DNA of 64,000 nt from contig DAHUYB010000057.1 of NCBI GenBank assembly GCA_027315405.1, forward strand, positions 8,380 to 72,379. Direction: 5' to 3'. This document shows, one piece after another, positions 1 through 64,000 of the stretch (within the stretch, counting starts at the first letter, position 1; each line of letters starts with the position of its first letter). This DNA comes from Gammaproteobacteria bacterium (GTDB lineage: Bacteria; Pseudomonadota; Gammaproteobacteria; Natronospirales; REEB76). The notes under the pieces were generated by a model that saw only the letters and a list, made by a program, of their open reading frames with translations, ran no database searches and was not told the DNA's origin. Made by a program: the position numbers and the translations under genes.

Positions 1-306
1 GTCCATGAGTTCTCTGCGCACCCTCAACATGGGTTTGGCATCAATACGCAGACTCGCCTCAAATTCCAATAAACTCTTATGCACAGACTCAGCTATATCG
101 TCATTAACTGCGTTCAACAAATCAGCGCGCACCCGGCGCTGGACTTCATCCATTCCGATATTGGTTAGCCAGGATTGCCAGGCGGTTTCCATGCCGGCTT
201 GCCGGCCGCGCTGGTGGGACCAGGTCCACAATCCCGTGCGCTTTGCAATCAACACCAGGCATATGCTAAGTATCAGCAACGATACGATGATGACGGTCGG
301 CCACAT
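1..306 (-). CDS. Hypothetical protein with N-terminal membrane anchor (5' part only, runs off window)
   Basis: Manual translation from ATG 306: MWPTVIIVSLLILSICLVLIAKRTG...MDEVQRRVRADLL...; open to the window edge; starts 1 nt after the EEP gene stop. Confidence 0.7.
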   Translation of the reverse strand, partial: MWPTVIIVSLLILSICLVLIAKRTGLWTWSHQRGRQAGMETAWQSWLTNIGMDEVQRRVRADLLNAVNDDIAESVHKSLLEFEASLRIDAKPMLRVRRELMD

Positions 307-307
307 A

Positions 308-1054
308 TCAGTGAGTGCCTGGCACACGGAAATCGCAGATCAACGGCAGATGATCCGAAAACTCCACCTGTGGCATTTCGAAATGCGTAATCTCGACTTT
401 GGGGCCATGCAGGATGAAGTCCAATTGCCGCGAAGGACGGTTACTGGGCCAGGAAGGCAAGTTACGGGCATTGGCACTATGCAAACCAGCGGCCGCAGCG
501 AACAGATCAATCTCATAACTGCCCCAAAGAGTATTGAAATCTCCAGTCACAATCACCGGTTTATGGGCGCTGCGCACCAAGGATACTAAATGGTGCATCT
601 GATACTGGCGATGACGGAATTTCAACGAAAGATGCACCAGAAATAGACATACTTCATCGAGTTCCAATTCCATGATTAACCGCTTGATGCCCAGGTCAAA
701 ATAATGAACCCTCTGGATGGCGTTGGGGAGACGGGTGAGGAAAGCGTTACCCTGCTTACGAATGATGGGTAACCGCTGGTTGATGGAACCCAGGCCATAT
801 TTATTCTGATAAGCAGAGGCATGGCCGATGGCGGCGCCGATGGCTTCTGCCTGATTGACGGTGCTGGAGCGTACCGAGCCCATATCCACCTCGATGAGCC
901 CTACAATATCCGGTGAGAGTGAGCCGATAAACTGGACAATACGCTGAAAATTACGTGAGGTACCGCGCAGATAACCGCCCACGCCAGGTAGGGGAAAATG
1001 GAATCTCGCACCATGCCCAGTGGCATATCGCATGTTATAGAGAAGCAGGCGCAT
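308..1054 (-). CDS. Endonuclease/exonuclease/phosphatase (EEP, YbhP-like) family protein
   Basis: MRLLLYN start, DIVGLIEVD, GDFN, LDFI and SDHLP motifs. Confidence 0.88.
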   Translation of the reverse strand: MRLLLYNMRYATGHGARFHFPLPGVGGYLRGTSRNFQRIVQFIGSLSPDIVGLIEVDMGSVRSSTVNQAEAIGAAIGHASAYQNKYGLGSINQRLPIIRKQGNAFLTRLPNAIQRVHYFDLGIKRLIMELELDEVCLFLVHLSLKFRHRQYQMHHLVSLVRSAHKPVIVTGDFNTLWGSYEIDLFAAAAGLHSANARNLPSWPSNRPSRQLDFILHGPKVEITHFEMPQVEFSDHLPLICDFRVPGTH

Positions 1055-1129
1055 CGGGTATTCGGAGATTGAATAATTGAGCGAGTAGCCGTTACCGGTA
1101 AACACACTATACCAGCCCAGAGCGCTACC

Positions 1130-2239
1130 TTGAGCGAGCAACAACCCATCAGGTCAATTAACTCGCCCACCCTGGGCGACGGAATAACGCGCCTTTATAC
1201 CGAAGGCGATTTGCTCTACACACGGATGCTGGCAGTCATTGGTGCAGCGTGCCATTCGATCAAGCTGGAGAGCTACATTTTTGCCGACGATGAAATCGGC
1301 CGGCGCTTTACCGCAGCCCTGGGCGAGCGGGCGCGTGCCGGTATCCAGGTGCAAGTGAACATTGATGCTGCCGGCTCGCTGTTCTGGACGTCGCGCAAAC
1401 TGAAACGGATGCTGAAGGCCGGCGGCGTGCGGCTACGCTGGTTCCACCGCTGGAACTGGCGTGCCATGTGGCGCTATAACCGCCGTAATCACCGCAAGCT
1501 GTTGGTGGTGGACGGCCGTGTAGGTTTTCTCGGCGGCTTCAATATTCACAGGGAAAATTCCCGCGCAATCTATGGCGAGGCGCGCTGGCGTGACACCCAT
1601 GTGGAAGTACATGGGCAGCTAGCGCACAATCTACAAACCCTGTTTGATGCCTTCTGGCGAGGGCGGCGGCGCACTTGTCCGATAATCCGCTCCCGGCAAG
1701 CCATCCTCATCACCAACCATTCGCACCGCAGCCGGCTGCTGCTGCGCAACCTGTATGCCGCGCGTTTCACCATCGCCCGGCAGCGCATCTGGCTGACCAC
1801 GCCATATCTTGTTCCGGACCACCGCACCCAGCGTGGACTCAAGTTGGCCGCGAAACGCGGTATCGACGTGCGCGTATTGGTACCGAACAAAAGCGATGTC
1901 CGCATCGCCCAATGGGCAGCCCATGCCGCTTATGCTGGTCTACTCATTGCCGGTGTCAAAATATACCGATACCAGCCCCGCATACTGCACGCCAAAACGA
2001 TAGTGATTGATGGCTACTGGAGCAGCCTCGGCACTGCCAACATTGATTATCGGAGCTTTTTTTTGAATTACGAGCTGAACCTTGCCAGCCACAACCGCAA
2101 ATTGGCGGCTGTGCTGGAAAGTCAGTTCCTGACCGACCTGGCCGAATCCGAACAGATTTATCCGAAAATTTGGGTGCAACGCGGCTGGTACGCACGGGCG
2201 CTGGAATTCATCGGTTGGCTGGGCCGGCGCTGGCTGTGA
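1130..2239 (+). CDS. clsB: Cardiolipin synthase B-like phospholipase D
   Basis: Two HKD motifs (NHRKLLVVDG, LHAKTIVIDG), WRDTH, no N-terminal TM segments. Confidence 0.82.
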   Translation: MSEQQPIRSINSPTLGDGITRLYTEGDLLYTRMLAVIGAACHSIKLESYIFADDEIGRRFTAALGERARAGIQVQVNIDAAGSLFWTSRKLKRMLKAGGVRLRWFHRWNWRAMWRYNRRNHRKLLVVDGRVGFLGGFNIHRENSRAIYGEARWRDTHVEVHGQLAHNLQTLFDAFWRGRRRTCPIIRSRQAILITNHSHRSRLLLRNLYAARFTIARQRIWLTTPYLVPDHRTQRGLKLAAKRGIDVRVLVPNKSDVRIAQWAAHAAYAGLLIAGVKIYRYQPRILHAKTIVIDGYWSSLGTANIDYRSFFLNYELNLASHNRKLAAVLESQFLTDLAESEQIYPKIWVQRGWYARALEFIGWLGRRWL

Positions 2240-2273
2240 ACACTGGTTCCTTACTTCTTGGCTAAGCTCAATA

Positions 2274-2924
2274 TCAGAGACGCTGAACCTCTGGACGGTA
2301 CGGCATGGCTTCGGTGATCAAGCGCCAGCGTTGGTAATCCGCGGGGGTATCCACATTCCAAAGCGTAGCGAGCAGGTGACAGCGCCAACCCAATTGCGCA
2401 ATGCGCGCCTGGGTTTCACTCAGTACCAGGGATGTGCCCCAGGAAATGTCGTTGAATAATTCCTCGCTGGCCTGTTTCAGGCCTAGCAATACATAACCGC
2501 CATCCTCGGAAGGCCCCACAACCGCATCGCAGCCCCGTGCCAGCGCCGCGGCGGCTTCCTCCAGATAATACGCGGGCATGACCGGGCAATCCGCTCCCAT
2601 CAGAATGACGGCATCCGCGGCCACAAGGGCGCCGGAGGCACAGGTGTGCAGACGATTACTAAAATCACCCGGTGGCTGCGAAGTCAGCCGCACCGGATAT
2701 TTTTTCATTATTTTCCCAAAGAATGGATGGGATTCATCCGGGGCGCACCACAATTCCACTGGCCCCACAGCGGCATCCAATGCGGTAATGACCGCCTGCA
2801 TGACCAGCTCCTCCTGGAGATGAGCGGTATCCATTTCCCCCAAATGCGGGATGAGCCGGGTTTTGGCGAACCCCGGAATAGGCGCTTTGCACAGCAGCGC
2901 GAGAGTGCAGGGAGTACGTTGCAT
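2274..2924 (-). CDS. DUF2064/TIGR04282-type nucleotidyl/glycosyltransferase-like protein
   Basis: KAPIPGFAKTRL, GADCP, GPSEDGGYVLLGL, WGT, NVDTPAD motifs. Confidence 0.8.
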   Translation of the reverse strand: MQRTPCTLALLCKAPIPGFAKTRLIPHLGEMDTAHLQEELVMQAVITALDAAVGPVELWCAPDESHPFFGKIMKKYPVRLTSQPPGDFSNRLHTCASGALVAADAVILMGADCPVMPAYYLEEAAAALARGCDAVVGPSEDGGYVLLGLKQASEELFNDISWGTSLVLSETQARIAQLGWRCHLLATLWNVDTPADYQRWRLITEAMPYRPEVQRL

Positions 2925-2931
2925 AGTTCCG

Positions 2932-3726
2932 CTATTGCCCCAGCGATTGCAATCCGAGTTGTTTGTAAAGCGCGGCTCTGAAGGTACGGATGAGCTGTGT
3001 ATTTTCGCCGGCGTCGTTTTTACCCACGCGTGATTCAGAACGGATATCCAGTCGGGTAGAGTTGCCGACCGCCTGGATTCTGATCACCACATCGTCCTTG
3101 AGGCCGAACCAAAAGGTGGTGGCGGTGGCCTCAATTATGCCGGCCACGGGGTCATTGGAATCCAGTTTCCAACCCATAGTCTGTACCGTTCGCAGCGCCG
3201 CAGCATACACCGTGGTCGCCGCCAGCTTGAATACCATTGGTTGGATATCAGGATAGGCTTTTGCCTGCTGAGCGGCGGTTTCCGCACCCGCGTAAACTGC
3301 CGAATTTTGCGCCTTGTTCCTGAGCGCCAGCACCTCGGGCTGGAATCGCGGCGGGTTCACGGCATCGGTGCTGATGTCATGCATGGCCGGTATGGATGCG
3401 ATTTTTTTGAGCCACAGATGAGGGATGCCCCAGGCCACTACGCCGGACAGCATCCCGATAACTGCGCCGATGAAGTATTTTGGACGTCGGGTCAGTAGTA
3501 CCAGGGTCAGTCCGATAATGGCAATAAGTACAGCCAGGATGCCACCGTAGGTGCCGTACTTAATCATCTCAAAAGCGTCGTCCAAGCCATAAACATGGAT
3601 ACGGTAGAGGAGGCCAGGCAGCAGTACGGCAAAAACAGCCAGAATACCGATAATCAAGCTCAGTACCACCATGCGTGTCGCCCAGCGGCCAAGGGATGCT
3701 GGGCCGGTAGCGGATGTCGGGTTCAT
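2932..3726 (-). CDS. DUF1499 domain membrane protein
   Basis: Three N-terminal TM helices, then HDISTD, YPDIQP, IEATATTFWFGLKDDVVIR, DIRSESRVG. Confidence 0.85.
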   Translation of the reverse strand: MNPTSATGPASLGRWATRMVVLSLIIGILAVFAVLLPGLLYRIHVYGLDDAFEMIKYGTYGGILAVLIAIIGLTLVLLTRRPKYFIGAVIGMLSGVVAWGIPHLWLKKIASIPAMHDISTDAVNPPRFQPEVLALRNKAQNSAVYAGAETAAQQAKAYPDIQPMVFKLAATTVYAAALRTVQTMGWKLDSNDPVAGIIEATATTFWFGLKDDVVIRIQAVGNSTRLDIRSESRVGKNDAGENTQLIRTFRAALYKQLGLQSLGQ

Positions 3727-4039
3727 GCAGGAACTCCGTGGCACTGGCAGCGACAGGCTTGGTGATGTTAAGCGCTAACAGAATACGACAAAAAGGCAAG
3801 CGGCTTATGCCGCCCTGCTGATGAGAATGGATTGATGCGCTGTGCATCACTCGGATTTCAGGTCCAGATCCGCGACGCAAGGTATCCGTTGGCTCCTGCG
3901 CCGGCGTATTGCGTAACAGCAGTGGGGATTATCATCAAAATTTAAATTAAAGTAGTACTTTATATATTAAATATAATTCATTATTAAATAACGATTTAAT
4001 AAATAACCGCCAGCGACACCCATCCGCGCGGAGTAATGG

Positions 4040-4250
4040 ATGGTGGCCAAATTCCAGGGTCGGAGGGTTAATGGCACCGCCGTCCCGCTTTTTGGGAGCC
4101 GGCAGTACGACAAAGCCCTGAATTCCGCGGGCATGCGGAGTACCCGGGCTGAGCTGGGTGACGGTCTTGCCAAACTCGATTGTGCGGTCACCTACGAACC
4201 CAGTAACCGCACCCCGGCTATGGCCACGATTTCAGATTCCGCATTGGTGA
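4040..4250 (+). pseudogene. Possible eroded fragment of an S9 peptidase paralogue
   Basis: LAKLDCAVTYEPSNR, then GYGHDF after a frameshift; echoes LANHGFIVLSVNYRLSTGYGHDF in the adjacent peptidase. Confidence 0.3.
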
Positions 4251-4387
4251 GCGCCATTGGAACAACGGTGGCGGACCACGGGTTCCACCCGCGGCTGGAT
4301 AGTTTTCAATAAAGCGCGCGATAATATTGAATTATTTATGGTTTCAGCGGTTGCGTTGATTGCTGTCTGCATTTTGAGGAGATTTTA

Positions 4388-6544
4388 ATGCGGCATCGTT
4401 CGTTGCAGGTTCTCGGATTGTATGTATTAACCAGCTGCGTCGCGCTGTTTAACACGGCCGGCTATGCGCAACCACCCGGGCAAAACTTCAGCATGGAGCA
4501 GGTGTTAGGCTATCCGTTTCCCTCCGGCATGACGGCTTCGCCGAATGGCAGTGCCTTCGCCTGGATACTGGATGAGCGCGGTGTACGTAACATCTGGGTT
4601 GCCCAGGGGCCCGATTATCAACCCCGTCTGCTGACGCGCTATTCGCAAGATAGCGGTCAGGAACTCAGCAACCTGAGTTTTTCTCATGATGGTAAATATC
4701 TAGTGTATGTTCGCGGCGGCGATCACGATGCCAATTGGCCGGAAACCCTGCAACCGGATCCCAATTCCAGCCCGGTACAACCGCAGATGCAGGTGTGGGC
4801 GGTATCACTGACCACCGGCGAACCACAGGTATTGGGTGATGGTGACACACCGGCGATTTCACCGGATGGACAGCGCGTGGCCTTCATCCATTTGCCCGAG
4901 AACAGCGTGTGGTGGGCACCCATTGACGGCAGCCAAAAGGCGCAGCGTTTGTTTTTTGATAGCGGCCAGGATTCCGACCTGCAATGGTCGCCAGACGGCA
5001 AAGCGCTGGCCTTCGTTTCCGGCCGCGGCGATCACAGTTTTATCGGCGTGTACCGCGATAATCTGACGCCCATCCAATATCTGCTGCCATCCACCGCCAA
5101 TGACCTGGAACCGCGCTGGTCTCCGGATGGCACGCGCATCGCTTTTGCGCGCACACCCGGGGACGGCGGACCACCCCAGTCAATTTTGAAATGGCATTCT
5201 GTTCCCTGGTCTATTTGGGTGGCGGATGTGAAGTCCGGCACCGGCCAACGTGCATGGCGGAGCCCGGATACGTTGCGCGGCTCATTCCCACAACAGGGCG
5301 GAGATGTGGACTTGCAGTGGGTTGCCGGCAATCAAATCGCATTCATTTCGCAAATGGATAACTGGCCGCATCTGTATGTAGTGTCGACCAAAGGCGGCCA
5401 AGCGCGGCTGCTTACGCCTGGTGGTTTCCAGGTGGGGGGCGTGGCCCTTTCTCCAGACCGAAAGTACCTGGTTTATAGCGCTAACACCGGCAGCACGCTT
5501 GGCGACGATGACCGCCGTCACCTTTATCGGGTTTCGGTCCTGGGCGGCGCACCGGAATCCATCACCCGGGGTGATCGCAGCGAATGGAGCCCGGTGGTTA
5601 CCGGGGACGGCAAAACTCTTGCATTTATTGAGGCCGGCGCCAAACAACCGCCTCTGGTGATGTGTGGAAAGTTGTCCGGGAGCAGCTGGCAGACGCTGGA
5701 CAGTGGCCTGCTGCCAACGGATTTCCCCACCGCCGACCTGGTGGTGCCGAAGCTCGTGAGTTTTCGCGCCAGCGACAGCTTGGTCATACAGGGTCAGTTG
5801 TTCGAAAAGAATGACGGTGTTGCAAAGAAGCCGGGCATCATTTTCGTGCATGGCGGCCCGATGCGGCAGATGCTGCTCACATGGCACAACATGGATTATT
5901 ACAGCAATGCCTACGCCGTAAACCAATACTTGGCCAATCACGGTTTCATCGTGCTGTCGGTGAATTACCGTCTGAGCACCGGTTACGGACATGATTTCCA
6001 TTATCCGGCCCACTGGGGACCCACCGGCGCTGCGGAATACAAGGATGTGCTCGCGGGTGCGCGCTTCCTGCAGCGCGATCCACAAGTGGATGCCAAGCGC
6101 ATTGGTATCTGGGGTGGTTCCTACGGCGGCTATCTCACGGCGCTGGCATTGGCACGCAATTCCAATATCTTCAAGGCCGGGGTGGATTTCCACGGCGTGC
6201 ATGACTGGTCCATGTTCCTGGAAGACTGGTTTGGAAAACCGATTCAGCGCTACCAGATGCCGGATATGAAGGCGCTCATGAAGGTGTTCTGGGAGTCTTC
6301 CCCCGATTCCGACATCGCCAAGTGGAAATCTCCGGTGTTGCTGATTCAGGGTGATGACGACCGCAACGTGCATTTCCATCAGATGGTGGATCTGGTACGC
6401 CGCCTGCAGCTTCAGCATGTCCCTTATCGTGAAATGGTGATTCCCAATGAAATACATGGATTCTTGAGATACCACTCGTGGTTAGAAGCGGATCAGGCAA
6501 CTGCGGACTTTTTTGCTCAGCAATTTTTGCACGACAAAAATTAG
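4388..6544 (+). CDS. Secreted S9 prolyl oligopeptidase/acylaminoacyl peptidase with beta-propeller
   Basis: Signal peptide, repeated WSPDG motifs, HGGP, GGSYGG nucleophile, DDRNV, EIHGF. Confidence 0.92.
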   Translation: MRHRSLQVLGLYVLTSCVALFNTAGYAQPPGQNFSMEQVLGYPFPSGMTASPNGSAFAWILDERGVRNIWVAQGPDYQPRLLTRYSQDSGQELSNLSFSHDGKYLVYVRGGDHDANWPETLQPDPNSSPVQPQMQVWAVSLTTGEPQVLGDGDTPAISPDGQRVAFIHLPENSVWWAPIDGSQKAQRLFFDSGQDSDLQWSPDGKALAFVSGRGDHSFIGVYRDNLTPIQYLLPSTANDLEPRWSPDGTRIAFARTPGDGGPPQSILKWHSVPWSIWVADVKSGTGQRAWRSPDTLRGSFPQQGGDVDLQWVAGNQIAFISQMDNWPHLYVVSTKGGQARLLTPGGFQVGGVALSPDRKYLVYSANTGSTLGDDDRRHLYRVSVLGGAPESITRGDRSEWSPVVTGDGKTLAFIEAGAKQPPLVMCGKLSGSSWQTLDSGLLPTDFPTADLVVPKLVSFRASDSLVIQGQLFEKNDGVAKKPGIIFVHGGPMRQMLLTWHNMDYYSNAYAVNQYLANHGFIVLSVNYRLSTGYGHDFHYPAHWGPTGAAEYKDVLAGARFLQRDPQVDAKRIGIWGGSYGGYLTALALARNSNIFKAGVDFHGVHDWSMFLEDWFGKPIQRYQMPDMKALMKVFWESSPDSDIAKWKSPVLLIQGDDDRNVHFHQMVDLVRRLQLQHVPYREMVIPNEIHGFLRYHSWLEADQATADFFAQQFLHDKN

Positions 6545-6571
6545 CCAGCGGATGGATGCGCATCACTTCCC

Positions 6572-7843
6572 ATGAAGCCTGATGTCGTTGTCATCGGCGC
6601 CGGGTTGATAGGCACCACCACTGCCTGGTATCTCGCAGAACGCGGATTAAACGTGACGGTGGTGGAACGCCGGGAAAGCCCCGGACTTGAAACCAGTTTT
6701 GCCAATGGCGGTCTGCTGACACCCAGCGAGGCTGATCCCTGGAATGCACCGGGCACTCTGGGGCGCATGCTGCGTTGGCTGGGTCGTGAAGATTCGCCGC
6801 TGTTGCTGCGTCCGCGCGCGCTGCCTGACATGCTGGGTTGGGGGTTGAAATTCCTGCATGCATCGCGGCCGGCGCCACATTTGCGCTCCACCCTGGCCAC
6901 CTTGCGGCTCGCTTTATATAGTCTGAGTACCCTGAATGAACTTGGACAACAACTGGCGCTCAACTACGACCGGCTCAGCAACGGCACTTTGAAAATCTTT
7001 CGCGATCCTATCGCGCTGCAACATTCAATGGAACTGGCGGATAGCCTGCGTCACTTGGGGCTGGAATCCCGTGGTTTGAACCCCAGAGAAGCCGCCGATT
7101 TGGAACCTTCGCTGGAAAACGTTTCCAATCAATTGGTTGGTGCCATTTATTATCCAGGAGATGGTAGTGGGGATGCTTTTCAGTTTACTCGCGAACTACA
7201 AGCACATGCTCTCGGCGCCGGCGTTAAGTTTCATTTCAATACGCCGGTAAGCCGCATCACGACACAGGACCGGCGTGTTCGGGCGTTGCTTACGGAGGAG
7301 GGCGAAATACGAGCGGATAATTACGTGCTGGCTGCCGGCAGTTACAGCCCGCAGTTGGCGCGACCGCTGCAGTTGCGGCTTCCGATTTACCCCGTTAAGG
7401 GCTATTCAGTCACCGTAACCCCTACCATTGATCATGATCTGCATATACCGTTGGTTGATTTTGAGCAAAAGATCGTGATTACGCCGCTTGGCAAGCATCT
7501 GCGCATTGCCGGCACCGCAGAATTCAATGGATACGACACCACCCTCAATCCGATGCGTTCTGAGAATATTCTGCATCAGGCGAGCGCCATTCTTCCGTGG
7601 CTTGCAGATTCGAGCAAGAGGGGCGAGGCGACGCACTGGACAGGTTTACGGCCCATGACTTGCGACGGCCCTCCGATCTTGGGTGCTTCGCCGTATCCCA
7701 ACCTGTTCTTTAACACTGGCCATGGGCCACTTGGCTGGACTCTGGGCGCCGGTTCAGCACGCTGCGTTGCGGATATGGTAGCGGGATTCAAACCCACAAT
7801 TGATTTGGCTGCTTATAGCCTTAATCGGTTTATACACCGGTGA
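6572..7843 (+). CDS. dadA: D-amino acid dehydrogenase
   Basis: GAGLIG FAD motif, ETSFANGG, YPVKGYS, WTGLRPMT, NTGHGPLGWT. Confidence 0.88.
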   Translation: MKPDVVVIGAGLIGTTTAWYLAERGLNVTVVERRESPGLETSFANGGLLTPSEADPWNAPGTLGRMLRWLGREDSPLLLRPRALPDMLGWGLKFLHASRPAPHLRSTLATLRLALYSLSTLNELGQQLALNYDRLSNGTLKIFRDPIALQHSMELADSLRHLGLESRGLNPREAADLEPSLENVSNQLVGAIYYPGDGSGDAFQFTRELQAHALGAGVKFHFNTPVSRITTQDRRVRALLTEEGEIRADNYVLAAGSYSPQLARPLQLRLPIYPVKGYSVTVTPTIDHDLHIPLVDFEQKIVITPLGKHLRIAGTAEFNGYDTTLNPMRSENILHQASAILPWLADSSKRGEATHWTGLRPMTCDGPPILGASPYPNLFFNTGHGPLGWTLGAGSARCVADMVAGFKPTIDLAAYSLNRFIHR

Positions 7844-7946
7844 TTGTCTAGTCATCGGCTAAGTCGAAAATTGAGTCTGTTGTCATGAAGCCTGTACCGG
7901 GATGATCCCATGCTAGACTTTCATTAATCGAAAACGAGAATCTAAA

Positions 7947-9146
7947 ATGCGCTACAAAGTCAACGTAGGTGATTTACAGACCGGCATGTATGTGACCGAA
8001 TTGGACCGGCCATGGGTCGGCACACCTTTTTTGTTTCAAGGGTTTCTCATTGAATCTGACGAAGAGCTGGAGCAGTTAAAGGCGATTTGTGTTTTTGTCG
8101 TCATTGATGAAGCACAATCCAAGGTAGCGGTGGGATCGGTTGGCAAATCAGCCGACGATAGTACGGAATCAACTCAGGAAAGCGCTCGCGAATCCCAAAA
8201 GTCATCGGCTCGTAATACGGAGCGCCCTGCCCAAGAGCGTGCCAGCGTGCAACAGAATATCGGGCAGTTACTCGCCAGCGCAAAAGACGGCAAGGAAATC
8301 GATACAAAAGAATCGCAAAGGATTATCGCGCGACTTGTTCAACAATCAATGAATCATAACCTGATGATGCAAATGTCGAATCTTCGCAACAGACAAGATC
8401 GAGATGCCGGGCATTCGCTGAATACCGCAATTCTGGCGATTGCCTTTGGTAAGCATCTCGGCCATTCCGAAGACAGGCTGCGTCTGCTGGGATTGGGAGC
8501 GATACTGCATGATATTGGAAAAACCCACACACCCCGTGAAATACTCGACAAACCAGGCAAGCTCACCGATGAAGAATTTGCGGTTATAAAGCGCCATCCG
8601 GATGAAGGTTATGAAATGCTCAAGACCTCGAACAATGTCCCGGATGAGGTACTGAGCATGGTTCGTTACCATCATGAGCGGGTTAACGGTAGTGGCTATC
8701 CCAATGGGCTAAAGGGAGATGAAATCCCGCTTTCTGTTGGCATTATTTCAATCGCGGATGCCTACGAAACCCTCACTACCGATAACCCCTATCAGCCGGC
8801 GCTGACACCCGTAGAAGCACTGCAGCGGCTGCGCACTACAGGTACAGAGGGTTTTGGAAAGGACCTGATGCAGGGCTTCATCCGCTTCATGGGGCTTTAT
8901 CCCGTCGGTAGCGTTGTCAAACTCAATTCCAACGATATCGCAATCGTATTTTCCGCGGATCAAAAAACACGCATGCGGCCACTAGTTATGCTGGTGCGAG
9001 ATAGTAAAGGTACCGAAATCCGCCCCCACCGGTTGGTTAACCTAGCGGTTCTACCAGAAAGTAAACTCTCGATTAGCGGCATCGTAGACCCCAGGAAATA
9101 TGCAATTGACACCGCCACGCTGTTTGAGAAAGAGCTGGGGCAGTAA
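7947..9146 (+). CDS. HD-GYP c-di-GMP phosphodiesterase with N-terminal DUF3391-like domain
   Basis: GMYVTELDRPW..TPFLFQGF N-terminus; LHDIGK and HHERVNGSGYP. Confidence 0.9.
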   Translation: MRYKVNVGDLQTGMYVTELDRPWVGTPFLFQGFLIESDEELEQLKAICVFVVIDEAQSKVAVGSVGKSADDSTESTQESARESQKSSARNTERPAQERASVQQNIGQLLASAKDGKEIDTKESQRIIARLVQQSMNHNLMMQMSNLRNRQDRDAGHSLNTAILAIAFGKHLGHSEDRLRLLGLGAILHDIGKTHTPREILDKPGKLTDEEFAVIKRHPDEGYEMLKTSNNVPDEVLSMVRYHHERVNGSGYPNGLKGDEIPLSVGIISIADAYETLTTDNPYQPALTPVEALQRLRTTGTEGFGKDLMQGFIRFMGLYPVGSVVKLNSNDIAIVFSADQKTRMRPLVMLVRDSKGTEIRPHRLVNLAVLPESKLSISGIVDPRKYAIDTATLFEKELGQ

Positions 9147-9340
9147 GTGACCAAACGACGTGTTCCTGTAAGCACAATTCTCACTGTACCAGTACGTAGC
9201 TCGATTCTTGGGCGTCTCTTTGGATTGCGCATAATGTATATTATGTAATAATAAAAACTAGGAAGACACGAATCACCGACTTTTCCATCTGGCAGCCCAA
9301 ATCTAGTCACCTTTTCTGCCCAATCACGGTCACCTGCAGA

Positions 9341-9402
9341 CAGCACTACCCCTGCTACCTCAGGGGCCACCCCGAAGGGTTGAGGTAGCCTCTGGCTAGA
9401 GG
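9341..9402 (-). other. Compact structured element (alternative hairpins/pseudoknot)
   Basis: cccctg/cagggg stem whose loop is complementary to downstream aggtag; gctacctca/tgaggtagc stem; cUUCGg hairpin on the minus strand. Confidence 0.35.
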
Positions 9403-9863
9403 TACCAGCGACGCGGCGGCCGCCTCCAAGGAAGTGTTTGCCGGAGAAACTTAGCCGCCCGCCCTCAATGAAATTCAATTTCAACGTAAGCCTTCCGGCG
9501 TTCCGGATCAGTACACGCCACCGGCGAAAGAATCCATGGCTTCGAGCTGGTGCTGCATCATGTACTCATGAAAAGCGGACGACACCAAGGGGTTATCGGC
9601 GTATGGATTCAGATAGAGATAGCCGTCCATGTTGGCTGATTCCGGCGCGTCCGGAAGAATGTACCGGTCCCGAAGAAAAGATATACCACTTAATCTTCCT
9701 AGTTCCACACAGCTAATATTATATTTAGATAGTTCTGTTAATGCATTAAAATATATAGATATTGACAATTATTAATTTCCCATGCTACGGAAATTCGTGT
9801 AATAGCACCAACGCTTTCCTTAATGGTTAGAATGGACTCCTCCTGGGGTTGTCCGTCACTCTA

Positions 9864-10238
9864 ATGCAACAAGAAAAGCGCACCTTTCGCCGAATAGCCG
9901 TTGAACATTCCATACGCATCCTGGAGGCGGATGGCAGCATTCTTCCGGCCATCGCCATCGATGTCTCTCTTACTGGCATGCAGATATTGTGTGACGGGCC
10001 AACCATGAGCAGGATCACCCCCCACGGTACGCAGACCAATGCAGGACACGGGGTCCGAATTCATGTGCGGGTGACATTGCCGGGCATTCCGGATAACCAA
10101 GGCCGGCTGGGGTTGTTCGGCCGTGTCGTAGCGGTGCGCCAGAACGGCGAGGATGAATACCGGATGGGAGTACAGTTCACGGACTTTGAGGCGGGCACCT
10201 ATAACGCTCTTGAGACTTATATTGACAGCCATCTCTAG
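9864..10238 (+). CDS. Stand-alone PilZ domain c-di-GMP receptor
   Basis: RxxxR (RTFRR) and DxSxxG (DVSLTG) motifs; GVQF. Confidence 0.85.
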   Translation: MQQEKRTFRRIAVEHSIRILEADGSILPAIAIDVSLTGMQILCDGPTMSRITPHGTQTNAGHGVRIHVRVTLPGIPDNQGRLGLFGRVVAVRQNGEDEYRMGVQFTDFEAGTYNALETYIDSHL

Positions 10239-10364
10239 GTGGCTTTCCATTCGACCATTAAACTGCCTCAGTTACTCTCATCGTAGTCCTGATGCTTGCC
10301 GGTGGGGCCTTGCCGGCTTACACCTGCCCGGGTGTCGCAAATACCGACTCATAGACCATCGAAA

Positions 10365-11555
10365 TCACGATTTTATCTCGATGGCCATAAGCTTGCGGCC
10401 ATCATTGCGATTCCAGATCGTCTTGCCTTCGAAATCTCCGTTTTGGGGAATAAGGGTTCCCGTTCGGGAGATACGGGCGGTAAGGGCAATATGCGCATAA
10501 TTTGAGATATTGCGGCCTGGCACCATTGCGTCCTTATCACTTAAGGTCATGCTCAATGGTAAATCTCGAACTTGAAACCGGCGTACCGCCAGGGGCGGTC
10601 CATCATGGGAACCCGTCGGTTCCGCATAGACAAAAACACTTTCCTCCGGTGATACTTTAGTACGCAATTTTGAATCCAGGGTTACCTGGATATTGATCGT
10701 AGTGACGTCAATCTGCGGGGATGCCGTTGCGGTATCTGCCCCACCCGCATCCTCGATCGCTTGTTTAACCACAGCTCGGTATTGCGGAGGAAGGTTCTGC
10801 GCCAGAAGCAGTCGCCAGCGTTGTACGGCTAATTTCTTGTCGCCGCGGTGTATTGCCGCGAATCCGCCGTACCATAGGGCACGCACATTATTCGGATCTT
10901 CTTGCAAAACTTTCTCGAATAGCGGGGCCGCCTTCTGCATGAATTGACCGGGATTAGCCAGGGCAAGCGCCTCTGCATAGGACGCCAACAAATCCGGATC
11001 AGAATCTCCAGACAACTTCCGTGCCCGATCCAATGCTTCTACGGCCTCGTTGTATCGATCCATGAGCACATAGGCATGACCCAGCATAATCCAGCCCTGT
11101 AAATCGTTCTGATCGGTGGTATGCAGTCGCCGGGAAAGTTGCGCCACCATTGCATCCATGTTGTGGGCAGTCGCCGCCGGAACGCCCTCCAGCGCCACCC
11201 GCCAATTCCCCAGCTGCCAATATCCGACGGCCATGCCGGTTACCAATACCAAGCCGATAACCACCGCCAGTATCCGGCTGCGCGGCGCTACCGCCCCGGA
11301 TGGACGGGTTTCAGTCTTATCACCAAGACTTGCCGTCAGTTCACGGTCCAGATCCCGAAGTGCCGCCGCGCGATCAGAGATTGCAAGCCGGCCGGCCGCA
11401 ATATCTCGTTCCAGCTCAGCCACCTGGTTTGCATGCGCCGACCGATAGGCGTTCTCATAGGATGGTCGGTTGGCCGCATACCCCCGCCAGAGCGGCACCA
11501 CCACGCAGGCAGCAGCGATGCAAAGCATGAAACCCGCAATGACGAGGAAGACCAA
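10365..11555 (-). CDS. ccmI: Cytochrome c biogenesis TPR protein CcmI/CycH
   Basis: Two TM segments, YWQLG, TPR region (GWIMLGHAY), PPLAV C-terminal domain; last gene of ccm operon. Confidence 0.88.
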   Translation of the reverse strand: MVFLVIAGFMLCIAAACVVVPLWRGYAANRPSYENAYRSAHANQVAELERDIAAGRLAISDRAAALRDLDRELTASLGDKTETRPSGAVAPRSRILAVVIGLVLVTGMAVGYWQLGNWRVALEGVPAATAHNMDAMVAQLSRRLHTTDQNDLQGWIMLGHAYVLMDRYNEAVEALDRARKLSGDSDPDLLASYAEALALANPGQFMQKAAPLFEKVLQEDPNNVRALWYGGFAAIHRGDKKLAVQRWRLLLAQNLPPQYRAVVKQAIEDAGGADTATASPQIDVTTINIQVTLDSKLRTKVSPEESVFVYAEPTGSHDGPPLAVRRFQVRDLPLSMTLSDKDAMVPGRNISNYAHIALTARISRTGTLIPQNGDFEGKTIWNRNDGRKLMAIEIKS

Positions 11556-11557
11556 GG

Positions 11558-11974
11558 TTATATCTCCCGCTCTTCATCCATTCGGGCCCGCCGACGCACC
11601 ACCAGAATTACCACCAGGATCGCGATGCCCAGCAACAGAAACGGTCCGGTCCACAATAACCAGGTGCTGGTCTGCAGCGGTGGATCGTACAGTACAAAAT
11701 CTCCATAACGATTCACCATGTACTGCTTGATTTGCTGCTCACTCCTGCCCTCCGCCACCATCGCATGAATCTGGCGGCGGAAATCCGCTGCCAGCGGTGC
11801 ATCGGAATTGGCAATGTTTTCATCCATGCATTGCAGGCAACGGATTACCTGTAATAGATGCTCGTAGCGGTACTCTAATATGGGATCGGAGAATGGCGGT
11901 TCGCTGTCGATGGCCCAGACCACATGCGTCACCATCAGCAACAGGCAAGCTCCAATCAGCACCCAGGTTCTCAT
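11558..11974 (-). CDS. ccmH: Cytochrome c biogenesis protein CcmH
   Basis: IRCLQC, NIANSDAPLA, RYGDFVLYDPP. Confidence 0.92.
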   Translation of the reverse strand: MRTWVLIGACLLLMVTHVVWAIDSEPPFSDPILEYRYEHLLQVIRCLQCMDENIANSDAPLAADFRRQIHAMVAEGRSEQQIKQYMVNRYGDFVLYDPPLQTSTWLLWTGPFLLLGIAILVVILVVRRRARMDEEREI

Positions 11975-12513
11975 GTGCCCTCGCGGCGCAGGGCCTGGAT
12001 GCGCGGCAGAAAATCGGTACGGATCACTTTGGGGGTGATGGGCCCGATGTACTTGAAGCGGATGATGCCGTGGGCATCGATCAGGAATGTTTCCGGCGCC
12101 CCATAAACACCCCAGTTAATGGCTACGTTCCCGATGGGATCAAAAGCCACGGCGGCATAGGGATTGCCGCGTTCTGCCAGCCATTGCAGTGCACTCTGCC
12201 GGTCGTCCTTGTAATCGAACCCATAAATCGGCACTACCTTCTGCTGGGAAAAGGCGAGCAGTGTCTGCTGTTCATCACGACAGGCAACGCACCAAGTAGC
12301 CCAGACATTGACCAGGGATATTTGGCCTTTGAGTTGATTCTGGTCGAACGTCGCTTTTGGATTGTGCAACCGCGACAAGCTGAAATCCGGCACCGGCTTT
12401 CCGATCAACGGTGAAGATACGATGGTTGGATTGAGATACAGGCCGCGCCAAAAGAATCCCATGAGTGCGAGCAGCACCAGCATGGGCAGAATAAAAAAAA
12501 GTCGCCGGCGCAT
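11971..12513 (-). CDS. ccmG: Thiol:disulfide interchange protein CcmG/DsbE
   Basis: NVWATWCVAC, GVYGAPETF. Confidence 0.93.
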   Translation of the reverse strand: MRRRLFFILPMLVLLALMGFFWRGLYLNPTIVSSPLIGKPVPDFSLSRLHNPKATFDQNQLKGQISLVNVWATWCVACRDEQQTLLAFSQQKVVPIYGFDYKDDRQSALQWLAERGNPYAAVAFDPIGNVAINWGVYGAPETFLIDAHGIIRFKYIGPITPKVIRTDFLPRIQALRREGT

Positions 12514-14510
12514 CAGCGTTCCGGTGCTTTCGCCAGATCCGTATCAGCGTCCTTGGGTGGCGCGCTCACGTCTACGGTTGCCGGCACCCGGACCTGCCGG
12601 TAGCGTTTATCCAGGGTCGCGATGAAGCCGCCCAGCATCATTGTCAAGCCACCCAACCAGATGAATCTGACAAGTGGTTTGTACTCAATGCGCACGCTCC
12701 AGGAGTCCTGCCCAAGCGGGTTACCTAGCGCCACGTACAGATCGCGGAAGGGTCCGGCAGCGATGGCCGCGTTGGTGGTGGTGACATCGTGCCGGAACTG
12801 GCGCTTTTCCGGATAAATCAGCGCGACCTTTTTACCTGCACGGGTCACCGCAAAAGCGCCCTGCACCGCCCGGTAATTCGGACCGGATACAGCATGCACG
12901 CCTTGAAAGGTAAATTGATATCCGTGGACTGCGACGCTGGATCCCGGTTTCATCACCCGGTCAATGGTAATGCCGAGCATGGTGTTGACCGTGACGCCAA
13001 GGATCATTAGGCCAGCACCCAGATGCGCGATGCTCATGCCGAACACACTGCGAGGCAGGCTAACATGCCGGTGATGCAATCGTTGCCACAACCGCTGCAA
13101 CGGCTCCTGCAACGCGCTGAAGATCGTCCAGGCCGCCAACAGCACGCCTGCGGTGGCAATGAAACTGACTTCTGCCCGCAGCAGCACAATCATCACCACC
13201 CCGGCCCAAAGCGCCAAGGCTGCCGGGATACGCAATTTTGACAGGACCTCGGTGACACTGCCGTGTTTCCAGCGTACATAAGGACCGATGCCGATGAGCA
13301 CAAAAAACGGCAGCATTAGAGGCACGAATATATGGTCGAAATACGGTGGCCCCACTGAAATCTGACCGATTTTGAGTGCCCCCAGCACCAGCGGATACAG
13401 GGTGCCAAGCAGCACCGCGGCCGCGGCTACCACCAGAAAGACATTATTGAGCAACAGGAAAGTCTCGCGGGAAAATATTTTGAATCCCCCGCCACGCTGG
13501 CTGAACGTGGGGGCACGCCAGGCATACAGAAAGAGCGCCACACCGACAAACACCCCGAGCATCGCCAGTATGAAGATGCCGCGCCTGGGATCGCTGGCGA
13601 AAGCATGCACCGAAATCAAGATGCCGGAACGCACTAGAAAGGTGCCGAGCAAGCTCAGGGAAAACGCCGCGATGGCCAGCAAAGCCGTCCAACTCTTGAA
13701 AGCGCCGCGTTTTTCGGTGACCGCCAGGGAATGCACCAGCGCGGTCGCGACCAGCCACGGCATGAACGAGGCGTTCTCCACCGGATCCCAGAACCAGAAT
13801 CCGCCCCAGCCCAGCACATAGTAGGACCACCAGCTACCGAAAGTGATTCCGCAGGTCAGAAACAGCCAGGCCACCAGGGTCCAGGGCCGTGACCAACGGG
13901 CCCACATCACGTCCATGCGGCCGCTGAGCAATGCGGCCACCGCAAAGGCGAAGGCAACCGACATACCCACATAACCCATGTACAGCATCGGCGGGTGGAT
14001 CGCCATGCCGGGGTCCTGCAGGATGGGATTCAGGTCCGCACCCTGGGCGGCGGGCGGCAATAGCCGTCCAAACGGGTCAGAAGTAGTCAGCATGAACAGC
14101 AAGAAACCGATGCTGATGATGCCCAGCACACCCAGCACGCGGCTGGAAAAATCCTGCGGCAGATGGCGGCTGAAATGTGCCACTGCCACCGTCCAGATGG
14201 CCAGCACAAATACCCAGAGCAACAGAGAGCCTTCGTGTGCACCCCACACGGCCGTAAATTTATAGACCCAGGGCAACGCGATGTTGGAGTTTGCCGCCAC
14301 ATAAGCTACCGAAAAATCATTGGTCAGAAACGCATAGGCCAACGCGCCAAAGGCCAGCATCACAAAAAAGGACTGGCCGACCGCCGCCGGACGCACCGCG
14401 TTCATCCAGATGAGATTGCCGCGCTGTGCCCCTCCGAGACCAAAAAAGCTCTGGGCCGCCGCCAGGCACAGAGCGATGATCAGCGCCAGATGACCGAGTT
14501 CGGGGATCAT
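12513..14510 (-). CDS. ccmF: Heme lyase CcmF
   Basis: WGAHEGS, HPPMLYMGY, WGGFWFWDPVEN, SVHAFA. Confidence 0.96.
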   Translation of the reverse strand: MIPELGHLALIIALCLAAAQSFFGLGGAQRGNLIWMNAVRPAAVGQSFFVMLAFGALAYAFLTNDFSVAYVAANSNIALPWVYKFTAVWGAHEGSLLLWVFVLAIWTVAVAHFSRHLPQDFSSRVLGVLGIISIGFLLFMLTTSDPFGRLLPPAAQGADLNPILQDPGMAIHPPMLYMGYVGMSVAFAFAVAALLSGRMDVMWARWSRPWTLVAWLFLTCGITFGSWWSYYVLGWGGFWFWDPVENASFMPWLVATALVHSLAVTEKRGAFKSWTALLAIAAFSLSLLGTFLVRSGILISVHAFASDPRRGIFILAMLGVFVGVALFLYAWRAPTFSQRGGGFKIFSRETFLLLNNVFLVVAAAAVLLGTLYPLVLGALKIGQISVGPPYFDHIFVPLMLPFFVLIGIGPYVRWKHGSVTEVLSKLRIPAALALWAGVVMIVLLRAEVSFIATAGVLLAAWTIFSALQEPLQRLWQRLHHRHVSLPRSVFGMSIAHLGAGLMILGVTVNTMLGITIDRVMKPGSSVAVHGYQFTFQGVHAVSGPNYRAVQGAFAVTRAGKKVALIYPEKRQFRHDVTTTNAAIAAGPFRDLYVALGNPLGQDSWSVRIEYKPLVRFIWLGGLTMMLGGFIATLDKRYRQVRVPATVDVSAPPKDADTDLAKAPER

Positions 14511-14971
14511 GAAGCGCCTTTTGCCGCGATTTGGGCCTGCTGGGCTGCCTTGGCCTTCTTGATGGCAGCCGCGACTTCCGGCGGCATGTACTTGGCATCG
14601 TGCTTGGCGAGCACCTGCTGGGCTACGAACAACCCTTGTTTATCAAGCGTGCCGTAAACCACGATGCCCTGCCCTTCACGGAACAGGTCCGGGAGGATGC
14701 CGGTGTACACCACGGGTACCGATTTTTGCATGTCGGTGAGGGTGAAATGCACGGTCATGCTGCCGGGGGAGCGCTGCACGCTGCCCATGGCCACCAGTCC
14801 CCCCATGCGGAAGTGCTGGCCGACATGCGCATCGCCCGCCGCCACCTGTACTGGCGTGAAGTAATACAGCAAGTTCTTGCGAAACGCCTGCAGGCCCAGG
14901 GCGGCGGCCATCGCCACCCCGGCGACAATCACCACGACGATAATCAGGCGCTTGCGGCGTACCGGCGTCAT
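14507..14971 (-). CDS. ccmE: Heme chaperone CcmE
   Basis: PDLFREGQG, LAKHDAKYMP (HxxxY heme motif). Confidence 0.95.
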   Translation of the reverse strand: MTPVRRKRLIIVVVIVAGVAMAAALGLQAFRKNLLYYFTPVQVAAGDAHVGQHFRMGGLVAMGSVQRSPGSMTVHFTLTDMQKSVPVVYTGILPDLFREGQGIVVYGTLDKQGLFVAQQVLAKHDAKYMPPEVAAAIKKAKAAQQAQIAAKGAS

Positions 14972-15144
14972 GTTGGGCGTTCCTCGCTGTGCAGGCTGCG
15001 GCGGCGTAATTCCTTAAGCAGCGCATGTTGCTGGCGTCCCGGCCAAATGGCATTCGCCAGGAGCACCACCAGCGCGGTGCCATAAGCAGGCCAGACGTAG
15101 ACCGCGTAACCGCCCATGGTGAGAAACTCATGCCAGGAGTTCAT
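14968..15144 (-). CDS. ccmD: Heme exporter protein CcmD
   Basis: MNSWHEFLTMGGYAVYVWPAYG, 58 aa; ATGA overlaps with ccmC and ccmE. Confidence 0.9.
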   Translation of the reverse strand: MNSWHEFLTMGGYAVYVWPAYGTALVVLLANAIWPGRQQHALLKELRRRSLHSEERPT

Positions 15145-15878
15145 GATTTCGCCACCAGTGCCCGCACCCACGCGGTATTGCGCTCCCGTTGCAGCACTTC
15201 CACCTGCAGGCGTTTCAGGATGAAGGCGGCGAAATACACCATAAAACCGATAATCATGATAAATAATGGGATGTACATGCTGGGCGGCATTTCTGCCCGT
15301 GGACCGAAGAACACTGTCGGACCCTGGTGCAGGGTGTTCCACCATTTTACCGAATAATGGATGATGGGAATATTGACGATGCCCACGAGCGCCAGGATGG
15401 CGCTTGCCCGGTCGCCGGTGCGCCGGTCCTCGAAGGCGTGATTGAGCGCCATGTAGCCGACATAAAGGAACAACAAAATCAACTCCGACGTCAATCGCGC
15501 ATCCCATACCCAGTAAGTCCCCCACATGGGTTTGCCCCACAAGGAGCCGGTCACCAGGGCGATAAACGTGAAGGATGCGCCCAGCGGCGCCGCGGCGGCA
15601 GACACCGCGTGAGCCAGTTTCATGCGCCAAATGAGGCCGATAGCCGCCGCCACCGCCATAACCATGTAAACCAACATCGACATCCAGGCGCTTGGCACGT
15701 GCACATAAATGATACGAAACCCGTCACCCTGCTGGTAATCCGGCGGCGCCAGCCACAAGCCGCCATACAAACCCGCTGCTATCACGAATAGACTCAGCCA
15801 GCCCAGCCACGGCGCGAGCATGCCGGCAAACTTATAAAAGTACGGCGGCGATGCCAGCTTATGGAACCAGATAAACAT
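15141..15878 (-). CDS. ccmC: Heme exporter protein CcmC
   Basis: YVHVP, WGKPMWGTYWVWDARLT (WWD motif), WWNTLHQ. Confidence 0.96.
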   Translation of the reverse strand: MFIWFHKLASPPYFYKFAGMLAPWLGWLSLFVIAAGLYGGLWLAPPDYQQGDGFRIIYVHVPSAWMSMLVYMVMAVAAAIGLIWRMKLAHAVSAAAAPLGASFTFIALVTGSLWGKPMWGTYWVWDARLTSELILLFLYVGYMALNHAFEDRRTGDRASAILALVGIVNIPIIHYSVKWWNTLHQGPTVFFGPRAEMPPSMYIPLFIMIIGFMVYFAAFILKRLQVEVLQRERNTAWVRALVAKS

Positions 15879-15904
15879 GTTTCTTCCTATTACTGTAGAG
15901 ATCA

Positions 15905-15916
15905 TCTCAATTGCCG
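15905..15916 (+). repeat. Direct repeat, ccmC-proximal copy
   Basis: tctcaattgccg, 11/12 identical to 21245-21256. Confidence 0.55.
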
Positions 15917-16302
15917 ACGCAACCGGTCCACCTTTTGTTTAACTGGTGCGTCGGTGATAAGCAGTTTCCCGAAGATGATATCCTCCGTGGGAGGACGTGC
16001 AATGCTGGAAAACTCGCGCACATAGTAAAGGGTTTTGGCCAGCAGCACGAGATCCGATGTATCCTGCCATCCCAATAATATGCATCGTATGTTGGCATGT
16101 TCCTGGTGCAACTTGCCGATGGCATTGACAGGCATTTCGATAACGTCGCTGGACTCGGTATAAACGGTACGGTCCAAGCGTCCCATCCCATCGCCCCAGC
16201 GACGATAGTATGGACCATTCCCTTCGCCCGACTGTCCTGCGTTCGGGCGCGGCCCGCCCACGATTTTCGCACACAAGCATAAACCACCCTGGTGGGGACA
16301 CC

Positions 16303-16316
16303 ATGATATAGATCAA
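16303..16316. promoter_or_regulatory. FNR/Anr-like box
   Basis: ATGAT-atag-ATCAA, 9/10 match to TTGAT-N4-ATCAA, non-coding context. Confidence 0.5.
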
Positions 16317-16576
16317 CTTGATCAACTCCTCGTCTCGTAATGCGGTATCAACCGCCAACACACTGCAGCGGCAGGCAAACAGCGGTTTTCTTGATCCAGG
16401 TCATTCCGTCCACGTTGGGCTACGCGCAATATCATCCATCAAGGATAATTTGTTTAACAGCATTGTTGCTGCTGAGGGAGGTTGTTGCTGCCGTACGGAT
16501 ATCTGTTTGATTCCGCTCGCTTGCAAGAGGCGGTGAAAATATGCCGTAACGTGCGAGCTTTAAATGGAGAATCAAG

Positions 16577-17314
16577 ATGAGTGGCAAGATGTCTTTTGCC
16601 GACTGTTCCATCAGTGAAAAACTTCTCTACAGTGCCTTCCTGTGCGTAGTGGGTATCGGCTATCTGATGGCGCTGACACTCATCTATCTCACCGACGCCG
16701 GCCTGGATGGCAAGTCGGGAATTAACGTGCAGGACATCGCCATTTCATATTACGGCAACCGCAGCGGTACCAAGATGGAGGCCATGTTGCGGGGGCCGAT
16801 GCGCATTTACAGCAAACCCCTCGATACCGCGCTGCTAGTGGACTGGCTCGAGTCGGGAGCTACCAAGAGCGGCTATGATGCCATCGCGCACCCCATCCTG
16901 CAGAAGGACTGTTTAGCCTGCCACTCCGGCGAAACCGCCAAACGCATGGGGATACCCGACTATTCCATGTACGAGGGCGTGCGTTCTGTCACCCAGAGAA
17001 ACACCGGGGCATCCCTCGAGTCGCTGGTGAAACTATCGCACATACATTTGTTCGGAGTCGGCCTGCTGCTGTTTGTGGTGGGCTTCATCTTCAGACTGGC
17101 GGTGCTGAACCGTTGGCTCAAATGGACATTAATCGTGACACCGTTCGCCTCGATCCTGGCGGATATCCTCGCCTGGTTCCTGACCAAGTGGGATCCGCTA
17201 TACGCCTATGTGGTGGTTATCGCCGGCGCGGTCATGGGGGTGGCATTTACCGCCCAGATTCTGATTTCCCTTTACCAGATTTGGTTATTGCACGTGCCGC
17301 GCGAAGCCCCATGA
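16577..17314 (+). CDS. Uncharacterised 4-TM membrane protein with a c-type heme motif
   Basis: SD ggag; TM1, then a soluble domain with CLACH, then SHIHLFG and three more TM helices. Confidence 0.8.
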   Translation: MSGKMSFADCSISEKLLYSAFLCVVGIGYLMALTLIYLTDAGLDGKSGINVQDIAISYYGNRSGTKMEAMLRGPMRIYSKPLDTALLVDWLESGATKSGYDAIAHPILQKDCLACHSGETAKRMGIPDYSMYEGVRSVTQRNTGASLESLVKLSHIHLFGVGLLLFVVGFIFRLAVLNRWLKWTLIVTPFASILADILAWFLTKWDPLYAYVVVIAGAVMGVAFTAQILISLYQIWLLHVPREAP

Positions 17315-17385
17315 ATTAGGAACGAGATCGGCCGTACTTGGGTGAAACTGTCACAGTTTTCTACGCTACCTTGAGGAGGATTACC

Positions 17386-17871
17386 ATGACAACGCAATAC
17401 GCCACCGGATGGGTCTCCGCGCTATTGGCGCTGAGCATATTGGGCATCAGTCACGGAGTATTTGCTCAGGACCAGGGGCACGCCCACATGATTGATGGCG
17501 TGGCTGTGTACCTCGGTGTCATTCCCGCCGAACTCATCTCCGGCGAATACCCGAAACAGGCTCCCGAGCACCAGATGCACGGCGGCGTGCCGAGCGGGGA
17601 TCACTGGCACCATGTGAACGTGGCTATCTACAACGATGCCACCGGCCAGCGCATCACCAATGCGCGTGTGGTCGCGCAAGTATGGTCGCCGGAAGAGGTC
17701 AACCTGCCGATTCAGAAAAAACCGCTGGAGCCTATGAGCATCGCGGGGGCTGAGACCTACGGCAACTATTTCCACATGCCCGGTACCGCAATGTACTTCA
17801 TCAAAGTGGAAATTGGCCGTCCCGGTTACACGCCGATTATCACCACCTTCAAGTACTACCATCGATCCTAG
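17386..17871 (+). CDS. His/Met-rich periplasmic metal-binding protein, P19/FetP-like
   Basis: SD gaggagg; signal peptide ending VFA; HAHM, HQMHGG, HWHH, LEPM..YGNYF motifs. Confidence 0.7.
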   Translation: MTTQYATGWVSALLALSILGISHGVFAQDQGHAHMIDGVAVYLGVIPAELISGEYPKQAPEHQMHGGVPSGDHWHHVNVAIYNDATGQRITNARVVAQVWSPEEVNLPIQKKPLEPMSIAGAETYGNYFHMPGTAMYFIKVEIGRPGYTPIITTFKYYHRS

Positions 17872-18187
17872 CAGACGGCAGCACGGGGATCGCGGCCAGA
17901 CCAGACATCGGCGCGGAGGATGCGGCCAACTTAGGGAACCCACAATACCAGCGTAAACTGGTGGCCGTTCATCGCGTGGATGGCTAGCGCATAGTGGCCG
18001 AGCGCCAAACGTGTGGAGCGATTGACGGCAAACTGATCGCCGCTCACGTCCCGACCTTGACATTGATGCCGGCATAACCGGGAGCGAGCTGTTGTAGTCG
18101 TAATTATTGGCAAACACGCGCTTGGACAGCGCGGTGAGAGCTGCCCCGTTCCACGCCTCCTCTGTCTTTCCATCGGGACCCCGAAGT

Positions 18188-18613
18188 GGAGTACTGACAA
18201 TGTTCGTCGCGCTGCTTGCCGGTGGTTACCTATTGCTGCAGAGCGGGAGGATATCGGCGAATGCGGATGGCAAGCTGAGCCGGCTTGAACTCTGGATGGC
18301 ACACACCTCTCTGCGCGCGACGCTGCGGCATCAGGCGCCCCGAGGGCTCTGATCCGCTGCCGCTGACGAATGCCAATCTGATCGCTGGGATACCCTTTAT
18401 GGAAGGCCGCCGCAACTTGCGAGCGACGGCGTCGAGGATGACCCGCCGGGGTATTCCTTCTGGAAGATTAAACATGGCATTCGGTTAACCGGAATGCCCT
18501 CGTTCAAGGGTACGCTGATGGATCAGCAAATATGGATGATTGCACTCTTTCTAAAGCATATGAATGCGTTACCGCCGACAGCCGAACATGCATGGCAAGA
18601 AGTCAGGAACTGA
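18188..18613 (+). pseudogene. Cytochrome c pseudogene (frameshifted, CxxCH segment deleted)
   Basis: Across frames: ANADGKLSRLELWMAHTSLRATLR / DPLPLTNANLIAGI / LYGRPPQLASDGVEDDPPGYSFWKIKHGIRLTGMPSF..IWMIALFLKHM; no CxxCH. Confidence 0.8.
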
Positions 18614-18762
18614 TTCACCGTGGCCAGGAAATGCCGGACTGCATCCAATTACCATCATCACACGCGACCGCATCCGGCGCGGCAACGCTCTCGGTACTCT
18701 CCTGGGTAGTGATCGGTTCCCTGGCTTGTCGGATCGGATGTGCGACTTCGGGCGGGTATGTC

Positions 18763-19440
18763 TCACTTGATGTCATGACGCTCAAACGTCTGGCGGATAT
18801 ACAAAACGACCCGGCGGATATCCTTTGGACTCAGTCGGCTGCCCCACGGAGCCATGGCGCTGCCCGGTTTGCCATACTCCACCACAAACATCAGCTGTTT
18901 GTCGCTGATATCCGCCATATCCATGCTGGTGAAATCCTTGGGATTGGGGAACAAGCCGCGGCCCAGCGGAGTTTGGCCGTTGCCCTTATCGCCGTGACAG
19001 ACGCTGCAGTATTTCTGGTAGACGTGTTCACCCACCAGAATATCGAGCTTGGCCTGGGTTATTCCCGCAGGCAGCGGCTGTTGGAGACTGTGGATGTAAT
19101 GCAGCACATCAAATATATCCGCCGGGCTGAGGATTTCCCTCCAACTTGGCATAGCGGTCCCGGCGCGGCCCAGTTCGATGGCGGCAATCATCTGGCTGTC
19201 GTCCAACCGGGCCATGATGATTGGATCGGCGAAGTCGCGCGGGCGTGGCCTCAAAAGCCGGCCGATCGGCGTATCGGCACGGCCATCCGTGCCGTGACAA
19301 GCGGCACAATGCTTCACGTAGATTGCCTTGCCCCACAGGGTGCTTCGCTGGGGAACATTGCCGGCAGTGAGCGGCATGATCCACACCAGACTGAAGATGA
19401 AGCAGACGATCACAAAAGCCACAAGGCGATAAATTTTCAT
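18763..19440 (-). CDS. Periplasmic di-heme cytochrome c
   Basis: Signal/anchor; CAACH and CSVCH, each followed by P.P.DF and AMP.W/AMAPW axial Met motifs. Confidence 0.9.
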   Translation of the reverse strand: MKIYRLVAFVIVCFIFSLVWIMPLTAGNVPQRSTLWGKAIYVKHCAACHGTDGRADTPIGRLLRPRPRDFADPIIMARLDDSQMIAAIELGRAGTAMPSWREILSPADIFDVLHYIHSLQQPLPAGITQAKLDILVGEHVYQKYCSVCHGDKGNGQTPLGRGLFPNPKDFTSMDMADISDKQLMFVVEYGKPGSAMAPWGSRLSPKDIRRVVLYIRQTFERHDIK

Positions 19441-19600
19441 CTTGAGTCCTTTGCTGTGTTTTCTGACAATCAATACGGCTGCTGCGCGTCGGTTCGATCC
19501 CAGACATGGATACCGGCCTTTACCCGCTCAGATGTGCAGCTCCGTCTGCCGGCAATCGCAACAAGCATCACTTCCCTTGCGGCGCTAGCACCGTTCCCGT

Positions 19601-19957
19601 TCATTTGCCTGACACGCCAAACGTCTGCCGCATATAGGCCAGGACCGCCAGAATATCCGCCCGGCTGAGCGAGGGATTGCCGCCCTTGGCAGGCATTGCC
19701 ATGGGCGACCCCGGGCTCTGATAGCCGTTCATGATCCTGTCCACGAGCAGTTTGTCGGAACTACCGAGCACGCCGCCCTTGGTGCTAAAATCCGGCGCCC
19801 CAGGGATGGTGCCCTTGCCGTCCATACCATGGCAGGCAACACAGTTCTGGTTATAGATCTGCTCGCCGTTCGGGACATTCCCGGCGACAACATTGCCGGA
19901 TGCTGTTACCAGCAGCAACCAACCTCCGAGACTGGCTGCCAACATACATAAGCGCAT
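19601..19957 (-). CDS. Periplasmic mono-heme class I cytochrome c
   Basis: SD gaggag; signal peptide; CVACH; AMPAKGG axial Met. Confidence 0.9.
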   Translation of the reverse strand: MRLCMLAASLGGWLLLVTASGNVVAGNVPNGEQIYNQNCVACHGMDGKGTIPGAPDFSTKGGVLGSSDKLLVDRIMNGYQSPGSPMAMPAKGGNPSLSRADILAVLAYMRQTFGVSGK

Positions 19958-20020
19958 ATCGAATCTCCTCTGGTACGCGGGTCGGCGGCCGGTCAATGAC
20001 CATGACGGGCCATGCCATCC

Positions 20021-20646
20021 CTAGAAAGACAACATGACGTTGAAATAAAGCGTGTTGTTATCCGTGGCATTGCGACCGTCGGATAGCCATAGGCCGGGGT
20101 GCTATTCCAGACGTCCTCCAGAGTAGGCGCGTTGTTGAAGGTGCCACCGAATATCGTATCCATACCGCTCCAGTTCGCATGATTGGCATAGCGCACGTCC
20201 ATCATGTCTACCGCTACTTTGCCCGAATCTTGGTCGTAACCGAGTTCAATGACGGTGCCGACATGTGGCGTCGCCTCCCCCGCCAAGTAGAGCGCCAAGG
20301 TTTGCGGGAATGCGGCACTCGGATTCTGCTGCCCCGGAACCGCTTGGCTCAGACTGGTCAGACCAGCCTGCACAATGGCTGATACCGGCATATCACGGTT
20401 GAGGCTCATGCCGGGTGCCTGCTGGGTTTCCTTGGCCACCACCTGTGCGAGACCGGCCATGGTGTAACCATTCAGCTTGAACTGTCTGCCCAAAGGGGTC
20501 AGCGCGGGATAAATGGTGTGGCAGGCCGCACACGCGAGCCCCGTCTGACGCGAGAAGCTCGGCACCGCATACGCTGCCTGCGTAAACGCTGCCATCCCCA
20601 CCGCAACAAGCACTAACGCGAGCGTACTATGGTGCATGTCACGCAT
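20021..20646 (-). pseudogene. cyc2: Cyc2-type fused cytochrome-porin, internally deleted
   Basis: AVPSFSRQTGLACAACHTIYPALTPLGRQFKLNGY signature; NNAPTLEDVWNSTP; original C-terminus DGRNATDNNTLYFNVMLSF* follows directly in another frame (stop 20021-20023); frameshifted ORF runs to 19993. Confidence 0.85.
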
Positions 20647-20718
20647 GATTCATCTCCCTGTGAGAAACAAGACGCAACCTTGCAATAATTAATAGACACC
20701 GATAAGGCAGCGCGTACC

Positions 20719-20732
20719 TTGATCTAAGTCAA
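20719..20732. promoter_or_regulatory. FNR/Anr-like box upstream of cyc2
   Basis: TTGAT-ctaa-GTCAA (9/10), centred ~80 bp before the cyc2 ATG, with an AT-rich -10-like stretch in between. Confidence 0.62.
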
Positions 20733-20749
20733 CTAACCGCGCGATGGGA

Positions 20750-20910
20750 TCAGGGTTCGAGGTTTATACACAGTCCACCTGCAATGGCAAAAGGCGCAAG
20801 CGTATAAATGCCGGGCACCAGCATGACGCCGAGAAAATGGAGTGGCATTGCCATGGTTTTGCCGTCAGCCGCCTGCGGTGCTCGCGTCAAAGATCGGTAC
20901 TGGCACGCCG
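20750..20910 (-). pseudogene. Decayed duplicate of the ccmB 3' end
   Basis: GVPVPIFDASTAG / PLHFLGVML..TLAPFAIAGGLCINLEP* versus CcmB SVPVLIFGAAAAG..PLYFLGAML..TLAPFAIAGGLRVSLES*. Confidence 0.85.
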
Positions 20911-21244
20911 ATGGAAAATATACGCTCCTGATGCCATCGTGGGATAATGCCGACAAGTCACTGTCACTCGCTTTTCCTCACGTCGTTACCCTGCCCAGAT
21001 ATCAATCTGCTGACGCAGCTTGTGTGAGCCCCTCTGTCTTCATGTCGGTATCCAATCGCCCACCACCACATATTGGCGGCACTGACTCCGCCCCTTTCTC
21101 CTGCCAAGCGTCGCACACCGCGCCCATACCGCAGGACGACAAGCACAGTCAAAACGACGAGCCACCACACCCATCCGGAAAATACCTTCCCTTGAAACAT
21201 CTACCCATGTTTGAACGCGACCACAAAATAAATTTCAATTCCCG

Positions 21245-21256
21245 TCTCAATTACCG
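21245..21256 (+). repeat. Direct repeat, ccmB-proximal copy
   Basis: tctcaattaccg, 10 nt past the ccmB stop. Confidence 0.55.
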
Positions 21257-21266
21257 CATCCGGGAC

Positions 21267-21932
21267 TCAGGACTCGAGACTTACCCTTAGACCACCGGCG
21301 ATGGCGAAGGGTGCAAGTGTCAGCGCCAACATCAGCATGGCGCCAAGAAAATACAAGGGCGCCGCCGCCGGATCACCGAGTGCCGCTCGGCCGGCAGCCG
21401 CTGCGCCGAAAATCAACACCGGCACCGACAGTGGCAACACCAAAATAGGCAATAGCATGCCGCCACGCCGTAATCCCACCGTCAGGCCGGCACCCACCGC
21501 GCCTAAAAAACTCAGCACCGGTGTGCCCAAAAGCAGGCTCATGACCAGCACACCCATGGCGTTCGTCGGGTAATTCAACAACAACGCCATCAGCGACGAC
21601 AGGATTACCAGTGGCAACCCAGTCACCAGCCAATGAGTAAATACCCGCAGCAATACCATCCATTCCAGGGGGATCGGACTCAACAGCATAAGTTCGAGAC
21701 TACCATCTTCGTAATCGCTCTTGAATAGACTATCTTGGCCGATCAAGCCCGCCAACAGTGCCGCTACCCAAATGACCCCTGGCGCAAGACTGCGCAACAA
21801 GGCCGGTTCCGGACTAAGTGCCAGTGGAAACAGGGTGGTGACAATCACGAAAAAAATCACCGGCGTGACCAGCTCGCCTCTGCGGCGATAGGCCAAGCGT
21901 AAATCACGCTCAATGAGCGCAGTGACCCTCAC
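21267..21932 (-). CDS. ccmB: Heme exporter permease CcmB
   Basis: ERDLRLAYR, PGVIWVAALLA, DYEDGSLE, HWLVTGLP; GTGA overlap with ccmA. Confidence 0.93.
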   Translation of the reverse strand: MRVTALIERDLRLAYRRRGELVTPVIFFVIVTTLFPLALSPEPALLRSLAPGVIWVAALLAGLIGQDSLFKSDYEDGSLELMLLSPIPLEWMVLLRVFTHWLVTGLPLVILSSLMALLLNYPTNAMGVLVMSLLLGTPVLSFLGAVGAGLTVGLRRGGMLLPILVLPLSVPVLIFGAAAAGRAALGDPAAAPLYFLGAMLMLALTLAPFAIAGGLRVSLES

Positions 21933-22582
21933 GCTGCCAACCCCAGGGCCACGGCTTTGACCGGGAAAGGCCCGAGGTCCAATAACTGATGGCTGGCAAA
22001 TACCGCGAGCCCGCCGCCGGCCAGATGCGCCTTCAACATTTCTGTCAGTAATGCCACTCCCGACACATCCAGACTGGCAAGGGGCTCGTCTAAAAACCAC
22101 AGGCGGACTCTGGCGAGCAGCAGGCGTGCGAGCGCCGCGCGCCTGCGTTGGCCCATCGACAACATCCCGCAGGGGATATCCGCCTGCGCACTCAAACCCA
22201 CCCTTCCCAGAACTCCCTTCACATCGTCCACAGCGCCGCTATCCGGCAGTGCCAGCAGCGCACAGAAGGCGGCCAGGTTTTCCCGTGGGCTCAAACCCAG
22301 TTTGACGCCATTGCTGTGGCCCAGGTAAGCCAGACACGCACGGTATTCCGCACCGCTACGGCGCAGGGGTTCGCCGCGCCAGCGCACCTCCCCTTCATCG
22401 GCACGGCCGAGGCCCGTGAGCACACGGATCAAGGTGGTTTTGCCGGCGCCGTTTTCGCCCTGCACCTGTAGCGCCTCACCGGCAGATAACTGGAAACTAA
22501 GATCCCGGCATAAACAGCGTTCTCCACGCCAAATAGCCAGGTTGTGGGCCGAGAGGGCTTGCGAGGCGGCCGGTTCGTACAT
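21929..22582 (-). CDS. ccmA: Heme exporter ATP-binding protein CcmA
   Basis: GENGAGKTT, YLGH, LSMGQRRR, LDEP. Confidence 0.94.
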   Translation of the reverse strand: MYEPAASQALSAHNLAIWRGERCLCRDLSFQLSAGEALQVQGENGAGKTTLIRVLTGLGRADEGEVRWRGEPLRRSGAEYRACLAYLGHSNGVKLGLSPRENLAAFCALLALPDSGAVDDVKGVLGRVGLSAQADIPCGMLSMGQRRRAALARLLLARVRLWFLDEPLASLDVSGVALLTEMLKAHLAGGGLAVFASHQLLDLGPFPVKAVALGLAA

Positions 22583-22592
22583 GGATCGTTAT

Positions 22593-22681
22593 TGGTGCCC
22601 GGGGCCGGAGTCGAACCGGCACAGCCGTTGCCGGCTAACGGATTTTAAGTCCGTTGCGTCTACCTGTTCCGCCACCCGGGC
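22593..22681 (-). tRNA. tRNA-Leu (TAA)
   Basis: gcccgggtggcggaacaggtagacgc...ttaaaa loop, long variable arm, ggttcgactcc, CCA end. Confidence 0.95.
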
Positions 22682-22700
22682 CGCAAAAACGCCATGCATT

Positions 22701-22774
22701 TGGAGGCTAGGGTCGGAATTGAACCGGCGTACACGGCTTTGCAGGCCGCTGCATGACCACTCTGCCACCTAGCC
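22701..22774 (-). tRNA. tRNA-Cys (GCA)
   Basis: ggctaggtggcagagtggt...ctgcaaa loop, ggttcaattcc, CCA end. Confidence 0.95.
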
Positions 22775-22800
22775 CTACCTGAAGTGTGAAAAACCCGCGA

Positions 22801-22809
22801 AATTTACCA
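22801..22809 (-). promoter_or_regulatory. Putative extended -10 promoter for tRNA-Cys/tRNA-Leu/ccmA
   Basis: TGgTAAATT followed by GC-rich cgcggg discriminator. Confidence 0.4.
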
Positions 22810-22860
22810 CAAATGGCCCGCTAGTTTCAGTTCCAAAGCCGTCAAAACCGGCCGAAGAAA

Positions 22861-22889
22861 TAAAAACCCCGGCTGCTAACCGGGGTTTC
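22861..22889 (-). terminator. Intrinsic terminator after tRNA-Gly
   Basis: aaaccccggttagcagccggggttttta: GC stem plus T run. Confidence 0.65.
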
Positions 22890-22893
22890 AATC

Positions 22894-22969
22894 TGGAGCG
22901 GGAAACGAGGCTCGAACTCGCGACCTCAACCTTGGCAAGGTTGCGCTCTACCAACTGAGCTATTCCCGC
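22894..22969 (-). tRNA. tRNA-Gly (GCC)
   Basis: gcgggaatagctcagttggtagagc...ttgccaa loop, gttcgag, CCA end; follows pgsA as in glyW-cysT-leuZ loci. Confidence 0.97.
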
Positions 22970-22983
22970 ATCAAGGGGGCGAT

Positions 22984-23011
22984 ATTGTAGGGCTGTTCCC
23001 CGCTCTGTCAA
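22984..23011 (-). promoter_or_regulatory. Sigma70 promoter of tRNA-Gly
   Basis: TTGACA-N16-TACAAT with GC-rich discriminator. Confidence 0.75.
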
Positions 23012-23015
23012 GGCG

Positions 23016-23576
23016 CTAACGCTTGCGGCTCAACTCCGGCCAGGCCGCGACCAAATACAGACACATTGACCACAGCGTCAACGCCGCCGCGATAAGCAGC
23101 AGCGCCATGCCGATAGCATAGATCGGTACGGCTTTGATGCTATGGCGATACAGCAACAGCACGATCGCCAGCATCTGTGTCGCAGTTTTTGCCTTGCCAA
23201 GCCAGGATACCGCAACGCGTTTGCGTGCACCCAGCCCCGACATCCATTCGCGTAATGCCGAGATGGTGATTTCACGGCCGATGATGATGATCACCGGAAT
23301 CGCCAGCGTCACACGCGCATCCGCTTGCAGCAACAAAACCAGCGCTACCGTCACCATGAGCTTATCCGCTACCGGATCGAGAAACTCTCCGAACGGCGAA
23401 GTCTGGTTCCAGCGGCGCGCCAGCCAGCCGTCAAACCAATCGGTGATACCCGCCAGCGCGAAGATAAGGGCGCTTACCGGCCGCGCCCAGGCAAAATGCA
23501 GGTAGAAAACCGCCACAAACACCGGGATGAGCGCGATGCGCAGCAAGGTCAACAAATTCGGCCAATTGAATTTCAC
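23016..23576 (-). CDS. pgsA: CDP-diacylglycerol--glycerol-3-phosphate 3-phosphatidyltransferase
   Basis: PNLLTLLR, TDWFDGWLAR..FGEFLDPVADK; follows uvrC. Confidence 0.95.
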   Translation of the reverse strand: MKFNWPNLLTLLRIALIPVFVAVFYLHFAWARPVSALIFALAGITDWFDGWLARRWNQTSPFGEFLDPVADKLMVTVALVLLLQADARVTLAIPVIIIIGREITISALREWMSGLGARKRVAVSWLGKAKTATQMLAIVLLLYRHSIKAVPIYAIGMALLLIAAALTLWSMCLYLVAAWPELSRKR

Positions 23577-23589
23577 GCTTGCTGCTCAG

Positions 23590-25416
23590 TTATTGGGTGT
23601 GCAATAAGGCATAAATGCGCTCCGCCAGTTCGCGGCTGATGCCGCGCACGCTCGCCAGATCCTCGACTCCGGCGCGCGACACTCCCTGCAAACCGCCGAA
23701 CTGTTTCATCAATTGCTGGCGACGCTTGGAGCCAAGGCCCGGGATGCTTTCCAGCACCGAAGTATTGCGTGCCCGCGCACGCCGTTGACGGTGACCGGTG
23801 ATCGCGAACCGGTGCGCCTCATCACGGATTTGCTGGATCAGGAGCAAGGCCGGTGAATCCGGCGGCAGTATAAGTGGCGTTTGGCGGCCGGACAAGAAAA
23901 GCTGTTCCAGCCCCGGCTTGCGTGTCGGGCCTTTGGCGACGCCTACCAGCGCCACACCTTCCACCTGCAGCTCCTCAAGCACTTTTTCCGCCGCATGCAA
24001 TTGACCCTTACCGCCATCTATAAACAGCACGTCCGGCATCAGGCCCTCGCCTTTCTTCAGGCGTGTGTAACGCCGCCTGAGAGCCTGATGCATGGCGGCG
24101 TAATCATCCGCCGGCGCTGTGCCTTCAATATTAAAGCGGCGATATTGCTCTTTGAGCGGCCCATTCGAATCAAACACCACGCAAGATGCCACCGTGCCCT
24201 CACCCATGGTATGACTGATGTCGAAGCATTCCAGGCGTGCCGGTAATTGCTCTAACTCCAGAATCTCCTGCAGGGATTCGAAACGCTGCCGCAGGCCCGC
24301 ATCCATGGCAAGGCGCAGATTGAGGGCCTGTGTGGCATTCGCCTGGGTCAGTGCCAACAAGCGCAGGCCGTCGCCGCGCTGCGGATAGCGTATGCGGACC
24401 CGCCGGCCGGACTGTTCGGATAAAGCGGTTTGCAGCAGCGTCACCCCCATCACCTTTACAGCAACCAAGATTTCTTTGGGGATATCCCGACCCAGGTAGT
24501 ATTGTGGCAGAAATGCCGACAACACTTCTTGTAACGAAGTTTCACCCGTTACCTTTGGATAAAAAGTGCGGCTACCCAGATTATGGCCGCCGCGCACCAG
24601 CATGACCGCAATACAGGAAATGCCGGAACGCCTATCAGCGGCGATGACGTCATAATCTCCATGCTGCGTACTGATATGCTGACGTCCACTGGTATGACGC
24701 AGACTGGCGATCTGGTCGCGGTAACGCGCCGCCAGCTCAAAATCCTGGCGCGTGGAAGCGCTTTCCATGCGTTTCACCATCTCGTCAATGACTGCGCGGG
24801 TACGGCCCTCCAGAAATAGGACGGCATGATGCACGTCGTGGGCATAGTCTTCCTTGTCAATCAGCCGCACACACGGCGCCGAGCAATGCTTGATCTGGTA
24901 TTGCAGGCAAGGACGGCTGCGGTTTCTGAAAAACACATCGTTGCACTGGCGCAGCAGAAACAGTTTCTGCAGCAGATTCACAGTCTCACGTGCCGCGTGG
25001 GCGCTGGGATAGGGGCCGAAATACTGGCCGCTTTCACGGCGCCGGCCGCGGTAAACGGTCAGTCGCGGATAGGGACTGCCGATATCAAGGTGAATATAGG
25101 GATAGCTCTTGTCATCGCGCAGCACCACGTTGTAATGCGGGTGGTGTTGCTTGATGAGGTTGTTCTCCAGCAACAGTGCCTCGGTCTCCGTATGCGTCAC
25201 GGTCACATCAACGCTGACCATATGCTGCATCATGGCGTGCGTCTTCGCTGACATGCCGCTTTTGCGAAAATAACTGGTAAGCCGCTTTTTCAGATTGCCG
25301 GCTTTTCCCACATATAGAATTTTATCGCGCGCATCCAGCATGCGGTACACCCCGGGTGCTGTCGTGACATGCTTCAGGAAATTCGCGCTGTCAAATGCCG
25401 GTAGGGACCCGCTCAT
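23590..25416 (-). CDS. uvrC: Excinuclease ABC subunit C
   Basis: PGVY..YVGKA GIY-YIG domain, ECFDISH, IDGGKGQ, IRDEAHRFA, HhH. Confidence 0.96.
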   Translation of the reverse strand: MSGSLPAFDSANFLKHVTTAPGVYRMLDARDKILYVGKAGNLKKRLTSYFRKSGMSAKTHAMMQHMVSVDVTVTHTETEALLLENNLIKQHHPHYNVVLRDDKSYPYIHLDIGSPYPRLTVYRGRRRESGQYFGPYPSAHAARETVNLLQKLFLLRQCNDVFFRNRSRPCLQYQIKHCSAPCVRLIDKEDYAHDVHHAVLFLEGRTRAVIDEMVKRMESASTRQDFELAARYRDQIASLRHTSGRQHISTQHGDYDVIAADRRSGISCIAVMLVRGGHNLGSRTFYPKVTGETSLQEVLSAFLPQYYLGRDIPKEILVAVKVMGVTLLQTALSEQSGRRVRIRYPQRGDGLRLLALTQANATQALNLRLAMDAGLRQRFESLQEILELEQLPARLECFDISHTMGEGTVASCVVFDSNGPLKEQYRRFNIEGTAPADDYAAMHQALRRRYTRLKKGEGLMPDVLFIDGGKGQLHAAEKVLEELQVEGVALVGVAKGPTRKPGLEQLFLSGRQTPLILPPDSPALLLIQQIRDEAHRFAITGHRQRRARARNTSVLESIPGLGSKRRQQLMKQFGGLQGVSRAGVEDLASVRGISRELAERIYALLHTQ

Positions 25417-26066
25417 CGAGCCATATCCATGCGCTGCAACTGTGACCGTGCGTGTTTGATAACCGTCTCGAACATGGGCAATGTCAAACGCCGGGTCTGG
25501 GTGTTGTAGCGGCTGCAATGATAGGAATCCAGCAAGCTGATGCTTGTGGTCAACGTATGGCTCGTGCCGTGACGAAAGCGGAACAAACTGGGTTTAATCC
25601 TGAGCGCGCTCAACACTGCTTCATGGGCAATATGCCCAAGTGCCAGCACCACTGCGTTTGCGGGCAGCCGCGCCAATTCCGCCCGTAAATAGTGGTTGCA
25701 GGTTACGATTTCATTGCGTGCAGGTTTATTTTTTGGAGGTACGCATTTAACCGCATTGGTGATACGGCAATCATGCAATTGCAGCCCATCGTCCAGCGCC
25801 CGGGATTGCGGTGCGCTGGCAAAACCGAACTTGTGCAGGGTCTGGTACAGCAGGATGCCGGCGTGGTCACCTGTGAATGGCCGTCCACTGGCATTGGCAC
25901 CGTGCAGACCTGGCGCCAATCCCACCACCAGCAGACGTGCCTGCGGATCGCCGAATGGGGGCACCGGCCGCGCATGGTAATCGGGATGCGCGCGGCGCAC
26001 CTCGGCAAGAAAACCCGCGAGGCGTGGGCAACGAGTGCAGCGGATATCGAAATTACTGGAACGCAT
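25413..26066 (-). CDS. Family 5 uracil-DNA glycosylase (4Fe-4S, UdgB-like)
   Basis: CTRCPRL, GLAPGLHGANASGRPFTGD, KCVPP, SYHCSRYN. Confidence 0.9.
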   Translation of the reverse strand: MRSSNFDIRCTRCPRLAGFLAEVRRAHPDYHARPVPPFGDPQARLLVVGLAPGLHGANASGRPFTGDHAGILLYQTLHKFGFASAPQSRALDDGLQLHDCRITNAVKCVPPKNKPARNEIVTCNHYLRAELARLPANAVVLALGHIAHEAVLSALRIKPSLFRFRHGTSHTLTTSISLLDSYHCSRYNTQTRRLTLPMFETVIKHARSQLQRMDMAR

Positions 26067-26104
26067 GCCAAAGTGTAACCGGGATATCGCTGTGCGTCAG
26101 CGGG

Positions 26105-26767
26105 TCAATCGGGGGTGCCGGCGTGCTCCGGTCTTTCTTCAATGACACCGTAGCGCAGCGCCAGCCGGGTCAGTTCCACCGCATTGCTGACACCGAGCTT
26201 CTGGAACAAACGTGTACGATAGGTACTCACGGTTTTGGGACTCAAGTGCAGTTTCTCGGCAATGGCCTGCGGCGATTCACCGCCCGTGGTCATCAGCATC
26301 ACCTGGGTTTCGCGCTGCGATAGCTGCTCGAAAGGCGAGCCGTGCGTTCTACTCACCGCCGACAGCGCCAGCTGCTGGGCAATCACGGGGGTAATATAAC
26401 GCCTGCCAGCATGTACTTGACGGATGGCGGTGATGATTTCATCAGCCGCGCAGTCCTTGGTGAGATAGCCCTGGGCGCCGGCTTCCATGAGCCGCAGGGG
26501 GAAAGGCTCGGTGGCATGCACGGAAACCACGATGACCTTGAGGTCGGGTTGAGTGGCCAGCAGCTTACGCGTGGCTTCGAATCCGCCGATGCCCGGCATG
26601 TTCACGTCCATCAGCACCACATCGGCTTTGAGTGTGCGGCTCAACGCGATGGCGGCTTCTCCCGAGTCGGCCTCGCCCGCGATGCGCACATCCGGCGTAT
26701 CTTCGAGTATCAGACGAATCCCTGTCCGCACAAGCTTGTGGTCATCCACCAGCAGGACACGGATCAT
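26105..26767 (-). CDS. uvrY: UvrY/GacA/LetA response regulator
   Basis: LVDDH, DVNMPGIGG, LuxR HTH LSPKTVSTYR; upstream of uvrC. Confidence 0.9.
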   Translation of the reverse strand: MIRVLLVDDHKLVRTGIRLILEDTPDVRIAGEADSGEAAIALSRTLKADVVLMDVNMPGIGGFEATRKLLATQPDLKVIVVSVHATEPFPLRLMEAGAQGYLTKDCAADEIITAIRQVHAGRRYITPVIAQQLALSAVSRTHGSPFEQLSQRETQVMLMTTGGESPQAIAEKLHLSPKTVSTYRTRLFQKLGVSNAVELTRLALRYGVIEERPEHAGTPD

Positions 26768-26854
26768 TTCTGCCCTTCTTTTCGAAAAATCGGAATGCCT
26801 GAGATCAAGGTTACTTCAAACCCACGCCCCTGCCCATAGCCAGGGTCACTAATT

Positions 26855-28186
26855 TCACGGCATATTGGCGATAACCGCGTCGCCAAACCCCGAACAGCCC
26901 ACTAGGGATGCGCCCGGTATGAGTTTTTGCATCTTCTCTTCCACGTTCTTGCGCGCGGCGATATCGCGCTTGGACACCCGGATCGCCTCCCGTAGCCGCG
27001 CCAGATCGTAAGTCATGATTTTTTTTGCGATGGTTTGCGCCACTCCGTGCATGATCTTGTCAGCCGCTTCGATCCAGCCCAGATAGCGCAGCATCATCTC
27101 CGCCGAGAGGATCAGCGAGCCGGGATTCACCTGGTCTTTGCCGGCGAATCCCGGCGCCGTGCCGTGGGTGGCCTCAAAGACCGCTATCGCGTCCGAGATG
27201 TTGGCGCCCGGCGCGATGCCGATACCGCCTACCTGGGCCGCCAGCGCATCTGAAATGTAGTCGCCATTGAGATTCAGGGTGGCGATCACGTCAAAATCCT
27301 CCGGCCGCATGAGGATCTGCTGCAGAAAGTTGTCGGCGATCACATCTTTGACCACAATGTAATGGCCGGTCTTGGGGTTTCTGAACTTGCACCAGGGGCC
27401 GCCATCGATGTCCAGCGCTCCGAATTCCTCCTTGGCAAGCTGGTAGCCCCAGTTGCGGAACGCGCCTTCCGTGAATTTCATGATGTTGCCCTTATGCACC
27501 AGCGTTACCGAGACGCGGTCGTTGTCAATGGCGTAACGGATCGCCTTGCGTACCAGCCGCTGCGAGCCTTCCTTGGACACCGGTTTGATGCCGAGGCCGG
27601 AGCTGTTGGGAAAGCGGATGGCAGTCACGCCCATTTGGCGCTGCAGGAAATCGATGACTTTATGCACTTCCGGCGTGCCCGCGGCCCACTCGATGCCGGC
27701 ATAGATATCCTCGGTGTTCTCGCGGAACACCACCATGTCGGTGAGCTCCGAATCTTTCATGGGCGTGGACACGCCGGGGAAATAGCGGATCGGGCGCACG
27801 CAGGCGTACAGGTCCAGCGCCTGGCGGATGACCACGTTCAAGGAGCGGATGCCGCCGCCGACGGGTGTGCCCAACGGACCCTTGATGGAGACCACGCACT
27901 CGCGCATGGCCTGCAAGGTCTCATCCGGCAAATAACTATCCTTGCCGTATTTCTGCATGGCCTGTTCGCCCGCATAGATTTCCATCCAGGCCATCCTGCG
28001 TTGGCTGCCATAAGCCTTGTGCACTGCGGCCTCCACCACCCTGCGCATGACCGGCGTCACGTCCACGCCGATGCCATCGCCCACTATATAAGGAATGATG
28101 GGTTGATCCGGGACGCTGATGCTGAAATCAGTATTGACCTTAATGGCAGCGCCGCCGGCGGGCGGCACGATTTTGGCGAACTTCAT
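26855..28186 (-). CDS. icd: Homodimeric isocitrate dehydrogenase
   Basis: [51 protein letters not shown]. Confidence 0.95.
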
Positions 28187-28276
28187 TACTGAAGCCTCAT
28201 GGCGGGAGAACAGGGCTGCGGCACACAAACCGCAGCTCAAGCATAATCATAACACGCAGGTATAAATGGTCCGGTA

Positions 28277-28810
28277 ATGCCAACGCTGCTGTTCAACAAA
28301 CCCTATGGCGTCATCTGTCAGTTCAGCGGCAACGGCAGCCGTCCGACGCTCGCGGATTTCATTGCCGTGAAGAATGTCTACCCCGCCGGACGACTGGATA
28401 CGGACAGTGAAGGGCTGGTGATGCTGACGAATGACGGCCGTTTACAGAGCCGCATCAGCCATCCGCGCCACAGGTTATCGAAGACTTATTGGGTACAGGT
28501 GGAACGCAACCCCACCGCGGACGACCTGGAGCGCTTGCGCGTTGGTATTACGCTGAACGACGGCCCTACCCTGCCCGCGGAAGCGCGGCCGATTCCTGAA
28601 CCGGAAAATCTCTGGCCCCGTGATCCACCCATCCGTTTCCGCAAAAACAGTCCCACAGCCTGGATTGAAGTGAAATTATGCGAAGGCCGCAACCGGCAGG
28701 TGCGACGCATGACTGCGGCGATTGGCTACCCGACACTTCGATTGATCCGTTGGCAGATCGGCGATTGGACACTTGCCGGGCTCTATCCCGGCAAATGGCG
28801 CGAACTGTGA
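28277..28810 (+). CDS. rluE: 23S rRNA pseudouridine synthase E
   Basis: [32 protein letters not shown]; divergent from icd. Confidence 0.9.
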
Positions 28811-28814
28811 GCAG

Positions 28815-30182
28815 TTAATTGATGGAAAGTCGGGTTTTTACTTTTCGAGCAACGATACGCATGGCCATCTCCAGAGCCTGCTCATAGTTAAGTCGTGGAT
28901 CCACCTGGGATTTATAGGCACGCTCCAGATCGGTGTCGGTAAGCCCGCGGGCGCCGCCGGTGCATTCGGTCACATCGTCACCGGTGAGTTCGAAATGCAC
29001 GCCGGCGAGCATACTGCCCAATTGCTCGTGCAACGCGAAAGCCGCTTCCAGTTCCTCAAGAATGTTCTCGAAGCGCCGGGTTTTGATACCACTGGCGGTG
29101 GTCTCCGTATTGCCGTGCATGGGATCGCAAATCCACAGCACTTGCTTGCCCGTCTTGCGGATGGCTTCCACCAGGACGGGCAGTTTGTCATTGATATTTT
29201 TCGCGCCGAAGCGGTGTATCAGCGTAAGCCGCCCCAGTTCGTTATTCGGGTTGAGCACCGTGCAAAGCTCCAGCAAATGTTCCGCGCTCATGCCCACCCC
29301 CACCTTGACGGCGATGGGATTGGCGATGCCGCGAAAGTATTCCACGTGGGCACCACTCACATCCGCGGTACGCATGCCGACCCAGGGGAAATGGGTCGAG
29401 AGGTTGTACCAGCGGCCGGTTTCCGCCACGAACGTGGTCTGGGCCTGCTCATATAGAAGGTGCAGACCTTCGTGGCTGGTGAAGAAATCAATGCTGGCGC
29501 TCTCGGACAACGGCTGGCCGGAGATGGTTTCCATGAAATTCAGCGAATCCACAATCGACTGGACGATGCGCCGGTATTCCGCCTCCAACGGCGAGTTGCG
29601 CACAAAATCCAGATCCCAGTATTCCGGGTGGTGCAGATCGGCAAAGCCGCCATCCACCAGTGCGCGCAGGTAATTCAGCGTAAGTGCCGCATGTTCGTAA
29701 CCACGGAGCATGAGTTTCGGATCGGCCGCGCGTTCGGCAGCGCTGAAACCGGAACGGTTGATGATATCCCCCCGGTAGCTCGGCAAGGTGAGACCGTTGC
29801 GGGTTTCATGTTCGACGGAACGCGGCTTGGCGTACTGGCCGGCCATCCGGCCTACGCGGATGACGCGCTTTTTGAGCCCATGTACCAGCACCAAGCTCAT
29901 CTGCAACAGTATCTTGAGCTTATTGGCGATGGGCTCGGCGGTGCAGTCATCGAAGCTCTCGGCGCAATCACCACCTTGCAAAACGAAGCGCTCGCCGCAT
30001 CCGGCTTCCGCCAGTTGACGGCGCAATTTGTCCACCTCGCCCCAGGTGACCAAAGGCGGACGCCGGTGGATTTCCGCCAGCACCCGGTCAACGGCCAGCG
30101 CATCGGAATACAGCGGCTGCTGGTCAGCGGTAAGTGACTGCCAGCTGTGCGGCTGCCATTTTTGTGCGAGTTTATGCTCCAT
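28815..30182 (-). CDS. Class II DAHP synthase
   Basis: QGGDCAESF, GQYAKPRS, SHEGL, CDPMHGNT, DPRLN. Confidence 0.93.
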   Translation of the reverse strand: MEHKLAQKWQPHSWQSLTADQQPLYSDALAVDRVLAEIHRRPPLVTWGEVDKLRRQLAEAGCGERFVLQGGDCAESFDDCTAEPIANKLKILLQMSLVLVHGLKKRVIRVGRMAGQYAKPRSVEHETRNGLTLPSYRGDIINRSGFSAAERAADPKLMLRGYEHAALTLNYLRALVDGGFADLHHPEYWDLDFVRNSPLEAEYRRIVQSIVDSLNFMETISGQPLSESASIDFFTSHEGLHLLYEQAQTTFVAETGRWYNLSTHFPWVGMRTADVSGAHVEYFRGIANPIAVKVGVGMSAEHLLELCTVLNPNNELGRLTLIHRFGAKNINDKLPVLVEAIRKTGKQVLWICDPMHGNTETTASGIKTRRFENILEELEAAFALHEQLGSMLAGVHFELTGDDVTECTGGARGLTDTDLERAYKSQVDPRLNYEQALEMAMRIVARKVKTRLSIN

Positions 30183-30372
30183 GGTTGCGTGACATGCTAC
30201 ACGGGCAGTCACATTGGGAAAAGCATAACTGGCGCCGGGCAGGTTAAATTCGTTAAAATCATCGTTTTACGGATGTATCGCCTGCCTCTTTCCCCAGTGT
30301 GCTTTCGCACGGCACCGCATAGGGCCCGGTCCGCCTGGACGGATGTCCTTTGAACTGACAGGAGCTTTATAC

Positions 30373-31530
30373 ATGCATCGTGTTCTCGTACTTGGAGCTG
30401 GCAAGATCGGCTCCCTGCTCTCCGGCTTGCTGGCTGCATCGGGGGATTACCAGGTGGATGTGGGTGACGTGAATGCGCACACAGCCCAGGCGATCGCCAG
30501 CGGCTATAAGCTGGCCAACATCAAGGCCCATCAGGTGGATGCCGCCAGTAAAGAGGCTTTGGAAAAGCATCTTGAGATCCATGCTGTGGATGCGGTGATC
30601 TCCAGCCTGCCATATTTTTGCAACCCGCCGGTGGCCGAAGTGGCCCGTAAACTCAAGTTGCATTACTTTGACCTCACCGAGGACGTGGAGGTAGCCCGCG
30701 CAGTCACCAAAATCAGCCAGGGCGCCGACACGACATTTGCACCCCAGTGCGGGCTGGCTCCCGGTTTCATCAGCATCGCCGCCAATGAACTCATGAGCCA
30801 CTTTACTGCCATCCACGATGTGAAACTGCGTGTGGGTGCCCTGCCTCAAAACCCCGGCAACATGACCAAGTATGCGCTCACCTGGTCGTCGGACGGGGTG
30901 ATCAACGAATACGGCAATCTCTGCTATGGAGTAGCTGACGGCAAACCCGCCACCTTGATGCCGTTGGAAGGATTGGAAACCATCCAGCTGGAAGGCAGAT
31001 TGTACGAGGCCTTCAATACCTCAGGCGGCCTGGGCTCACTGGCTGAAACCTATGCAGGTAAACTGCGCAATCTCACCTACAAGACCATGCGCTATCCGGG
31101 ACATTGTGAACTTATGCGGATACTCATGAATGACCTGCGCATGAACGAACACCGGAATGAACTCAAGCTGATCATGGAACGTGCGGTACCGCGCACCGTG
31201 CAGGATATTGTTCTGGTATATGTGTCCGTCACCGGCATGCAACATGGCAAATTCATGGAAGAGAATTACCTAAATCAAATTTATCCGCAACAGATTGCCG
31301 GCAAACTCTGGTCGGCCATCCAGGTAACAACCAGCGCCGGCGTGTGTGCGGTGGTGGACCTGGTGCTAAAAAAGCCAGAAGTCTACAAAGGCCTGGTGAA
31401 ACAGGAACAGTTCCAGCTCGGTGAGGTGTTGGCCAACCGCTTTGGCAAAGCATACGCCCAGGCGGAAACCGCGGAATTGTCGGCGCGGTTGGTACGCAGC
31501 GGCGAAGCTGCCAAACAATTTGTAGCCTGA
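30373..31530 (+). CDS. Saccharopine dehydrogenase-like/lysine 6-dehydrogenase
   Basis: [43 protein letters not shown]. Confidence 0.85.
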
Positions 31531-31540
31531 GGAGGACTTG

Positions 31541-33079
31541 ATGGCAAAAGTGACTATTACCGGGATATTGCAATCGTTGGGGCTGGAAAAGACCAATGCC
31601 GGCGTGTGGTCCGCTACTGGCGGCTGGCACAAGAGCCGCGGCGGCGAACTGCTGGAATCCATCAACCCGGCAACCGGCAAGGTTATCGCGCGCGTTGTCT
31701 GTGCCACCGAAGACGACTACGAACAGGTCATTGAAGATGCCCAAGCGGCATTTCATGCCTGGCGCGAAGTTCCAGCACCCAAACGCGGTGAAGCGGTACG
31801 GCTGATCGCCGAAGCTCTGCGCAAGCACAAAAACGCCCTGGGTAATTTGGTCTCCCTGGAGATGGGTAAAATCAAGGCCGAGGGCGACGGCGAAGTGCAG
31901 GAAATGATAGACATCGCCGATTTTGCCGTGGGCCAGTCGCGTATGCTCTATGGGAATACCATGCACTCGGAACGCCCGCATCACCGCATGTATGAGCAGT
32001 GGCACCCCTATGGCGTGGTGGGCGTCATCAGCGCCTTCAATTTTCCGGTGGCGGTGTGGTCCTGGAACGCTTTCCTGTCCGCCATTTGCGGCAATGCCAC
32101 GGTCTGGAAACCCTCGCCGCGCACCCCGCTATGCGCGATTGCAGTGCAGCATATCTGCAATCGGGTGCTGAAAAAGCACGGTTATCCGGCCATCTTTTCC
32201 CTCTTCGTGGACAAAAGCGTACGACTTGCGGAGAAATTTGCCAAAGACCCGCGCGTGTCGCTCATCTCCTTCACCGGCTCCTCGGCGGTTGGCCGTAAGG
32301 TCGGCGAGATGGTGGCGGCCCGCTTGGGCCGCGCACTGCTGGAACTGGGCGGCAATAACGCCATCATCGTGGATGAAAGCGCCGACCTGAAACTGGTGGT
32401 GCCGGCCGTTATGTTTGGCGCCGTGGGTACCGCTGGCCAACGCTGCACTTCCACACGCCGCCTCATTGTGCATGAAAATATCATGGGTGAACTGGTAGAT
32501 AAGCTTGCGCATGCCTATAAACAGGTGCCGATCGGCGATCCATTGGCGGAAAACACACTCATGGGTCCGCTCTGCAGCGAAGATGCAGTAAAACATTATC
32601 GCGCGGCTATCAGCGCCATAAAAAAAGTCGGCGGTAAAATTGTCTGCGGCGGCAAGGTACTGAACCGTCCAGGTTACTTCGTGGAACCCACCATCGTGCG
32701 TGCCAACAGCGGTTGGGATATCGTCAAAACCGAAACCTTTGCTTCGATCCTATATGTCATGTCATTTCATGCGCTGGAAGAAGCAGTGCGCATGCACAAC
32801 GACGTGCCCCAAGGCCTATCCTCCGCTATCTTCACTCGCAACCTGAAGAACGCGGAATATTTTCTCTCCGCAGTCGGCAGCGATTGCGGCATCGCCAACG
32901 TGAACATTGGCACCTCCGGCGCCGAGATCGGCGGCGCCTTCGGTGGTGAGAAGGAAACCGGCGGCGGGCGCGAATCCGGCTCGGATGCCTGGAAGCAATA
33001 CATGCGACGCCAGACCAATACCATCAACTGGTCTGACCAATTGCCTCTGGCACAAGGCATCAAATTCGATGTGGGTTGA
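31541..33079 (+). CDS. ALDH7 family aminoadipate-semialdehyde/piperideine-6-carboxylate dehydrogenase
   Basis: [47 protein letters not shown]. Confidence 0.92.
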
Positions 33080-33107
33080 AATACCGGGCATTGGATGATG
33101 AAAAGCC

Positions 33108-33137
33108 ACAACGTCGCGCTTCGCGCGACGTTGTTTT
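33108..33137 (+). terminator. Intrinsic terminator-like hairpin
   Basis: acaacgtcgcgc-ttc-gcgcgacgttgt followed by ttt. Confidence 0.65.
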
Positions 33138-33155
33138 GTAACAGGAATACGCACT

Positions 33156-33992
33156 TTGCTGGCACTGCATCTTTTGTTACTCGCCGTTCTTCAGGGTATT
33201 ACCGAGCTGTTCCCCATCAGCAGCCTCGGTCACAGCATCCTGGTACCCGCGCTGCTCAATTGGCGGATTAATCGGGAGGCTACCTGGTTCCTGCCATACA
33301 TAGTGGTGTTGCATCTCGGCACCGCCACAGCACTCTTTATATATTTCTGGCGCGACTGGTTTACGCTGCTTGGCGGCGCCTGGAAAGCACGCGGCAATCT
33401 GAACAATCCTCATGCCCGTTTGTTCTGGTTACTGGTAGTAGGCACCGTCCCTGCGGGCATTCTCGGTCTGCTGCTGGAACGTAAAATCAAAGCACTGTTT
33501 GGCAGCTTCGTGGTGGCCGCTGTTTTCCTGATGATAAACGGCATAATTCTGTTCATCGGTGATGCACTCAAACAGCGTGCCGCACGTCACGAGTTGGTGA
33601 AAATGAGCTGGTGGCGCGCCTTTGGCATTGGCTGCGCCCAGGCCCTGGCGCTGATTCCCGGTATTTCGCGTTCAGGCGCCACGCTGGTGGCGGGCGTGTG
33701 GTCAGGACTCGATTACGCGTCGTCCGCACGCTTTTCCTTTTTGTTGGCCACACCGATTATCGGCGCGGCCGGCCTACTGGAAGTGCCGCAACTCATCAAA
33801 CACCGGACAACAATGCCTGAAGATCTTTTGCTGACTCTCATAATGGGCGGGCTACTCGCGGGTGTTTTTGCTTGGCTGAGCGTCTGGTTTTTGATGAAGT
33901 ATTTCAAACGACATGAAATGACTGCGCTACGGCCCTTCGGCATCTATTGCCTGTTGGCGGGCGCCATAGCGCTGCTGATGCATTACGCATGA
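33156..33992 (+). CDS. uppP: Undecaprenyl-diphosphate phosphatase
   Basis: QGITELFPISSLGH, PGISRSG, RFSFLL. Confidence 0.93.
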   Translation: MLALHLLLLAVLQGITELFPISSLGHSILVPALLNWRINREATWFLPYIVVLHLGTATALFIYFWRDWFTLLGGAWKARGNLNNPHARLFWLLVVGTVPAGILGLLLERKIKALFGSFVVAAVFLMINGIILFIGDALKQRAARHELVKMSWWRAFGIGCAQALALIPGISRSGATLVAGVWSGLDYASSARFSFLLATPIIGAAGLLEVPQLIKHRTTMPEDLLLTLIMGGLLAGVFAWLSVWFLMKYFKRHEMTALRPFGIYCLLAGAIALLMHYA

Positions 33993-34147
33993 ATCCTGTA
34001 GCATGGCTATTGATCGCTCGCATAGCACACGCCCGGTCGGTGCCGCGCACGCGATTTTACCGGGTCATCCCATTTGATTGATTTTCCACGCAGAAAGTAT
34101 ATGGTGAACGCATTCCGAGATAAGCACCCCAGTTGACAAACCACCCT

Positions 34148-35914
34148 ATGACAGATGATTCCACAAGTTTTCTGGCGCGACTCAAACGCCATCATATTTA
34201 CCGGGTCGCGACCGTCTATGCAATTGCCGGCTGGGTACTCATCCAGCTTTCCAACGGAATTTTTCCGGACTTCGGCTTGCCGCGCACCAGCGTGCGCGTT
34301 GTCATCGCGATTATCGCACTGGGCTTGCCGGTGGTGCTGGTGCTGGCCTGGATGTTCATTCGACCTGTTGATCCGGAGAAACTTGCTCATTGGCAACGCC
34401 GGCGCTGGCGGCTGGGATCACTGTTATCCATGATTGTCATTGCCTTTGTCAGCATTTCGGGGATATATATCTGGAAAGTCACCTCCGAATCGTCGGCCCC
34501 AGCCGCCGGGGTGCCCGCAGTCAGCGAGATAGCGGCATTTAATCCGCCGGCGAACTCTATTGCCGTACTGCCATTTCAGAATCTGAGCAATAATCCGACA
34601 CGCCAATATTTCAGCGACGGCATCACCCAGGAACTTACCAATGCCCTGGGTCAAATAACCGGCCTGCGAGTTATCGCCTGGCAATCCATGGCCGGTTACC
34701 GCAACAGCGCACTGCCCGCGAATGCCATCGGTAAAGAACTGAACGTGGCCTACATGCTCGTCGGCAGTGTGATGCGCGAAGGCAACGAGCTGCGTGTTTA
34801 CGCCGAATTGGTAAATACGATGAACGGCTATCAGCTGTGGTCGAATAAATATGACCGGTCACTTAAGGATATATTCGCGGTACAGGACGACATTTCAAGG
34901 GCTATCGCCGGTTCCTTGCAGTTGGAGCTCAGCGGCAATGGCCACCTGGTGACCGCCCCAACTATCAGCACGCAAGCCCATGATGCTTATCTGAAAGGCA
35001 TGGAAGCTTTTAATGTTCGCACCACCGCCAATCTCTATAAGGCTATCAAATATTTCCAGCGAGCCATCAAATTGGATCCGGGTTACGCCGAGGCCTATGC
35101 CCAACTCGGCGGAGCCTACACGGTGCTTCCGGAAGTCACCTCCATGACGTACACGAAAGCCAATGCCAAAGCCAGGCCAGTGATCCAGAAAGCAATCGCC
35201 ATCAACCCGAATCTGGCTCAAGCGCATGCGGTATTGGCCAACATTTATATTTCGGAGCACAATACCGATGCCGCCAAAGCCGAGCTGTTGAAGACCCTGG
35301 CTTTGGATCCCAGCAATGCGTCCGCACATAGCAGCTACGCTTTCCTGTTGCCGCTTAAGGATGCGTTGGCGCAATATCAACAAGCTGCCATGCTGAACCC
35401 GGAATATTGGGCGGTACAAATGAATTTGGGCAGCGCCTATGCCGAACTCGAGGAGATTCCGCAGGCAATCAAAACCTATCGAATCGCCCAACGACTGTCC
35501 CCCACAAATATCGATGCACCGCTGGAAATCGCTTACCTGCGCCACCTGCAATCCCAAAATACAGAGTCGGTACGCGTGCTTGCCGACATGAAGGTCGCAA
35601 ACAAAGCCGATGCCAAAATATTGGAGGCCTCGCGCCTTAGCTACGCTGCACTGCTGGATCCACGACTGCGAAATCAGGCGCTAGCCACTCTCGACAAGCT
35701 TGCGGGTGACAAAAACGGTGGATTTGACCAATACTACCTGGCTACCGCCTACATCGTACTGGGAGAAAAGCTCAAGGCCATACAATTGATACAACAATTC
35801 TGCGGTAACGCGCCGGATACTTGTAATGATATCGCGGTTGATACCCATTACCAGTTGCTGCGCAATGAAAAGGAATTCCAAAAACTTGTGACTCAATACG
35901 AGCTTAAATACTAA
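34148..35914 (+). CDS. Membrane-anchored TolB-like-N-domain plus TPR protein
   Basis: LKRHHIYRVATVYAIAGW with three TMs, SIAVLPFQNLS..YFSDG..DIFAVQD, TPR repeats. Confidence 0.8.
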   Translation: MTDDSTSFLARLKRHHIYRVATVYAIAGWVLIQLSNGIFPDFGLPRTSVRVVIAIIALGLPVVLVLAWMFIRPVDPEKLAHWQRRRWRLGSLLSMIVIAFVSISGIYIWKVTSESSAPAAGVPAVSEIAAFNPPANSIAVLPFQNLSNNPTRQYFSDGITQELTNALGQITGLRVIAWQSMAGYRNSALPANAIGKELNVAYMLVGSVMREGNELRVYAELVNTMNGYQLWSNKYDRSLKDIFAVQDDISRAIAGSLQLELSGNGHLVTAPTISTQAHDAYLKGMEAFNVRTTANLYKAIKYFQRAIKLDPGYAEAYAQLGGAYTVLPEVTSMTYTKANAKARPVIQKAIAINPNLAQAHAVLANIYISEHNTDAAKAELLKTLALDPSNASAHSSYAFLLPLKDALAQYQQAAMLNPEYWAVQMNLGSAYAELEEIPQAIKTYRIAQRLSPTNIDAPLEIAYLRHLQSQNTESVRVLADMKVANKADAKILEASRLSYAALLDPRLRNQALATLDKLAGDKNGGFDQYYLATAYIVLGEKLKAIQLIQQFCGNAPDTCNDIAVDTHYQLLRNEKEFQKLVTQYELKY

Positions 35915-35973
35915 ATTATGGATTACGTATATATCTTGCCGTTGCCTAAACGGCATTAATGACGCCAGCATTA

Positions 35974-36459
35974 TTATAGATTCTCAAAGCGGTTCTTCTC
36001 CCGGTTCTTACGCACTTTGTCAGCTTGAAACACACGACCGTTCATAAATATATATACGCCGGGATCCAAGCTCTGGACCGCCGCCACCGCCCCGCCGATA
36101 TTGAACATGGCATCGCTGCCGCGGAAACGTGCCGGATTGAGTGCGCCCGTGAGCACGATGGTCTTATCCGGGATACCCTGCAGCGCCACAGCGGTCTCGG
36201 TCATGCTGTCGGTGCCGTGAGTAATGAGTATGCATTGCTCCCGGCACTGCTGCACGGCCTTATGGATGAGTTCGCGGTCCATCGTGGTCATATCCAAGCT
36301 GTCCTTGCGCATCAGAGAGGTAATTTCAAACGAAAATGTCACACCCATGTCCCGCAGAATTTCACTAATCTGTGGCTCACCTATCTCGTATTCGCTTTTA
36401 GCGTCGAAATAGATCTTGTCGATAGTGCCGCCGGTAGTGAAGATGCGCAACTTATCCAT
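35974..36459 (-). CDS. Short-chain L-asparaginase (N-terminal domain only)
   Basis: TTGGTIDK, KDSL, THGTDSM, LTGA, DAMFN; 161 aa. Confidence 0.87.
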   Translation of the reverse strand: MDKLRIFTTGGTIDKIYFDAKSEYEIGEPQISEILRDMGVTFSFEITSLMRKDSLDMTTMDRELIHKAVQQCREQCILITHGTDSMTETAVALQGIPDKTIVLTGALNPARFRGSDAMFNIGGAVAAVQSLDPGVYIFMNGRVFQADKVRKNREKNRFENL

Positions 36460-36475
36460 ATTCAAAGTCAACTTC

Positions 36476-38719
36476 TCAATTAAGAGTAAATGGTAGGCCG
36501 ATATATAAGTAAAATGACTGATTGCCAGATTGAGAAAAGCCGGTACCGAAATACAAGGGTCCTAGCACGGTATCTGCACCAATAAACAGCGAACTGCCAT
36601 ATTGCAACCCCCGCAGGCTGATGTGCTGAGTGTTGCCCCAGACATTACCGCCTTCTAGGCTGCCACCGATATACAGCCCATTACCCAAAACGCTAGGCAG
36701 ATTCCCGATACGCTCAAGATAAATGAAATGAACGGCGAAAACCTGCTGACCCCGCAATTGTTGCTGGCGAAGGCCCGAGAGCGACAGAAATCCTCCCAGG
36801 GTAAATTCATCATAGAATGGAACATTGGTGCGCAATGAAGAACCCACGTCGGCGGTAAGAATCAGTCGGTGTGAGTTATTGCCGATTACCTGCGCTCCGG
36901 TTAATTCCGCCTTGTCATAATTGACATCGCTGCCCATGGCACCACGTGCAAAGAAACTGTCCAGTTTCAAATAGGATCCCGATAGCGGAAAACCCGTATC
37001 ACCGTCCAGTGTATCCAGACCGAAACGCAGACGTATGCCGCCCAAGGTATTGCGGTAGGACGGCAAGGTGGGTTCACCCACCCGCGGTGTCGAAAACACA
37101 TGCCCATAGGATGGACCAATGCGCAGCTCGGCTACATTGCCGAATTCGCCACCAATATCGAAACCACCGCGTATGACACGGGTAGTGTATTGCGCAATCA
37201 AGTTTTCGCCGCTGTAGACATTTGACAATGTGTTCAGATACTCGGCCTGGGGAGCAACAAAAACCGAACCCGAATAATTTACCGGTTGATAAAGTTCAGT
37301 ATAGACACGCCGGTTGTTCCCGATCTCAAACTGGTTGCGCCATTCCGCACCCAATTGATTGATTTCCGTGCGCGTCCAGCCAAACAACAAGCCATACTGG
37401 CTGCCGCCTTCGAAATCATCCGCGATGTGTAGCCCAAAGCGCAGATAGTTGGCGCGCCAGGGTTTTTCTGCGACCGTGATAACCAATCCGGTCCGAGTGC
37501 CCTCATGGGCGATGGCGGCGGTCACCTGACGAAAATATCCGAGGCGATCAAGACGTTCAAGGTCACGGTCAATTTGTTTGAAATCCCAAGGCTTACCCGC
37601 CTTGGTAAAGAGGTGGCTGCGGATCAACGCCGTCGGAACCCGCTGGTTGCCGCGGATCAATATGAAGTCCACCAACTTCAGAGCTTGCGGCACATAACGA
37701 TGTTGTTCCTTGTATTCTGCATAGGCTTGCGGAGAAAGCTGCAAAGCGCGCAACGGCGCCAGAACCTTGAGAGCCGCTTGCCTGCCTATCCTGATGGCTT
37801 CGGCGGCACGGCTGAAATCCAGCGCGGAAATATCGCCAAGATCGGGTTGAATCAGGACATCATGCGCAGTCAGACTCGCTATAGATTGGTTCACATTCTG
37901 ATTTCCCAGCAACTTGATCACCTGCAGGGAAACGCCAACCACATTATTGAGGCTCTCGGGATTTGAAAGCGGCGTGCTCACATTGACGGCAATGACCACA
38001 TCCGCACCCATCTTGCGGGCCACATCCACCGGCAAGTTGTCCACCAAACCGCCGTCCACCAGCAGATGGTGGTCGAGTTCCACTGGCGCATACACCCCTG
38101 GGACTGACATGCTGGCTCGCATGGCGGCAGCCAGGTTTCCATGATCCAGCACCACTTCGGCACCCGTATCAATATCAGCGGCCACCGCGCGAAACGGGAT
38201 TGGCAATTTGCTGAAATCAGTAGAGGGCTGGGTAGCGAGCGTTAGAACATTGAGAATACGCCCCGGATCATTGCCCGCGATGATGCCCTGGGGGAAAAAG
38301 AACCGGCCGTTCGCATAGCCGAATTCCACCTGTAACAGATATTGGAGCTGGTACTGCTTCGCCTGGTAATCCAGCAGACTGCGAGGTTGCTGGTTGGCCA
38401 TACTGGCCTGGAGATCGGGTTGCGTTAACGTAACCTGTAATTCCTGGGCCGTAAACCCCGAGGCATAGAGACCACCTACGATGGCGCCACCGCTGGTACC
38501 GGCGATGCAATCCACCGGAATGCGCAGTTGCTCCAACGCTTCCAACACACCCACATGGGCCGCGCCGCGCGCGCCGCCGCCCCCCAATGCCAAACAGATA
38601 CGCGGCCGATGCGGAGGTATCACCGTGTTGGTAACGAAAGCGCGTGCTGGCACGGCGGTTGTACATAGCCAAATCCAAAAAATTGCGCACGCACACCATT
38701 GTAGAACGGTTCTTGGCAT
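36476..38719 (-). CDS. PlpD-like patatin-POTRA-Omp85 barrel protein (type Vd architecture)
   Basis: Signal peptide, GGGARG, GTSGG, DGG, POTRA-like GNQRV, C-terminal beta-barrel strands. Confidence 0.85.
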   Translation of the reverse strand: MPRTVLQWCACAIFWIWLCTTAVPARAFVTNTVIPPHRPRICLALGGGGARGAAHVGVLEALEQLRIPVDCIAGTSGGAIVGGLYASGFTAQELQVTLTQPDLQASMANQQPRSLLDYQAKQYQLQYLLQVEFGYANGRFFFPQGIIAGNDPGRILNVLTLATQPSTDFSKLPIPFRAVAADIDTGAEVVLDHGNLAAAMRASMSVPGVYAPVELDHHLLVDGGLVDNLPVDVARKMGADVVIAVNVSTPLSNPESLNNVVGVSLQVIKLLGNQNVNQSIASLTAHDVLIQPDLGDISALDFSRAAEAIRIGRQAALKVLAPLRALQLSPQAYAEYKEQHRYVPQALKLVDFILIRGNQRVPTALIRSHLFTKAGKPWDFKQIDRDLERLDRLGYFRQVTAAIAHEGTRTGLVITVAEKPWRANYLRFGLHIADDFEGGSQYGLLFGWTRTEINQLGAEWRNQFEIGNNRRVYTELYQPVNYSGSVFVAPQAEYLNTLSNVYSGENLIAQYTTRVIRGGFDIGGEFGNVAELRIGPSYGHVFSTPRVGEPTLPSYRNTLGGIRLRFGLDTLDGDTGFPLSGSYLKLDSFFARGAMGSDVNYDKAELTGAQVIGNNSHRLILTADVGSSLRTNVPFYDEFTLGGFLSLSGLRQQQLRGQQVFAVHFIYLERIGNLPSVLGNGLYIGGSLEGGNVWGNTQHISLRGLQYGSSLFIGADTVLGPLYFGTGFSQSGNQSFYLYIGLPFTLN

Positions 38720-38884
38720 TGTTTTCAGCAAGCGAAATATATCGGTAACACTCTATCTCAGCACCCTTCCAGACAAGGATATGGCAGTAACACAGGTCAT
38801 GCTCCAGCATGTTACCGGATGCGTCCGGCGCGGAACAGGCTGATGCCGGTTGCCTTTATCCTGCGCCTCTGATTACATGACGCG

Positions 38885-40228
38885 ATGCCGCATCCCGGAA
38901 AACCGCTCGCCGCCGTCTTGCTGCTGTTTGCCCTAGGCCTGTCACTGCCCAGCCTGAGCGCAGACGGCCCGCGTACTGCATTGCTGCTGCATGTGGACGG
39001 CGCCATCAGTCCGGCAATGGCGGATTATGTTCTGCATGGCCTGGATGCGGCGGCTGAACAACATGCAAAATTGGTGATCCTGGAAATGGACACTCCCGGC
39101 GGCCTTGACAGCGCCATGCGCGATATTATCAAGGCGATCCTGGCCTCGCCCGTGCCGGTGGTAACCTACGTGGCGCCCAGTGGTGCACGCGCCGCCAGCG
39201 CCGGCACCTATATTTTGTATGCCAGTCATATCGCTGCCATGGCACCGGCTACTAATGTGGGTGCGGCCACGCCGGTACAGCTTATGGGCGGTAATTCACC
39301 CACACCCGCCGAACCCAAAACCGCCGAGGATCGCAAGATACTCAATGATGCCGTTGCCTACATCCGCGGGCTTGCCTTGGAGCGCGGCCGCAACCCTGAC
39401 TGGGCCGTCAAGGCGGTGCGCAGTGCGGCGAGCTTGACCGCCGGCCAGGCCCTGAAACAGCACGTGATTGATGTCATGGCTAACGACATCCCGGACCTCC
39501 TTGCCAAGCTGAATGGCCGCACGGTGGTCACTGAAACCGGCCCGGTCACACTGCATACCGCAGCTATTGCGGTGCAGGATTATCAGCGCGGCTTCCGGGT
39601 GCAATTCCTGACAGTGCTGACCGACCCCACCGTCGCCTATATCCTGCTGTTGATCGGCATTTACGGTCTGGTGTTCGAAGGCTACAATCCAGGAGGTGTT
39701 TTGCCCGGCGTGGTAGGCGCTATCGCCTTGCTGCTGGCTCTGTACGCTTTCCATGTGCTGCCGGTGAATTTCGCCGGCTTGGCGCTTATCGTTCTGGGCG
39801 TCATCCTGTTTGTTACGGAAACCTTTGTGCCCGCTTACGGCACCTTGAGCATCGGCGGCCTGGTGGCATTTGTTATCGGCTCGATCATACTGATGGACAC
39901 CCGCGTGCCTGGCTTCGCCGTTTCCCGTGGCCTTATCGGCGGCATCAGCAGCGCCGCCGCACTGATTATAGTGACCACCCTGTGGCTGGCGGTGCGCGCC
40001 CACCGCCGGCCGGTGGTGAGTGGTGCGGAAGAACTGCTGCAGGACCGTGCTCAGGCCCTGCAGGATTTTTCCGCCGCTGGCGACGGCACCGTGCATATCC
40101 ACAGTGAGACATGGAATGCGCACAGTAAAACTCCAATACGCGCAGGTGAAGCGGTAAAAGTCATTCGGCGTAAAGGCCTGACGTTAATTGTGGAACCCAT
40201 AGAGCACCCCGACGCAGAGGATACTTAA
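38885..40228 (+). CDS. nfeD: NfeD membrane-bound serine protease
   Basis: DTPGG, RAASAG, GAATP, TM region, C-terminal OB fold. Confidence 0.9.
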   Translation: MPHPGKPLAAVLLLFALGLSLPSLSADGPRTALLLHVDGAISPAMADYVLHGLDAAAEQHAKLVILEMDTPGGLDSAMRDIIKAILASPVPVVTYVAPSGARAASAGTYILYASHIAAMAPATNVGAATPVQLMGGNSPTPAEPKTAEDRKILNDAVAYIRGLALERGRNPDWAVKAVRSAASLTAGQALKQHVIDVMANDIPDLLAKLNGRTVVTETGPVTLHTAAIAVQDYQRGFRVQFLTVLTDPTVAYILLLIGIYGLVFEGYNPGGVLPGVVGAIALLLALYAFHVLPVNFAGLALIVLGVILFVTETFVPAYGTLSIGGLVAFVIGSIILMDTRVPGFAVSRGLIGGISSAAALIIVTTLWLAVRAHRRPVVSGAEELLQDRAQALQDFSAAGDGTVHIHSETWNAHSKTPIRAGEAVKVIRRKGLTLIVEPIEHPDAEDT

Positions 40229-40981
40229 ATGGCGATCGCATTCCTTGTCATCATCATCATTCTTGCCAGCATTGTCTTCAGCGCTCTCAAAGTCCTGAAG
40301 GAATATGAACGTGGCGTAATCTTCACTTTCGGACGCTTCGATAAGGTTAAAGGACCTGGCATCATCCTCGTTATCCCGCTTGCGCAGCAAATGAGCAGGG
40401 TGGACCTGCGTACCGTGGTCATGGAGGTACCGCCCCAAGACGTGATCTCCCGGGACAATGTATCGGTGAAAGTCAATGCGGTCATCTACGTGCGCATCAT
40501 TGACCCGGAGAAGGCCATTATCCAGGTGGCGGACGTTTTCGAGGCCAGCAGCCAATTAGCCCAGACAACACTGCGATCGGTGCTTGGCCAACATGAACTG
40601 GACGACATGTTGGCGGCCCGCGACAAACTGAATGTCGATATCCAGGGCATCCTCGATCAGCACACGGATGCCTGGGGCATGAAAGTCACCAACGTGGAAA
40701 TCAAACAGGTGGATTTGGACGAAAACATGGTGCGCGCCATCGCCAAACAAGCTGAGGCAGAACGCCAGCGTCGCGCCAAGGTCATCAATGCGGAAGGTGA
40801 ACTGCAAGCCTCACAGAAACTGATGGAAGCCGCCCAGACACTGATACAACAGCCCCAGGCTATCCAATTGCGCTATCTGCAAACGCTGGTGGAAATCGCA
40901 AGCGACAAGAGCAACACCATCGTGTTTCCCTTGCCCATGGATTTGATCGAACCCCTGTTGTCGAAACTCAAGAGCAAGTGA
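40229..40981 (+). CDS. Stomatin/SPFH (slipin) protein
   Basis: [34 protein letters not shown]. Confidence 0.93.
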
Positions 40982-41048
40982 TTCGACATGCAAGCCGCAA
41001 CAGGATCGCATAAACGGTGCTGTTTCGGCTACTTGCTGGTGTACTACG

Positions 41049-41987
41049 TTAGCGCGCGGCGTAAGCCAAACTAAAGGCCCCCGGCCCGACATGAATACCC
41101 GCCGTGGTGCTCATGACCGATAACATGGTCTCAATCTTATTACCCATGGCGCATTGGATGAATTCTTCGTAGCCGGGAAACGCTTTCACTTCTTCGGGGT
41201 TACCGGCATAACTCATGCATACCACCTTGGAAAGCAGCCCGCTTTCTATGGCTTCGATGGCCATTTCGAACAGTTTGCGCACGGCATTTCCATAGCCACG
41301 TATGTTAGCCACCGCTTCCGTCTCGCCGCGATACGCCCTGAGGATGGGTTTGATATCAAGCATGGTGCCCATCTGGTATTTGAACCAGCCGACACTCCTG
41401 TCGCCCTTTTGGTGAGCACGGCTACGCACATAAAAAAGATCCTGAGGGATCACATAGGCCTTCACATGTTGAGAGAAGCTTTCCACATGCTGGCGCAGCT
41501 TATCGAACATGATGTCATCCTGGCCGCGGATGGCGCGCAGCGCCTCATATACCACTACCGCTTGTCCGGTAAATAACGTCTTGCTGTCAATCACGCGTAA
41601 AGCGAATTGCTCGTCCAGGCCGGCGGCACGGCGACGTTCCTTGTAGCCGGAAAGGATCATGAACGATGCCTGAGTGGCATTCTCAAAAACCGGACTGCGG
41701 CGGCTGGAAGCGGTAATCACCAGCACCCGATCGTATTTGAGCACTAATTGATCCAAAAACAGATCGCGGATGGCCTTGGTGGACATGGGTGTGGTGGAAA
41801 TTTCCAAATCTTTTGCCGCCACGAAACGCCGGTAAAGGTCCATGGTTTGCTCTGGGTCGCGTATATCCTTGAAGGTCATGGTGCTGAAAGTCATCATCAC
41901 CGGCATGATCTCAAGGCCCTGCTGTTCAATGAACGAACGCGGTAAATCACACGCCGAATCAATAACCAAGCCGATTTTTTGCGGCAT
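41049..41987 (-). CDS. DegV/FakB fatty-acid-binding family protein
   Basis: IDSACDLP, IDSK, LDIKPIL, HVGPGA. Confidence 0.9.
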   Translation of the reverse strand: MPQKIGLVIDSACDLPRSFIEQQGLEIMPVMMTFSTMTFKDIRDPEQTMDLYRRFVAAKDLEISTTPMSTKAIRDLFLDQLVLKYDRVLVITASSRRSPVFENATQASFMILSGYKERRRAAGLDEQFALRVIDSKTLFTGQAVVVYEALRAIRGQDDIMFDKLRQHVESFSQHVKAYVIPQDLFYVRSRAHQKGDRSVGWFKYQMGTMLDIKPILRAYRGETEAVANIRGYGNAVRKLFEMAIEAIESGLLSKVVCMSYAGNPEEVKAFPGYEEFIQCAMGNKIETMLSVMSTTAGIHVGPGAFSLAYAAR

Positions 41988-42263
41988 GAACGAACTCCTC
42001 AATATAACCCTTCACATCCCAGCTGCCGCATAAAGCCCCAGAAGCCGGAACCACAGGAATATAGCCTAAAAATGACGCGGCTTCTAGAAATTCCCCTAGT
42101 TTTTCCGGGGCTTGCCCGATTTTATTGAGCTTAAATACGAACTCTGGGTAAATTCTCATCTATTACCGGGCGCACCAGCGCTTTGTCCGCATGCCAAGTC
42201 AGCTACTATTCACCCTCATAAAACGGCTTCGTTTCTAGCGCCGCCCTCATCTCCCGGCAGCCT

Positions 42264-42328
42264 GGACACTAAACAGCCCTCACCTATAAGGCGAGGGGTT
42301 TCCACCATCCCCGAAGGGGACGCTAAAC
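42264..42328 (-). mobile_element. IS200/IS605 end-like miniature element
   Basis: Minus strand: gtttagcgtcc ccttcggggatggtg gaaac ccctcgcct-tat-aggtgaggg ct gtttagtgtcc; two G-U-containing hairpins between 10/11 bp direct repeats. Confidence 0.45.
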
Positions 42329-42366
42329 TCCCGGATAAACCCGCCCTCTCCAGGGACAGTGCACTC

Positions 42367-42780
42367 TCAGGATTCGTCGTGCTTCGCCTGCACCCAGAGT
42401 GCATCCATTTCACCAAGAGTGGCCTGTTCCGGGCATTTACCCTGTTTCGCCAATTCGGTTTCAACGATACCGAAACGACGCTGGAATTTCCGGTTGGTGC
42501 CACGCAGTGCCTGTTCAGGGTCGAGCTTCAGCTTGCGCGCTAGATTGACCACGGCGAACAGCAAATCACCCAACTCGTCTAACTTGCGCTCTCGCGGCCC
42601 ATCACCGCTGATTTCCGTTTCCAGTTCGATCAGCTCCTCGCGGATTTTTGCCAACACCGGCGGTAACTGGCACCAGTCGAAACCCACACGAGCGGCCCGC
42701 TGCTGAAGCTCCAGCGCGCGTGCCAATTCCGGCAAATCCGGTAGCACGCCATCGAACACGCTGCCTTCCAAGTCTTTCAC
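42367..42780 (-). CDS. Single-domain MazG-like NTP pyrophosphohydrolase (C-terminal half)
   Basis: AARVGFDW, KIREELIEL, ELGDLLF, DPEQALR.TNRKF.RRF, LWVQAK. Confidence 0.85.
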   Translation of the reverse strand: MKDLEGSVFDGVLPDLPELARALELQQRAARVGFDWCQLPPVLAKIREELIELETEISGDGPRERKLDELGDLLFAVVNLARKLKLDPEQALRGTNRKFQRRFGIVETELAKQGKCPEQATLGEMDALWVQAKHDES

Positions 42781-43406
42781 GCTGCCTCCGAGTGCTCCAA
42801 TATGTTAAGAAAATTCACCAGCATAGCCGCCGTTGCACCCCAGATAGCATGCTGCTGGTACTCGAATAGGTAATAGCCAACATCGCGGTCACCCACATGG
42901 CGCGCTCGTACCTGGCGATTGGCGGGATCACGCAAAAATGCCAGTGGCACCTCAAAAACCTCCGCGACTTCCAAAGGATCGGGCTGCAGATGGAAATCAG
43001 GTTGCACCAGTCCAACGATTGGCGTGACTGCGTAGCCGCTGATGGTGAGATAGCCATCCAGAAAACCCACGGCTTCCACGAAGCGCCGTTCCAGTCCGGT
43101 TTCTTCTTCCGTTTCCCGCAATGCGGTTTGCACCAGATCGGAATCCTTCACCTCGCGGCGGCCGCCGGGAAAGCTCACTTGACCGGCATGGTCCAGCAGG
43201 CCCTCGGTACGCTGAGTCAGGAGGATGGTCGCTTCCTGGGGGTGCAGAATTACGGGTACCAATACCGCCGCGGGTTTCCAGGGCCGGTTCGGCTGCAGAC
43301 TGGCGGGTAAATCCCCCAACCGGCGTTGAGAGATGAAATCCCGGGGCGGCTGCGAACCTTTGAGCGCATGTCGGATCAATTCATAATCACTATTAATTGC
43401 TTGCAT
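42777..43406 (-). CDS. nudL: CoA pyrophosphatase, Nudix family
   Basis: AAVLVP, LTQR..HAGQVSFPGG, Nudix box, IWGATA. Confidence 0.9.
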   Translation of the reverse strand: MQAINSDYELIRHALKGSQPPRDFISQRRLGDLPASLQPNRPWKPAAVLVPVILHPQEATILLTQRTEGLLDHAGQVSFPGGRREVKDSDLVQTALRETEEETGLERRFVEAVGFLDGYLTISGYAVTPIVGLVQPDFHLQPDPLEVAEVFEVPLAFLRDPANRQVRARHVGDRDVGYYLFEYQQHAIWGATAAMLVNFLNILEHSEAA

Positions 43407-43440
43407 ATCAATAAGTTATATATAATTCTTTATAAAGAAC

Positions 43441-44832
43441 TTAATTATTTTTTATACCACCACGGGTGAGTGCCGCAGGATCCAACAGCGCTTTCAGGCG
43501 GGCTTCCGGGATATCGGTCATCTGCTTGGCGACCTCCAAGATAGGCCGGTTTTCTTGGTAGGCCTGCTTGGCGATAGCCGCACCCTTTTCATAGCCAATC
43601 ACCGGATTCAAAGCCGTCACCAAGATAGGGTTCCTGTCCAGAGCTTCCTTGAGGTGTGCCTCCTGCACACTGAAGCCCGCGATCGCGCTGTCCGCCAATA
43701 CCCGTGCCGAATTTGCCAGCAATTCAATGCCTTGTAACAGGTTATAGGCGATGATCGGCAGCATGACGTTCAATTGAAAGTTGCCTGATTGCCCCGCAAC
43801 GGTGATGGTCAGGTCATTGCCGATCACCTGAGCCGCCACCATGGTGATCACTTCCGGAATCACCGGATTTACCTTGCCGGGCATAATGCTGGAACCCGGT
43901 TGCAATGCCGGCAGTGCGATTTCTCCCAACCCCGCCAGGGGTCCGCTGTTCATCCAGCGCAGGTCATTGGCAATCTTCGTCAGGCTCACCGCCAGGGTTT
44001 TCAACTGACCGGACAACTCCACCGCCGTGTCCTGACAGCTCAGGGACTCGAAATAATTTTCACTGCTCCGGAATGGGATGCCGGTGCGCTTGCTCAGCTC
44101 GGTGGCAACGCGTTTGCCGAATTCCGGATGGGCATTGATGCCGGTGCCCACGGCTGTGCCGCCCTGGGCCAGCGCCTGCAGCCGGGTCAGGACTGCCTCA
44201 ATACGCGCCATCCCTTGCCGTATCTGGGCGGCCCAGCCCGATAGTTCCTGGCCAAGGGTCACCGGCATGGCATCCATGAGATGTGTGCGCCCGGTAATCA
44301 CCACCTTGGAAGTTTCGTGCGCCTTCGCTCCAATAGTCTCGGCCAAGTGCTGCAGCGCCGGTAACAAGCGTTCCTTGAGTTCCAGCATCGCGCTCACATG
44401 GATGGCGGTGGGGATGGTGTCGTTGCTACTCTGGCTCATGTTCACATGGTCGTTGGGATGTACCGGCTGCCCGCTTTTCTCCGCAGCCAGATGAGCAATC
44501 ACCTCATTAGCGTTCATATTGGTACTGGTGCCGGAGCCGGTCTGAAATACGTCAATGGGAAAATGCCGGTCGTGCTTGCCTTCAGCCACCGCCAGTGCCG
44601 CCGTTTCAATGGCTTTCGCGCGGAGCGCATCCAGCATACCCAGATCCTGATTGACGCTGGCGGCGGACGCCTTGATGAGCCCCAGGGCACGGATGAAGGC
44701 ACGTGGCATCATCAAGCCGCTAATGGGGAAATTCTGCAGGGCGCGCTGGGTCTGCGCTCCCCAACGGGCGTCGCTGGGTACCCGAAGTTCACCCATGCTG
44801 TCATGTTCAACCCGGTAAGCTTTCTCGGACAT
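43441..44832 (-). CDS. fumC: Class II fumarate hydratase
   Basis: GAQTQR, QTGSGTSTNMN, HPND, GSSIMPGKVNP. Confidence 0.95.
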   Translation of the reverse strand: MSEKAYRVEHDSMGELRVPSDARWGAQTQRALQNFPISGLMMPRAFIRALGLIKASAASVNQDLGMLDALRAKAIETAALAVAEGKHDRHFPIDVFQTGSGTSTNMNANEVIAHLAAEKSGQPVHPNDHVNMSQSSNDTIPTAIHVSAMLELKERLLPALQHLAETIGAKAHETSKVVITGRTHLMDAMPVTLGQELSGWAAQIRQGMARIEAVLTRLQALAQGGTAVGTGINAHPEFGKRVATELSKRTGIPFRSSENYFESLSCQDTAVELSGQLKTLAVSLTKIANDLRWMNSGPLAGLGEIALPALQPGSSIMPGKVNPVIPEVITMVAAQVIGNDLTITVAGQSGNFQLNVMLPIIAYNLLQGIELLANSARVLADSAIAGFSVQEAHLKEALDRNPILVTALNPVIGYEKGAAIAKQAYQENRPILEVAKQMTDIPEARLKALLDPAALTRGGIKNN

Positions 44833-44916
44833 ACACTTCTCCCGGAGAAATGAATTGAGATTCGATATGTAACATCCTGATTTCAGGATATAATAACTTC
44901 CAATATGTTGAGGTAA

Positions 44917-46356
<1,440 letters not shown>

Positions 46357-46359
46357 TGC

Positions 46360-47526
46360 ATGAATCGCGTTACGCGTCTCGGTAACCTGACAACGCGGAC
46401 TTTTCTCAATCGCCATTGGCAGAAATCACCGCGCCTCATTCGTAAGGCATTCCCGAAGCTTATATCGCCCATTTCAGCTGATGAACTGGCAGGCTTGGCA
46501 TGCGAGCCCGGCGTCGAATCCCGGCTGGTCATTAAAATCCGGCGACAACCCGGGTGGCTGGTGCGCCATGGACCCTTTACAGTGCAGGAGTTCCGTACAC
46601 TTCCTGAGAAACACTGGACCCTGCTGGTACACGACACTGACAAGCAGCTGCCGGAACTTGCGGATTTTTTGACGCACTTTCAATTCATACCCAACTGGCG
46701 CATAGATGATCTCATGATCAGTTATGCCCCCGATGGCGGTTCCGTGGGCCCGCACGTGGATGCCTATGACGTGTTCCTGCTGCAGGTCCAGGGTCGGCGA
46801 CGCTGGAGCATCAGCCGAAAACCCCAGGCGCCAGCAATCAAACCGGGATTGGAATTGAAACAGGTTCGCGCCTTCAAGCCACAACACACCTGGATACTGG
46901 AACCTGGGGATATGTTGTATCTGCCACCGGGCGTAGCCCACCACGGGGTCGCAGTGGGTAACTGCATGACTTTTTCGATAGGCTTCCGGGCACCCACGGA
47001 CGCCGAGATGCTCGCCGATTTGAGCAATCTACTGCTCATGCGCCTGGATAAGGAAGCACGCTATACCGATGCAAATCTGGCGCCAGCGGACACCGATCCG
47101 GGTTTGATAACAAAGCAGGCCCGGGCCACAATCCGTCAGCGTATGCGCGGCGCGCAACACCTGAGTTCCGGCAAGCTGGATGAATGGTTTGGACGTTTTA
47201 TTACCGAGCCAAAATCGTGGCTGGTACCCAACCCGCCGCGCCGATCTTTGACGCCAGCCGCATTGCGAACACAATTCGCTACCCGCAAAGAACTGGCGCG
47301 CGATCCGGCTGTCCGCATGGCTTGGTATGACGACGGAGCGCAACAAATAAAGATGTTTGTGAATGGCTGCTGCCATCCATTGCCCATGCGCCTGTCAGAG
47401 TTCGCGCGAATGCTATGCAGTCAGCGTCTCTATTCCTCACACCAGCTGGGATCCTGGATGCCCGACCGGGATGCAATCCGTTTGCTGGCGGAACTGTACA
47501 ACGCAGGAATGCTGTACTTTCCATGA
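46360..47526 (+). CDS. roxA: JmjC/cupin ribosomal protein uL16 hydroxylase
   Basis: WRIDDLMIS, GPHVDAYDVFL, PGDMLYLPP..HHG; follows purB. Confidence 0.88.
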   Translation: MNRVTRLGNLTTRTFLNRHWQKSPRLIRKAFPKLISPISADELAGLACEPGVESRLVIKIRRQPGWLVRHGPFTVQEFRTLPEKHWTLLVHDTDKQLPELADFLTHFQFIPNWRIDDLMISYAPDGGSVGPHVDAYDVFLLQVQGRRRWSISRKPQAPAIKPGLELKQVRAFKPQHTWILEPGDMLYLPPGVAHHGVAVGNCMTFSIGFRAPTDAEMLADLSNLLLMRLDKEARYTDANLAPADTDPGLITKQARATIRQRMRGAQHLSSGKLDEWFGRFITEPKSWLVPNPPRRSLTPAALRTQFATRKELARDPAVRMAWYDDGAQQIKMFVNGCCHPLPMRLSEFARMLCSQRLYSSHQLGSWMPDRDAIRLLAELYNAGMLYFP

Positions 47527-47929
47527 GCAGCTGATGCCTTTCGATACATAACGCTGATCACCGGTTGATATGCCAAGAGAATCGCGCCGTGTGCCATGCC
47601 CGCGTGAACAAACGGCAGGTTTCGGATGAGCTGGAACAAATCGGCGAGATGAGTATTGGCTGCGCGCACTTCCCGGGAGCGGCTGGCTGCCGGACACTAA
47701 GCCGACCGGCCGCTTGGCGGTGATTTCAAACTGGCATGATACCGGTGTAATCAGCGCTATCCTGCGCTCCCTGGTTACAGCGGCCCAGGTCCGGGGACAT
47801 GTAGAATGTTTTTTTAACCTGAGCTTATACCATTACACCCATGGCTTTGTGAAGCAGAGTGGAGAATTCATGAACCTCAATATCCCCTACTGTTATAGAG
47901 CATTGAAGTTTCGGGGCTCGAAACCATGA
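47523..47929 (+). pseudogene. Eroded YjcF/ElaA-like GNAT acetyltransferase
   Basis: GRLAVISNWHDTGVISAILRSL..HGFVKQSGEFMNLNIP; stops and frameshifts in the 5' half; ATGA overlaps retained at both ends. Confidence 0.7.
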
Positions 47930-48417
47930 ACACACGCTCACCTAATTACCGTGTACTGGCGAGTTCCGAAGAAAACCGCACTGCGGCCCTGGAACTAGCC
48001 TGTGGAGCCCGCATGACCCTGGCGCTGTTCACGCGGGATTTGGACCCGGTCATTTACGACACCCAGGAATTCGTGACGGCCGTGCAACAACTCGCGCTCC
48101 GCAGCCGTTACTCGCGCATTCGCATTGTCGCGATTGATCCTACTGCTGCAATCAAAGATGGGCACCGGCTGATCGAACTCGGCCGGCGGCTCAGCAGTTT
48201 CATTGAATTTCGCCGACCATCGCAGGAACACGCCAAGCTCTCCGAATCCTTGCTGATCGTCGACGAAACCGGCTTGCTGTACCGCCCAGTCGCCAGCCGC
48301 TATGAAGGCTTTGCCGATTCCGATAACGCCTTTGCAGCGCGTGCACGTTTGCGGGACTTCGATGAGATCTGGGAACAAGCGGAGCCGGAGCCGGAATTCC
48401 GACGCTTGGGACTGTGA
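47926..48417 (+). CDS. Conserved hypothetical protein
   Basis: LFTRDLDP, HRLIELGRRLSS, FDEIWE; recalled as the usual neighbour of roxA-GNAT loci. Confidence 0.75.
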   Translation: MNTRSPNYRVLASSEENRTAALELACGARMTLALFTRDLDPVIYDTQEFVTAVQQLALRSRYSRIRIVAIDPTAAIKDGHRLIELGRRLSSFIEFRRPSQEHAKLSESLLIVDETGLLYRPVASRYEGFADSDNAFAARARLRDFDEIWEQAEPEPEFRRLGL

Positions 48418-48480
48418 ATTCATGGACCAACTAATGGAGAGCAGAGTCATTGCTGTCGGGAAGCAAACGGCAGGGTTGCC

Positions 48481-48969
48481 ATGACCTGGAATCCGCACGT
48501 CACGGTGGCGGCGATCGCACAACAAGGGGATCGCTTCCTGGTGGTGGAAGAAAAAGTCCGCGGCACGCTGGTGATCAATAACCCCGCCGGACATCTGGAG
48601 GAAACCGAGAGTTTTGTCGATGCCGTGCGCCGCGAAACTTTGGAGGAAACCGGCTGGGAATTTGAGCCTGAGGCCGTCACCGGCATCTATCTTTGGAAGA
48701 ACCTGACTCTGGGAACCACGTTTCTGCGTGTCGCTTTCTGTGGCCATTGTACGCAACACCATCCAAACCGACCCCTGGATCTGGGTATCGTCGGGCCCCG
48801 CTGGTACACGCGCGCTGAATTGGACAACGCTGCTCTGACCTTGCGCAGCCCCCTGGTAACGCGCTGTATTGACGATTACCTTGCGGGACGGCGTTTCCCT
48901 CTTGACATGCTCACCTGCCTCGGGCAAATCGATATCCTCATGAACGATATGAGCGATGCGCGTGCTTGA
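48481..48969 (+). CDS. nudJ: Nudix hydrolase NudJ
   Basis: PHVTVA, PAGHLE..RETLEETG, LRSPLV; upstream of mnmA. Confidence 0.88.
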   Translation: MTWNPHVTVAAIAQQGDRFLVVEEKVRGTLVINNPAGHLEETESFVDAVRRETLEETGWEFEPEAVTGIYLWKNLTLGTTFLRVAFCGHCTQHHPNRPLDLGIVGPRWYTRAELDNAALTLRSPLVTRCIDDYLAGRRFPLDMLTCLGQIDILMNDMSDARA

Positions 48970-48997
48970 ATCAGCGGTGTCAGCGTAAAATAGCGGT

Positions 48998-50146
48998 ATG
49001 CATGCGCCTGTCAAAACCCGCGTAATTGTCGGCCTGTCCGGTGGCGTGGATTCGGCCGTCGCAGCCCTGCTCCTCAAAGAACAGGGTTATGCAGTGGAAG
49101 GCCTGTTCATGGACAACTGGGAAGACCAGGTGGAACAGCGCTACTGCACGGCGGCGGAGGATTTCCAGGACGCGCGCCAGGTATGCGAGCAGCTCGATAT
49201 CCCATTGCACAAGGCGAATTTTGCCGCCGAATACCGTGAGCGCGTTTTCCGCTATTTCCTGGATGAATATGCTGCCGGGCGCACGCCCAATCCTGATGTT
49301 TTATGCAACAGTGAAATCAAGTTCAAGGTTTTCCTGGACTATGCGCTACGCCTGGGTGCGAAACTCATTGCCACAGGTCACTATGCCCGTACGGAGAAGA
49401 CCGATGCCGGCCTACGGCTTATGCGCGCTGGCGATGCCGACAAGGATCAGAGTTATTTTCTGCACGCCGTATCCCAGGAAGCTCTGTCCATGAGCCTGTT
49501 CCCCGTAGGAGCCCTGCTTAAGCGGCAGGTGCGTGAGCGCGCCCGTAAGGCTGGTTTTGCCAACCATTCCAAGAAAGACAGCACCGGCATCTGCTTCATC
49601 GGCGAACGCAAATTCAGCGAATTCCTTGCCAAATACCTGCCTGCTGAACCGGGGAATATCGAGACGCCCCTGGGCGAAGTGCTGGGCACGCACCCAGGGC
49701 TCATGTATTACACCCTGGGCCAGCGTCAGGGACTCGGCATCGGCGGTCGCCGGGGCTCACCCGCAATACCCTGGTACGTGGCGGCTAAAGATCTTCGGCG
49801 CAATGCGCTGGTGGTCGTGCAAGATCATGACCACCCGTTGTTGCAGCAGCAGTCACTTATGGCAGACAAGCTTCATTGGATTTCTGGCGCCGCACCCGCG
49901 CCACAGTTTGATTGCACTGCCAAAAGCCGCTACCGTCAAATGGACCAGGCTTGCCATGTGACGATTATGAATACACAGCAGTGCCGGGTGAAATTCCACC
50001 GGCCGCAGCGGGCGCTAACGCCCGGACAATACGTGGTCTTTTATAGAGAGAACGAATGTCTGGGCGGCGGCGTCATCAACGAGGTGGGGCCGGTCATGAG
50101 CGGCAATCTGTCAGTTTCCGTTGTGCGCGCACGAAACGCCGCATGA
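48998..50146 (+). CDS. mnmA: tRNA 2-thiouridylase MnmA
   Basis: [35 protein letters not shown]. Confidence 0.96.
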
Positions 50147-50778
50147 ACCGGACATTGGCAGATCGGGTGCTGGCCCTGGCGGGCGTGGTCCAGGCCGCGG
50201 TTCTGGTTAATGATGTCGCCACGGGCCGACACGTCGATGAGAGCTCCCTGCAGGTTACCCTCGGCAGCATCCTCAAGACCGAAGCGGCGGATGTGCCGGA
50301 GGTATTTGGCGGCGTGCCCGGTCTCGGCTGCGGTTTGCAGCGGCTGGCCGGATTGCTGGGAGACCAGCACAACTCGGCTGACGTGGTGGTACTGCGCTAC
50401 ACCCTGAGCCTGCTGCAGCTACAGGGTAAAGTCATGCGCCGCCGCGCGCTCAAGCGGGTCCTCGACGATGGCATTAAACGCGCTCGCGACCAGTTTCGTC
50501 ATTTCGGGCCCACGCATGCCAATGTACTGGCCAATCTTGCGGATACCTACCTGCACAGCGCTGGCACCATCCAGCCACGCATTATGGTCACCGGCGATGC
50601 ACTGCATCTGCAGAACCAACGCATCATAAACATGGTGCGCAGTCTGCTGCTGGGCGGCTTGCGTGCGGCAGTGTTATGGCATCAGTGCGGAGGCTCTCGC
50701 TGGATGCTGTTATTTATGCGCGCCAGCTTGCACAAAGAGACCCAGCGCTTGTTGCGTGAATCCAGTGGTTACGCCTGA
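50143..50778 (+). CDS. hflD: High frequency lysogenization protein HflD
   Basis: [28 protein letters not shown]. Confidence 0.92.
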
Positions 50779-50893
50779 GCTGCTGCTATCCGCCTCGTCT
50801 TTACCTTATAATTACACATCAGATTAAGTTCCGGGCTCGCCCATTATACCGCTGCACCGACAGCCACATTGCCCCTCTTTTTTCGGAGCAACC

Positions 50894-53635
50894 ATGAAAG
50901 ACAGTTTCAAATCACGCGCTACACTCGCCGCTGGCGGCAAACACTACGAAATGTTCAAGCTCGAGGCCTTGGAAAAGAAATTCAAGATCTCGCGTCTGCC
51001 CTATAGCCTCAAGATATTGCTGGAAAACCTGCTGCGCCTCGAGGACGATGTGACAGTCACGGCCGCGGATGTGGAAGCCCTGGCCAGTTGGAATCCCAAG
51101 ATCGAATCCGACAAAGAAATCGCCTTCACCCCAGCGCGGGTGTTAATGCAGGATTTCACCGGCGTGCCGGCGGTAGTGGATCTGGCCGCCATGCGGGATG
51201 CCATGAAGAAACTGGGGGGTGACCCCGGGAAAATTAATCCGCTCTCACCTGCGGAATTGGTCATTGATCATTCAGTGCAGGTTGACTTCTACGGCCGCCC
51301 GGATTCTCTTGCGAAAAACGGTGAGATGGAATTCGAGCGTAATAAAGAACGTTACTCGTTCCTGAAATGGGGCCAGAAATCATTTCAGGATTTTAAGGTG
51401 GTGCCCCCGGATACCGGCATCTGCCACCAGGTGAACCTGGAATATCTCGCACGCGTGGTATTTGAGCGGAAAATCGACGGCAAATGGCAGGCTTACCCGG
51501 ATACCCTGGTGGGCACCGACTCTCACACCACCATGGTGAATGGTCTGGGAGTGCTTGGCTGGGGCGTGGGTGGTATCGAGGCGGAAGCCGCCATGCTGGG
51601 CCAACCCTCCACCATGCTGATTCCACAAGTCATCGGCGTGCGCCTGTCCGGCGCGCTGCCGGAAGGCTCCACCGCCACCGATCTGGTGCTGACCATCGCA
51701 GAACTGCTGCGCAAGCACGGCGTAGTTGGCAAATTCGTGGAATATTTCGGACCCGGAGTGGCAAATTTGCCGCTTGCCAACCGCGCGACCCTGGGCAACA
51801 TGTCGCCCGAGTTTGGTTCCACCTGTGCCATCTTTCCCATTGACGAGGAAACCCTGAACTATCTGCGCCTCACCGGCCGCAGCAGAGAACATATCGAACT
51901 GGTGGAAACCTATGCCAAGGCTCAAGGGTTGTGGCATGCAGCTGGACAACCGCCTGCGGAATACAGCGAGGTTCTGGAAGTGGATCTTTCCAAGATCGAA
52001 CCGAGTCTAGCGGGTCCCAAACGCCCTCAGGACCGCGTCCCACTGAAGTCCGCCAAGAGCGTGATTGCCAGGCACATCGCCAGTATGGCGGCAGAACGCG
52101 CGCAAAAAGTAGAGGATGAGACCCGCTTCGAGGATGAAGGCGGCAGCATTGCCACCGACACACACGCCACCGATGGCACCACCGGTGTAACCACGGTTTC
52201 CATGGACGGACAAACCTTCAAGTTACACGACGGCGACACCATGATCGCTGCCATCACCAGTTGTACCAACACTTCCAATCCGGAAGTGATGCTGGGCGCG
52301 GGATTGCTGGCACGCCGGGCGCGCGCTAAGGGTCTGAAGCCCAAGCCCTGGGTCAAAACCAGTCTTGCCCCCGGCTCCAAGGTGGTGACCGATTATCTTA
52401 AGAAAGCCGGACTGCTGGAAGATCTGGCGGCGCTGGGATTCAATCTGGTGGGTTACGGTTGCACCACCTGCATCGGCAATTCCGGACCGCTGCGTCCGGA
52501 GATCAGTGAAGGCATCCGCAAAAGCGACCTGATCGCCAGCGCGGTGCTCTCCGGCAACCGCAATTTTGAAGGCCGCATTCACCCCGAAGTGAAGATGAAT
52601 TTTCTGGCATCACCACCGCTGGTGGTAGCCTACGCCCTCGCCGGGAGCATGCACTCTGATCTGCTGAATGAACCGCTGGGCGCCGGCAAGGACGGCAAAC
52701 CTGTCTACCTCAAGGATATCTGGCCCAGCCAGAAGGAAATCTCCGATCTTATCGCCGCCAACATTGACTCCGGCATGTTCATGAATGTTTACGGACAAGT
52801 CTTCGATGGCGATAAAAACTGGGACAGCCTCAAGGTACCGGCAGGCCAAATTTATCATTGGGACAAGGATTCCACCTATGTGCGCACCCCCCCTTACTTC
52901 GATGGCATGCGCATGCAGCCACAGGCTGTGGATGACATTCACGGCGCGCGTGTGTTGGCGTTGCTGGGAGACTCCGTGACCACTGATCACATATCGCCGG
53001 CAGGCAACATCAAGAAGGACAGTCCCGCAGGTAAATACCTGATGGAACATGGCGTACAGCCGAAAGATTTCAACTCCTATGGCTCGCGCCGCGGCAACCA
53101 TGAAGTTATGGTGCGTGGTACTTTCGCCAATATCCGTCTGCGCAATCTGCTGGCGCCGGGGACCGAAGGCGGCGTCACAAATTACCTACCCAGCGGCAAG
53201 ATCATGAGTATCTATGATGCCGCTATGAAATACCAAAACGACAAGATGCCGCTGCTGGTCATCGCCGGCGAGGAATACGGCAGCGGTTCCTCGCGCGACT
53301 GGGCCGCAAAAGGCACCTTGCTCCTCGGGGTGCAGGCCGTCATTGCCAAAAGCTTTGAGCGCATTCACCGCGCCAACCTGATCGGCATGGGCGTGCTACC
53401 GCTGCAATTCCACAAGGGCGAAGATGCCAAATCACTGGGATTGACCGGCAAGGAAGAGTTTTCCATCGCAGGTTTGGAAAACGGCAATGCCAGGGAAGTG
53501 AACGCCAAGGCCATGAGCGCGGACGGCAAAATAAGGAATTTCAAGGTTCGCGTACGCCTCGATACACCCAAGGAGCGGGATTACTACCGTAATGGCGGCA
53601 TTCTGCAATACGTCCTGCGCCAACTTGCTGCTTGA
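50894..53635 (+). CDS. acnA: Aconitate hydratase A
   Basis: [41 protein letters not shown]. Confidence 0.96.
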
Positions 53636-53811
53636 CGAACAAGTTATAGATTTAGGGTATTCGGAATATATTATTTAATTAGGATTTAAAGTCCCCAATA
53701 ATAATCTTCTGTAAGCCGGATATTTTTTGTTGCATTGAGTTTTAATGAGGCGTCAGATCTAAGTCTGGTTTGGCTGTTTAACGAATGCTCTTTATGATTG
53801 CGCATAATTCT

Positions 53812-54246
53812 TTAAAACTTAGTGTTTTCGGTTTTCCATACTTCCGGCTGCCATTTACCTGAGGCCGCAAATTTGGCGCCGATGTAGTAAGCCTCGTGAG
53901 CTGCCACGTCGAGCTTCATTTCTTGCATCTGCCTAGCATCCGGCAGCTTTTGCTTCAACCCCGGCAGATAGGCGAGGTTCACCACCTTGGCCAGCTTGAC
54001 CCTGAAGGTGTAATTGCCGGGCTTGATCCAGAGCACACCCTGATCAGAGCGGTTGGTGAGTTTGCCGTCCAGCATCCATATCCGTACCGGATAGATTTTG
54101 CGAGGAATCATTTGATAATTCAGGTACAGCACTGCGTGAAGCTCGCTGCGAGAGTTTACGAACGGCGAAGCCGTGGCCGTAACGCAGAATGCCGCCAACA
54201 GCAACCCTGTCAGCCATCGGAACGAATTTCGAATGGGCATTGCCAT
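53812..54246 (-). CDS. Secreted hypothetical protein, paralogue 2
   Basis: SD ggag; signal peptide; shares HAVLYLN, LTNRS.QGVLWIKPG and AYYIGAKF with its neighbour. Confidence 0.8.
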   Translation of the reverse strand: MAMPIRNSFRWLTGLLLAAFCVTATASPFVNSRSELHAVLYLNYQMIPRKIYPVRIWMLDGKLTNRSDQGVLWIKPGNYTFRVKLAKVVNLAYLPGLKQKLPDARQMQEMKLDVAAHEAYYIGAKFAASGKWQPEVWKTENTKF

Positions 54247-54306
54247 AGCCCGTCTCCTTCCTGCGCACGCCACCCCGAGAAAGCGGGTATCCAGCGATTA
54301 CAGGCT

Positions 54307-54738
54307 TTAATATTTGGCGTCAGCGGTCTTCCACACTACCGGCCACCACTGGTTGGAAGCCTTAAATTTGGCTCCGATGTAGTAGGCCTTGCCGGCCTTC
54401 ACATTGATTTTTAGCTCGTGATCTGGCTGGCCAAATTCGGCGCTGCGCGACAAACCCGGAACATCGGCAAGATTCACCGTTCCCAACTTAATCTTGAATA
54501 CATATACACCGGGCTTGATCCAGAGCACGCCCTGGTTTGAGCGGTTGGTGAGTTCCCCATCTACCGCCCAGATTTTTACAGGCCATATCTGTTTGGCACT
54601 CTGATTGACATTTAAATACAGCACCGCGTGGGGTTCGCTACGGGAGCCCAGAAAAGGCGAGGCCATAGCCGCAGCACAAACCATCGCCAGTAACAGGCCC
54701 GTCAGCCATCCCAACAAATCACGCATTACAGTTTTCAT
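54307..54738 (-). CDS. Secreted hypothetical protein, paralogue 1
   Basis: SD ggagg; signal peptide ending AMA; same conserved blocks. Confidence 0.8.
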   Translation of the reverse strand: MKTVMRDLLGWLTGLLLAMVCAAAMASPFLGSRSEPHAVLYLNVNQSAKQIWPVKIWAVDGELTNRSNQGVLWIKPGVYVFKIKLGTVNLADVPGLSRSAEFGQPDHELKINVKAGKAYYIGAKFKASNQWWPVVWKTADAKY

Positions 54739-54815
54739 CACGCACCTCCTCCGGGTCCGCCCCGGGAGCTAAGTCCAGTATAGATCAAATCTACGAAAAA
54801 ATACGTTTTTCTCAA

Positions 54816-55661
54816 TCATCCGCGCTCTACCGGACGGGAGGGCTCACGTATCCACTCGCTCCAAGAACCTGCATACAGCCTGCCACCCTTCATTCCCGCC
54901 ACCTCCATGGCCAGCAGGTTATGGCAGGCGGTGACCCCCGAACCGCACATACACACGGTTTCAGCGGGTGAAATACCTTGCAAGGCAGCTTCAAAGCGCT
55001 GGCGTAGCGCCTCTGGCGATTTGAAACCGCCACTCTCAGAAAGGTTCCCTGCAAAGGGCAGGTTGACAGCTCCCGGCACATGCCCCGCCACCGTGTCTAT
55101 GGACTCCTGCTCGCCCCGGAAACGGCTGGGTGCCCTCGCGTCCAGCAGCCGGCCGGTGTGTTCCCTGGATTGTCCTTGGACCATCTTGGAATTTACCCAC
55201 AGCGCATTCTCGGGGTGTGGCTGGAAATCGCCCGATGGCACCTTCACCGGCGGTTCCGGTGTGATGGCACGTTCTTCTTTGACCCATTGAGTGATACCGC
55301 CATCCAATACCGCCACCTGCGGATGGCCCAGCCACCGCAGTAGCCACCAGAGCCGCGCGGCGAACGCGCCGCCCGCATCGTCATAGGCTATAACTTGGGT
55401 GGAATTATGAACGCCGGCAGCCGCCAGTTTCTTCGCCAAATACTCCGGCATAGGCAGTGGGTGCCGGCCACTCCCGGGGGTCACCGGTCCGGCCAAGTCC
55501 CGATCCAGATGCAAATAATGGGCGCCTGGAATGTGGCCGGCGCGAAAGTGGCATTCACCCTCTTCGGGGTCCGTCAGCACGAAACGGCAGTCAAACAGGC
55601 ACCAACCCGAATTCAGGTTGCGCGCAAGCGTTTCCGTATCCACCAAGGTTGTATAGGTCAC
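54816..55661 (-). CDS. sseA: 3-mercaptopyruvate/thiosulfate sulfurtransferase
   Basis: GHIPGA, GRHPLP, CGSGVTAC active site, YAGSWSEW. Confidence 0.9.
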   Translation of the reverse strand: MTYTTLVDTETLARNLNSGWCLFDCRFVLTDPEEGECHFRAGHIPGAHYLHLDRDLAGPVTPGSGRHPLPMPEYLAKKLAAAGVHNSTQVIAYDDAGGAFAARLWWLLRWLGHPQVAVLDGGITQWVKEERAITPEPPVKVPSGDFQPHPENALWVNSKMVQGQSREHTGRLLDARAPSRFRGEQESIDTVAGHVPGAVNLPFAGNLSESGGFKSPEALRQRFEAALQGISPAETVCMCGSGVTACHNLLAMEVAGMKGGRLYAGSWSEWIREPSRPVERG

Positions 55662-55849
55662 AGCACGTTACCGAGTCCCATAATTATGGGAAATATACTG
55701 TGTTACGACTCAAAGCATTCCCCACACGCATATATTCACAGCGCCGCCATCAGCTATGCCGAGAGGTCGGATTAAACAGATAAGACCGCATGCTTGTTCC
55801 TGTAACTGACACTTGTTTTGAATCTGTAATGGCGCTGGCAAGCATGGCA

Positions 55850-56152
55850 TTTTGATTTTCAGCCACCTTCGAGGCGACGGATCCGTCATCCGCTCGTCTT
55901 ACAGGCGAGGGTTGTTGAATTCTATCAGCCAGCAGCAGAATAACGACGCACACCCTACCAGTACCGGTCCATACGCATAGGTAATCCCACTGGGCGGAAC
56001 ATGCGGCACGATACGTTGCAAGCCTATGCTGATCATAATAGCTAGCGCCGTGCCTGCCATGGGAACGGAATTTGTGAACCCCGTGGCGTATTTAGCACCA
56101 TGGCCCAACTTAACTCAAACAGGTCGGTGATAACCAGTAGCAGCCATTTCAT
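55850..56152 (-). pseudogene. SugE/Gdx-like SMR transporter pseudogene
   Basis: MKWLLLVITDLFELSWAMVL, frameshift, KYATGFTNSVPMAGTALAIMISIGL..GITYAY; 3' limit approximate. Confidence 0.72.
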
Positions 56153-56164
56153 TCGAACATATAT

Positions 56165-57064
56165 CTAACGTCGGCCGTCACGCAGATCTCCGCCAATTCG
56201 TTCAAGGTAATCACGGAAATCATCGCCAAGCTCGGTATGCTTCAGCCCGCATTCCACGGTGGCTTTCAGATAACCCAGCTTGCTACCACAGTCATAGCGC
56301 ACTCCCGCATATTCGCAGGCATAAACTGTTTCCTGGGTTAACAATGCCTGAATGGCGTCGGTGAGCTGGATTTCACCACCAGCACCCTTGCCAGTATTGT
56401 GCAGTAATTCGAAAATGCCGGGCGTGAGCAAATAGCGGCCCACCACACCCAACGTAGAAGGCGCCTCGGCAGGCTTGGGTTTTTCCACGATATGTTTGAT
56501 TCCATACAAACGCTCACCGGCCGGTTCCGGGCTAATAATTCCGTAGCGGTGGGTCTCGTCACGCGCCACCCGTTCGACGCCGATTACGCTGTTGCCGTAA
56601 CGCTCGTATACATCTTTCATCTGCAACAGTGGCGAGCGACCAGTGCTTGCAATCAGATCATCAGCCAGTATCACGTAAAACGGCTCATTTCCCACCACCG
56701 GTTCAGCGCATAATACGGCATGACCAAGACCCAGGGCCTCCGCCTGCCGAATGTACACACAGGTCACATTCTCCGGCACAATGCCCTGCACCAAGGCAAG
56801 TTCATGCTGCCGGCCGCGGAGTGACAGTTCTGTTTCCAATTCGTAAGCACGGTCAAAGTGATCGGAAATGGCGCGCTTGGTGCGGCTGGTGATGAACACC
56901 AACACCTCGGCACCTGCTTCCACCGCTTCCTCAACCGCGTATTGGATGAGTGGCTTATCCACGATGGGCAGCATTTCCTTGGGACTCGCCTTGGTGGCCG
57001 GCAGGAAACGCGTGCCCAGCCCGGCTACTGGGAAAACCGCCTTGCGGATATTTGCATGTTTCAT
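56165..57064 (-). CDS. galU: UTP--glucose-1-phosphate uridylyltransferase
   Basis: [36 protein letters not shown]. Confidence 0.95.
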
Positions 57065-57112
57065 GGTTCTATAATCTCCCTATGCGCTACTGCCATACAG
57101 GTTCTCATCCAT

Positions 57113-58315
57113 TCATACGGTATTCGAGAGCCCGGCTGCGGTAAAGCTGATTTCGTGAAACGGCATGGTCCGATTCCAAGTCTTGCAGCTTGGGCATTGC
57201 CAGTAGAGTGTTTTACTGCGGAACCCACATTCCTCACAGCGATAGCGGGGTCCGTTCTTTAGCAGATTCCTGACTGCGTTTTGCAGGGGTTCCAAATCGG
57301 CCGACGGGGATGCGCCACTTCGCTGCGCGAAGGATGTAAATATTTCATAAAGGCCATGCAGGCTTGGCTCCGTGCGTAAATATCCGGCAACACAGGCCTG
57401 CGACACCGGGTCATCCAGTTCAGGATCGAGGATCGCGGCGATCGCCAGATAACCGCAGGCCTTCGGATTATCGTGAAGCAATTCACCGAGCATGGACTCC
57501 AGCGTTTCTCGCCCAGTTACCTGTCGGGTCACTCGTGCCAGTGCCGGCAGCACTTCGGTAGCGTAACGGATTTCATGTTCAAGTACATTCTTATAATGCC
57601 GCTGACTGCGTTCCCAATCCTGGTCAGCTTCCGCCATTTGCGCTAGCAGCAGGTTGGCGCGTACACAATTGGAATCGTGGGATTGTGCGCGTTTCAGGAA
57701 ACGCCGGGCGAGCGTCAGGTCCTTGCCGGCCTGTGCCGCCTGGGCCAGTTCGCAGTAATATTGTGAAATGGTTTCTTCCTCGGAAATCCCCCTGTGTGCC
57801 TGCAAGCGCCTTCGCATTGATATGGCCTGTTCCCAATCCTTCTGCTGTTCGTAAAGCGAAATCAGGCTTTGTAGAGCCGGATCGGTGTAGCTCGGCATAT
57901 CGAGCAATTCCAGCAGGATGCTTTCGGCACGATCTAGCAAGCCGGCGCGCAGATAATCCTGCGCTAGCTCAAACAGTGCTTGTGCCCGGTGGGCGCGGGT
58001 GAGATTGGGCCGGGCGATGAGGTTTTGGTGAATGCGAATGGCGCGATCCACCTCACCACGGCGCCGGAACAGGTTACCCAGGGCAAAATGAGTCTCGACC
58101 GTTTCCGAGTCCACTTCCGCTACGCGAATGAACACCTCAAGTGCCTTGTCCGGTTGCTCGTTCAGCAGGAAATTGAGGCCTTTGAAATACTCACTGCTAA
58201 AAAATTTGAAACGTGAATCCCGGCTGCCACCGTGTCCCCAATGTGCCAACAACCATCCGAATACGACGGCTGCGATCAGCAGCAGGATTATGATTGCCGT
58301 CGAATCAATGGTCAT
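57113..58315 (-). CDS. lapB: LPS assembly protein B
   Basis: YFKGLNFLLNEQPDKA, GEVDRAIRIHQ, TPRs, CxxC..CxxC rubredoxin domain. Confidence 0.94.
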   Translation of the reverse strand: MTIDSTAIIILLLIAAVVFGWLLAHWGHGGSRDSRFKFFSSEYFKGLNFLLNEQPDKALEVFIRVAEVDSETVETHFALGNLFRRRGEVDRAIRIHQNLIARPNLTRAHRAQALFELAQDYLRAGLLDRAESILLELLDMPSYTDPALQSLISLYEQQKDWEQAISMRRRLQAHRGISEEETISQYYCELAQAAQAGKDLTLARRFLKRAQSHDSNCVRANLLLAQMAEADQDWERSQRHYKNVLEHEIRYATEVLPALARVTRQVTGRETLESMLGELLHDNPKACGYLAIAAILDPELDDPVSQACVAGYLRTEPSLHGLYEIFTSFAQRSGASPSADLEPLQNAVRNLLKNGPRYRCEECGFRSKTLYWQCPSCKTWNRTMPFHEISFTAAGLSNTV

Positions 58316-58598
58316 TCTTTAGGGGAAGATTACGCAGATTGCGGATTTCCGCTTCGGCATCTCGAACCGAACGTTGCAAGCGCCAGGCCTCGCGTTTGAG
58401 ACGGAAAATGACCGCCAGGCCACTAAGCAAACCCAACAACCAGCCGATGATAGCAGCACCCAGTAGCGCTGAAGACAGATGCGCTCGCATACTGCCTATG
58501 AGGTAATTGAGAACCACGGTCGTGCCGTTGGCATAGGCCAGCAACAGAGCCGCGACAAAGATACACACTAGAGCAATGATGGCGATCCAACGCAACAT
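58305..58598 (-). CDS. lapA: LPS assembly protein A
   Basis: Two TMs plus coiled tail; lies between ihfB and lapB. Confidence 0.85.
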   Translation of the reverse strand: MLRWIAIIALVCIFVAALLLAYANGTTVVLNYLIGSMRAHLSSALLGAAIIGWLLGLLSGLAVIFRLKREAWRLQRSVRDAEAEIRNLRNLPLKNDH

Positions 58599-58657
58599 GA
58601 CTGGCAGGCTCCGCTCAAATTATGGAGATTGGGGATTCCCAGATTTAGCCTGGTCAA

Positions 58658-58945
58658 CTATAAGGACCCGTCGTTCACGCGATCGCGCAAATCCTTGCCT
58701 GGCTTGAAGTGCGGAACGTGTTTCCCGGAGAGCGCGACGGAATCTCCGGTTTTTGGATTGCGACCCATGCGCGGTGGACGAAAATGCAGTGAAAAACTCC
58801 CAAAGCCACGTATTTCAATGCGCCGTCCCGTGGACAGCGCATTGCTCATTTGCTCCAGCATCGTCTTGACCGCAAGCTCAATATCCTTGCCGGCGAGATG
58901 GCTTTGCTTTCTGGCGATGATTTCGATCAGCTCTGACTTGGTCAT
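58658..58945 (-). CDS. ihfB: Integration host factor beta
   Basis: [29 protein letters not shown]. Confidence 0.96.
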
Positions 58946-59062
58946 GGTCCGCTTGTGCCTTCAACGCTAAACTTAGATTGTGCCAGCGTGGAAAACCTTA
59001 TCTAAATCGCAAATCCAAAAAGAGGAGGCATTCCCAGCTCGAACGCGCGCCTCATCTATCCA

Positions 59063-60739
59063 TCATTCCTGGTCATTGCTAATGTGCTCCTTCAGCAAAT
59101 CCCCCAGGGTAGTGGTGCCGGACGAGGTATTACGGGCGTAATCTTCCATCGCCTGGGCTTCCTCCTGGATTTCCTTTGCTTTCACTGACAGGCTGATACT
59201 GCGGTTTTTGCGATCCATGCCCACAAAGCGGGCTTCGATATCATCACCCTCTTTGAGAACCGTGCGCGCATCCTCCACACGATCACGCGAGAGTTCGGAG
59301 GCACGCAGATAGCCTTCAATGCCGTTACCCAAATCAACCATAGCACCCTTGGCATCCACGGTCGCCACCTTGCCCCGTATCATGCTGCCTTTGGGATGTT
59401 CGGCCAGAAAGTTCGAGAAGGGATCCTTCTCCAATTGCTTGATGCCGAGAGAAATGCGTTCGCGCTGGGCGTCCACCGCCAGCACCACCGCTTCCACTTC
59501 GTCACCTTTCTTGTAGTTACGTACTGCTTCTTCTCCAGGCATGTCCCAGGAAATATCCGAGAGATGCACCAGACCGTCAATACCGCCGTCGAGGCCGACA
59601 AAAATGCCGAAATCGGTGATGGATTTGATCTTGCCCTTGAGGCGATCGTTTTTGCTGTGGCTGGCAGCGAAATCATCCCACGGGTTCGGTTTGCACTGTT
59701 TCATGCCGAGCGAAATACGGCGCCGTTCCTCGTCGATTTCCAGCACCATGACCTCTGTCTCGTCGCCCACCTGCACAACCTTGGCCGGATTCACATTCTT
59801 GTTGGTCCAGTCCATCTCAGAGACATGCACCAGACCTTCCACACCTGGCTCAACTTCCACGAAGCAGCCATAATCGGCAAGATTGGTGACCTTGCCAAAC
59901 AGGCGCGTTCCGGTTGGATAGCGGCGTGTGATATCCACCCATGGGTCGTCACCCAGCTGCTTGAGCCCTAGGGATACCCGGTTGCGCTCGCGGTCGAACT
60001 TGAGCACTTTGACCTCGATTTCCTGACCGACAGCCACCACTTCCGATGGATGCTTGACGCGCTTCCAGGCCATATCCGTGATATGCAGCAGGCCGTCAAT
60101 TCCGCCTAGATCCACGAAGGCGCCATATTCGGTGAGGTTTTTGACGAGACCCTTCACCATCGAGCCTTCCTGCAGATTGCCCAGCAATTGGTCGCGCTCG
60201 GCGCTGTATTCCTGTTCAACCACCGCACGTCGGGACACCACGACGTTGTTGCGGCGCTGATCCAGTTTGATGACCTTGAATTCCAGTTCTTTGCCTTCCA
60301 GATAAACGGGATCGCGCACCGGGCGCACATCCACCAGTGAGCCGGGCAGGAAGGCACGCACACCATCAACTTCAACGGTGAAGCCGCCCTTGACCTTGCC
60401 GCTTATATACCCCTTGACGATTTCGCCCTTGGTAAAGGCTTCTTCAAGCTTGGTCCAAGAACGGGCGCGCTTGGCTTTCTCACGCGACAATCGGGTTTCG
60501 CCGAATCCGTCTTCGACGGCATCCAGGGCTACCTCCACGTCGTCGCCCACGGCGATTTCCAATTCACCGTTTTCGTTGTAAAACTGTTCGGCGGGTATTA
60601 CACCTTCGGATTTGAGACCGGCATTGACGATTACTACGTCCGGCCTTATTTCCATTACCCGGGCCATAAGGATGGAGCCCGATTGCATCTGCGATTGCTT
60701 GATGCTTTCTTCAAAAAGTTCTGCAAAAGACTCGGTCAT
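59063..60739 (-). CDS. rpsA: 30S ribosomal protein S1
   Basis: [12 protein letters not shown], six S1 repeats. Confidence 0.97.
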
Positions 60740-60864
60740 GTTGAAGTTGGTCCTAAATGCCCTGTGTGCAGGGGCCGTTTTTGAGTTGGTCCGGTAGCCC
60801 TCCTGGGCTGCTCCGGGTGAATTAATAATCAAGGGCTGGTCCGTGTAACCCCAACCATCTTCAT

Positions 60865-61569
60865 TCAATTAGCCCCTGTGGTGCTGCCAAACCGCTGCCA
60901 GGCCAGAGCCAACACCTTTTCCACCACCTGCTCGATGCCGGTGCCGGTGGTATCCAGCACCACTGCCTCCGGGGCGGGCTTCAAGGGGGAAACGGCGCGG
61001 CTTTGGTCGCGTTCGTCGCGGGCAGCAATGCCCCTAAAAAGGCCGGGCAGAGTAGCATCTAACCCTTTTTGTTTCAACTGGTTATAGCGTCTTTTGGCCC
61101 GTTCCCCGGCACTCGCCGTGAGAAAGACTTTAAGGCCCGCATCTGGGAAAATAACCGTGCCCATATCGCGGCCATCGGCTACCAAACCAGGGACCCGGCG
61201 AAAGCTACGCTGCAGAGTTTTGAGCCCTTCCCTAACTTGCGGGATGACCGCCAGTTCTGAAGCCCGGTTTCCACACTCCTCGGTACGCACCGGCTGGCTG
61301 ATATCGCGCCCACCCAGCAATATGCGTTCGTCGCCGGCCGCAGTCCGGCTAAATTCAACCTGCAGTGAACGGGCCAGGGATTGGAGTTTTTGGGGTTGAT
61401 CAGATGACAAACCCGCCGCATCGGCCGCCCAGGCAAGCACGCGATACAGAGCGCCACTGTCCAGGAAATGCCAGCCGAGCGCGTCTGCTACCCGCCGACT
61501 TACGGTGCCCTTGCCGGAACCACTCGGTCCATCAATAGCCACCACCGGGGGTAAAGTATTCTGGCTCAT
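60865..61569 (-). CDS. cmk: Cytidylate kinase
   Basis: [26 protein letters not shown]. Confidence 0.95.
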
Positions 61570-62921
61570 GGACGTGGCGTCTCGCTGACTTCAATAGGCA
61601 ACCCGGCGTTTCGGGCCAGACCAGCGAAACCGGGGAAAGATGTGTCCACATTGCAGCAATCGTGAATGCGAAGGGGTGAACATGCACGCAGGCCGGCCAT
61701 GGCAAAGGCCATGGCGATGCGGTGGTCACCGAAACTATCCACCTCGCCTCCCCGGAAACCATCGCCACCCGTGACGCGTATGCCATCATCCCAAAGCTGC
61801 AGCTCCACTCCCAGGGTGCGTAACCCCACTGCCATGGCTTGCAGGCGGTCGCTTTCCTTCACGCGCAGCTCCGCTGCACCGCGCAGCGTGGTGACCCCCT
61901 GTGCTAACGCCGCGGCTATCAGCAGTGCCGGTAATTCATCTATGGCAAGCGGCACCATTTCCGGGCCAATGTCCAAGCCCCGCAACTTCCCGCCGCGCAC
62001 TTCCACATCCGCCACTGGCTCGTTGCCAAGCATATACTCATGCACTAGGCGAATGTCCGCGCCCATATCTCGCAGCAAATGCAGCACGCCGTTGCGGCTT
62101 GGGTTCACACCTACGCCCTCGACGATAAGGTGGGCCCCCGGTTGCGCGGCAGCCGCCACCATGAAAAACGCTGCCGATGATAGGTCGCCCGGCACAGTAA
62201 CGTCGGCAGCGCAAAGCTCATGGCCTCCGCAGATACCGAGCCACTCGCCAGCGCGCAAGACCGCACACCCGAAGGATTCCAACATACGCTCCGTATGGTC
62301 ACGGGTCGTGGCCGGCTCTTTTATCCAGGTTTCACCTTCGGCCTGAAGACCGGCAAACAACAAGCTGGATTTCACCTGCGCGCTGGCCAGAGGCATTTCA
62401 TAGCGCACGGGCTTGAGCGGCCGCTGACCGTGAACCGTGAGCGGCGCATGGCCCGATGTGCTTTTAATCACAGCACCCATGCGTACCAGAGGCTCGATGA
62501 TACGCAGCATGGGCCGGCGGTGCAGCGATGCATCGCCGGTGAGTACTGATTCGAACGGCTGTCCTGCCAGCAAACCCGTGAGTAGCCGCATGCTGGTGCC
62601 GGAATTGCCGCAATTGAGTGCGCGTACAGGTGAGCGCAAACCCGCAAAGCCAAGACCCTGGATCGTGACAGCACCGGATCCGTCACGTTCCATTTTGATG
62701 CCCAACTCCTGCAAGGCAGTGAATGTTGCCAGGCAATCAGCACTCTCCAGAAAATTGGTGACGTGCGTTTCACCTGTGGCGAGCGCACCCAGTAGAAGCG
62801 CCCGGTGACAAATGGATTTGTCGCCCGGCACCCGTATTCGCCCTGTGAGATAACCGCCGGGCGCGATCACGAAATCCTGGAAAGCAGCAATCGGCGCTAA
62901 TGGGGATGCCGGGATATTCAA
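61566..62921 (-). CDS. aroA: EPSP synthase
   Basis: PGDKSICHR, GNSGTSMR, SAQVKS, RDHTE, KESDR, DHRIAM. Confidence 0.95.
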   Translation of the reverse strand: MNIPASPLAPIAAFQDFVIAPGGYLTGRIRVPGDKSICHRALLLGALATGETHVTNFLESADCLATFTALQELGIKMERDGSGAVTIQGLGFAGLRSPVRALNCGNSGTSMRLLTGLLAGQPFESVLTGDASLHRRPMLRIIEPLVRMGAVIKSTSGHAPLTVHGQRPLKPVRYEMPLASAQVKSSLLFAGLQAEGETWIKEPATTRDHTERMLESFGCAVLRAGEWLGICGGHELCAADVTVPGDLSSAAFFMVAAAAQPGAHLIVEGVGVNPSRNGVLHLLRDMGADIRLVHEYMLGNEPVADVEVRGGKLRGLDIGPEMVPLAIDELPALLIAAALAQGVTTLRGAAELRVKESDRLQAMAVGLRTLGVELQLWDDGIRVTGGDGFRGGEVDSFGDHRIAMAFAMAGLRACSPLRIHDCCNVDTSFPGFAGLARNAGLPIEVSETPRP

Positions 62922-64000
62922 TTGGCCAACACTTTCTTCAGGGCCTGCAACAGACGGGCATTCTGGTCCGGCAAGCCGATGGTGATGCGCAGATGATTAG
63001 GCAGGTCATAGTTGTGCACCGGCCGCACAATAATGCCTTCACGCAGCAAGGCTTCGTAAATGGCCAATGCCGGCTTTTTGAAATCCACTGTCAGAAAATT
63101 GCCGATAGATGGTATCCAGTTCAAACCGAGAATCTGCAGGCCGCTTTCCAGTTGGCGCTTGCCAGCCCGGTTAATCTGCAGGGTATTCTTAAGATGTTCG
63201 CTGTCGGACAGCGCCGCCATCGCGCCCGCTTGCGCGAGATTGTTGACGTTAAAAGGTTGGCGTATGCGGTTGAGCAATTCCGCCACTTGCGGGTGCGATA
63301 GCGAATAGCCCACACGCAAGCCGGCCAGGCCGTAGGCCTTTGAAAAAGTGTGCGTCACCACCAGATTGGGGAATTGCTGCAGCCATTGGGAACAATCCGG
63401 ATATTCGGGCTCTTCCACATATTCGCTATACGCTTCATCCACAACCACCAATACTTTTTGCGGCACGCGTTCCAGGAATTGCAGCAGACTGGTGCGATCC
63501 AACCAGGTACCGGTGGGGTTATTGGGATTAGCAATGCAGACCAGGCGTGTACGCTCATCAATGCACGCCAGCATCGCCTCCAGATCGTGGCCATAGGGCG
63601 TGCACGAATGAGTGCCGGGATGGGCGGCAGCAAAATGGATCGTCGCCCCCGCCGCTTGGACGACTATGGCGTAGACCGCGAATGCATGCCGCGAGATGAC
63701 GGCGTTATATCCCGGCTGCAAAAAGGTTCGTGCCAGGAATTCAATATTCTGATCGGAGCCGTCACCGAAGGTGATGCACTCCGGCGCCAGCGCGTGTTTC
63801 TTGGCAATTGCCAGGCGCAATTCATGGGTTTGACCATCCGGATAGATGGCGAGGTTTACCACCGCATCGCGAACAGCAGTAATAGCCTGGGGGCTGGGAC
63901 CCAGTGGATTTTCGTTGGAAGCCAATTTGACGACGTCTTTGGCGCCGAATTCGCGTTGCAGCTCGGCACTGGGCTTCCCCGGCTCATAGGGCTTCAGTCC
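62918..64000 (-). CDS. hisC: Histidinol-phosphate aminotransferase (start lies beyond the window)
   Basis: PYEPGKP, KLASNENP, NPNNPTG, DEAY, TFSKAYGLAGLRVG. Confidence 0.93.
   Translation of the reverse strand, partial: GLKPYEPGKPSAELQREFGAKDVVKLASNENPLGPSPQAITAVRDAVVNLAIYPDGQTHELRLAIAKKHALAPECITFGDGSDQNIEFLARTFLQPGYNAVISRHAFAVYAIVVQAAGATIHFAAAHPGTHSCTPYGHDLEAMLACIDERTRLVCIANPNNPTGTWLDRTSLLQFLERVPQKVLVVVDEAYSEYVEEPEYPDCSQWLQQFPNLVVTHTFSKAYGLAGLRVGYSLSHPQVAELLNRIRQPFNVNNLAQAGAMAALSDSEHLKNTLQINRAGKRQLESGLQILGLNWIPSIGNFLTVDFKKPALAIYEALLREGIIVRPVHNYDLPNHLRITIGLPDQNARLLQALKKVLAN

What the first reader, a model, noticed from the sequence alone, without database searches (positions are those of the whole stretch)
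15905..21256. Cyc2-type electron-uptake islet nested inside the cytochrome c maturation operon
Seen: ccmB and ccmC are separated by ~5.3 kb encoding, on the ccm strand, a Cyc2-signature gene, a mono-heme and a di-heme cytochrome c. The other strand carries a heme-c membrane protein, a His/Met-rich periplasmic protein and a broken cytochrome. Known: Cyc2 is the outer-membrane Fe(II) oxidase family of Acidithiobacillus, Gallionellaceae and Zetaproteobacteria and passes electrons to periplasmic cytochromes; ccmB-ccmC are normally adjacent. Inference: an iron-oxidation/extracellular electron transfer cassette sits within the operon that matures its own hemoproteins and is now partly decaying. Relatives may hold the intact system.
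Basis: partly seen in the sequence, partly recalled or inferred. Interest (0 to 1): 0.85.

Follow-up and report, generated by a model that had tools for sequence, protein, structure and literature searches.

The report
Decayed Cyc2 islet inside ccm operon
A 5.4-kb block of cytochrome genes, including a broken copy of a Cyc2-like outer-membrane cytochrome-porin gene, sits between two genes of the heme-attachment operon of an uncultured mine-drainage bacterium; a relative carries the intact block, so it is a swappable accessory module that is decaying here.

Summary
ccmB (21267-22100) and ccmC (15141-15905) are split by about 5.4 kb that 14 other genomes of the genus and 12 of the family or order lack.

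One relative, G002, has all eight genes intact:
- two Cyc2-like cytochrome-porins, A and B
- a mono-heme, a di-heme and a third class-I cytochrome c
- a four-helix CxxCH membrane protein (Aq_1264_TM family)
- a His/Met-rich protein with a P19/FtrA/FetP-like fold
- a CtaG-like protein

In this window four of the eight are dead:
- Cyc2 A is deleted.
- Cyc2 B lost 721 bp, leaving 217 aa and 5 of 16 barrel strands.
- The third cytochrome lost its start and heme site.
- CtaG is a stub.

Cyc2 B cannot be stitched back together, because the missing part is deleted, not frameshifted.

Between G000 and G002 the islet has dS 0.08-0.27, against 1.2 for ccmB and ccmC. The carriers form two non-sister lineages, so the islet was exchanged laterally. 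A metagenome contig shows a nearly identical ccmB joined straight to ccmC, an empty-site allele.

Cyc2-family kinship rests on the published motif (one A-to-S change) and a 16-strand porin model. FeGenie HMMs were not available. Iron oxidation is inferred only, and no RuBisCO was found in the genome.

The parts
21929..22582 (-). ccmA, heme exporter ATPase. First gene of the ccm operon.
   Evidence: NF010061 CcmA 7.7e-68 and TIGR01189, both above cut-off.
21267..22100 (-). ccmB. The ORF is given as listed; the Pfam match covers residues 60-273, so the true start is probably near 21935. This is the upstream flank of the islet.
   Evidence: Pfam CcmB 2.8e-77 and TIGR01190 1.5e-76. dS to the G002 ortholog is 1.22.
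20964..21200 (-). Stub of a CtaG-like (Caa3_CtaG) membrane protein gene. The start and most of the body are deleted.
   Evidence: Window 21072-21244 is 93% identical to part of the G002 gene L014:11095-12105, which hits Pfam Caa3_CtaG at 4.4e-49. 183 bp are missing at 21250, and about 529 bp are missing or replaced in 20848-21068.
20750..20906 (-). Pseudo-fragment resembling the 3' end of ccmB, lying inside the islet.
   Evidence: It is 72% identical in DNA to the G002 ccmB 3' end. The translation ends ...LAPFAIAGGLCINLEP against ccmB ...LAPFAIAGGLRVSLES. The same fragment is present in L018 (ccmB residues 234-277, 62%).
19993..20646 (-). Truncated Cyc2-like cytochrome-porin gene (copy B), 217 aa. 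It keeps the leader, the heme motif and 5 of 16 barrel strands, followed by an out-of-frame tail.
   Evidence: Residues 1-193 are 92% identical to the intact 448-aa G002 ortholog. A 721-bp deletion lies at 20079. The motif is AVPSFSRQTGLACAACHTIYPAL. The strand positions come from the AF2 model of the ortholog.
19601..19996 (-). Mono-heme class-I cytochrome c with an N-terminal hydrophobic segment. Intact.
   Evidence: Pfam Cytochrom_C 3.2e-12. One CxxCH at residue 52. 94% aa identity to G002, dN/dS 0.44.
18763..19473 (-). Di-heme class-I cytochrome c (two CcoP-like domains). Intact.
   Evidence: Pfam Cytochrome_CBB3 2.5e-24, two stretches. CxxCH at residues 56 and 156. The best PDB relative by sequence is 6h5l_B, then CcoP. 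dN/dS 0.26.
18107..18613 (+). Broken mono-heme cytochrome c. Its pieces lie in three frames, and the start region and the heme-binding site are deleted.
   Evidence: The G002 ortholog L014:7482-8000 is 172 aa with CAICH and hits Pfam Cytochrome_CBB3 at 1.2e-12. The window lacks 264 bp at 18186 and 75 bp at 18402. The frames are shown.
17338..17871 (+). His/Met-rich periplasmic protein with a P19/FtrA/FetP-like fold. The likely start is 17386. Intact.
   Evidence: AF2 pLDDT 88. Foldseek finds FtrA 8vv6, FetP 5i0y/3nrp and P19 3lzo at TM about 0.6, E 3e-6 to 6e-5. 13 of 91 relatives weakly hit PF10634; the window protein itself has no Pfam hit.
16577..17314 (+). Membrane c-type cytochrome. It has four hydrophobic segments, CxxCH at residue 112 in the loop after the first one, and a conserved SHIHLFG. 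Aq_1264_TM family. Intact.
   Evidence: Hydropathy and CxxCH position. C112, C115, H116, H155 and H157 are invariant in 8 sequences. Atlas nearest clusters are PF27139 at 0.99. dN/dS 0.06.
16137..16251 (-). Scar of the deleted second Cyc2-like gene (copy A).
   Evidence: About 1.39 kb of G002 (L014:3794-5301), which holds the 457-aa gene 3899-5272, has no counterpart here. G020 keeps only residues 1-33 (L026).
15141..15905 (-). ccmC. The canonical start is the ATG at 15878. This is the downstream flank of the islet.
   Evidence: TIGR01191 1.7e-79. The empty-site contig in X4 joins 21266 to 15878 with 13 letters between. dS to G002 is 1.21.
11971..15144 (-). ccmD (14968-15144), ccmE (14507-14971), ccmF (12513-14510) and ccmG/dsbE (11971-12513). 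This is the rest of the operon, downstream of the islet.
   Evidence: TIGR03141, NF009729, TIGR00353 and TIGR00385, all above cut-off.

Best explanation
The ccmB-ccmC interval holds the decayed remnant of an accessory redox islet of about 9 kb. The islet circulates within one uncultured gammaproteobacterial genus found in mine drainage.

Intact form (G002). The ccm-strand part encodes two Cyc2-like outer-membrane cytochrome-porins and two periplasmic class-I cytochromes c, plus a CtaG-like protein. I infer that this part exchanges electrons with a soluble extracellular donor, most likely Fe(II), and passes them through the periplasmic cytochromes to the cell's aa3-type cytochrome c oxidase. 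The opposite strand encodes a membrane c-type cytochrome, a P19/FetP-like metal-binding protein and a third cytochrome c. I infer that these act on periplasmic Fe or Cu.

Origin. The islet was inserted precisely between the ccmB stop and the ccmC start. It has moved between lineages by recombination.

State in this genome. The outer-membrane step is lost. Cyc2 A is deleted, Cyc2 B is truncated to 217 aa, the third cytochrome c is broken and CtaG is a stub. The mono-heme and di-heme cytochromes, the membrane cytochrome and the P19-like protein remain intact.

Shown here: the anatomy, the decay, the presence/absence polymorphism and the young age of the islet relative to its flanks.
Inferred: the Cyc2-type function, the electron path and the role of the metal module.
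For: Anatomy and family hits.

Distribution of the islet:
- 18 genomes of the genus had a ccmC match. The islet is present in 4 of them (G000, G002, G016, G020).
- In the other 14, ccmB abuts ccmC.
- ccmB also abuts ccmC in all 12 family or order genomes whose loci were examined.

Lesions. The deletions relative to G002 were mapped base by base. Contigs of run X3 cross them with 0 differences.

Age of the islet relative to its flanks:
- DNA identity between G000 and G002 is 92-97% over most of the islet, against 63-83% for the ccm flanks.
- dS is 0.08-0.27 for five islet genes, against 1.21 for ccmC and 1.22 for ccmB.
- AcnA identity to G000 is 84% for the carriers G002 and G016. It is 85-86% for the empty-site genomes G010, G005, G014, G017 and G018, and 95-96% for G020.

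Empty-site allele. One X4 contig joins 21266 to 15878 with 13 letters between. Its ccmB/ccmA side differs from the window at 1 of 935 positions.

Cyc2 kinship:
- The published criteria were read in Keffer et al. 2021 (PMC8406198, passages).
- All 66 aligned homologs have exactly one CxxCH and a [VIT]PS[FY][AST]RQT-x3-CxxCH-x3-PxL block. 65 of the 66 end in F or W.
- The AF2 model of G002 Cyc2 B has pLDDT 86 and 16 long strands.
- Foldseek finds 16-strand porins, including OprP 2o4v and OprO 4rjx, the templates named by Keffer et al..

Electron sink and maturation. One CtaD-like oxidase gene was found and no ResB, so System I is the only maturation system found.

The Cyc2 B-like plus mono-heme pairing recurs in G028 outside a ccm context.

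Selection. dN/dS is 0.06 for the membrane cytochrome and 0.18-0.44 for the other intact genes.
Against: - No Cyc2 HMM could be run and no cluster placement was possible. The window gene and its G002 ortholog carry FSRQT, which the strict published screen PXFAR[Q/K][T/Y] would have discarded. Only 20 of the 66 aligned homologs pass the strict motif.
- Keffer et al. state that the function of many Cyc2 homologs is unverified.
- No RuBisCO large subunit was found in this genome, so the organism is not an obvious iron lithoautotroph.
- Cyc2 B was lost independently in G016 and G000, and Cyc2 A was lost in G000 and G020. The Cyc2 genes are therefore dispensable.
- In G028 the Cyc2 B-like gene lies next to a quinol NO reductase, a Crp/FNR regulator and a hemerythrin. 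This points to a low-oxygen or NO context rather than aerobic iron respiration.
- dN/dS of 0.18-0.44 for three of the surviving genes is only moderate constraint.
- Relatedness of the carrier lineages rests on one protein (AcnA) plus ccmB and ccmC, not on a genome tree.
- Expression is not shown. The only RNA-library contigs belong to a relative and may be DNA carry-over.
Confidence: 0.7

Rival explanations
1. The islet is mainly a periplasmic metal (Cu/Fe) homeostasis or detoxification module for metal-rich acid drainage, not a respiratory electron-uptake chain. Its core would be the P19/FetP-like protein, the membrane c-type cytochrome and the CtaG/CopD-like protein. The Cyc2-like porins would be accessory.
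For: - The His/Met protein has a FtrA/FetP/P19/CrdA-like fold.
- 13 of 91 relatives weakly hit PF10634 Iron_transport.
- The membrane cytochrome and the P19-like gene are adjacent in all 5 genomes of the order that have the membrane cytochrome: G000, G002, G016, G020 and G008.
- In L020 the pair sits beside an RND efflux operon. In L021 the membrane cytochrome lies within about 4 kb of a P-type ATPase and a small cupredoxin-like ORF. These three names come from my reading of the translations, not from a family search.
- These two genes survive in every carrier while the Cyc2 genes are lost. The membrane cytochrome has dN/dS 0.06.
- No RuBisCO was found.
Against: - Five of the eight islet genes are c-type cytochromes. 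Two of them carry the Cyc2 motif, which is known only from cytochrome-porins.
- The Cyc2 B plus mono-heme pairing recurs without the metal pair in G028.
- No copper or iron transporter gene lies in the islet itself.
- The window P19-like protein has no Pfam hit.
Confidence: 0.3
2. The islet was present in the ancestor of the genus and inherited vertically. Most species then lost it cleanly, and the high islet identity reflects strong constraint rather than recent transfer.
For: - All four carriers have the islet at the same site and in the same gene order.
- G000 and G020 share two lesions, the loss of Cyc2 A and the 75-bp deletion in the third cytochrome c. This fits descent within that pair.
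Against: - Synonymous divergence is 5-15 times lower in the islet (0.08-0.27) than in the adjoining ccmB and ccmC (1.2).
- Intergenic and pseudogene stretches of the islet are also 92-97% identical.
- By AcnA, G002 and G016 are no closer to G000 than the empty-site species are.
- An empty-site allele exists beside a ccmB that differs at 1 of 935 positions from the window.
Confidence: 0.08
3. The arrangement is an assembly or binning artefact of a metagenome-assembled genome.
For: G000 is a 99-contig assembly with 2.5% contamination. Paralogous Cyc2-like genes break contigs in G016 and G020.
Against: - The same insertion site is seen in three other genomes.
- X3 contigs from another sample tile the region and cross each deletion junction with 0 differences.
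- One RNA-library contig of 5,070 nt in X18 links ccmB to the di-heme gene in a relative.
- The window contig runs unbroken through ccmA to ccmI.
Confidence: 0.02

Closest known systems
Cyc2 fused cytochrome-porins (Cyc2 of Acidithiobacillus ferrooxidans, Cyc2PV-1 of Mariprofundus ferrooxydans, Cyt572 of Leptospirillum), as defined by Keffer et al. 2021, PMC8406198 (passages read)
   Same: The intact G002 orthologs and the own-genome paralog share these features:
- a leader peptide and a single CxxCH near the N-terminus
- the (A)xPxF[A/S]RQT block before the CxxCH
- PxL with P at the 4th residue after the CxxCH
- about 450 aa
- a 16-strand barrel model that matches OprP and OprO
- an aromatic C-terminal residue

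   Different: - Copy B has Ser where the consensus has Ala.
- Cluster 1, 2 or 3 placement is unknown.
- The host shows no RuBisCO, and iron oxidation is untested.
- The window copy is a 217-aa stump, below the 365-aa limit and without a barrel.
cyc2-cyc1 part of the rus operon of Acidithiobacillus ferrooxidans, where Cyc2 is followed by the di-heme c4 cytochrome Cyc1 and an aa3 oxidase. The operon layout is recalled from general knowledge. Keffer et al. mention Cyc1 only in passing.
   Same: A Cyc2-like gene is followed on the same strand by small periplasmic class-I cytochromes c, one of them di-heme. A cytochrome c oxidase is present in the genome.
   Different: - There is no rusticyanin and no oxidase genes in the islet.
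- The di-heme protein's best PDB relatives by sequence are 6h5l_B and CcoP. Cytochrome c4 did not appear for it.
- The cassette is nested in the ccm operon and carries a second Cyc2-like gene and a divergent three-gene unit.
P19/FtrA/FetP periplasmic Cu-dependent iron-transport proteins (FtrABCD, FetMP; PDB 8vv5, 3nrp, 3lzo)
   Same: The predicted fold of the His/Met-rich protein is similar (TM about 0.6, E 3e-6 to 6e-5). The family has nearly invariant Met/His positions: M64, H65, H76 and M117.
   Different: - Sequence identity is 10-18%, and the window protein has no Pfam hit.
- No Ftr1/FetM permease gene is nearby.
- The partner gene is a four-helix membrane c-type cytochrome (Aq_1264_TM), which is not part of known Ftr or Fet systems.
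Flexible genomic islets exchanged by homologous recombination in conserved flanks (general concept, recalled)
   Same: Presence/absence polymorphism at one fixed site between conserved genes. The cargo is much younger than the flanks. No integrase and no flanking repeats were seen.
   Different: The site lies inside an essential-looking operon, between ccmB and ccmC, which otherwise sit no more than about 160 nt apart (only 13 nt in the X4 empty-site contig). A ccmB 3' pseudo-fragment lies within the cargo.

Membership tests
Cyc2 fused cytochrome-porin (criteria of Keffer et al. 2021) | N-terminal signal peptide | tested here: inconclusive
   A hydrophobic 19-mer lies at residues 10-28, before AYA|VPSF. 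No signal-peptide predictor was available.
Cyc2 fused cytochrome-porin (criteria of Keffer et al. 2021) | Exactly one CXXCH, near the N-terminus | tested here: met
   CAACH at residue 39 of the window ORF. All 66 aligned homologs have exactly one CxxCH.
Cyc2 fused cytochrome-porin (criteria of Keffer et al. 2021) | AXPXFAR[Q/K][T/Y] motif upstream of CXXCH | tested here: inconclusive
   The window copy and G002 copy B read AVPSFSRQT, with Ser for Ala, so the strict pattern fails by one residue. G002 copy A and the own-genome paralog read AVPSFARQT and pass. 20 of the 66 homologs pass the strict pattern, and all 66 have [VIT]PS[FY][AST]RQT. Fig. S8 of the paper shows the motif by cluster; it is a supplement and could not be seen.
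Cyc2 fused cytochrome-porin (criteria of Keffer et al. 2021) | PXL motif 4 residues after CXXCH | tested here: met
   CAACH-TIY-PAL. The spacing is 3 residues before P in all 29 sequences matched by the full pattern.
Cyc2 fused cytochrome-porin (criteria of Keffer et al. 2021) | Length of at least 365 aa | tested here: not met
   The window ORF is 217 aa after a 721-bp deletion. The G002 ortholog is 448 aa and meets the criterion.
Cyc2 fused cytochrome-porin (criteria of Keffer et al. 2021) | 16-stranded beta-barrel porin fused to the cytochrome part | tested here: not met
   The window copy keeps only strands 1-5 in frame. The G002 ortholog meets the criterion: AF2 pLDDT 86 and pTM 0.83 with 16 long strands, and Foldseek finds 16-strand porins with OprP 2o4v at rank 31 and OprO 4rjx at rank 49.
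Cyc2 fused cytochrome-porin (criteria of Keffer et al. 2021) | Score above cut-off with a FeGenie Cyc2 HMM, and placement in cluster 1, 2 or 3 | not testable with these tools
   Pfam and NCBIfam have no model that hits. No named Cyc2 reference sequence could be fetched.
Cyc2 fused cytochrome-porin (criteria of Keffer et al. 2021) | Fe(II) oxidase activity | not testable with these tools
   Needs biochemistry.
System I cytochrome c maturation operon (ccmABCDEFG..I) | Each gene scores above the curated cut-off of its NCBIfam or Pfam model | tested here: met
   ccmA, B, C, D, E, F and G are all above cut-off, and a CcmI domain lies at 10365-11555. ccmH was not looked for.
P19/FtrA/FetP (Pfam PF10634 Iron_transport) | Match to the family HMM | tested here: not met
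   The window protein has 0 Pfam families. 13 of 91 relatives hit it weakly, best E 1.6e-4.
P19/FtrA/FetP (Pfam PF10634 Iron_transport) | P19-type beta-sandwich fold | tested here: met
   AF2 pLDDT 88. Foldseek top hits are FtrA 8vv6, FetP 5i0y and 3nrp, and P19 3lzo at TM 0.59-0.63. The metal ligands were not mapped.
Aq_1264_TM (Pfam PF27139) | Membership of clusters that carry the family | tested here: inconclusive
   The Atlas nearest clusters score 0.98-0.99 with 241-243 of 256 shared features, and 95-100% of their members carry PF27139. The local Pfam copy gave no hit, so no HMM score exists.
Caa3_CtaG (Pfam PF09678) | Match to the family HMM | not tested
   The G002 gene matches at 4.4e-49. 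The 78-aa window stub was only aligned as DNA, 93% over 173 nt.

The most novel reading that the evidence does not exclude
The islet is a self-contained, laterally exchanged plug-in for extracellular or periplasmic metal redox chemistry. It is slotted into the ccmB-ccmC junction so that its five c-type cytochromes are made together with the heme-attachment machinery. Its divergent unit, an Aq_1264-type membrane cytochrome c with a P19-like metal-binding protein and a soluble cytochrome c, would be a previously undescribed periplasmic Fe(II) or Cu(I) oxidase that works with, or instead of, the Cyc2 porins.
Probability: 0.15. Interest if true: 0.7.

Novelty: new variant of a known kind. Interest (0 to 1): 0.45.

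Why it matters
Cyc2 is the most widely used marker for microbial iron oxidation, yet most homologs sit in uncultured organisms and have no known function.

This locus shows a Cyc2-type cassette behaving as a small mobile accessory unit within one mine-drainage genus:
- It is gained at a fixed site inside the cytochrome maturation operon.
- It is exchanged between species.
- It erodes gene by gene, with the Cyc2 genes going first.

That warns against reading a Cyc2 motif hit as a working iron oxidase. Here the hit is a 217-aa stump.

The locus also supplies an intact reference (G002) with two divergent Cyc2 paralogs and defined candidate partners for expression studies.

Finally, it links two families of unknown function, Aq_1264_TM and a P19-like His/Met protein, to a cytochrome-rich context.

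I found no paper describing cyc2 within a ccm operon. The searches with cyc2+ccmB+ccmC and with cyc2+'ccm operon' returned the same 2 papers, both unrelated.

Tried and rejected
Rejected: 721 bp are absent, not frameshifted.

Cyc2 HMMs (FeGenie) and cluster placement. Not available. Pfam and NCBIfam gave no hit for any Cyc2-like protein.

Source names. Among 120 listed homologs the names were only 'cytochrome C' or 'hypothetical'. The listing of cluster members returned no names or accessions for 10 clusters.

PDB sequence search with G002 Cyc2 B. Nothing below E 0.039.

Mobile-element signs. The repeat finder on 15000-22600 gave only 4 short two-copy direct families and one 18-nt inverted pair, none at the islet borders. 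GC content shows no clear step: 0.53-0.60 in the islet against 0.54-0.64 in the flanks. I did not run a dedicated integrase or transposase search.

Promoter and terminator scan of 14900-22700. It found 2 promoter-like sites against 4.6 +/- 2.0 in shuffles, and 12 terminator-like sites against 7.3 +/- 2.7. This is uninformative about how ccmC is transcribed.

Complex prediction of the membrane cytochrome with the P19-like protein, heme riding along. No verdict: score 0.01 against a mark of 0.32, controls not run. This counts neither for nor against binding.

The search for homologous proteins for the His/Met protein. It gave 712 clusters at E <= 1e-3.

RNA evidence. The three RNA runs held only 0.13-0.14 of the sampled words. 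I laid X18. Its 3 contigs are 90-96% alike and belong to a G020-like relative with an intact-length Cyc2 B (992 letters where the window has 271). The tool states that presence in an RNA library does not show transcription. Nothing can be said about expression of the window's own copy.

X5. One loose end of 97 letters before 20080 resembles the undeleted G002 sequence. I compared it by eye. It is a single contig, so it is only a hint that undeleted alleles exist close to this strain.

G016 copy A is cut by contig ends, so its state is unknown.

Seven further order genomes with a ccmC match were given no locus and were not examined.

Supplements of Keffer et al. (Figs S6-S8, motif logos by cluster) could bear on the Ser variant but are closed.

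Claims resting in part on unpublished genomes:
- G007, G009, G011 and G017 supply 4 of the 14 empty-site genomes.
- G007 and G017 appear in the AcnA list.
- G009 and G011 are counted in the Cyc2-like tally.

Full report
**What is there**

The - strand of the window carries a System I cytochrome c maturation operon:
- ccmA, 21929-22582
- ccmB, 21267-22100
- ccmC, 15141-15905
- ccmD, 14968-15144
- ccmE, 14507-14971
- ccmF, 12513-14510
- ccmG, 11971-12513
- a CcmI-domain gene, 10365-11555

Each scores above its curated cut-off. ccmB and ccmC are separated by about 5.37 kb.

Between them, the ccm strand holds three genes:
- A 217-aa ORF (19993-20646) with a hydrophobic leader and the block AVPSFSRQTGLACAACHTIYPAL.
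- A mono-heme class-I cytochrome c (19601-19996).
- A di-heme class-I cytochrome c (18763-19473).

The other strand holds three more:
- A 245-aa protein with four hydrophobic segments and one CxxCH (16577-17314).
- A His/Met-rich protein (17338-17871).
- Fragments of a cytochrome c in three frames (about 18107-18613).

**The intact form and the lesions**

A genome of the same genus, G002, has the same interval at about 8.65 kb with eight intact genes. In order along the locus from ccmC to ccmB they are:
- Cyc2-like copy A, 457 aa.
- The 245-aa membrane cytochrome.
- The 177-aa His/Met protein.
- A 172-aa cytochrome c with CAICH.
- The di-heme cytochrome.
- The mono-heme cytochrome.
- Cyc2-like copy B, 448 aa.
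- A 336-aa Caa3_CtaG protein (Pfam 4.4e-49).

A base-by-base alignment shows what the window lacks:
- About 1.39 kb holding copy A.
- 264 bp and 75 bp that remove the start region and the heme site of the 172-aa cytochrome.
- 721 bp of copy B, residues about 190-429.
- Most of the CtaG gene.

Copy B cannot be repaired by reading through a frameshift, because the sequence is gone. The lesions are reproducible. Contigs of run X3 cross the junctions at 16137-16251, 18186 and 20079 without a single difference (records 5, 7, 9). X3 comes from the same study as the possible source run but from another sample.

**Distribution**

18 genomes of the genus had a ccmC match. Four carry the islet: G000, G002, G016 and G020. 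In the other 14, ccmB abuts ccmC. Four of those 14 are unpublished genomes (G007, G009, G011, G017). In all 12 family or order genomes whose loci I examined, ccmB is also next to ccmC, with no gene-sized gap. Seven further order genomes with a ccmC match had no locus and were not examined.

Each carrier shows a different state:
- G002 is intact.
- G016 keeps only the C-terminal end of copy B.
- G020 has an intact copy B but shares with G000 the loss of copy A and the 75-bp deletion in the third cytochrome.
- G000 is the most eroded.

The membrane cytochrome, the His/Met protein, the di-heme cytochrome and the mono-heme cytochrome are intact wherever contigs allow a view.

**Evolution**

- DNA identity between G000 and G002 is 92-97% over most of the islet, including intergenic and pseudogene stretches. 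It is 63-83% in the ccm flanks.
- dS is 0.08-0.27 for five islet genes, against 1.21 for ccmC and 1.22 for ccmB.
- By AcnA, 30 kb away, G002 and G016 are 84% identical to G000. That is no closer than the empty-site species at 85-86%. G020 is 95-96% identical.

So the islet has moved between at least two lineages of the genus more recently than those lineages split.

In run X4, from another mine-drainage study, one contig joins position 21266 to 15878 with 13 letters between. This is ccmB stop, a short spacer, then the ccmC ATG. Its ccmB/ccmA side differs from the window at 1 of 935 positions. The shorter side of that joint is only 37 letters, so this is one contig's worth of evidence for an empty-site allele in a near-identical strain.

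I found no repeats at the borders and no compositional step. Homologous recombination in the conserved ccm flanks is the simplest vehicle, but that is an inference.

**Is it Cyc2?**

Keffer et al. 2021 (PMC8406198; I read the passages returned) define the family by these features:
- a signal peptide
- one CXXCH
- a consensus AXPXFAR[Q/K][T/Y] before the CXXCH
- PXL after the CXXCH
- at least 365 aa
- a 16-strand porin

G002 copy A and an intact paralog elsewhere in this genome read AVPSFARQT and fit exactly. That paralog is L002:1483-2832, 449 aa. It sits next to a Crp/FNR regulator, a HemN fragment and a cupredoxin.

Copy B, including the window stump, reads AVPSFSRQT, which is one residue off.

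In an alignment of 66 homologs:
- all 66 have exactly one CxxCH
- all 66 have [VIT]PS[FY][AST]RQT-x3-CxxCH-x3-PxL
- 65 end in F or W
- only 20 pass the strict pattern

The AF2 model of G002 copy B (pLDDT 86, pTM 0.83) has a short helical heme part and 16 long strands. Foldseek returns 16-strand porins, including OprP 2o4v and OprO 4rjx, the templates named in the paper.

The family is large. 2,386 proteins scored E <= 1e-5 among the 8,000 candidates scored, named at most 'cytochrome C'.

I therefore file the intact genes as Cyc2-like cytochrome-porins. The window gene is a remnant that fails the length and barrel criteria. FeGenie HMMs and cluster placement could not be done.

**The other strand**

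The 245-aa protein has CxxCH and a SHIHLFG motif invariant in 8 sequences. Its nearest Atlas clusters carry PF27139 Aq_1264_TM at 0.98-0.99, often auto-named 'elongation factor-1 alpha'.

The His/Met protein belongs to a family of 712 representative clusters. Its model (pLDDT 88) matches FtrA, FetP, P19, Tp34, DUF4426 and CrdA at TM about 0.6. 13 of 91 relatives weakly hit PF10634, and the window protein hits nothing.

In a survey of the 66 genomes of the order, the membrane cytochrome occurs in 5 and the P19-like protein in 6. The two genes are adjacent in the five genomes that have both.

In L020 the pair, followed by a mono-heme homolog, lies beside what reads as an RND efflux operon. In L021 the membrane cytochrome lies about 4 kb from what reads as a P-type ATPase and a small cupredoxin-like ORF. 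Those three names come from my reading of the translations and were not tested. This suggests a periplasmic metal-handling role for the pair.

**Physiological frame**

- The genome (98% complete) has no ResB, so System I is the only maturation route found.
- It has one CtaD-like cytochrome c oxidase gene.
- It has no RuBisCO large subunit.
- In G028 a copy B-like gene (56% identity) followed by a mono-heme homolog (52%) lies next to a quinol NO reductase, a Crp/FNR regulator and a hemerythrin.
- The DNA occurs in mine-drainage metagenomes of two studies that I laid, X3 and X4.
- Named relatives are labelled Natronospirales or Gammaproteobacteria MAGs.

**Verdict**

The genomic claims of the finding are right and can be sharpened. 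The interval holds a laterally exchanged accessory islet inserted exactly between the ccmB stop and the ccmC start. It is intact in one relative and half-eroded here.

The functional label rests on family resemblance only, and it cannot apply to this genome's dead Cyc2 genes. What survives here is two periplasmic cytochromes c and a membrane cytochrome paired with a P19-like protein. dN/dS is 0.06 for the membrane cytochrome and 0.18-0.44 for the others.

No paper found by my searches describes cyc2 inside a ccm operon or Cyc2 together with P19.

Noticed in passing
window 20750-20906 (-); also L018:5711-5845: A pseudo-fragment of a ccmB 3' end (62% aa, 72% nt to the real one) lies inside the islet, between the CtaG-like gene and Cyc2 copy B. 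This suggests that the CtaG gene, or a replacement ccmAB segment, arrived in a separate event that displaced an older ccmB end.
   Followed up: partly
L002 (G000:C99:86235-89783), gene at 1483-2832: The same genome keeps an intact 449-aa Cyc2-like gene with the exact AVPSFARQT motif. It lies between a Crp/FNR-type regulator with a HemN C-terminal fragment on one side and a plastocyanin/azurin-family cupredoxin on the other. FNR followed by Cyc2 is conserved in G005, G008, G012 and G019. G002 islet copy A is 69% identical to this gene.
   Followed up: partly
L056 (G028:C5:93000-112000), 6848-12643: In another family of the order, a copy B-like Cyc2 gene and a mono-heme cytochrome c sit directly after a 763-aa quinol NO reductase (NorB_cytochrome_c-like plus COX1). 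A Crp/FNR regulator and a hemerythrin gene lie beside them. This hints at a low-oxygen or NO-linked role.
   Followed up: partly
window 15878/21266, seen in run X4: One metagenome contig carries an empty-site allele: ccmB stop, 13 letters, then the ccmC ATG. Its ccmB/ccmA side differs from the window at 1 of 935 positions. The islet is therefore polymorphic within or very near this species.
   Followed up: partly
run X18 on window 15488-22200: A soil metatranscriptome library holds two contigs (3,417 and 5,070 nt) of a G020-like relative with an intact-length copy B. The contigs stop on either side of the convergent gene ends at 18473-18761. Transcription is not shown by this.
   Followed up: no
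window 22593-22969 (-): Three tRNA genes (Leu-TAA, Cys-GCA, Gly-GCC) lie immediately upstream of ccmA, between it and ORF 23016-23576. I read that ORF as pgsA-like from its translation; it was not tested.
   Followed up: no
window 16577-17314 (+): Atlas clusters of this Aq_1264_TM membrane cytochrome family are auto-named 'Elongation factor-1 alpha', which looks like a propagated misannotation.
   Followed up: no
window 18532-19668 (+): A 378-aa ORF lies antisense to the di-heme and mono-heme genes and has no Pfam hit. It is most likely a shadow ORF of this GC-rich stretch.
   Followed up: partly

Follow-up and report, generated by a model that had tools for sequence, protein, structure and literature searches.

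Introduction

The gene cyc2 is widely used as a marker for microbial iron oxidation. In the part of Keffer et al. (2021; PMC8406198) that sets out the features of the family, Cyc2 proteins are described as carrying a signal peptide, one CXXCH haem motif with the sequence AXPXFAR[Q/K][T/Y] just upstream of it, PXL four residues past the CXXCH, and a 16-stranded porin that resembles OprO/OprP. The rule by which FeGenie calls Cyc2, as worded in the relevant section of PMC7005843, combines the haem motif with a length of at least 375 aa.

The sequence described here comes from a gammaproteobacterial draft genome, of which a stretch of 64,000 nucleotides was analysed; this whole stretch is referred to as the window. 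A 217-aa ORF on its minus strand represents the 5′ stub of a Cyc2-type cytochrome-porin gene, named cyc2-A (Table 1). An earlier note on this DNA had recognised the gene and its deletion, and this part stood; the surroundings were missed, namely a decaying cytochrome island with about seven gaps, this deletion among them. In our assessment the stub is very probably a real but ordinary deletion pseudogene of a known family, lying in a decaying and recently exchanged island, and the intact second copy found elsewhere in the same genome makes this a case of ordinary gene decay.

Table 1. Features of the cytochrome island in the window (window positions) and gaps relative to the corresponding island of genome G002.
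Feature	Position	Strand	G002 / window (bp)	Basis and remarks
Cytochrome island, about 5 kb	16136..21251			Between ccmC (15141..15905, −) and ccmB (from 21267, −) of the cytochrome c maturation operon
Site of the lost second cyc2 gene	16136..16274		1533 / 139	cyc2-B (457 aa) in G002; no cyc2-B remnant here
Broken remnant of a 172-aa cytochrome c gene	18185..18610	+		5′ end gone (263-bp gap), 75-bp CAICH piece gone, internal stops; Pfam on the G002 version
Di-haem c4-type cytochrome gene, intact, 236 aa	18763..19473	−		Pfam PF13442, two stretches
Mono-haem cytochrome c gene, intact, 131-aa ORF	19601..19996	−		Pfam PF00034 and PF13442; translation probably starts at the ATG of MRLCML
cyc2-A stub as present-day ORF, 217 aa	19993..20646	−		ORF reading
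cyc2-A 3′ remnant, codons 431-448 (GRNATDNNTLYFNVMLSF) and stop codon	20021..20077	−		Now out of frame, hence untranslated
Deletion junction	20078..20079		723 / 2	Two unmatched bases (GT, + strand) where the orthologue carries 723 bp; flanked by matched blocks that end at 20077 and resume at 20080
cyc2-A 5′ remnant, codons 1-189	20080..20646	−		blastn and tblastn against the G002 orthologue; strands from the AlphaFold model of the orthologue
Duplicated ccmB 3′-end fragment, just upstream of cyc2-A	20756..20851	−		BLASTP, 21/32 identical to the ccmB C-terminus, E 3e-9
Caa3_CtaG assembly-factor remnant, residues 44-100 of 336	21072..21242	−		Pfam PF09678 on the G002 version
Gap 1			1533 / 139	Second cyc2 gene (457 aa) removed entirely
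Gap 2			263 / 0	5′ end of the 172-aa cytochrome c gene removed
Gap 3			75 / 0	CAICH haem site of the 172-aa cytochrome c gene removed
Gap 4			101 / 2	Intergenic, net 99 bp
Gap 5			723 / 2	cyc2-A deletion, net 721 bp
Gap 6			797 / 271	With gap 7, Caa3_CtaG cut to residues 44-100 of 336
Gap 7			190 / 7	Acts with gap 6 on Caa3_CtaG

The cyc2-A stub and its deletion

The present-day ORF reads MRDMH...AVPSFSRQTGLACAACHTIYPALTPLGRQFKLNGY...NSTPAYGYP and then continues into 28 unrelated residues, so that 189 genuine residues and an out-of-frame tail make up its 217 aa. The retained part holds the signal peptide, the AVPSFSRQT motif, the CAACH haem site, the PAL motif and barrel strands 1-5. In the adjoining frame of the same strand, the sequence reads DGRNATDNNTLYFNVMLSF and stops at 20021-20023, and homology to an intact orthologue identifies this shifted-frame tail, ending at 20021, as the true 3′ end of cyc2-A. 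The orthologue in question is an open gene of 448 codons in G002, a genome of the same genus, and is 93% identical to the stub over residues 1-189. With its product as tblastn query, residues 1-191 were matched at 20646-20074 in a single frame with 93% identity, while residues 430-448 were matched at 20080-20024 in the neighbouring frame, in agreement with the earlier description of a cyc2 gene with one internal deletion and both termini kept. Seventeen of the 18 final residues in the shifted frame are identical to those of the G002 orthologue, and such a match is, on sequence grounds, homology rather than chance. Longer relatives are abundant: a search with stub residues 1-190 gave 1828 candidates, of which 784 proteins had E <= 0.001, and the 120 of these that were listed measure 399-512 aa, the best of those listed being P0002 (448 aa, 94% identity).

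Alignment of the two halves to the full-length orthologue, a check proposed along with the original observation, gave the size of the deletion. By blastn, positions 191-777 of the G002 locus (L002) correspond to window positions 19490-20077 and positions 1501-2221 to 20080-20800, in colinear blocks, and the 723 bp in between (778-1500, codons 190-430) have no counterpart in the window. The gene has thus exchanged 723 bp for 2 nt, a net loss of 721 bp that takes out 241 codons and shifts the frame. The intact part from the signal peptide to NSTPAYGYP had been read correctly, and the out-of-frame jump that follows it, formerly placed at about 20080, can now be put at 20078-20079; the statement that only a 217-aa ORF remains was likewise right.

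The same earlier proposal to look for microhomology at the breakpoints gave nothing, as 0 shared bases were counted there, with G002 standing in for the ancestor; as G002 is 6% diverged, this evidence is weak. G002 is an imperfect ancestor also because the window keeps a longer ccmB 3′-end fragment than G002 does. The longest direct word shared by the 50-nt windows at the two breakpoints is 5 nt, a length attained by roughly one in two random pairs taken from this gene, and a 7-nt inverted match is equally unremarkable, about 12% of random direct pairs reaching 7. Ku (PF02735), which was searched as a test for end joining, had no match in the organism's own genome (98.2% complete). We infer that the deletion arose by illegitimate recombination in the broad sense of the term.

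As a side observation, a GT filler followed by CGG is present at two of the seven gaps (19488-19489 and 20078-20079), possibly by coincidence. The gap at 19488-19489 is common to the genome G032, and is therefore the older one.

In regard to expression, the start codon, a GGGAGA ribosome-binding site (read by eye) and the haem motif of the stub are all undamaged, so that a translation product may still be made, to judge from these signals. A promoter and terminator scan of 18600-21300 gave counts no higher than those of shuffled sequences, and no promoter was placed. In the RNA runs X17-X20, only 0.06-0.10 of the words were present.

Assignment to the Cyc2 family

Searches of the 217-aa ORF against Pfam and NCBIfam returned no matching model, and the family was therefore identified from homologues and motifs. 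A profile search with an alignment of 30 homologues (A1, mean column identity 48%) against PDB sequences also had no match at E up to 1. The stub starts with MRDMHHSTLALVLVAVGMAAFTQAAYA followed by VP, which by direct reading is a signal peptide, and residues 2-20 form a helix in the orthologue model. There is a single CXXCH, C39-A-A-C42-H43, in which C39, C42 and H43 are invariant in the alignment, and no second one was seen by eye in the orthologue sequence. Three residues before the first Cys, AVPSFSRQT matches the published upstream motif in 8 of its 9 residues, the exception being an S where the motif has A, and its residues P29, R33, Q34 and T35 are invariant among the 30 homologues. The same holds for P47 and L49 of P47-A-L49, whose proline stands at H43+4 as expected for PXL.

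An AlphaFold2 model of the G002 orthologue (mean pLDDT 83.5, pTM 0.81) shows 16 strands after an N-terminal haem region, with strands 1-5 located within residues 88-171, strands 6-15 within 214-420, and strand 16 at 439-447, followed by the terminal Phe. Foldseek comparison of this model with the PDB retrieved 16-stranded general porins with probability 1.00 and a top E value of 3.4e-10, OprP (2o4v) being ranked 29th. Projected onto the model, the deletion takes strands 6-15 and leaves strand 16 out of frame, so that only strands 1-5 are in frame in the window ORF, and the earlier estimate that more than half of the barrel had been removed is borne out by the loss of 10 of the 16 predicted strands. 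Judged by the motifs and the predicted fold together, the intact orthologue would fit Cyc2 on all sequence and fold features, and the window copy on all of them except the barrel. Homologues at 39-46% identity were found in MAGs labelled Gemmatimonadota, Bacteroidota, Acidobacteriota, Ignavibacteria, Gammaproteobacteria and Zetaproteobacteria; of the 579 loci confirmed in this search, 80 were retained.

The junction in independent contigs

A deletion seen in a 99-contig draft genome, obtained from a mine-drainage metagenome type of sample, could in principle be produced by an assembler that skipped 721 bp of an intact cyc2-A, or could reflect a mixed population. The junction was therefore compared with Logan contigs of metagenome samples, a kind of data in which rare variants are dropped. 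In X1, which may be the source sample, a contig of 4872 bp built by this second assembler at depth 24 matches window positions 16290-21161 with 0 differences, and in X3, another sample of the same study, a contig of 782 bp covers 19569-20350, again with 0 differences; the junction is thus bridged in two samples, which at the level of contigs answers the earlier request for a check on misassembly. Further contigs from X3 span the gaps at 18187, 18402 and 19488. Some signs of a mixture are present, since other strains or species with intact island genes occur in the same runs, X1 has loose ends at 16246, 16319, 20895 and 20902, and a second X1 contig of 1737 bp, at depth 7, carries 864 extra letters between 21039 and 21072. 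However, none of the loose ends listed for X1 or X3 falls at 20078-20080, and the 217-aa product exists as five distinct sequences in ENA, NCBI and Logan assemblies. We consider it extremely improbable that an assembly artefact or a mixed population accounts for the junction, and the deletion in cyc2-A is real and strain-level, not an assembly error.

Strain-level variation is also visible in X5, a sample from another study. One of its contigs matches the window from 20080 onward, and the 30 letters before that point translate by hand to FVTSASAPTP, which is how the intact protein continues past GYP; at the right-hand breakpoint, the intact sequence thus survives in a near-identical strain. 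In X4, one contig stops exactly at 20079 and the next begins at 20114, which may indicate that both alleles are present, or may mean nothing. With contig data of this kind, X1 or X3 may still contain the intact allele as a minority. The exact 22-nt junction word had no match in JGI metagenome contigs.

Short relatives and the coding signal of the stub

The product of the stub might alternatively have been retained as a functional exported mono-haem cytochrome, that is, a new electron carrier, soluble or associated with the membrane, that descends from Cyc2, and its persistence as such a protein had been suggested before. In addition to the undamaged expression signals, signal peptide, CAACH site and PAL motif, the allele is present in at least two samples, and the dN/dS of the 189 retained codons against G002 is 0.23, within the range of 0.06-0.44 found for the intact neighbours. 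As far as such a ratio can indicate, there is no signal of relaxed constraint in the stub allele, and the value would fit a recent deletion without proving loss of function, since the low ratio can be explained by divergence that predates the deletion.

The distribution of short forms argues against retention. A search for short relatives among proteins of 119-380 aa gave 69 matches, and the stub architecture is found in one cluster only, formed at 90% identity, which consists of five sequences including the window's own and all sharing an identical nonsense tail. In one of the five variants CAACL replaces CAACH, and the haem-ligand His is lost. The seven other short matches, as read, each have a different break point and a different out-of-frame tail. 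From these comparisons, the 217-aa form is a five-sequence lineage allele and no conserved short family, which also settles the earlier question of whether it is kept as a family in its own right. Furthermore, an independent deletion in a sister species, described below, takes out the haem domain itself, and five orphan amphipathic strands with a 28-residue nonsense tail would be unlikely to fold. A functional stub is very improbable in our view, and the suggested persistence finds no support here. The non-function of the stub is what we would infer.

The five alleles (P0122, P0191-P0194) differ from each other at 11 positions or fewer, in a block-like manner, their 5′ halves resembling the intact G002 allele and their 3′ halves the window. 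Blocks of this kind suggest that deleted and intact haplotypes have recombined, or else that the metagenome contigs are chimeric. The deletion junction stands on at least three haplotype backgrounds.

The cytochrome island and its decay

The stub is located in an island inserted between two genes of the cytochrome c maturation operon (Table 1). While the identity to G002 is 90-94% within the island, it is only 74-79% in the flanking ccm genes, and the dS of five island genes (0.08-0.27) is far below that of ccmB and ccmC (about 1.2). The island is thus far younger than its flanks, and has recently been exchanged between species. The duplicated fragment of the ccmB 3′ end upstream of cyc2-A may be a scar of its insertion.

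Between 16136 and 21251, about seven gaps separate the window from G002, and apart from cyc2-A they affect a second cyc2 gene, a 172-aa cytochrome c gene, an intergenic stretch and the Caa3_CtaG assembly factor. Several side observations concern these neighbours. The 75-bp loss of CAICH in the 172-aa cytochrome c gene has identical breakpoints in the window and in G032 (L096 1-321); the window copy of this gene shows additional damage beyond that of G032, and the contigs of X4 and X5 are one base short at 18338. On the plus strand, a 245-aa membrane protein gene (16577-17314) and a 177-aa exported protein gene (17338-17871) belong to no Pfam family; their dN/dS is 0.06 and 0.17, respectively, and the G002 copy of the former has CFACH. 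By these ratios, both of these conserved genes are under purifying selection.

Related genomes and the intact paralogue

A DNA search of 21 genomes of the genus found sequence of the cyc2-A type in four, and the remaining 17, including the unpublished G009 and G011, on which the count partly depends, gave only weak matches to paralogues or none. The state of island decay differs in each of the four carrier genomes. In G002 all island genes are intact, and G032 has an intact cyc2-A of 448 aa, together with the gaps of 75 bp and 99 bp that it has in common with the window and a frameshifted CtaG. In the sister species G016 (L098, G016:C18 1568-1915, −), a different deletion of about 1.06 kb spares 4 codons at the N-terminal end and about 89 at the C-terminal end; a frameshift has been added, and the deletion junction shows about 5-6 nt of microhomology. 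The G016 allele matches 102-aa proteins (P0197, P0199 and P0206) on up to nine contigs. As this deletion differs from that of the window, cyc2-A has been knocked out twice, independently. The 131/132-aa mono-haem and the di-haem cytochrome genes downstream of cyc2-A are intact in all four carriers, the former in G002, G016 and G032 as well as in the window.

Such a pattern could be taken to mean that the loss of cyc2-A was selected rather than neutral, for instance because the protein is a phage receptor, a cost in acid water or a redundant iron oxidase, with the deletion allele spreading across haplotypes by recombination and the internal position of the deletion being constrained by expression signals that the two downstream cytochrome genes need. 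Two independent internal deletions among four genus genomes with cyc2-A, both of which spare the start and the 3′ end of the gene and leave the downstream cytochromes intact, would agree with this, as would the occurrence of the junction on several haplotype backgrounds. However, with n = 2 the pattern may be due to chance, the mosaic haplotypes may be chimeric contigs, and the promoter scan stayed at the level of shuffled sequences. Moreover, the CtaG, cyc2-B and 172-aa cytochrome genes nearby are lost or broken as well, which looks like general decay. We regard a selected loss as unlikely. If it were true, displaying the porin in mine drainage would seem to carry a cost, for example through phage attack or because the iron oxidase is redundant, and the remainder of the operon would have been put to new use together with a paralogous Cyc2.

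The organism's own genome holds an intact Cyc2 paralogue on another contig (G000:C99, L014 3718..5067), 449 aa long and 69% identical to cyc2-B of G002. After it comes a 170-aa cupredoxin gene (PF00127) and before it a gene for a Crp/Fnr-type regulator, and by its gene content this cluster (L014 2863-5564) looks like the organism's working Cyc2 module. A 468-aa ORF before the paralogue appears HemN-like by eye.

Discussion

As an explanation of the observed structures, we favour ordinary decay of a formerly complete gene. The ancestral cyc2-A would have had 448 codons, coding for a signal peptide, one c-type haem site and a 16-stranded outer-membrane barrel. A single event of illegitimate recombination would have removed 723 bp (codons 190-430), leaving two filler bases and a frameshift. 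What could still be translated is a 217-aa exported stub composed of the haem domain, five of the 16 strands and 28 nonsense residues, devoid of the Phe-ended C-terminal strand. By the general principles of barrel assembly, five orphan strands that lack the C-terminal strand cannot form a barrel, and the stub is therefore read as a pseudogene. Its product would be unable to close a barrel or to enter the outer membrane, and would probably be degraded. The loss is recent and strain-level, and forms part of the more general decay of an island that was exchanged horizontally and lies within the ccm operon.

In regard to the metabolism of the organism, the earlier note had warned that screens based on the haem domain could wrongly call it an iron oxidiser. 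This worry does not apply here, because the potential for iron oxidation of the Cyc2 type rests on the intact gene beside the cupredoxin gene, and any iron oxidation dependent on Cyc2 would depend on that paralogue. Besides, under the FeGenie rule as given in the section cited above, the 217-aa stub is too short, while the 449-aa paralogue and the 448-aa orthologues pass (PMC7005843). The general point is that a genome can retain the marker as a dead stub whose haem domain is perfect, and screens therefore need a check of length or barrel, and a length check of this kind is already present in FeGenie. On a small scale, the locus also illustrates the instability of iron-oxidation modules within one genus of mine-drainage Gammaproteobacteria. 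A full-text literature search found no description of this cyc2 deletion allele or of "truncated cyc2".

Among described proteins, Cyc2PV-1 of Mariprofundus ferrooxydans and Cyc2 of Acidithiobacillus ferrooxidans, to the extent that the cited part of PMC8406198 characterises them, resemble the intact orthologue in the signal peptide, the single CXXCH, PAL at H+4 and the predicted 16-strand barrel. A homologue from a zetaproteobacterial MAG (L017) is 45% identical, the comparison with the family being made through published motifs. Members of the cyc2-A clade would be putative iron oxidases. Unlike these proteins, the window copy is without strands 6-15 and has strand 16 in the wrong frame, and would be a member of the family by descent only. 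The barrel of the orthologue is also similar in fold to those of 16-stranded porins, namely OmpT and OmpU of Vibrio, Omp32, OmpF and OprP, with TM-scores by target of 0.5-0.64, but the identity is merely 8-15%, and those porins have no N-terminal haem domain.

A further likeness is to the ordinary deletion pseudogenes of newly acquired islands, with which cyc2-A shares the internal deletion and frameshift, the broken neighbours, the strain-level polymorphism and the differing lesions in sister genomes. There is no substantive difference from such pseudogenes, and the locus stands out only by its site in the ccm operon and by the two independent deletions of one gene.
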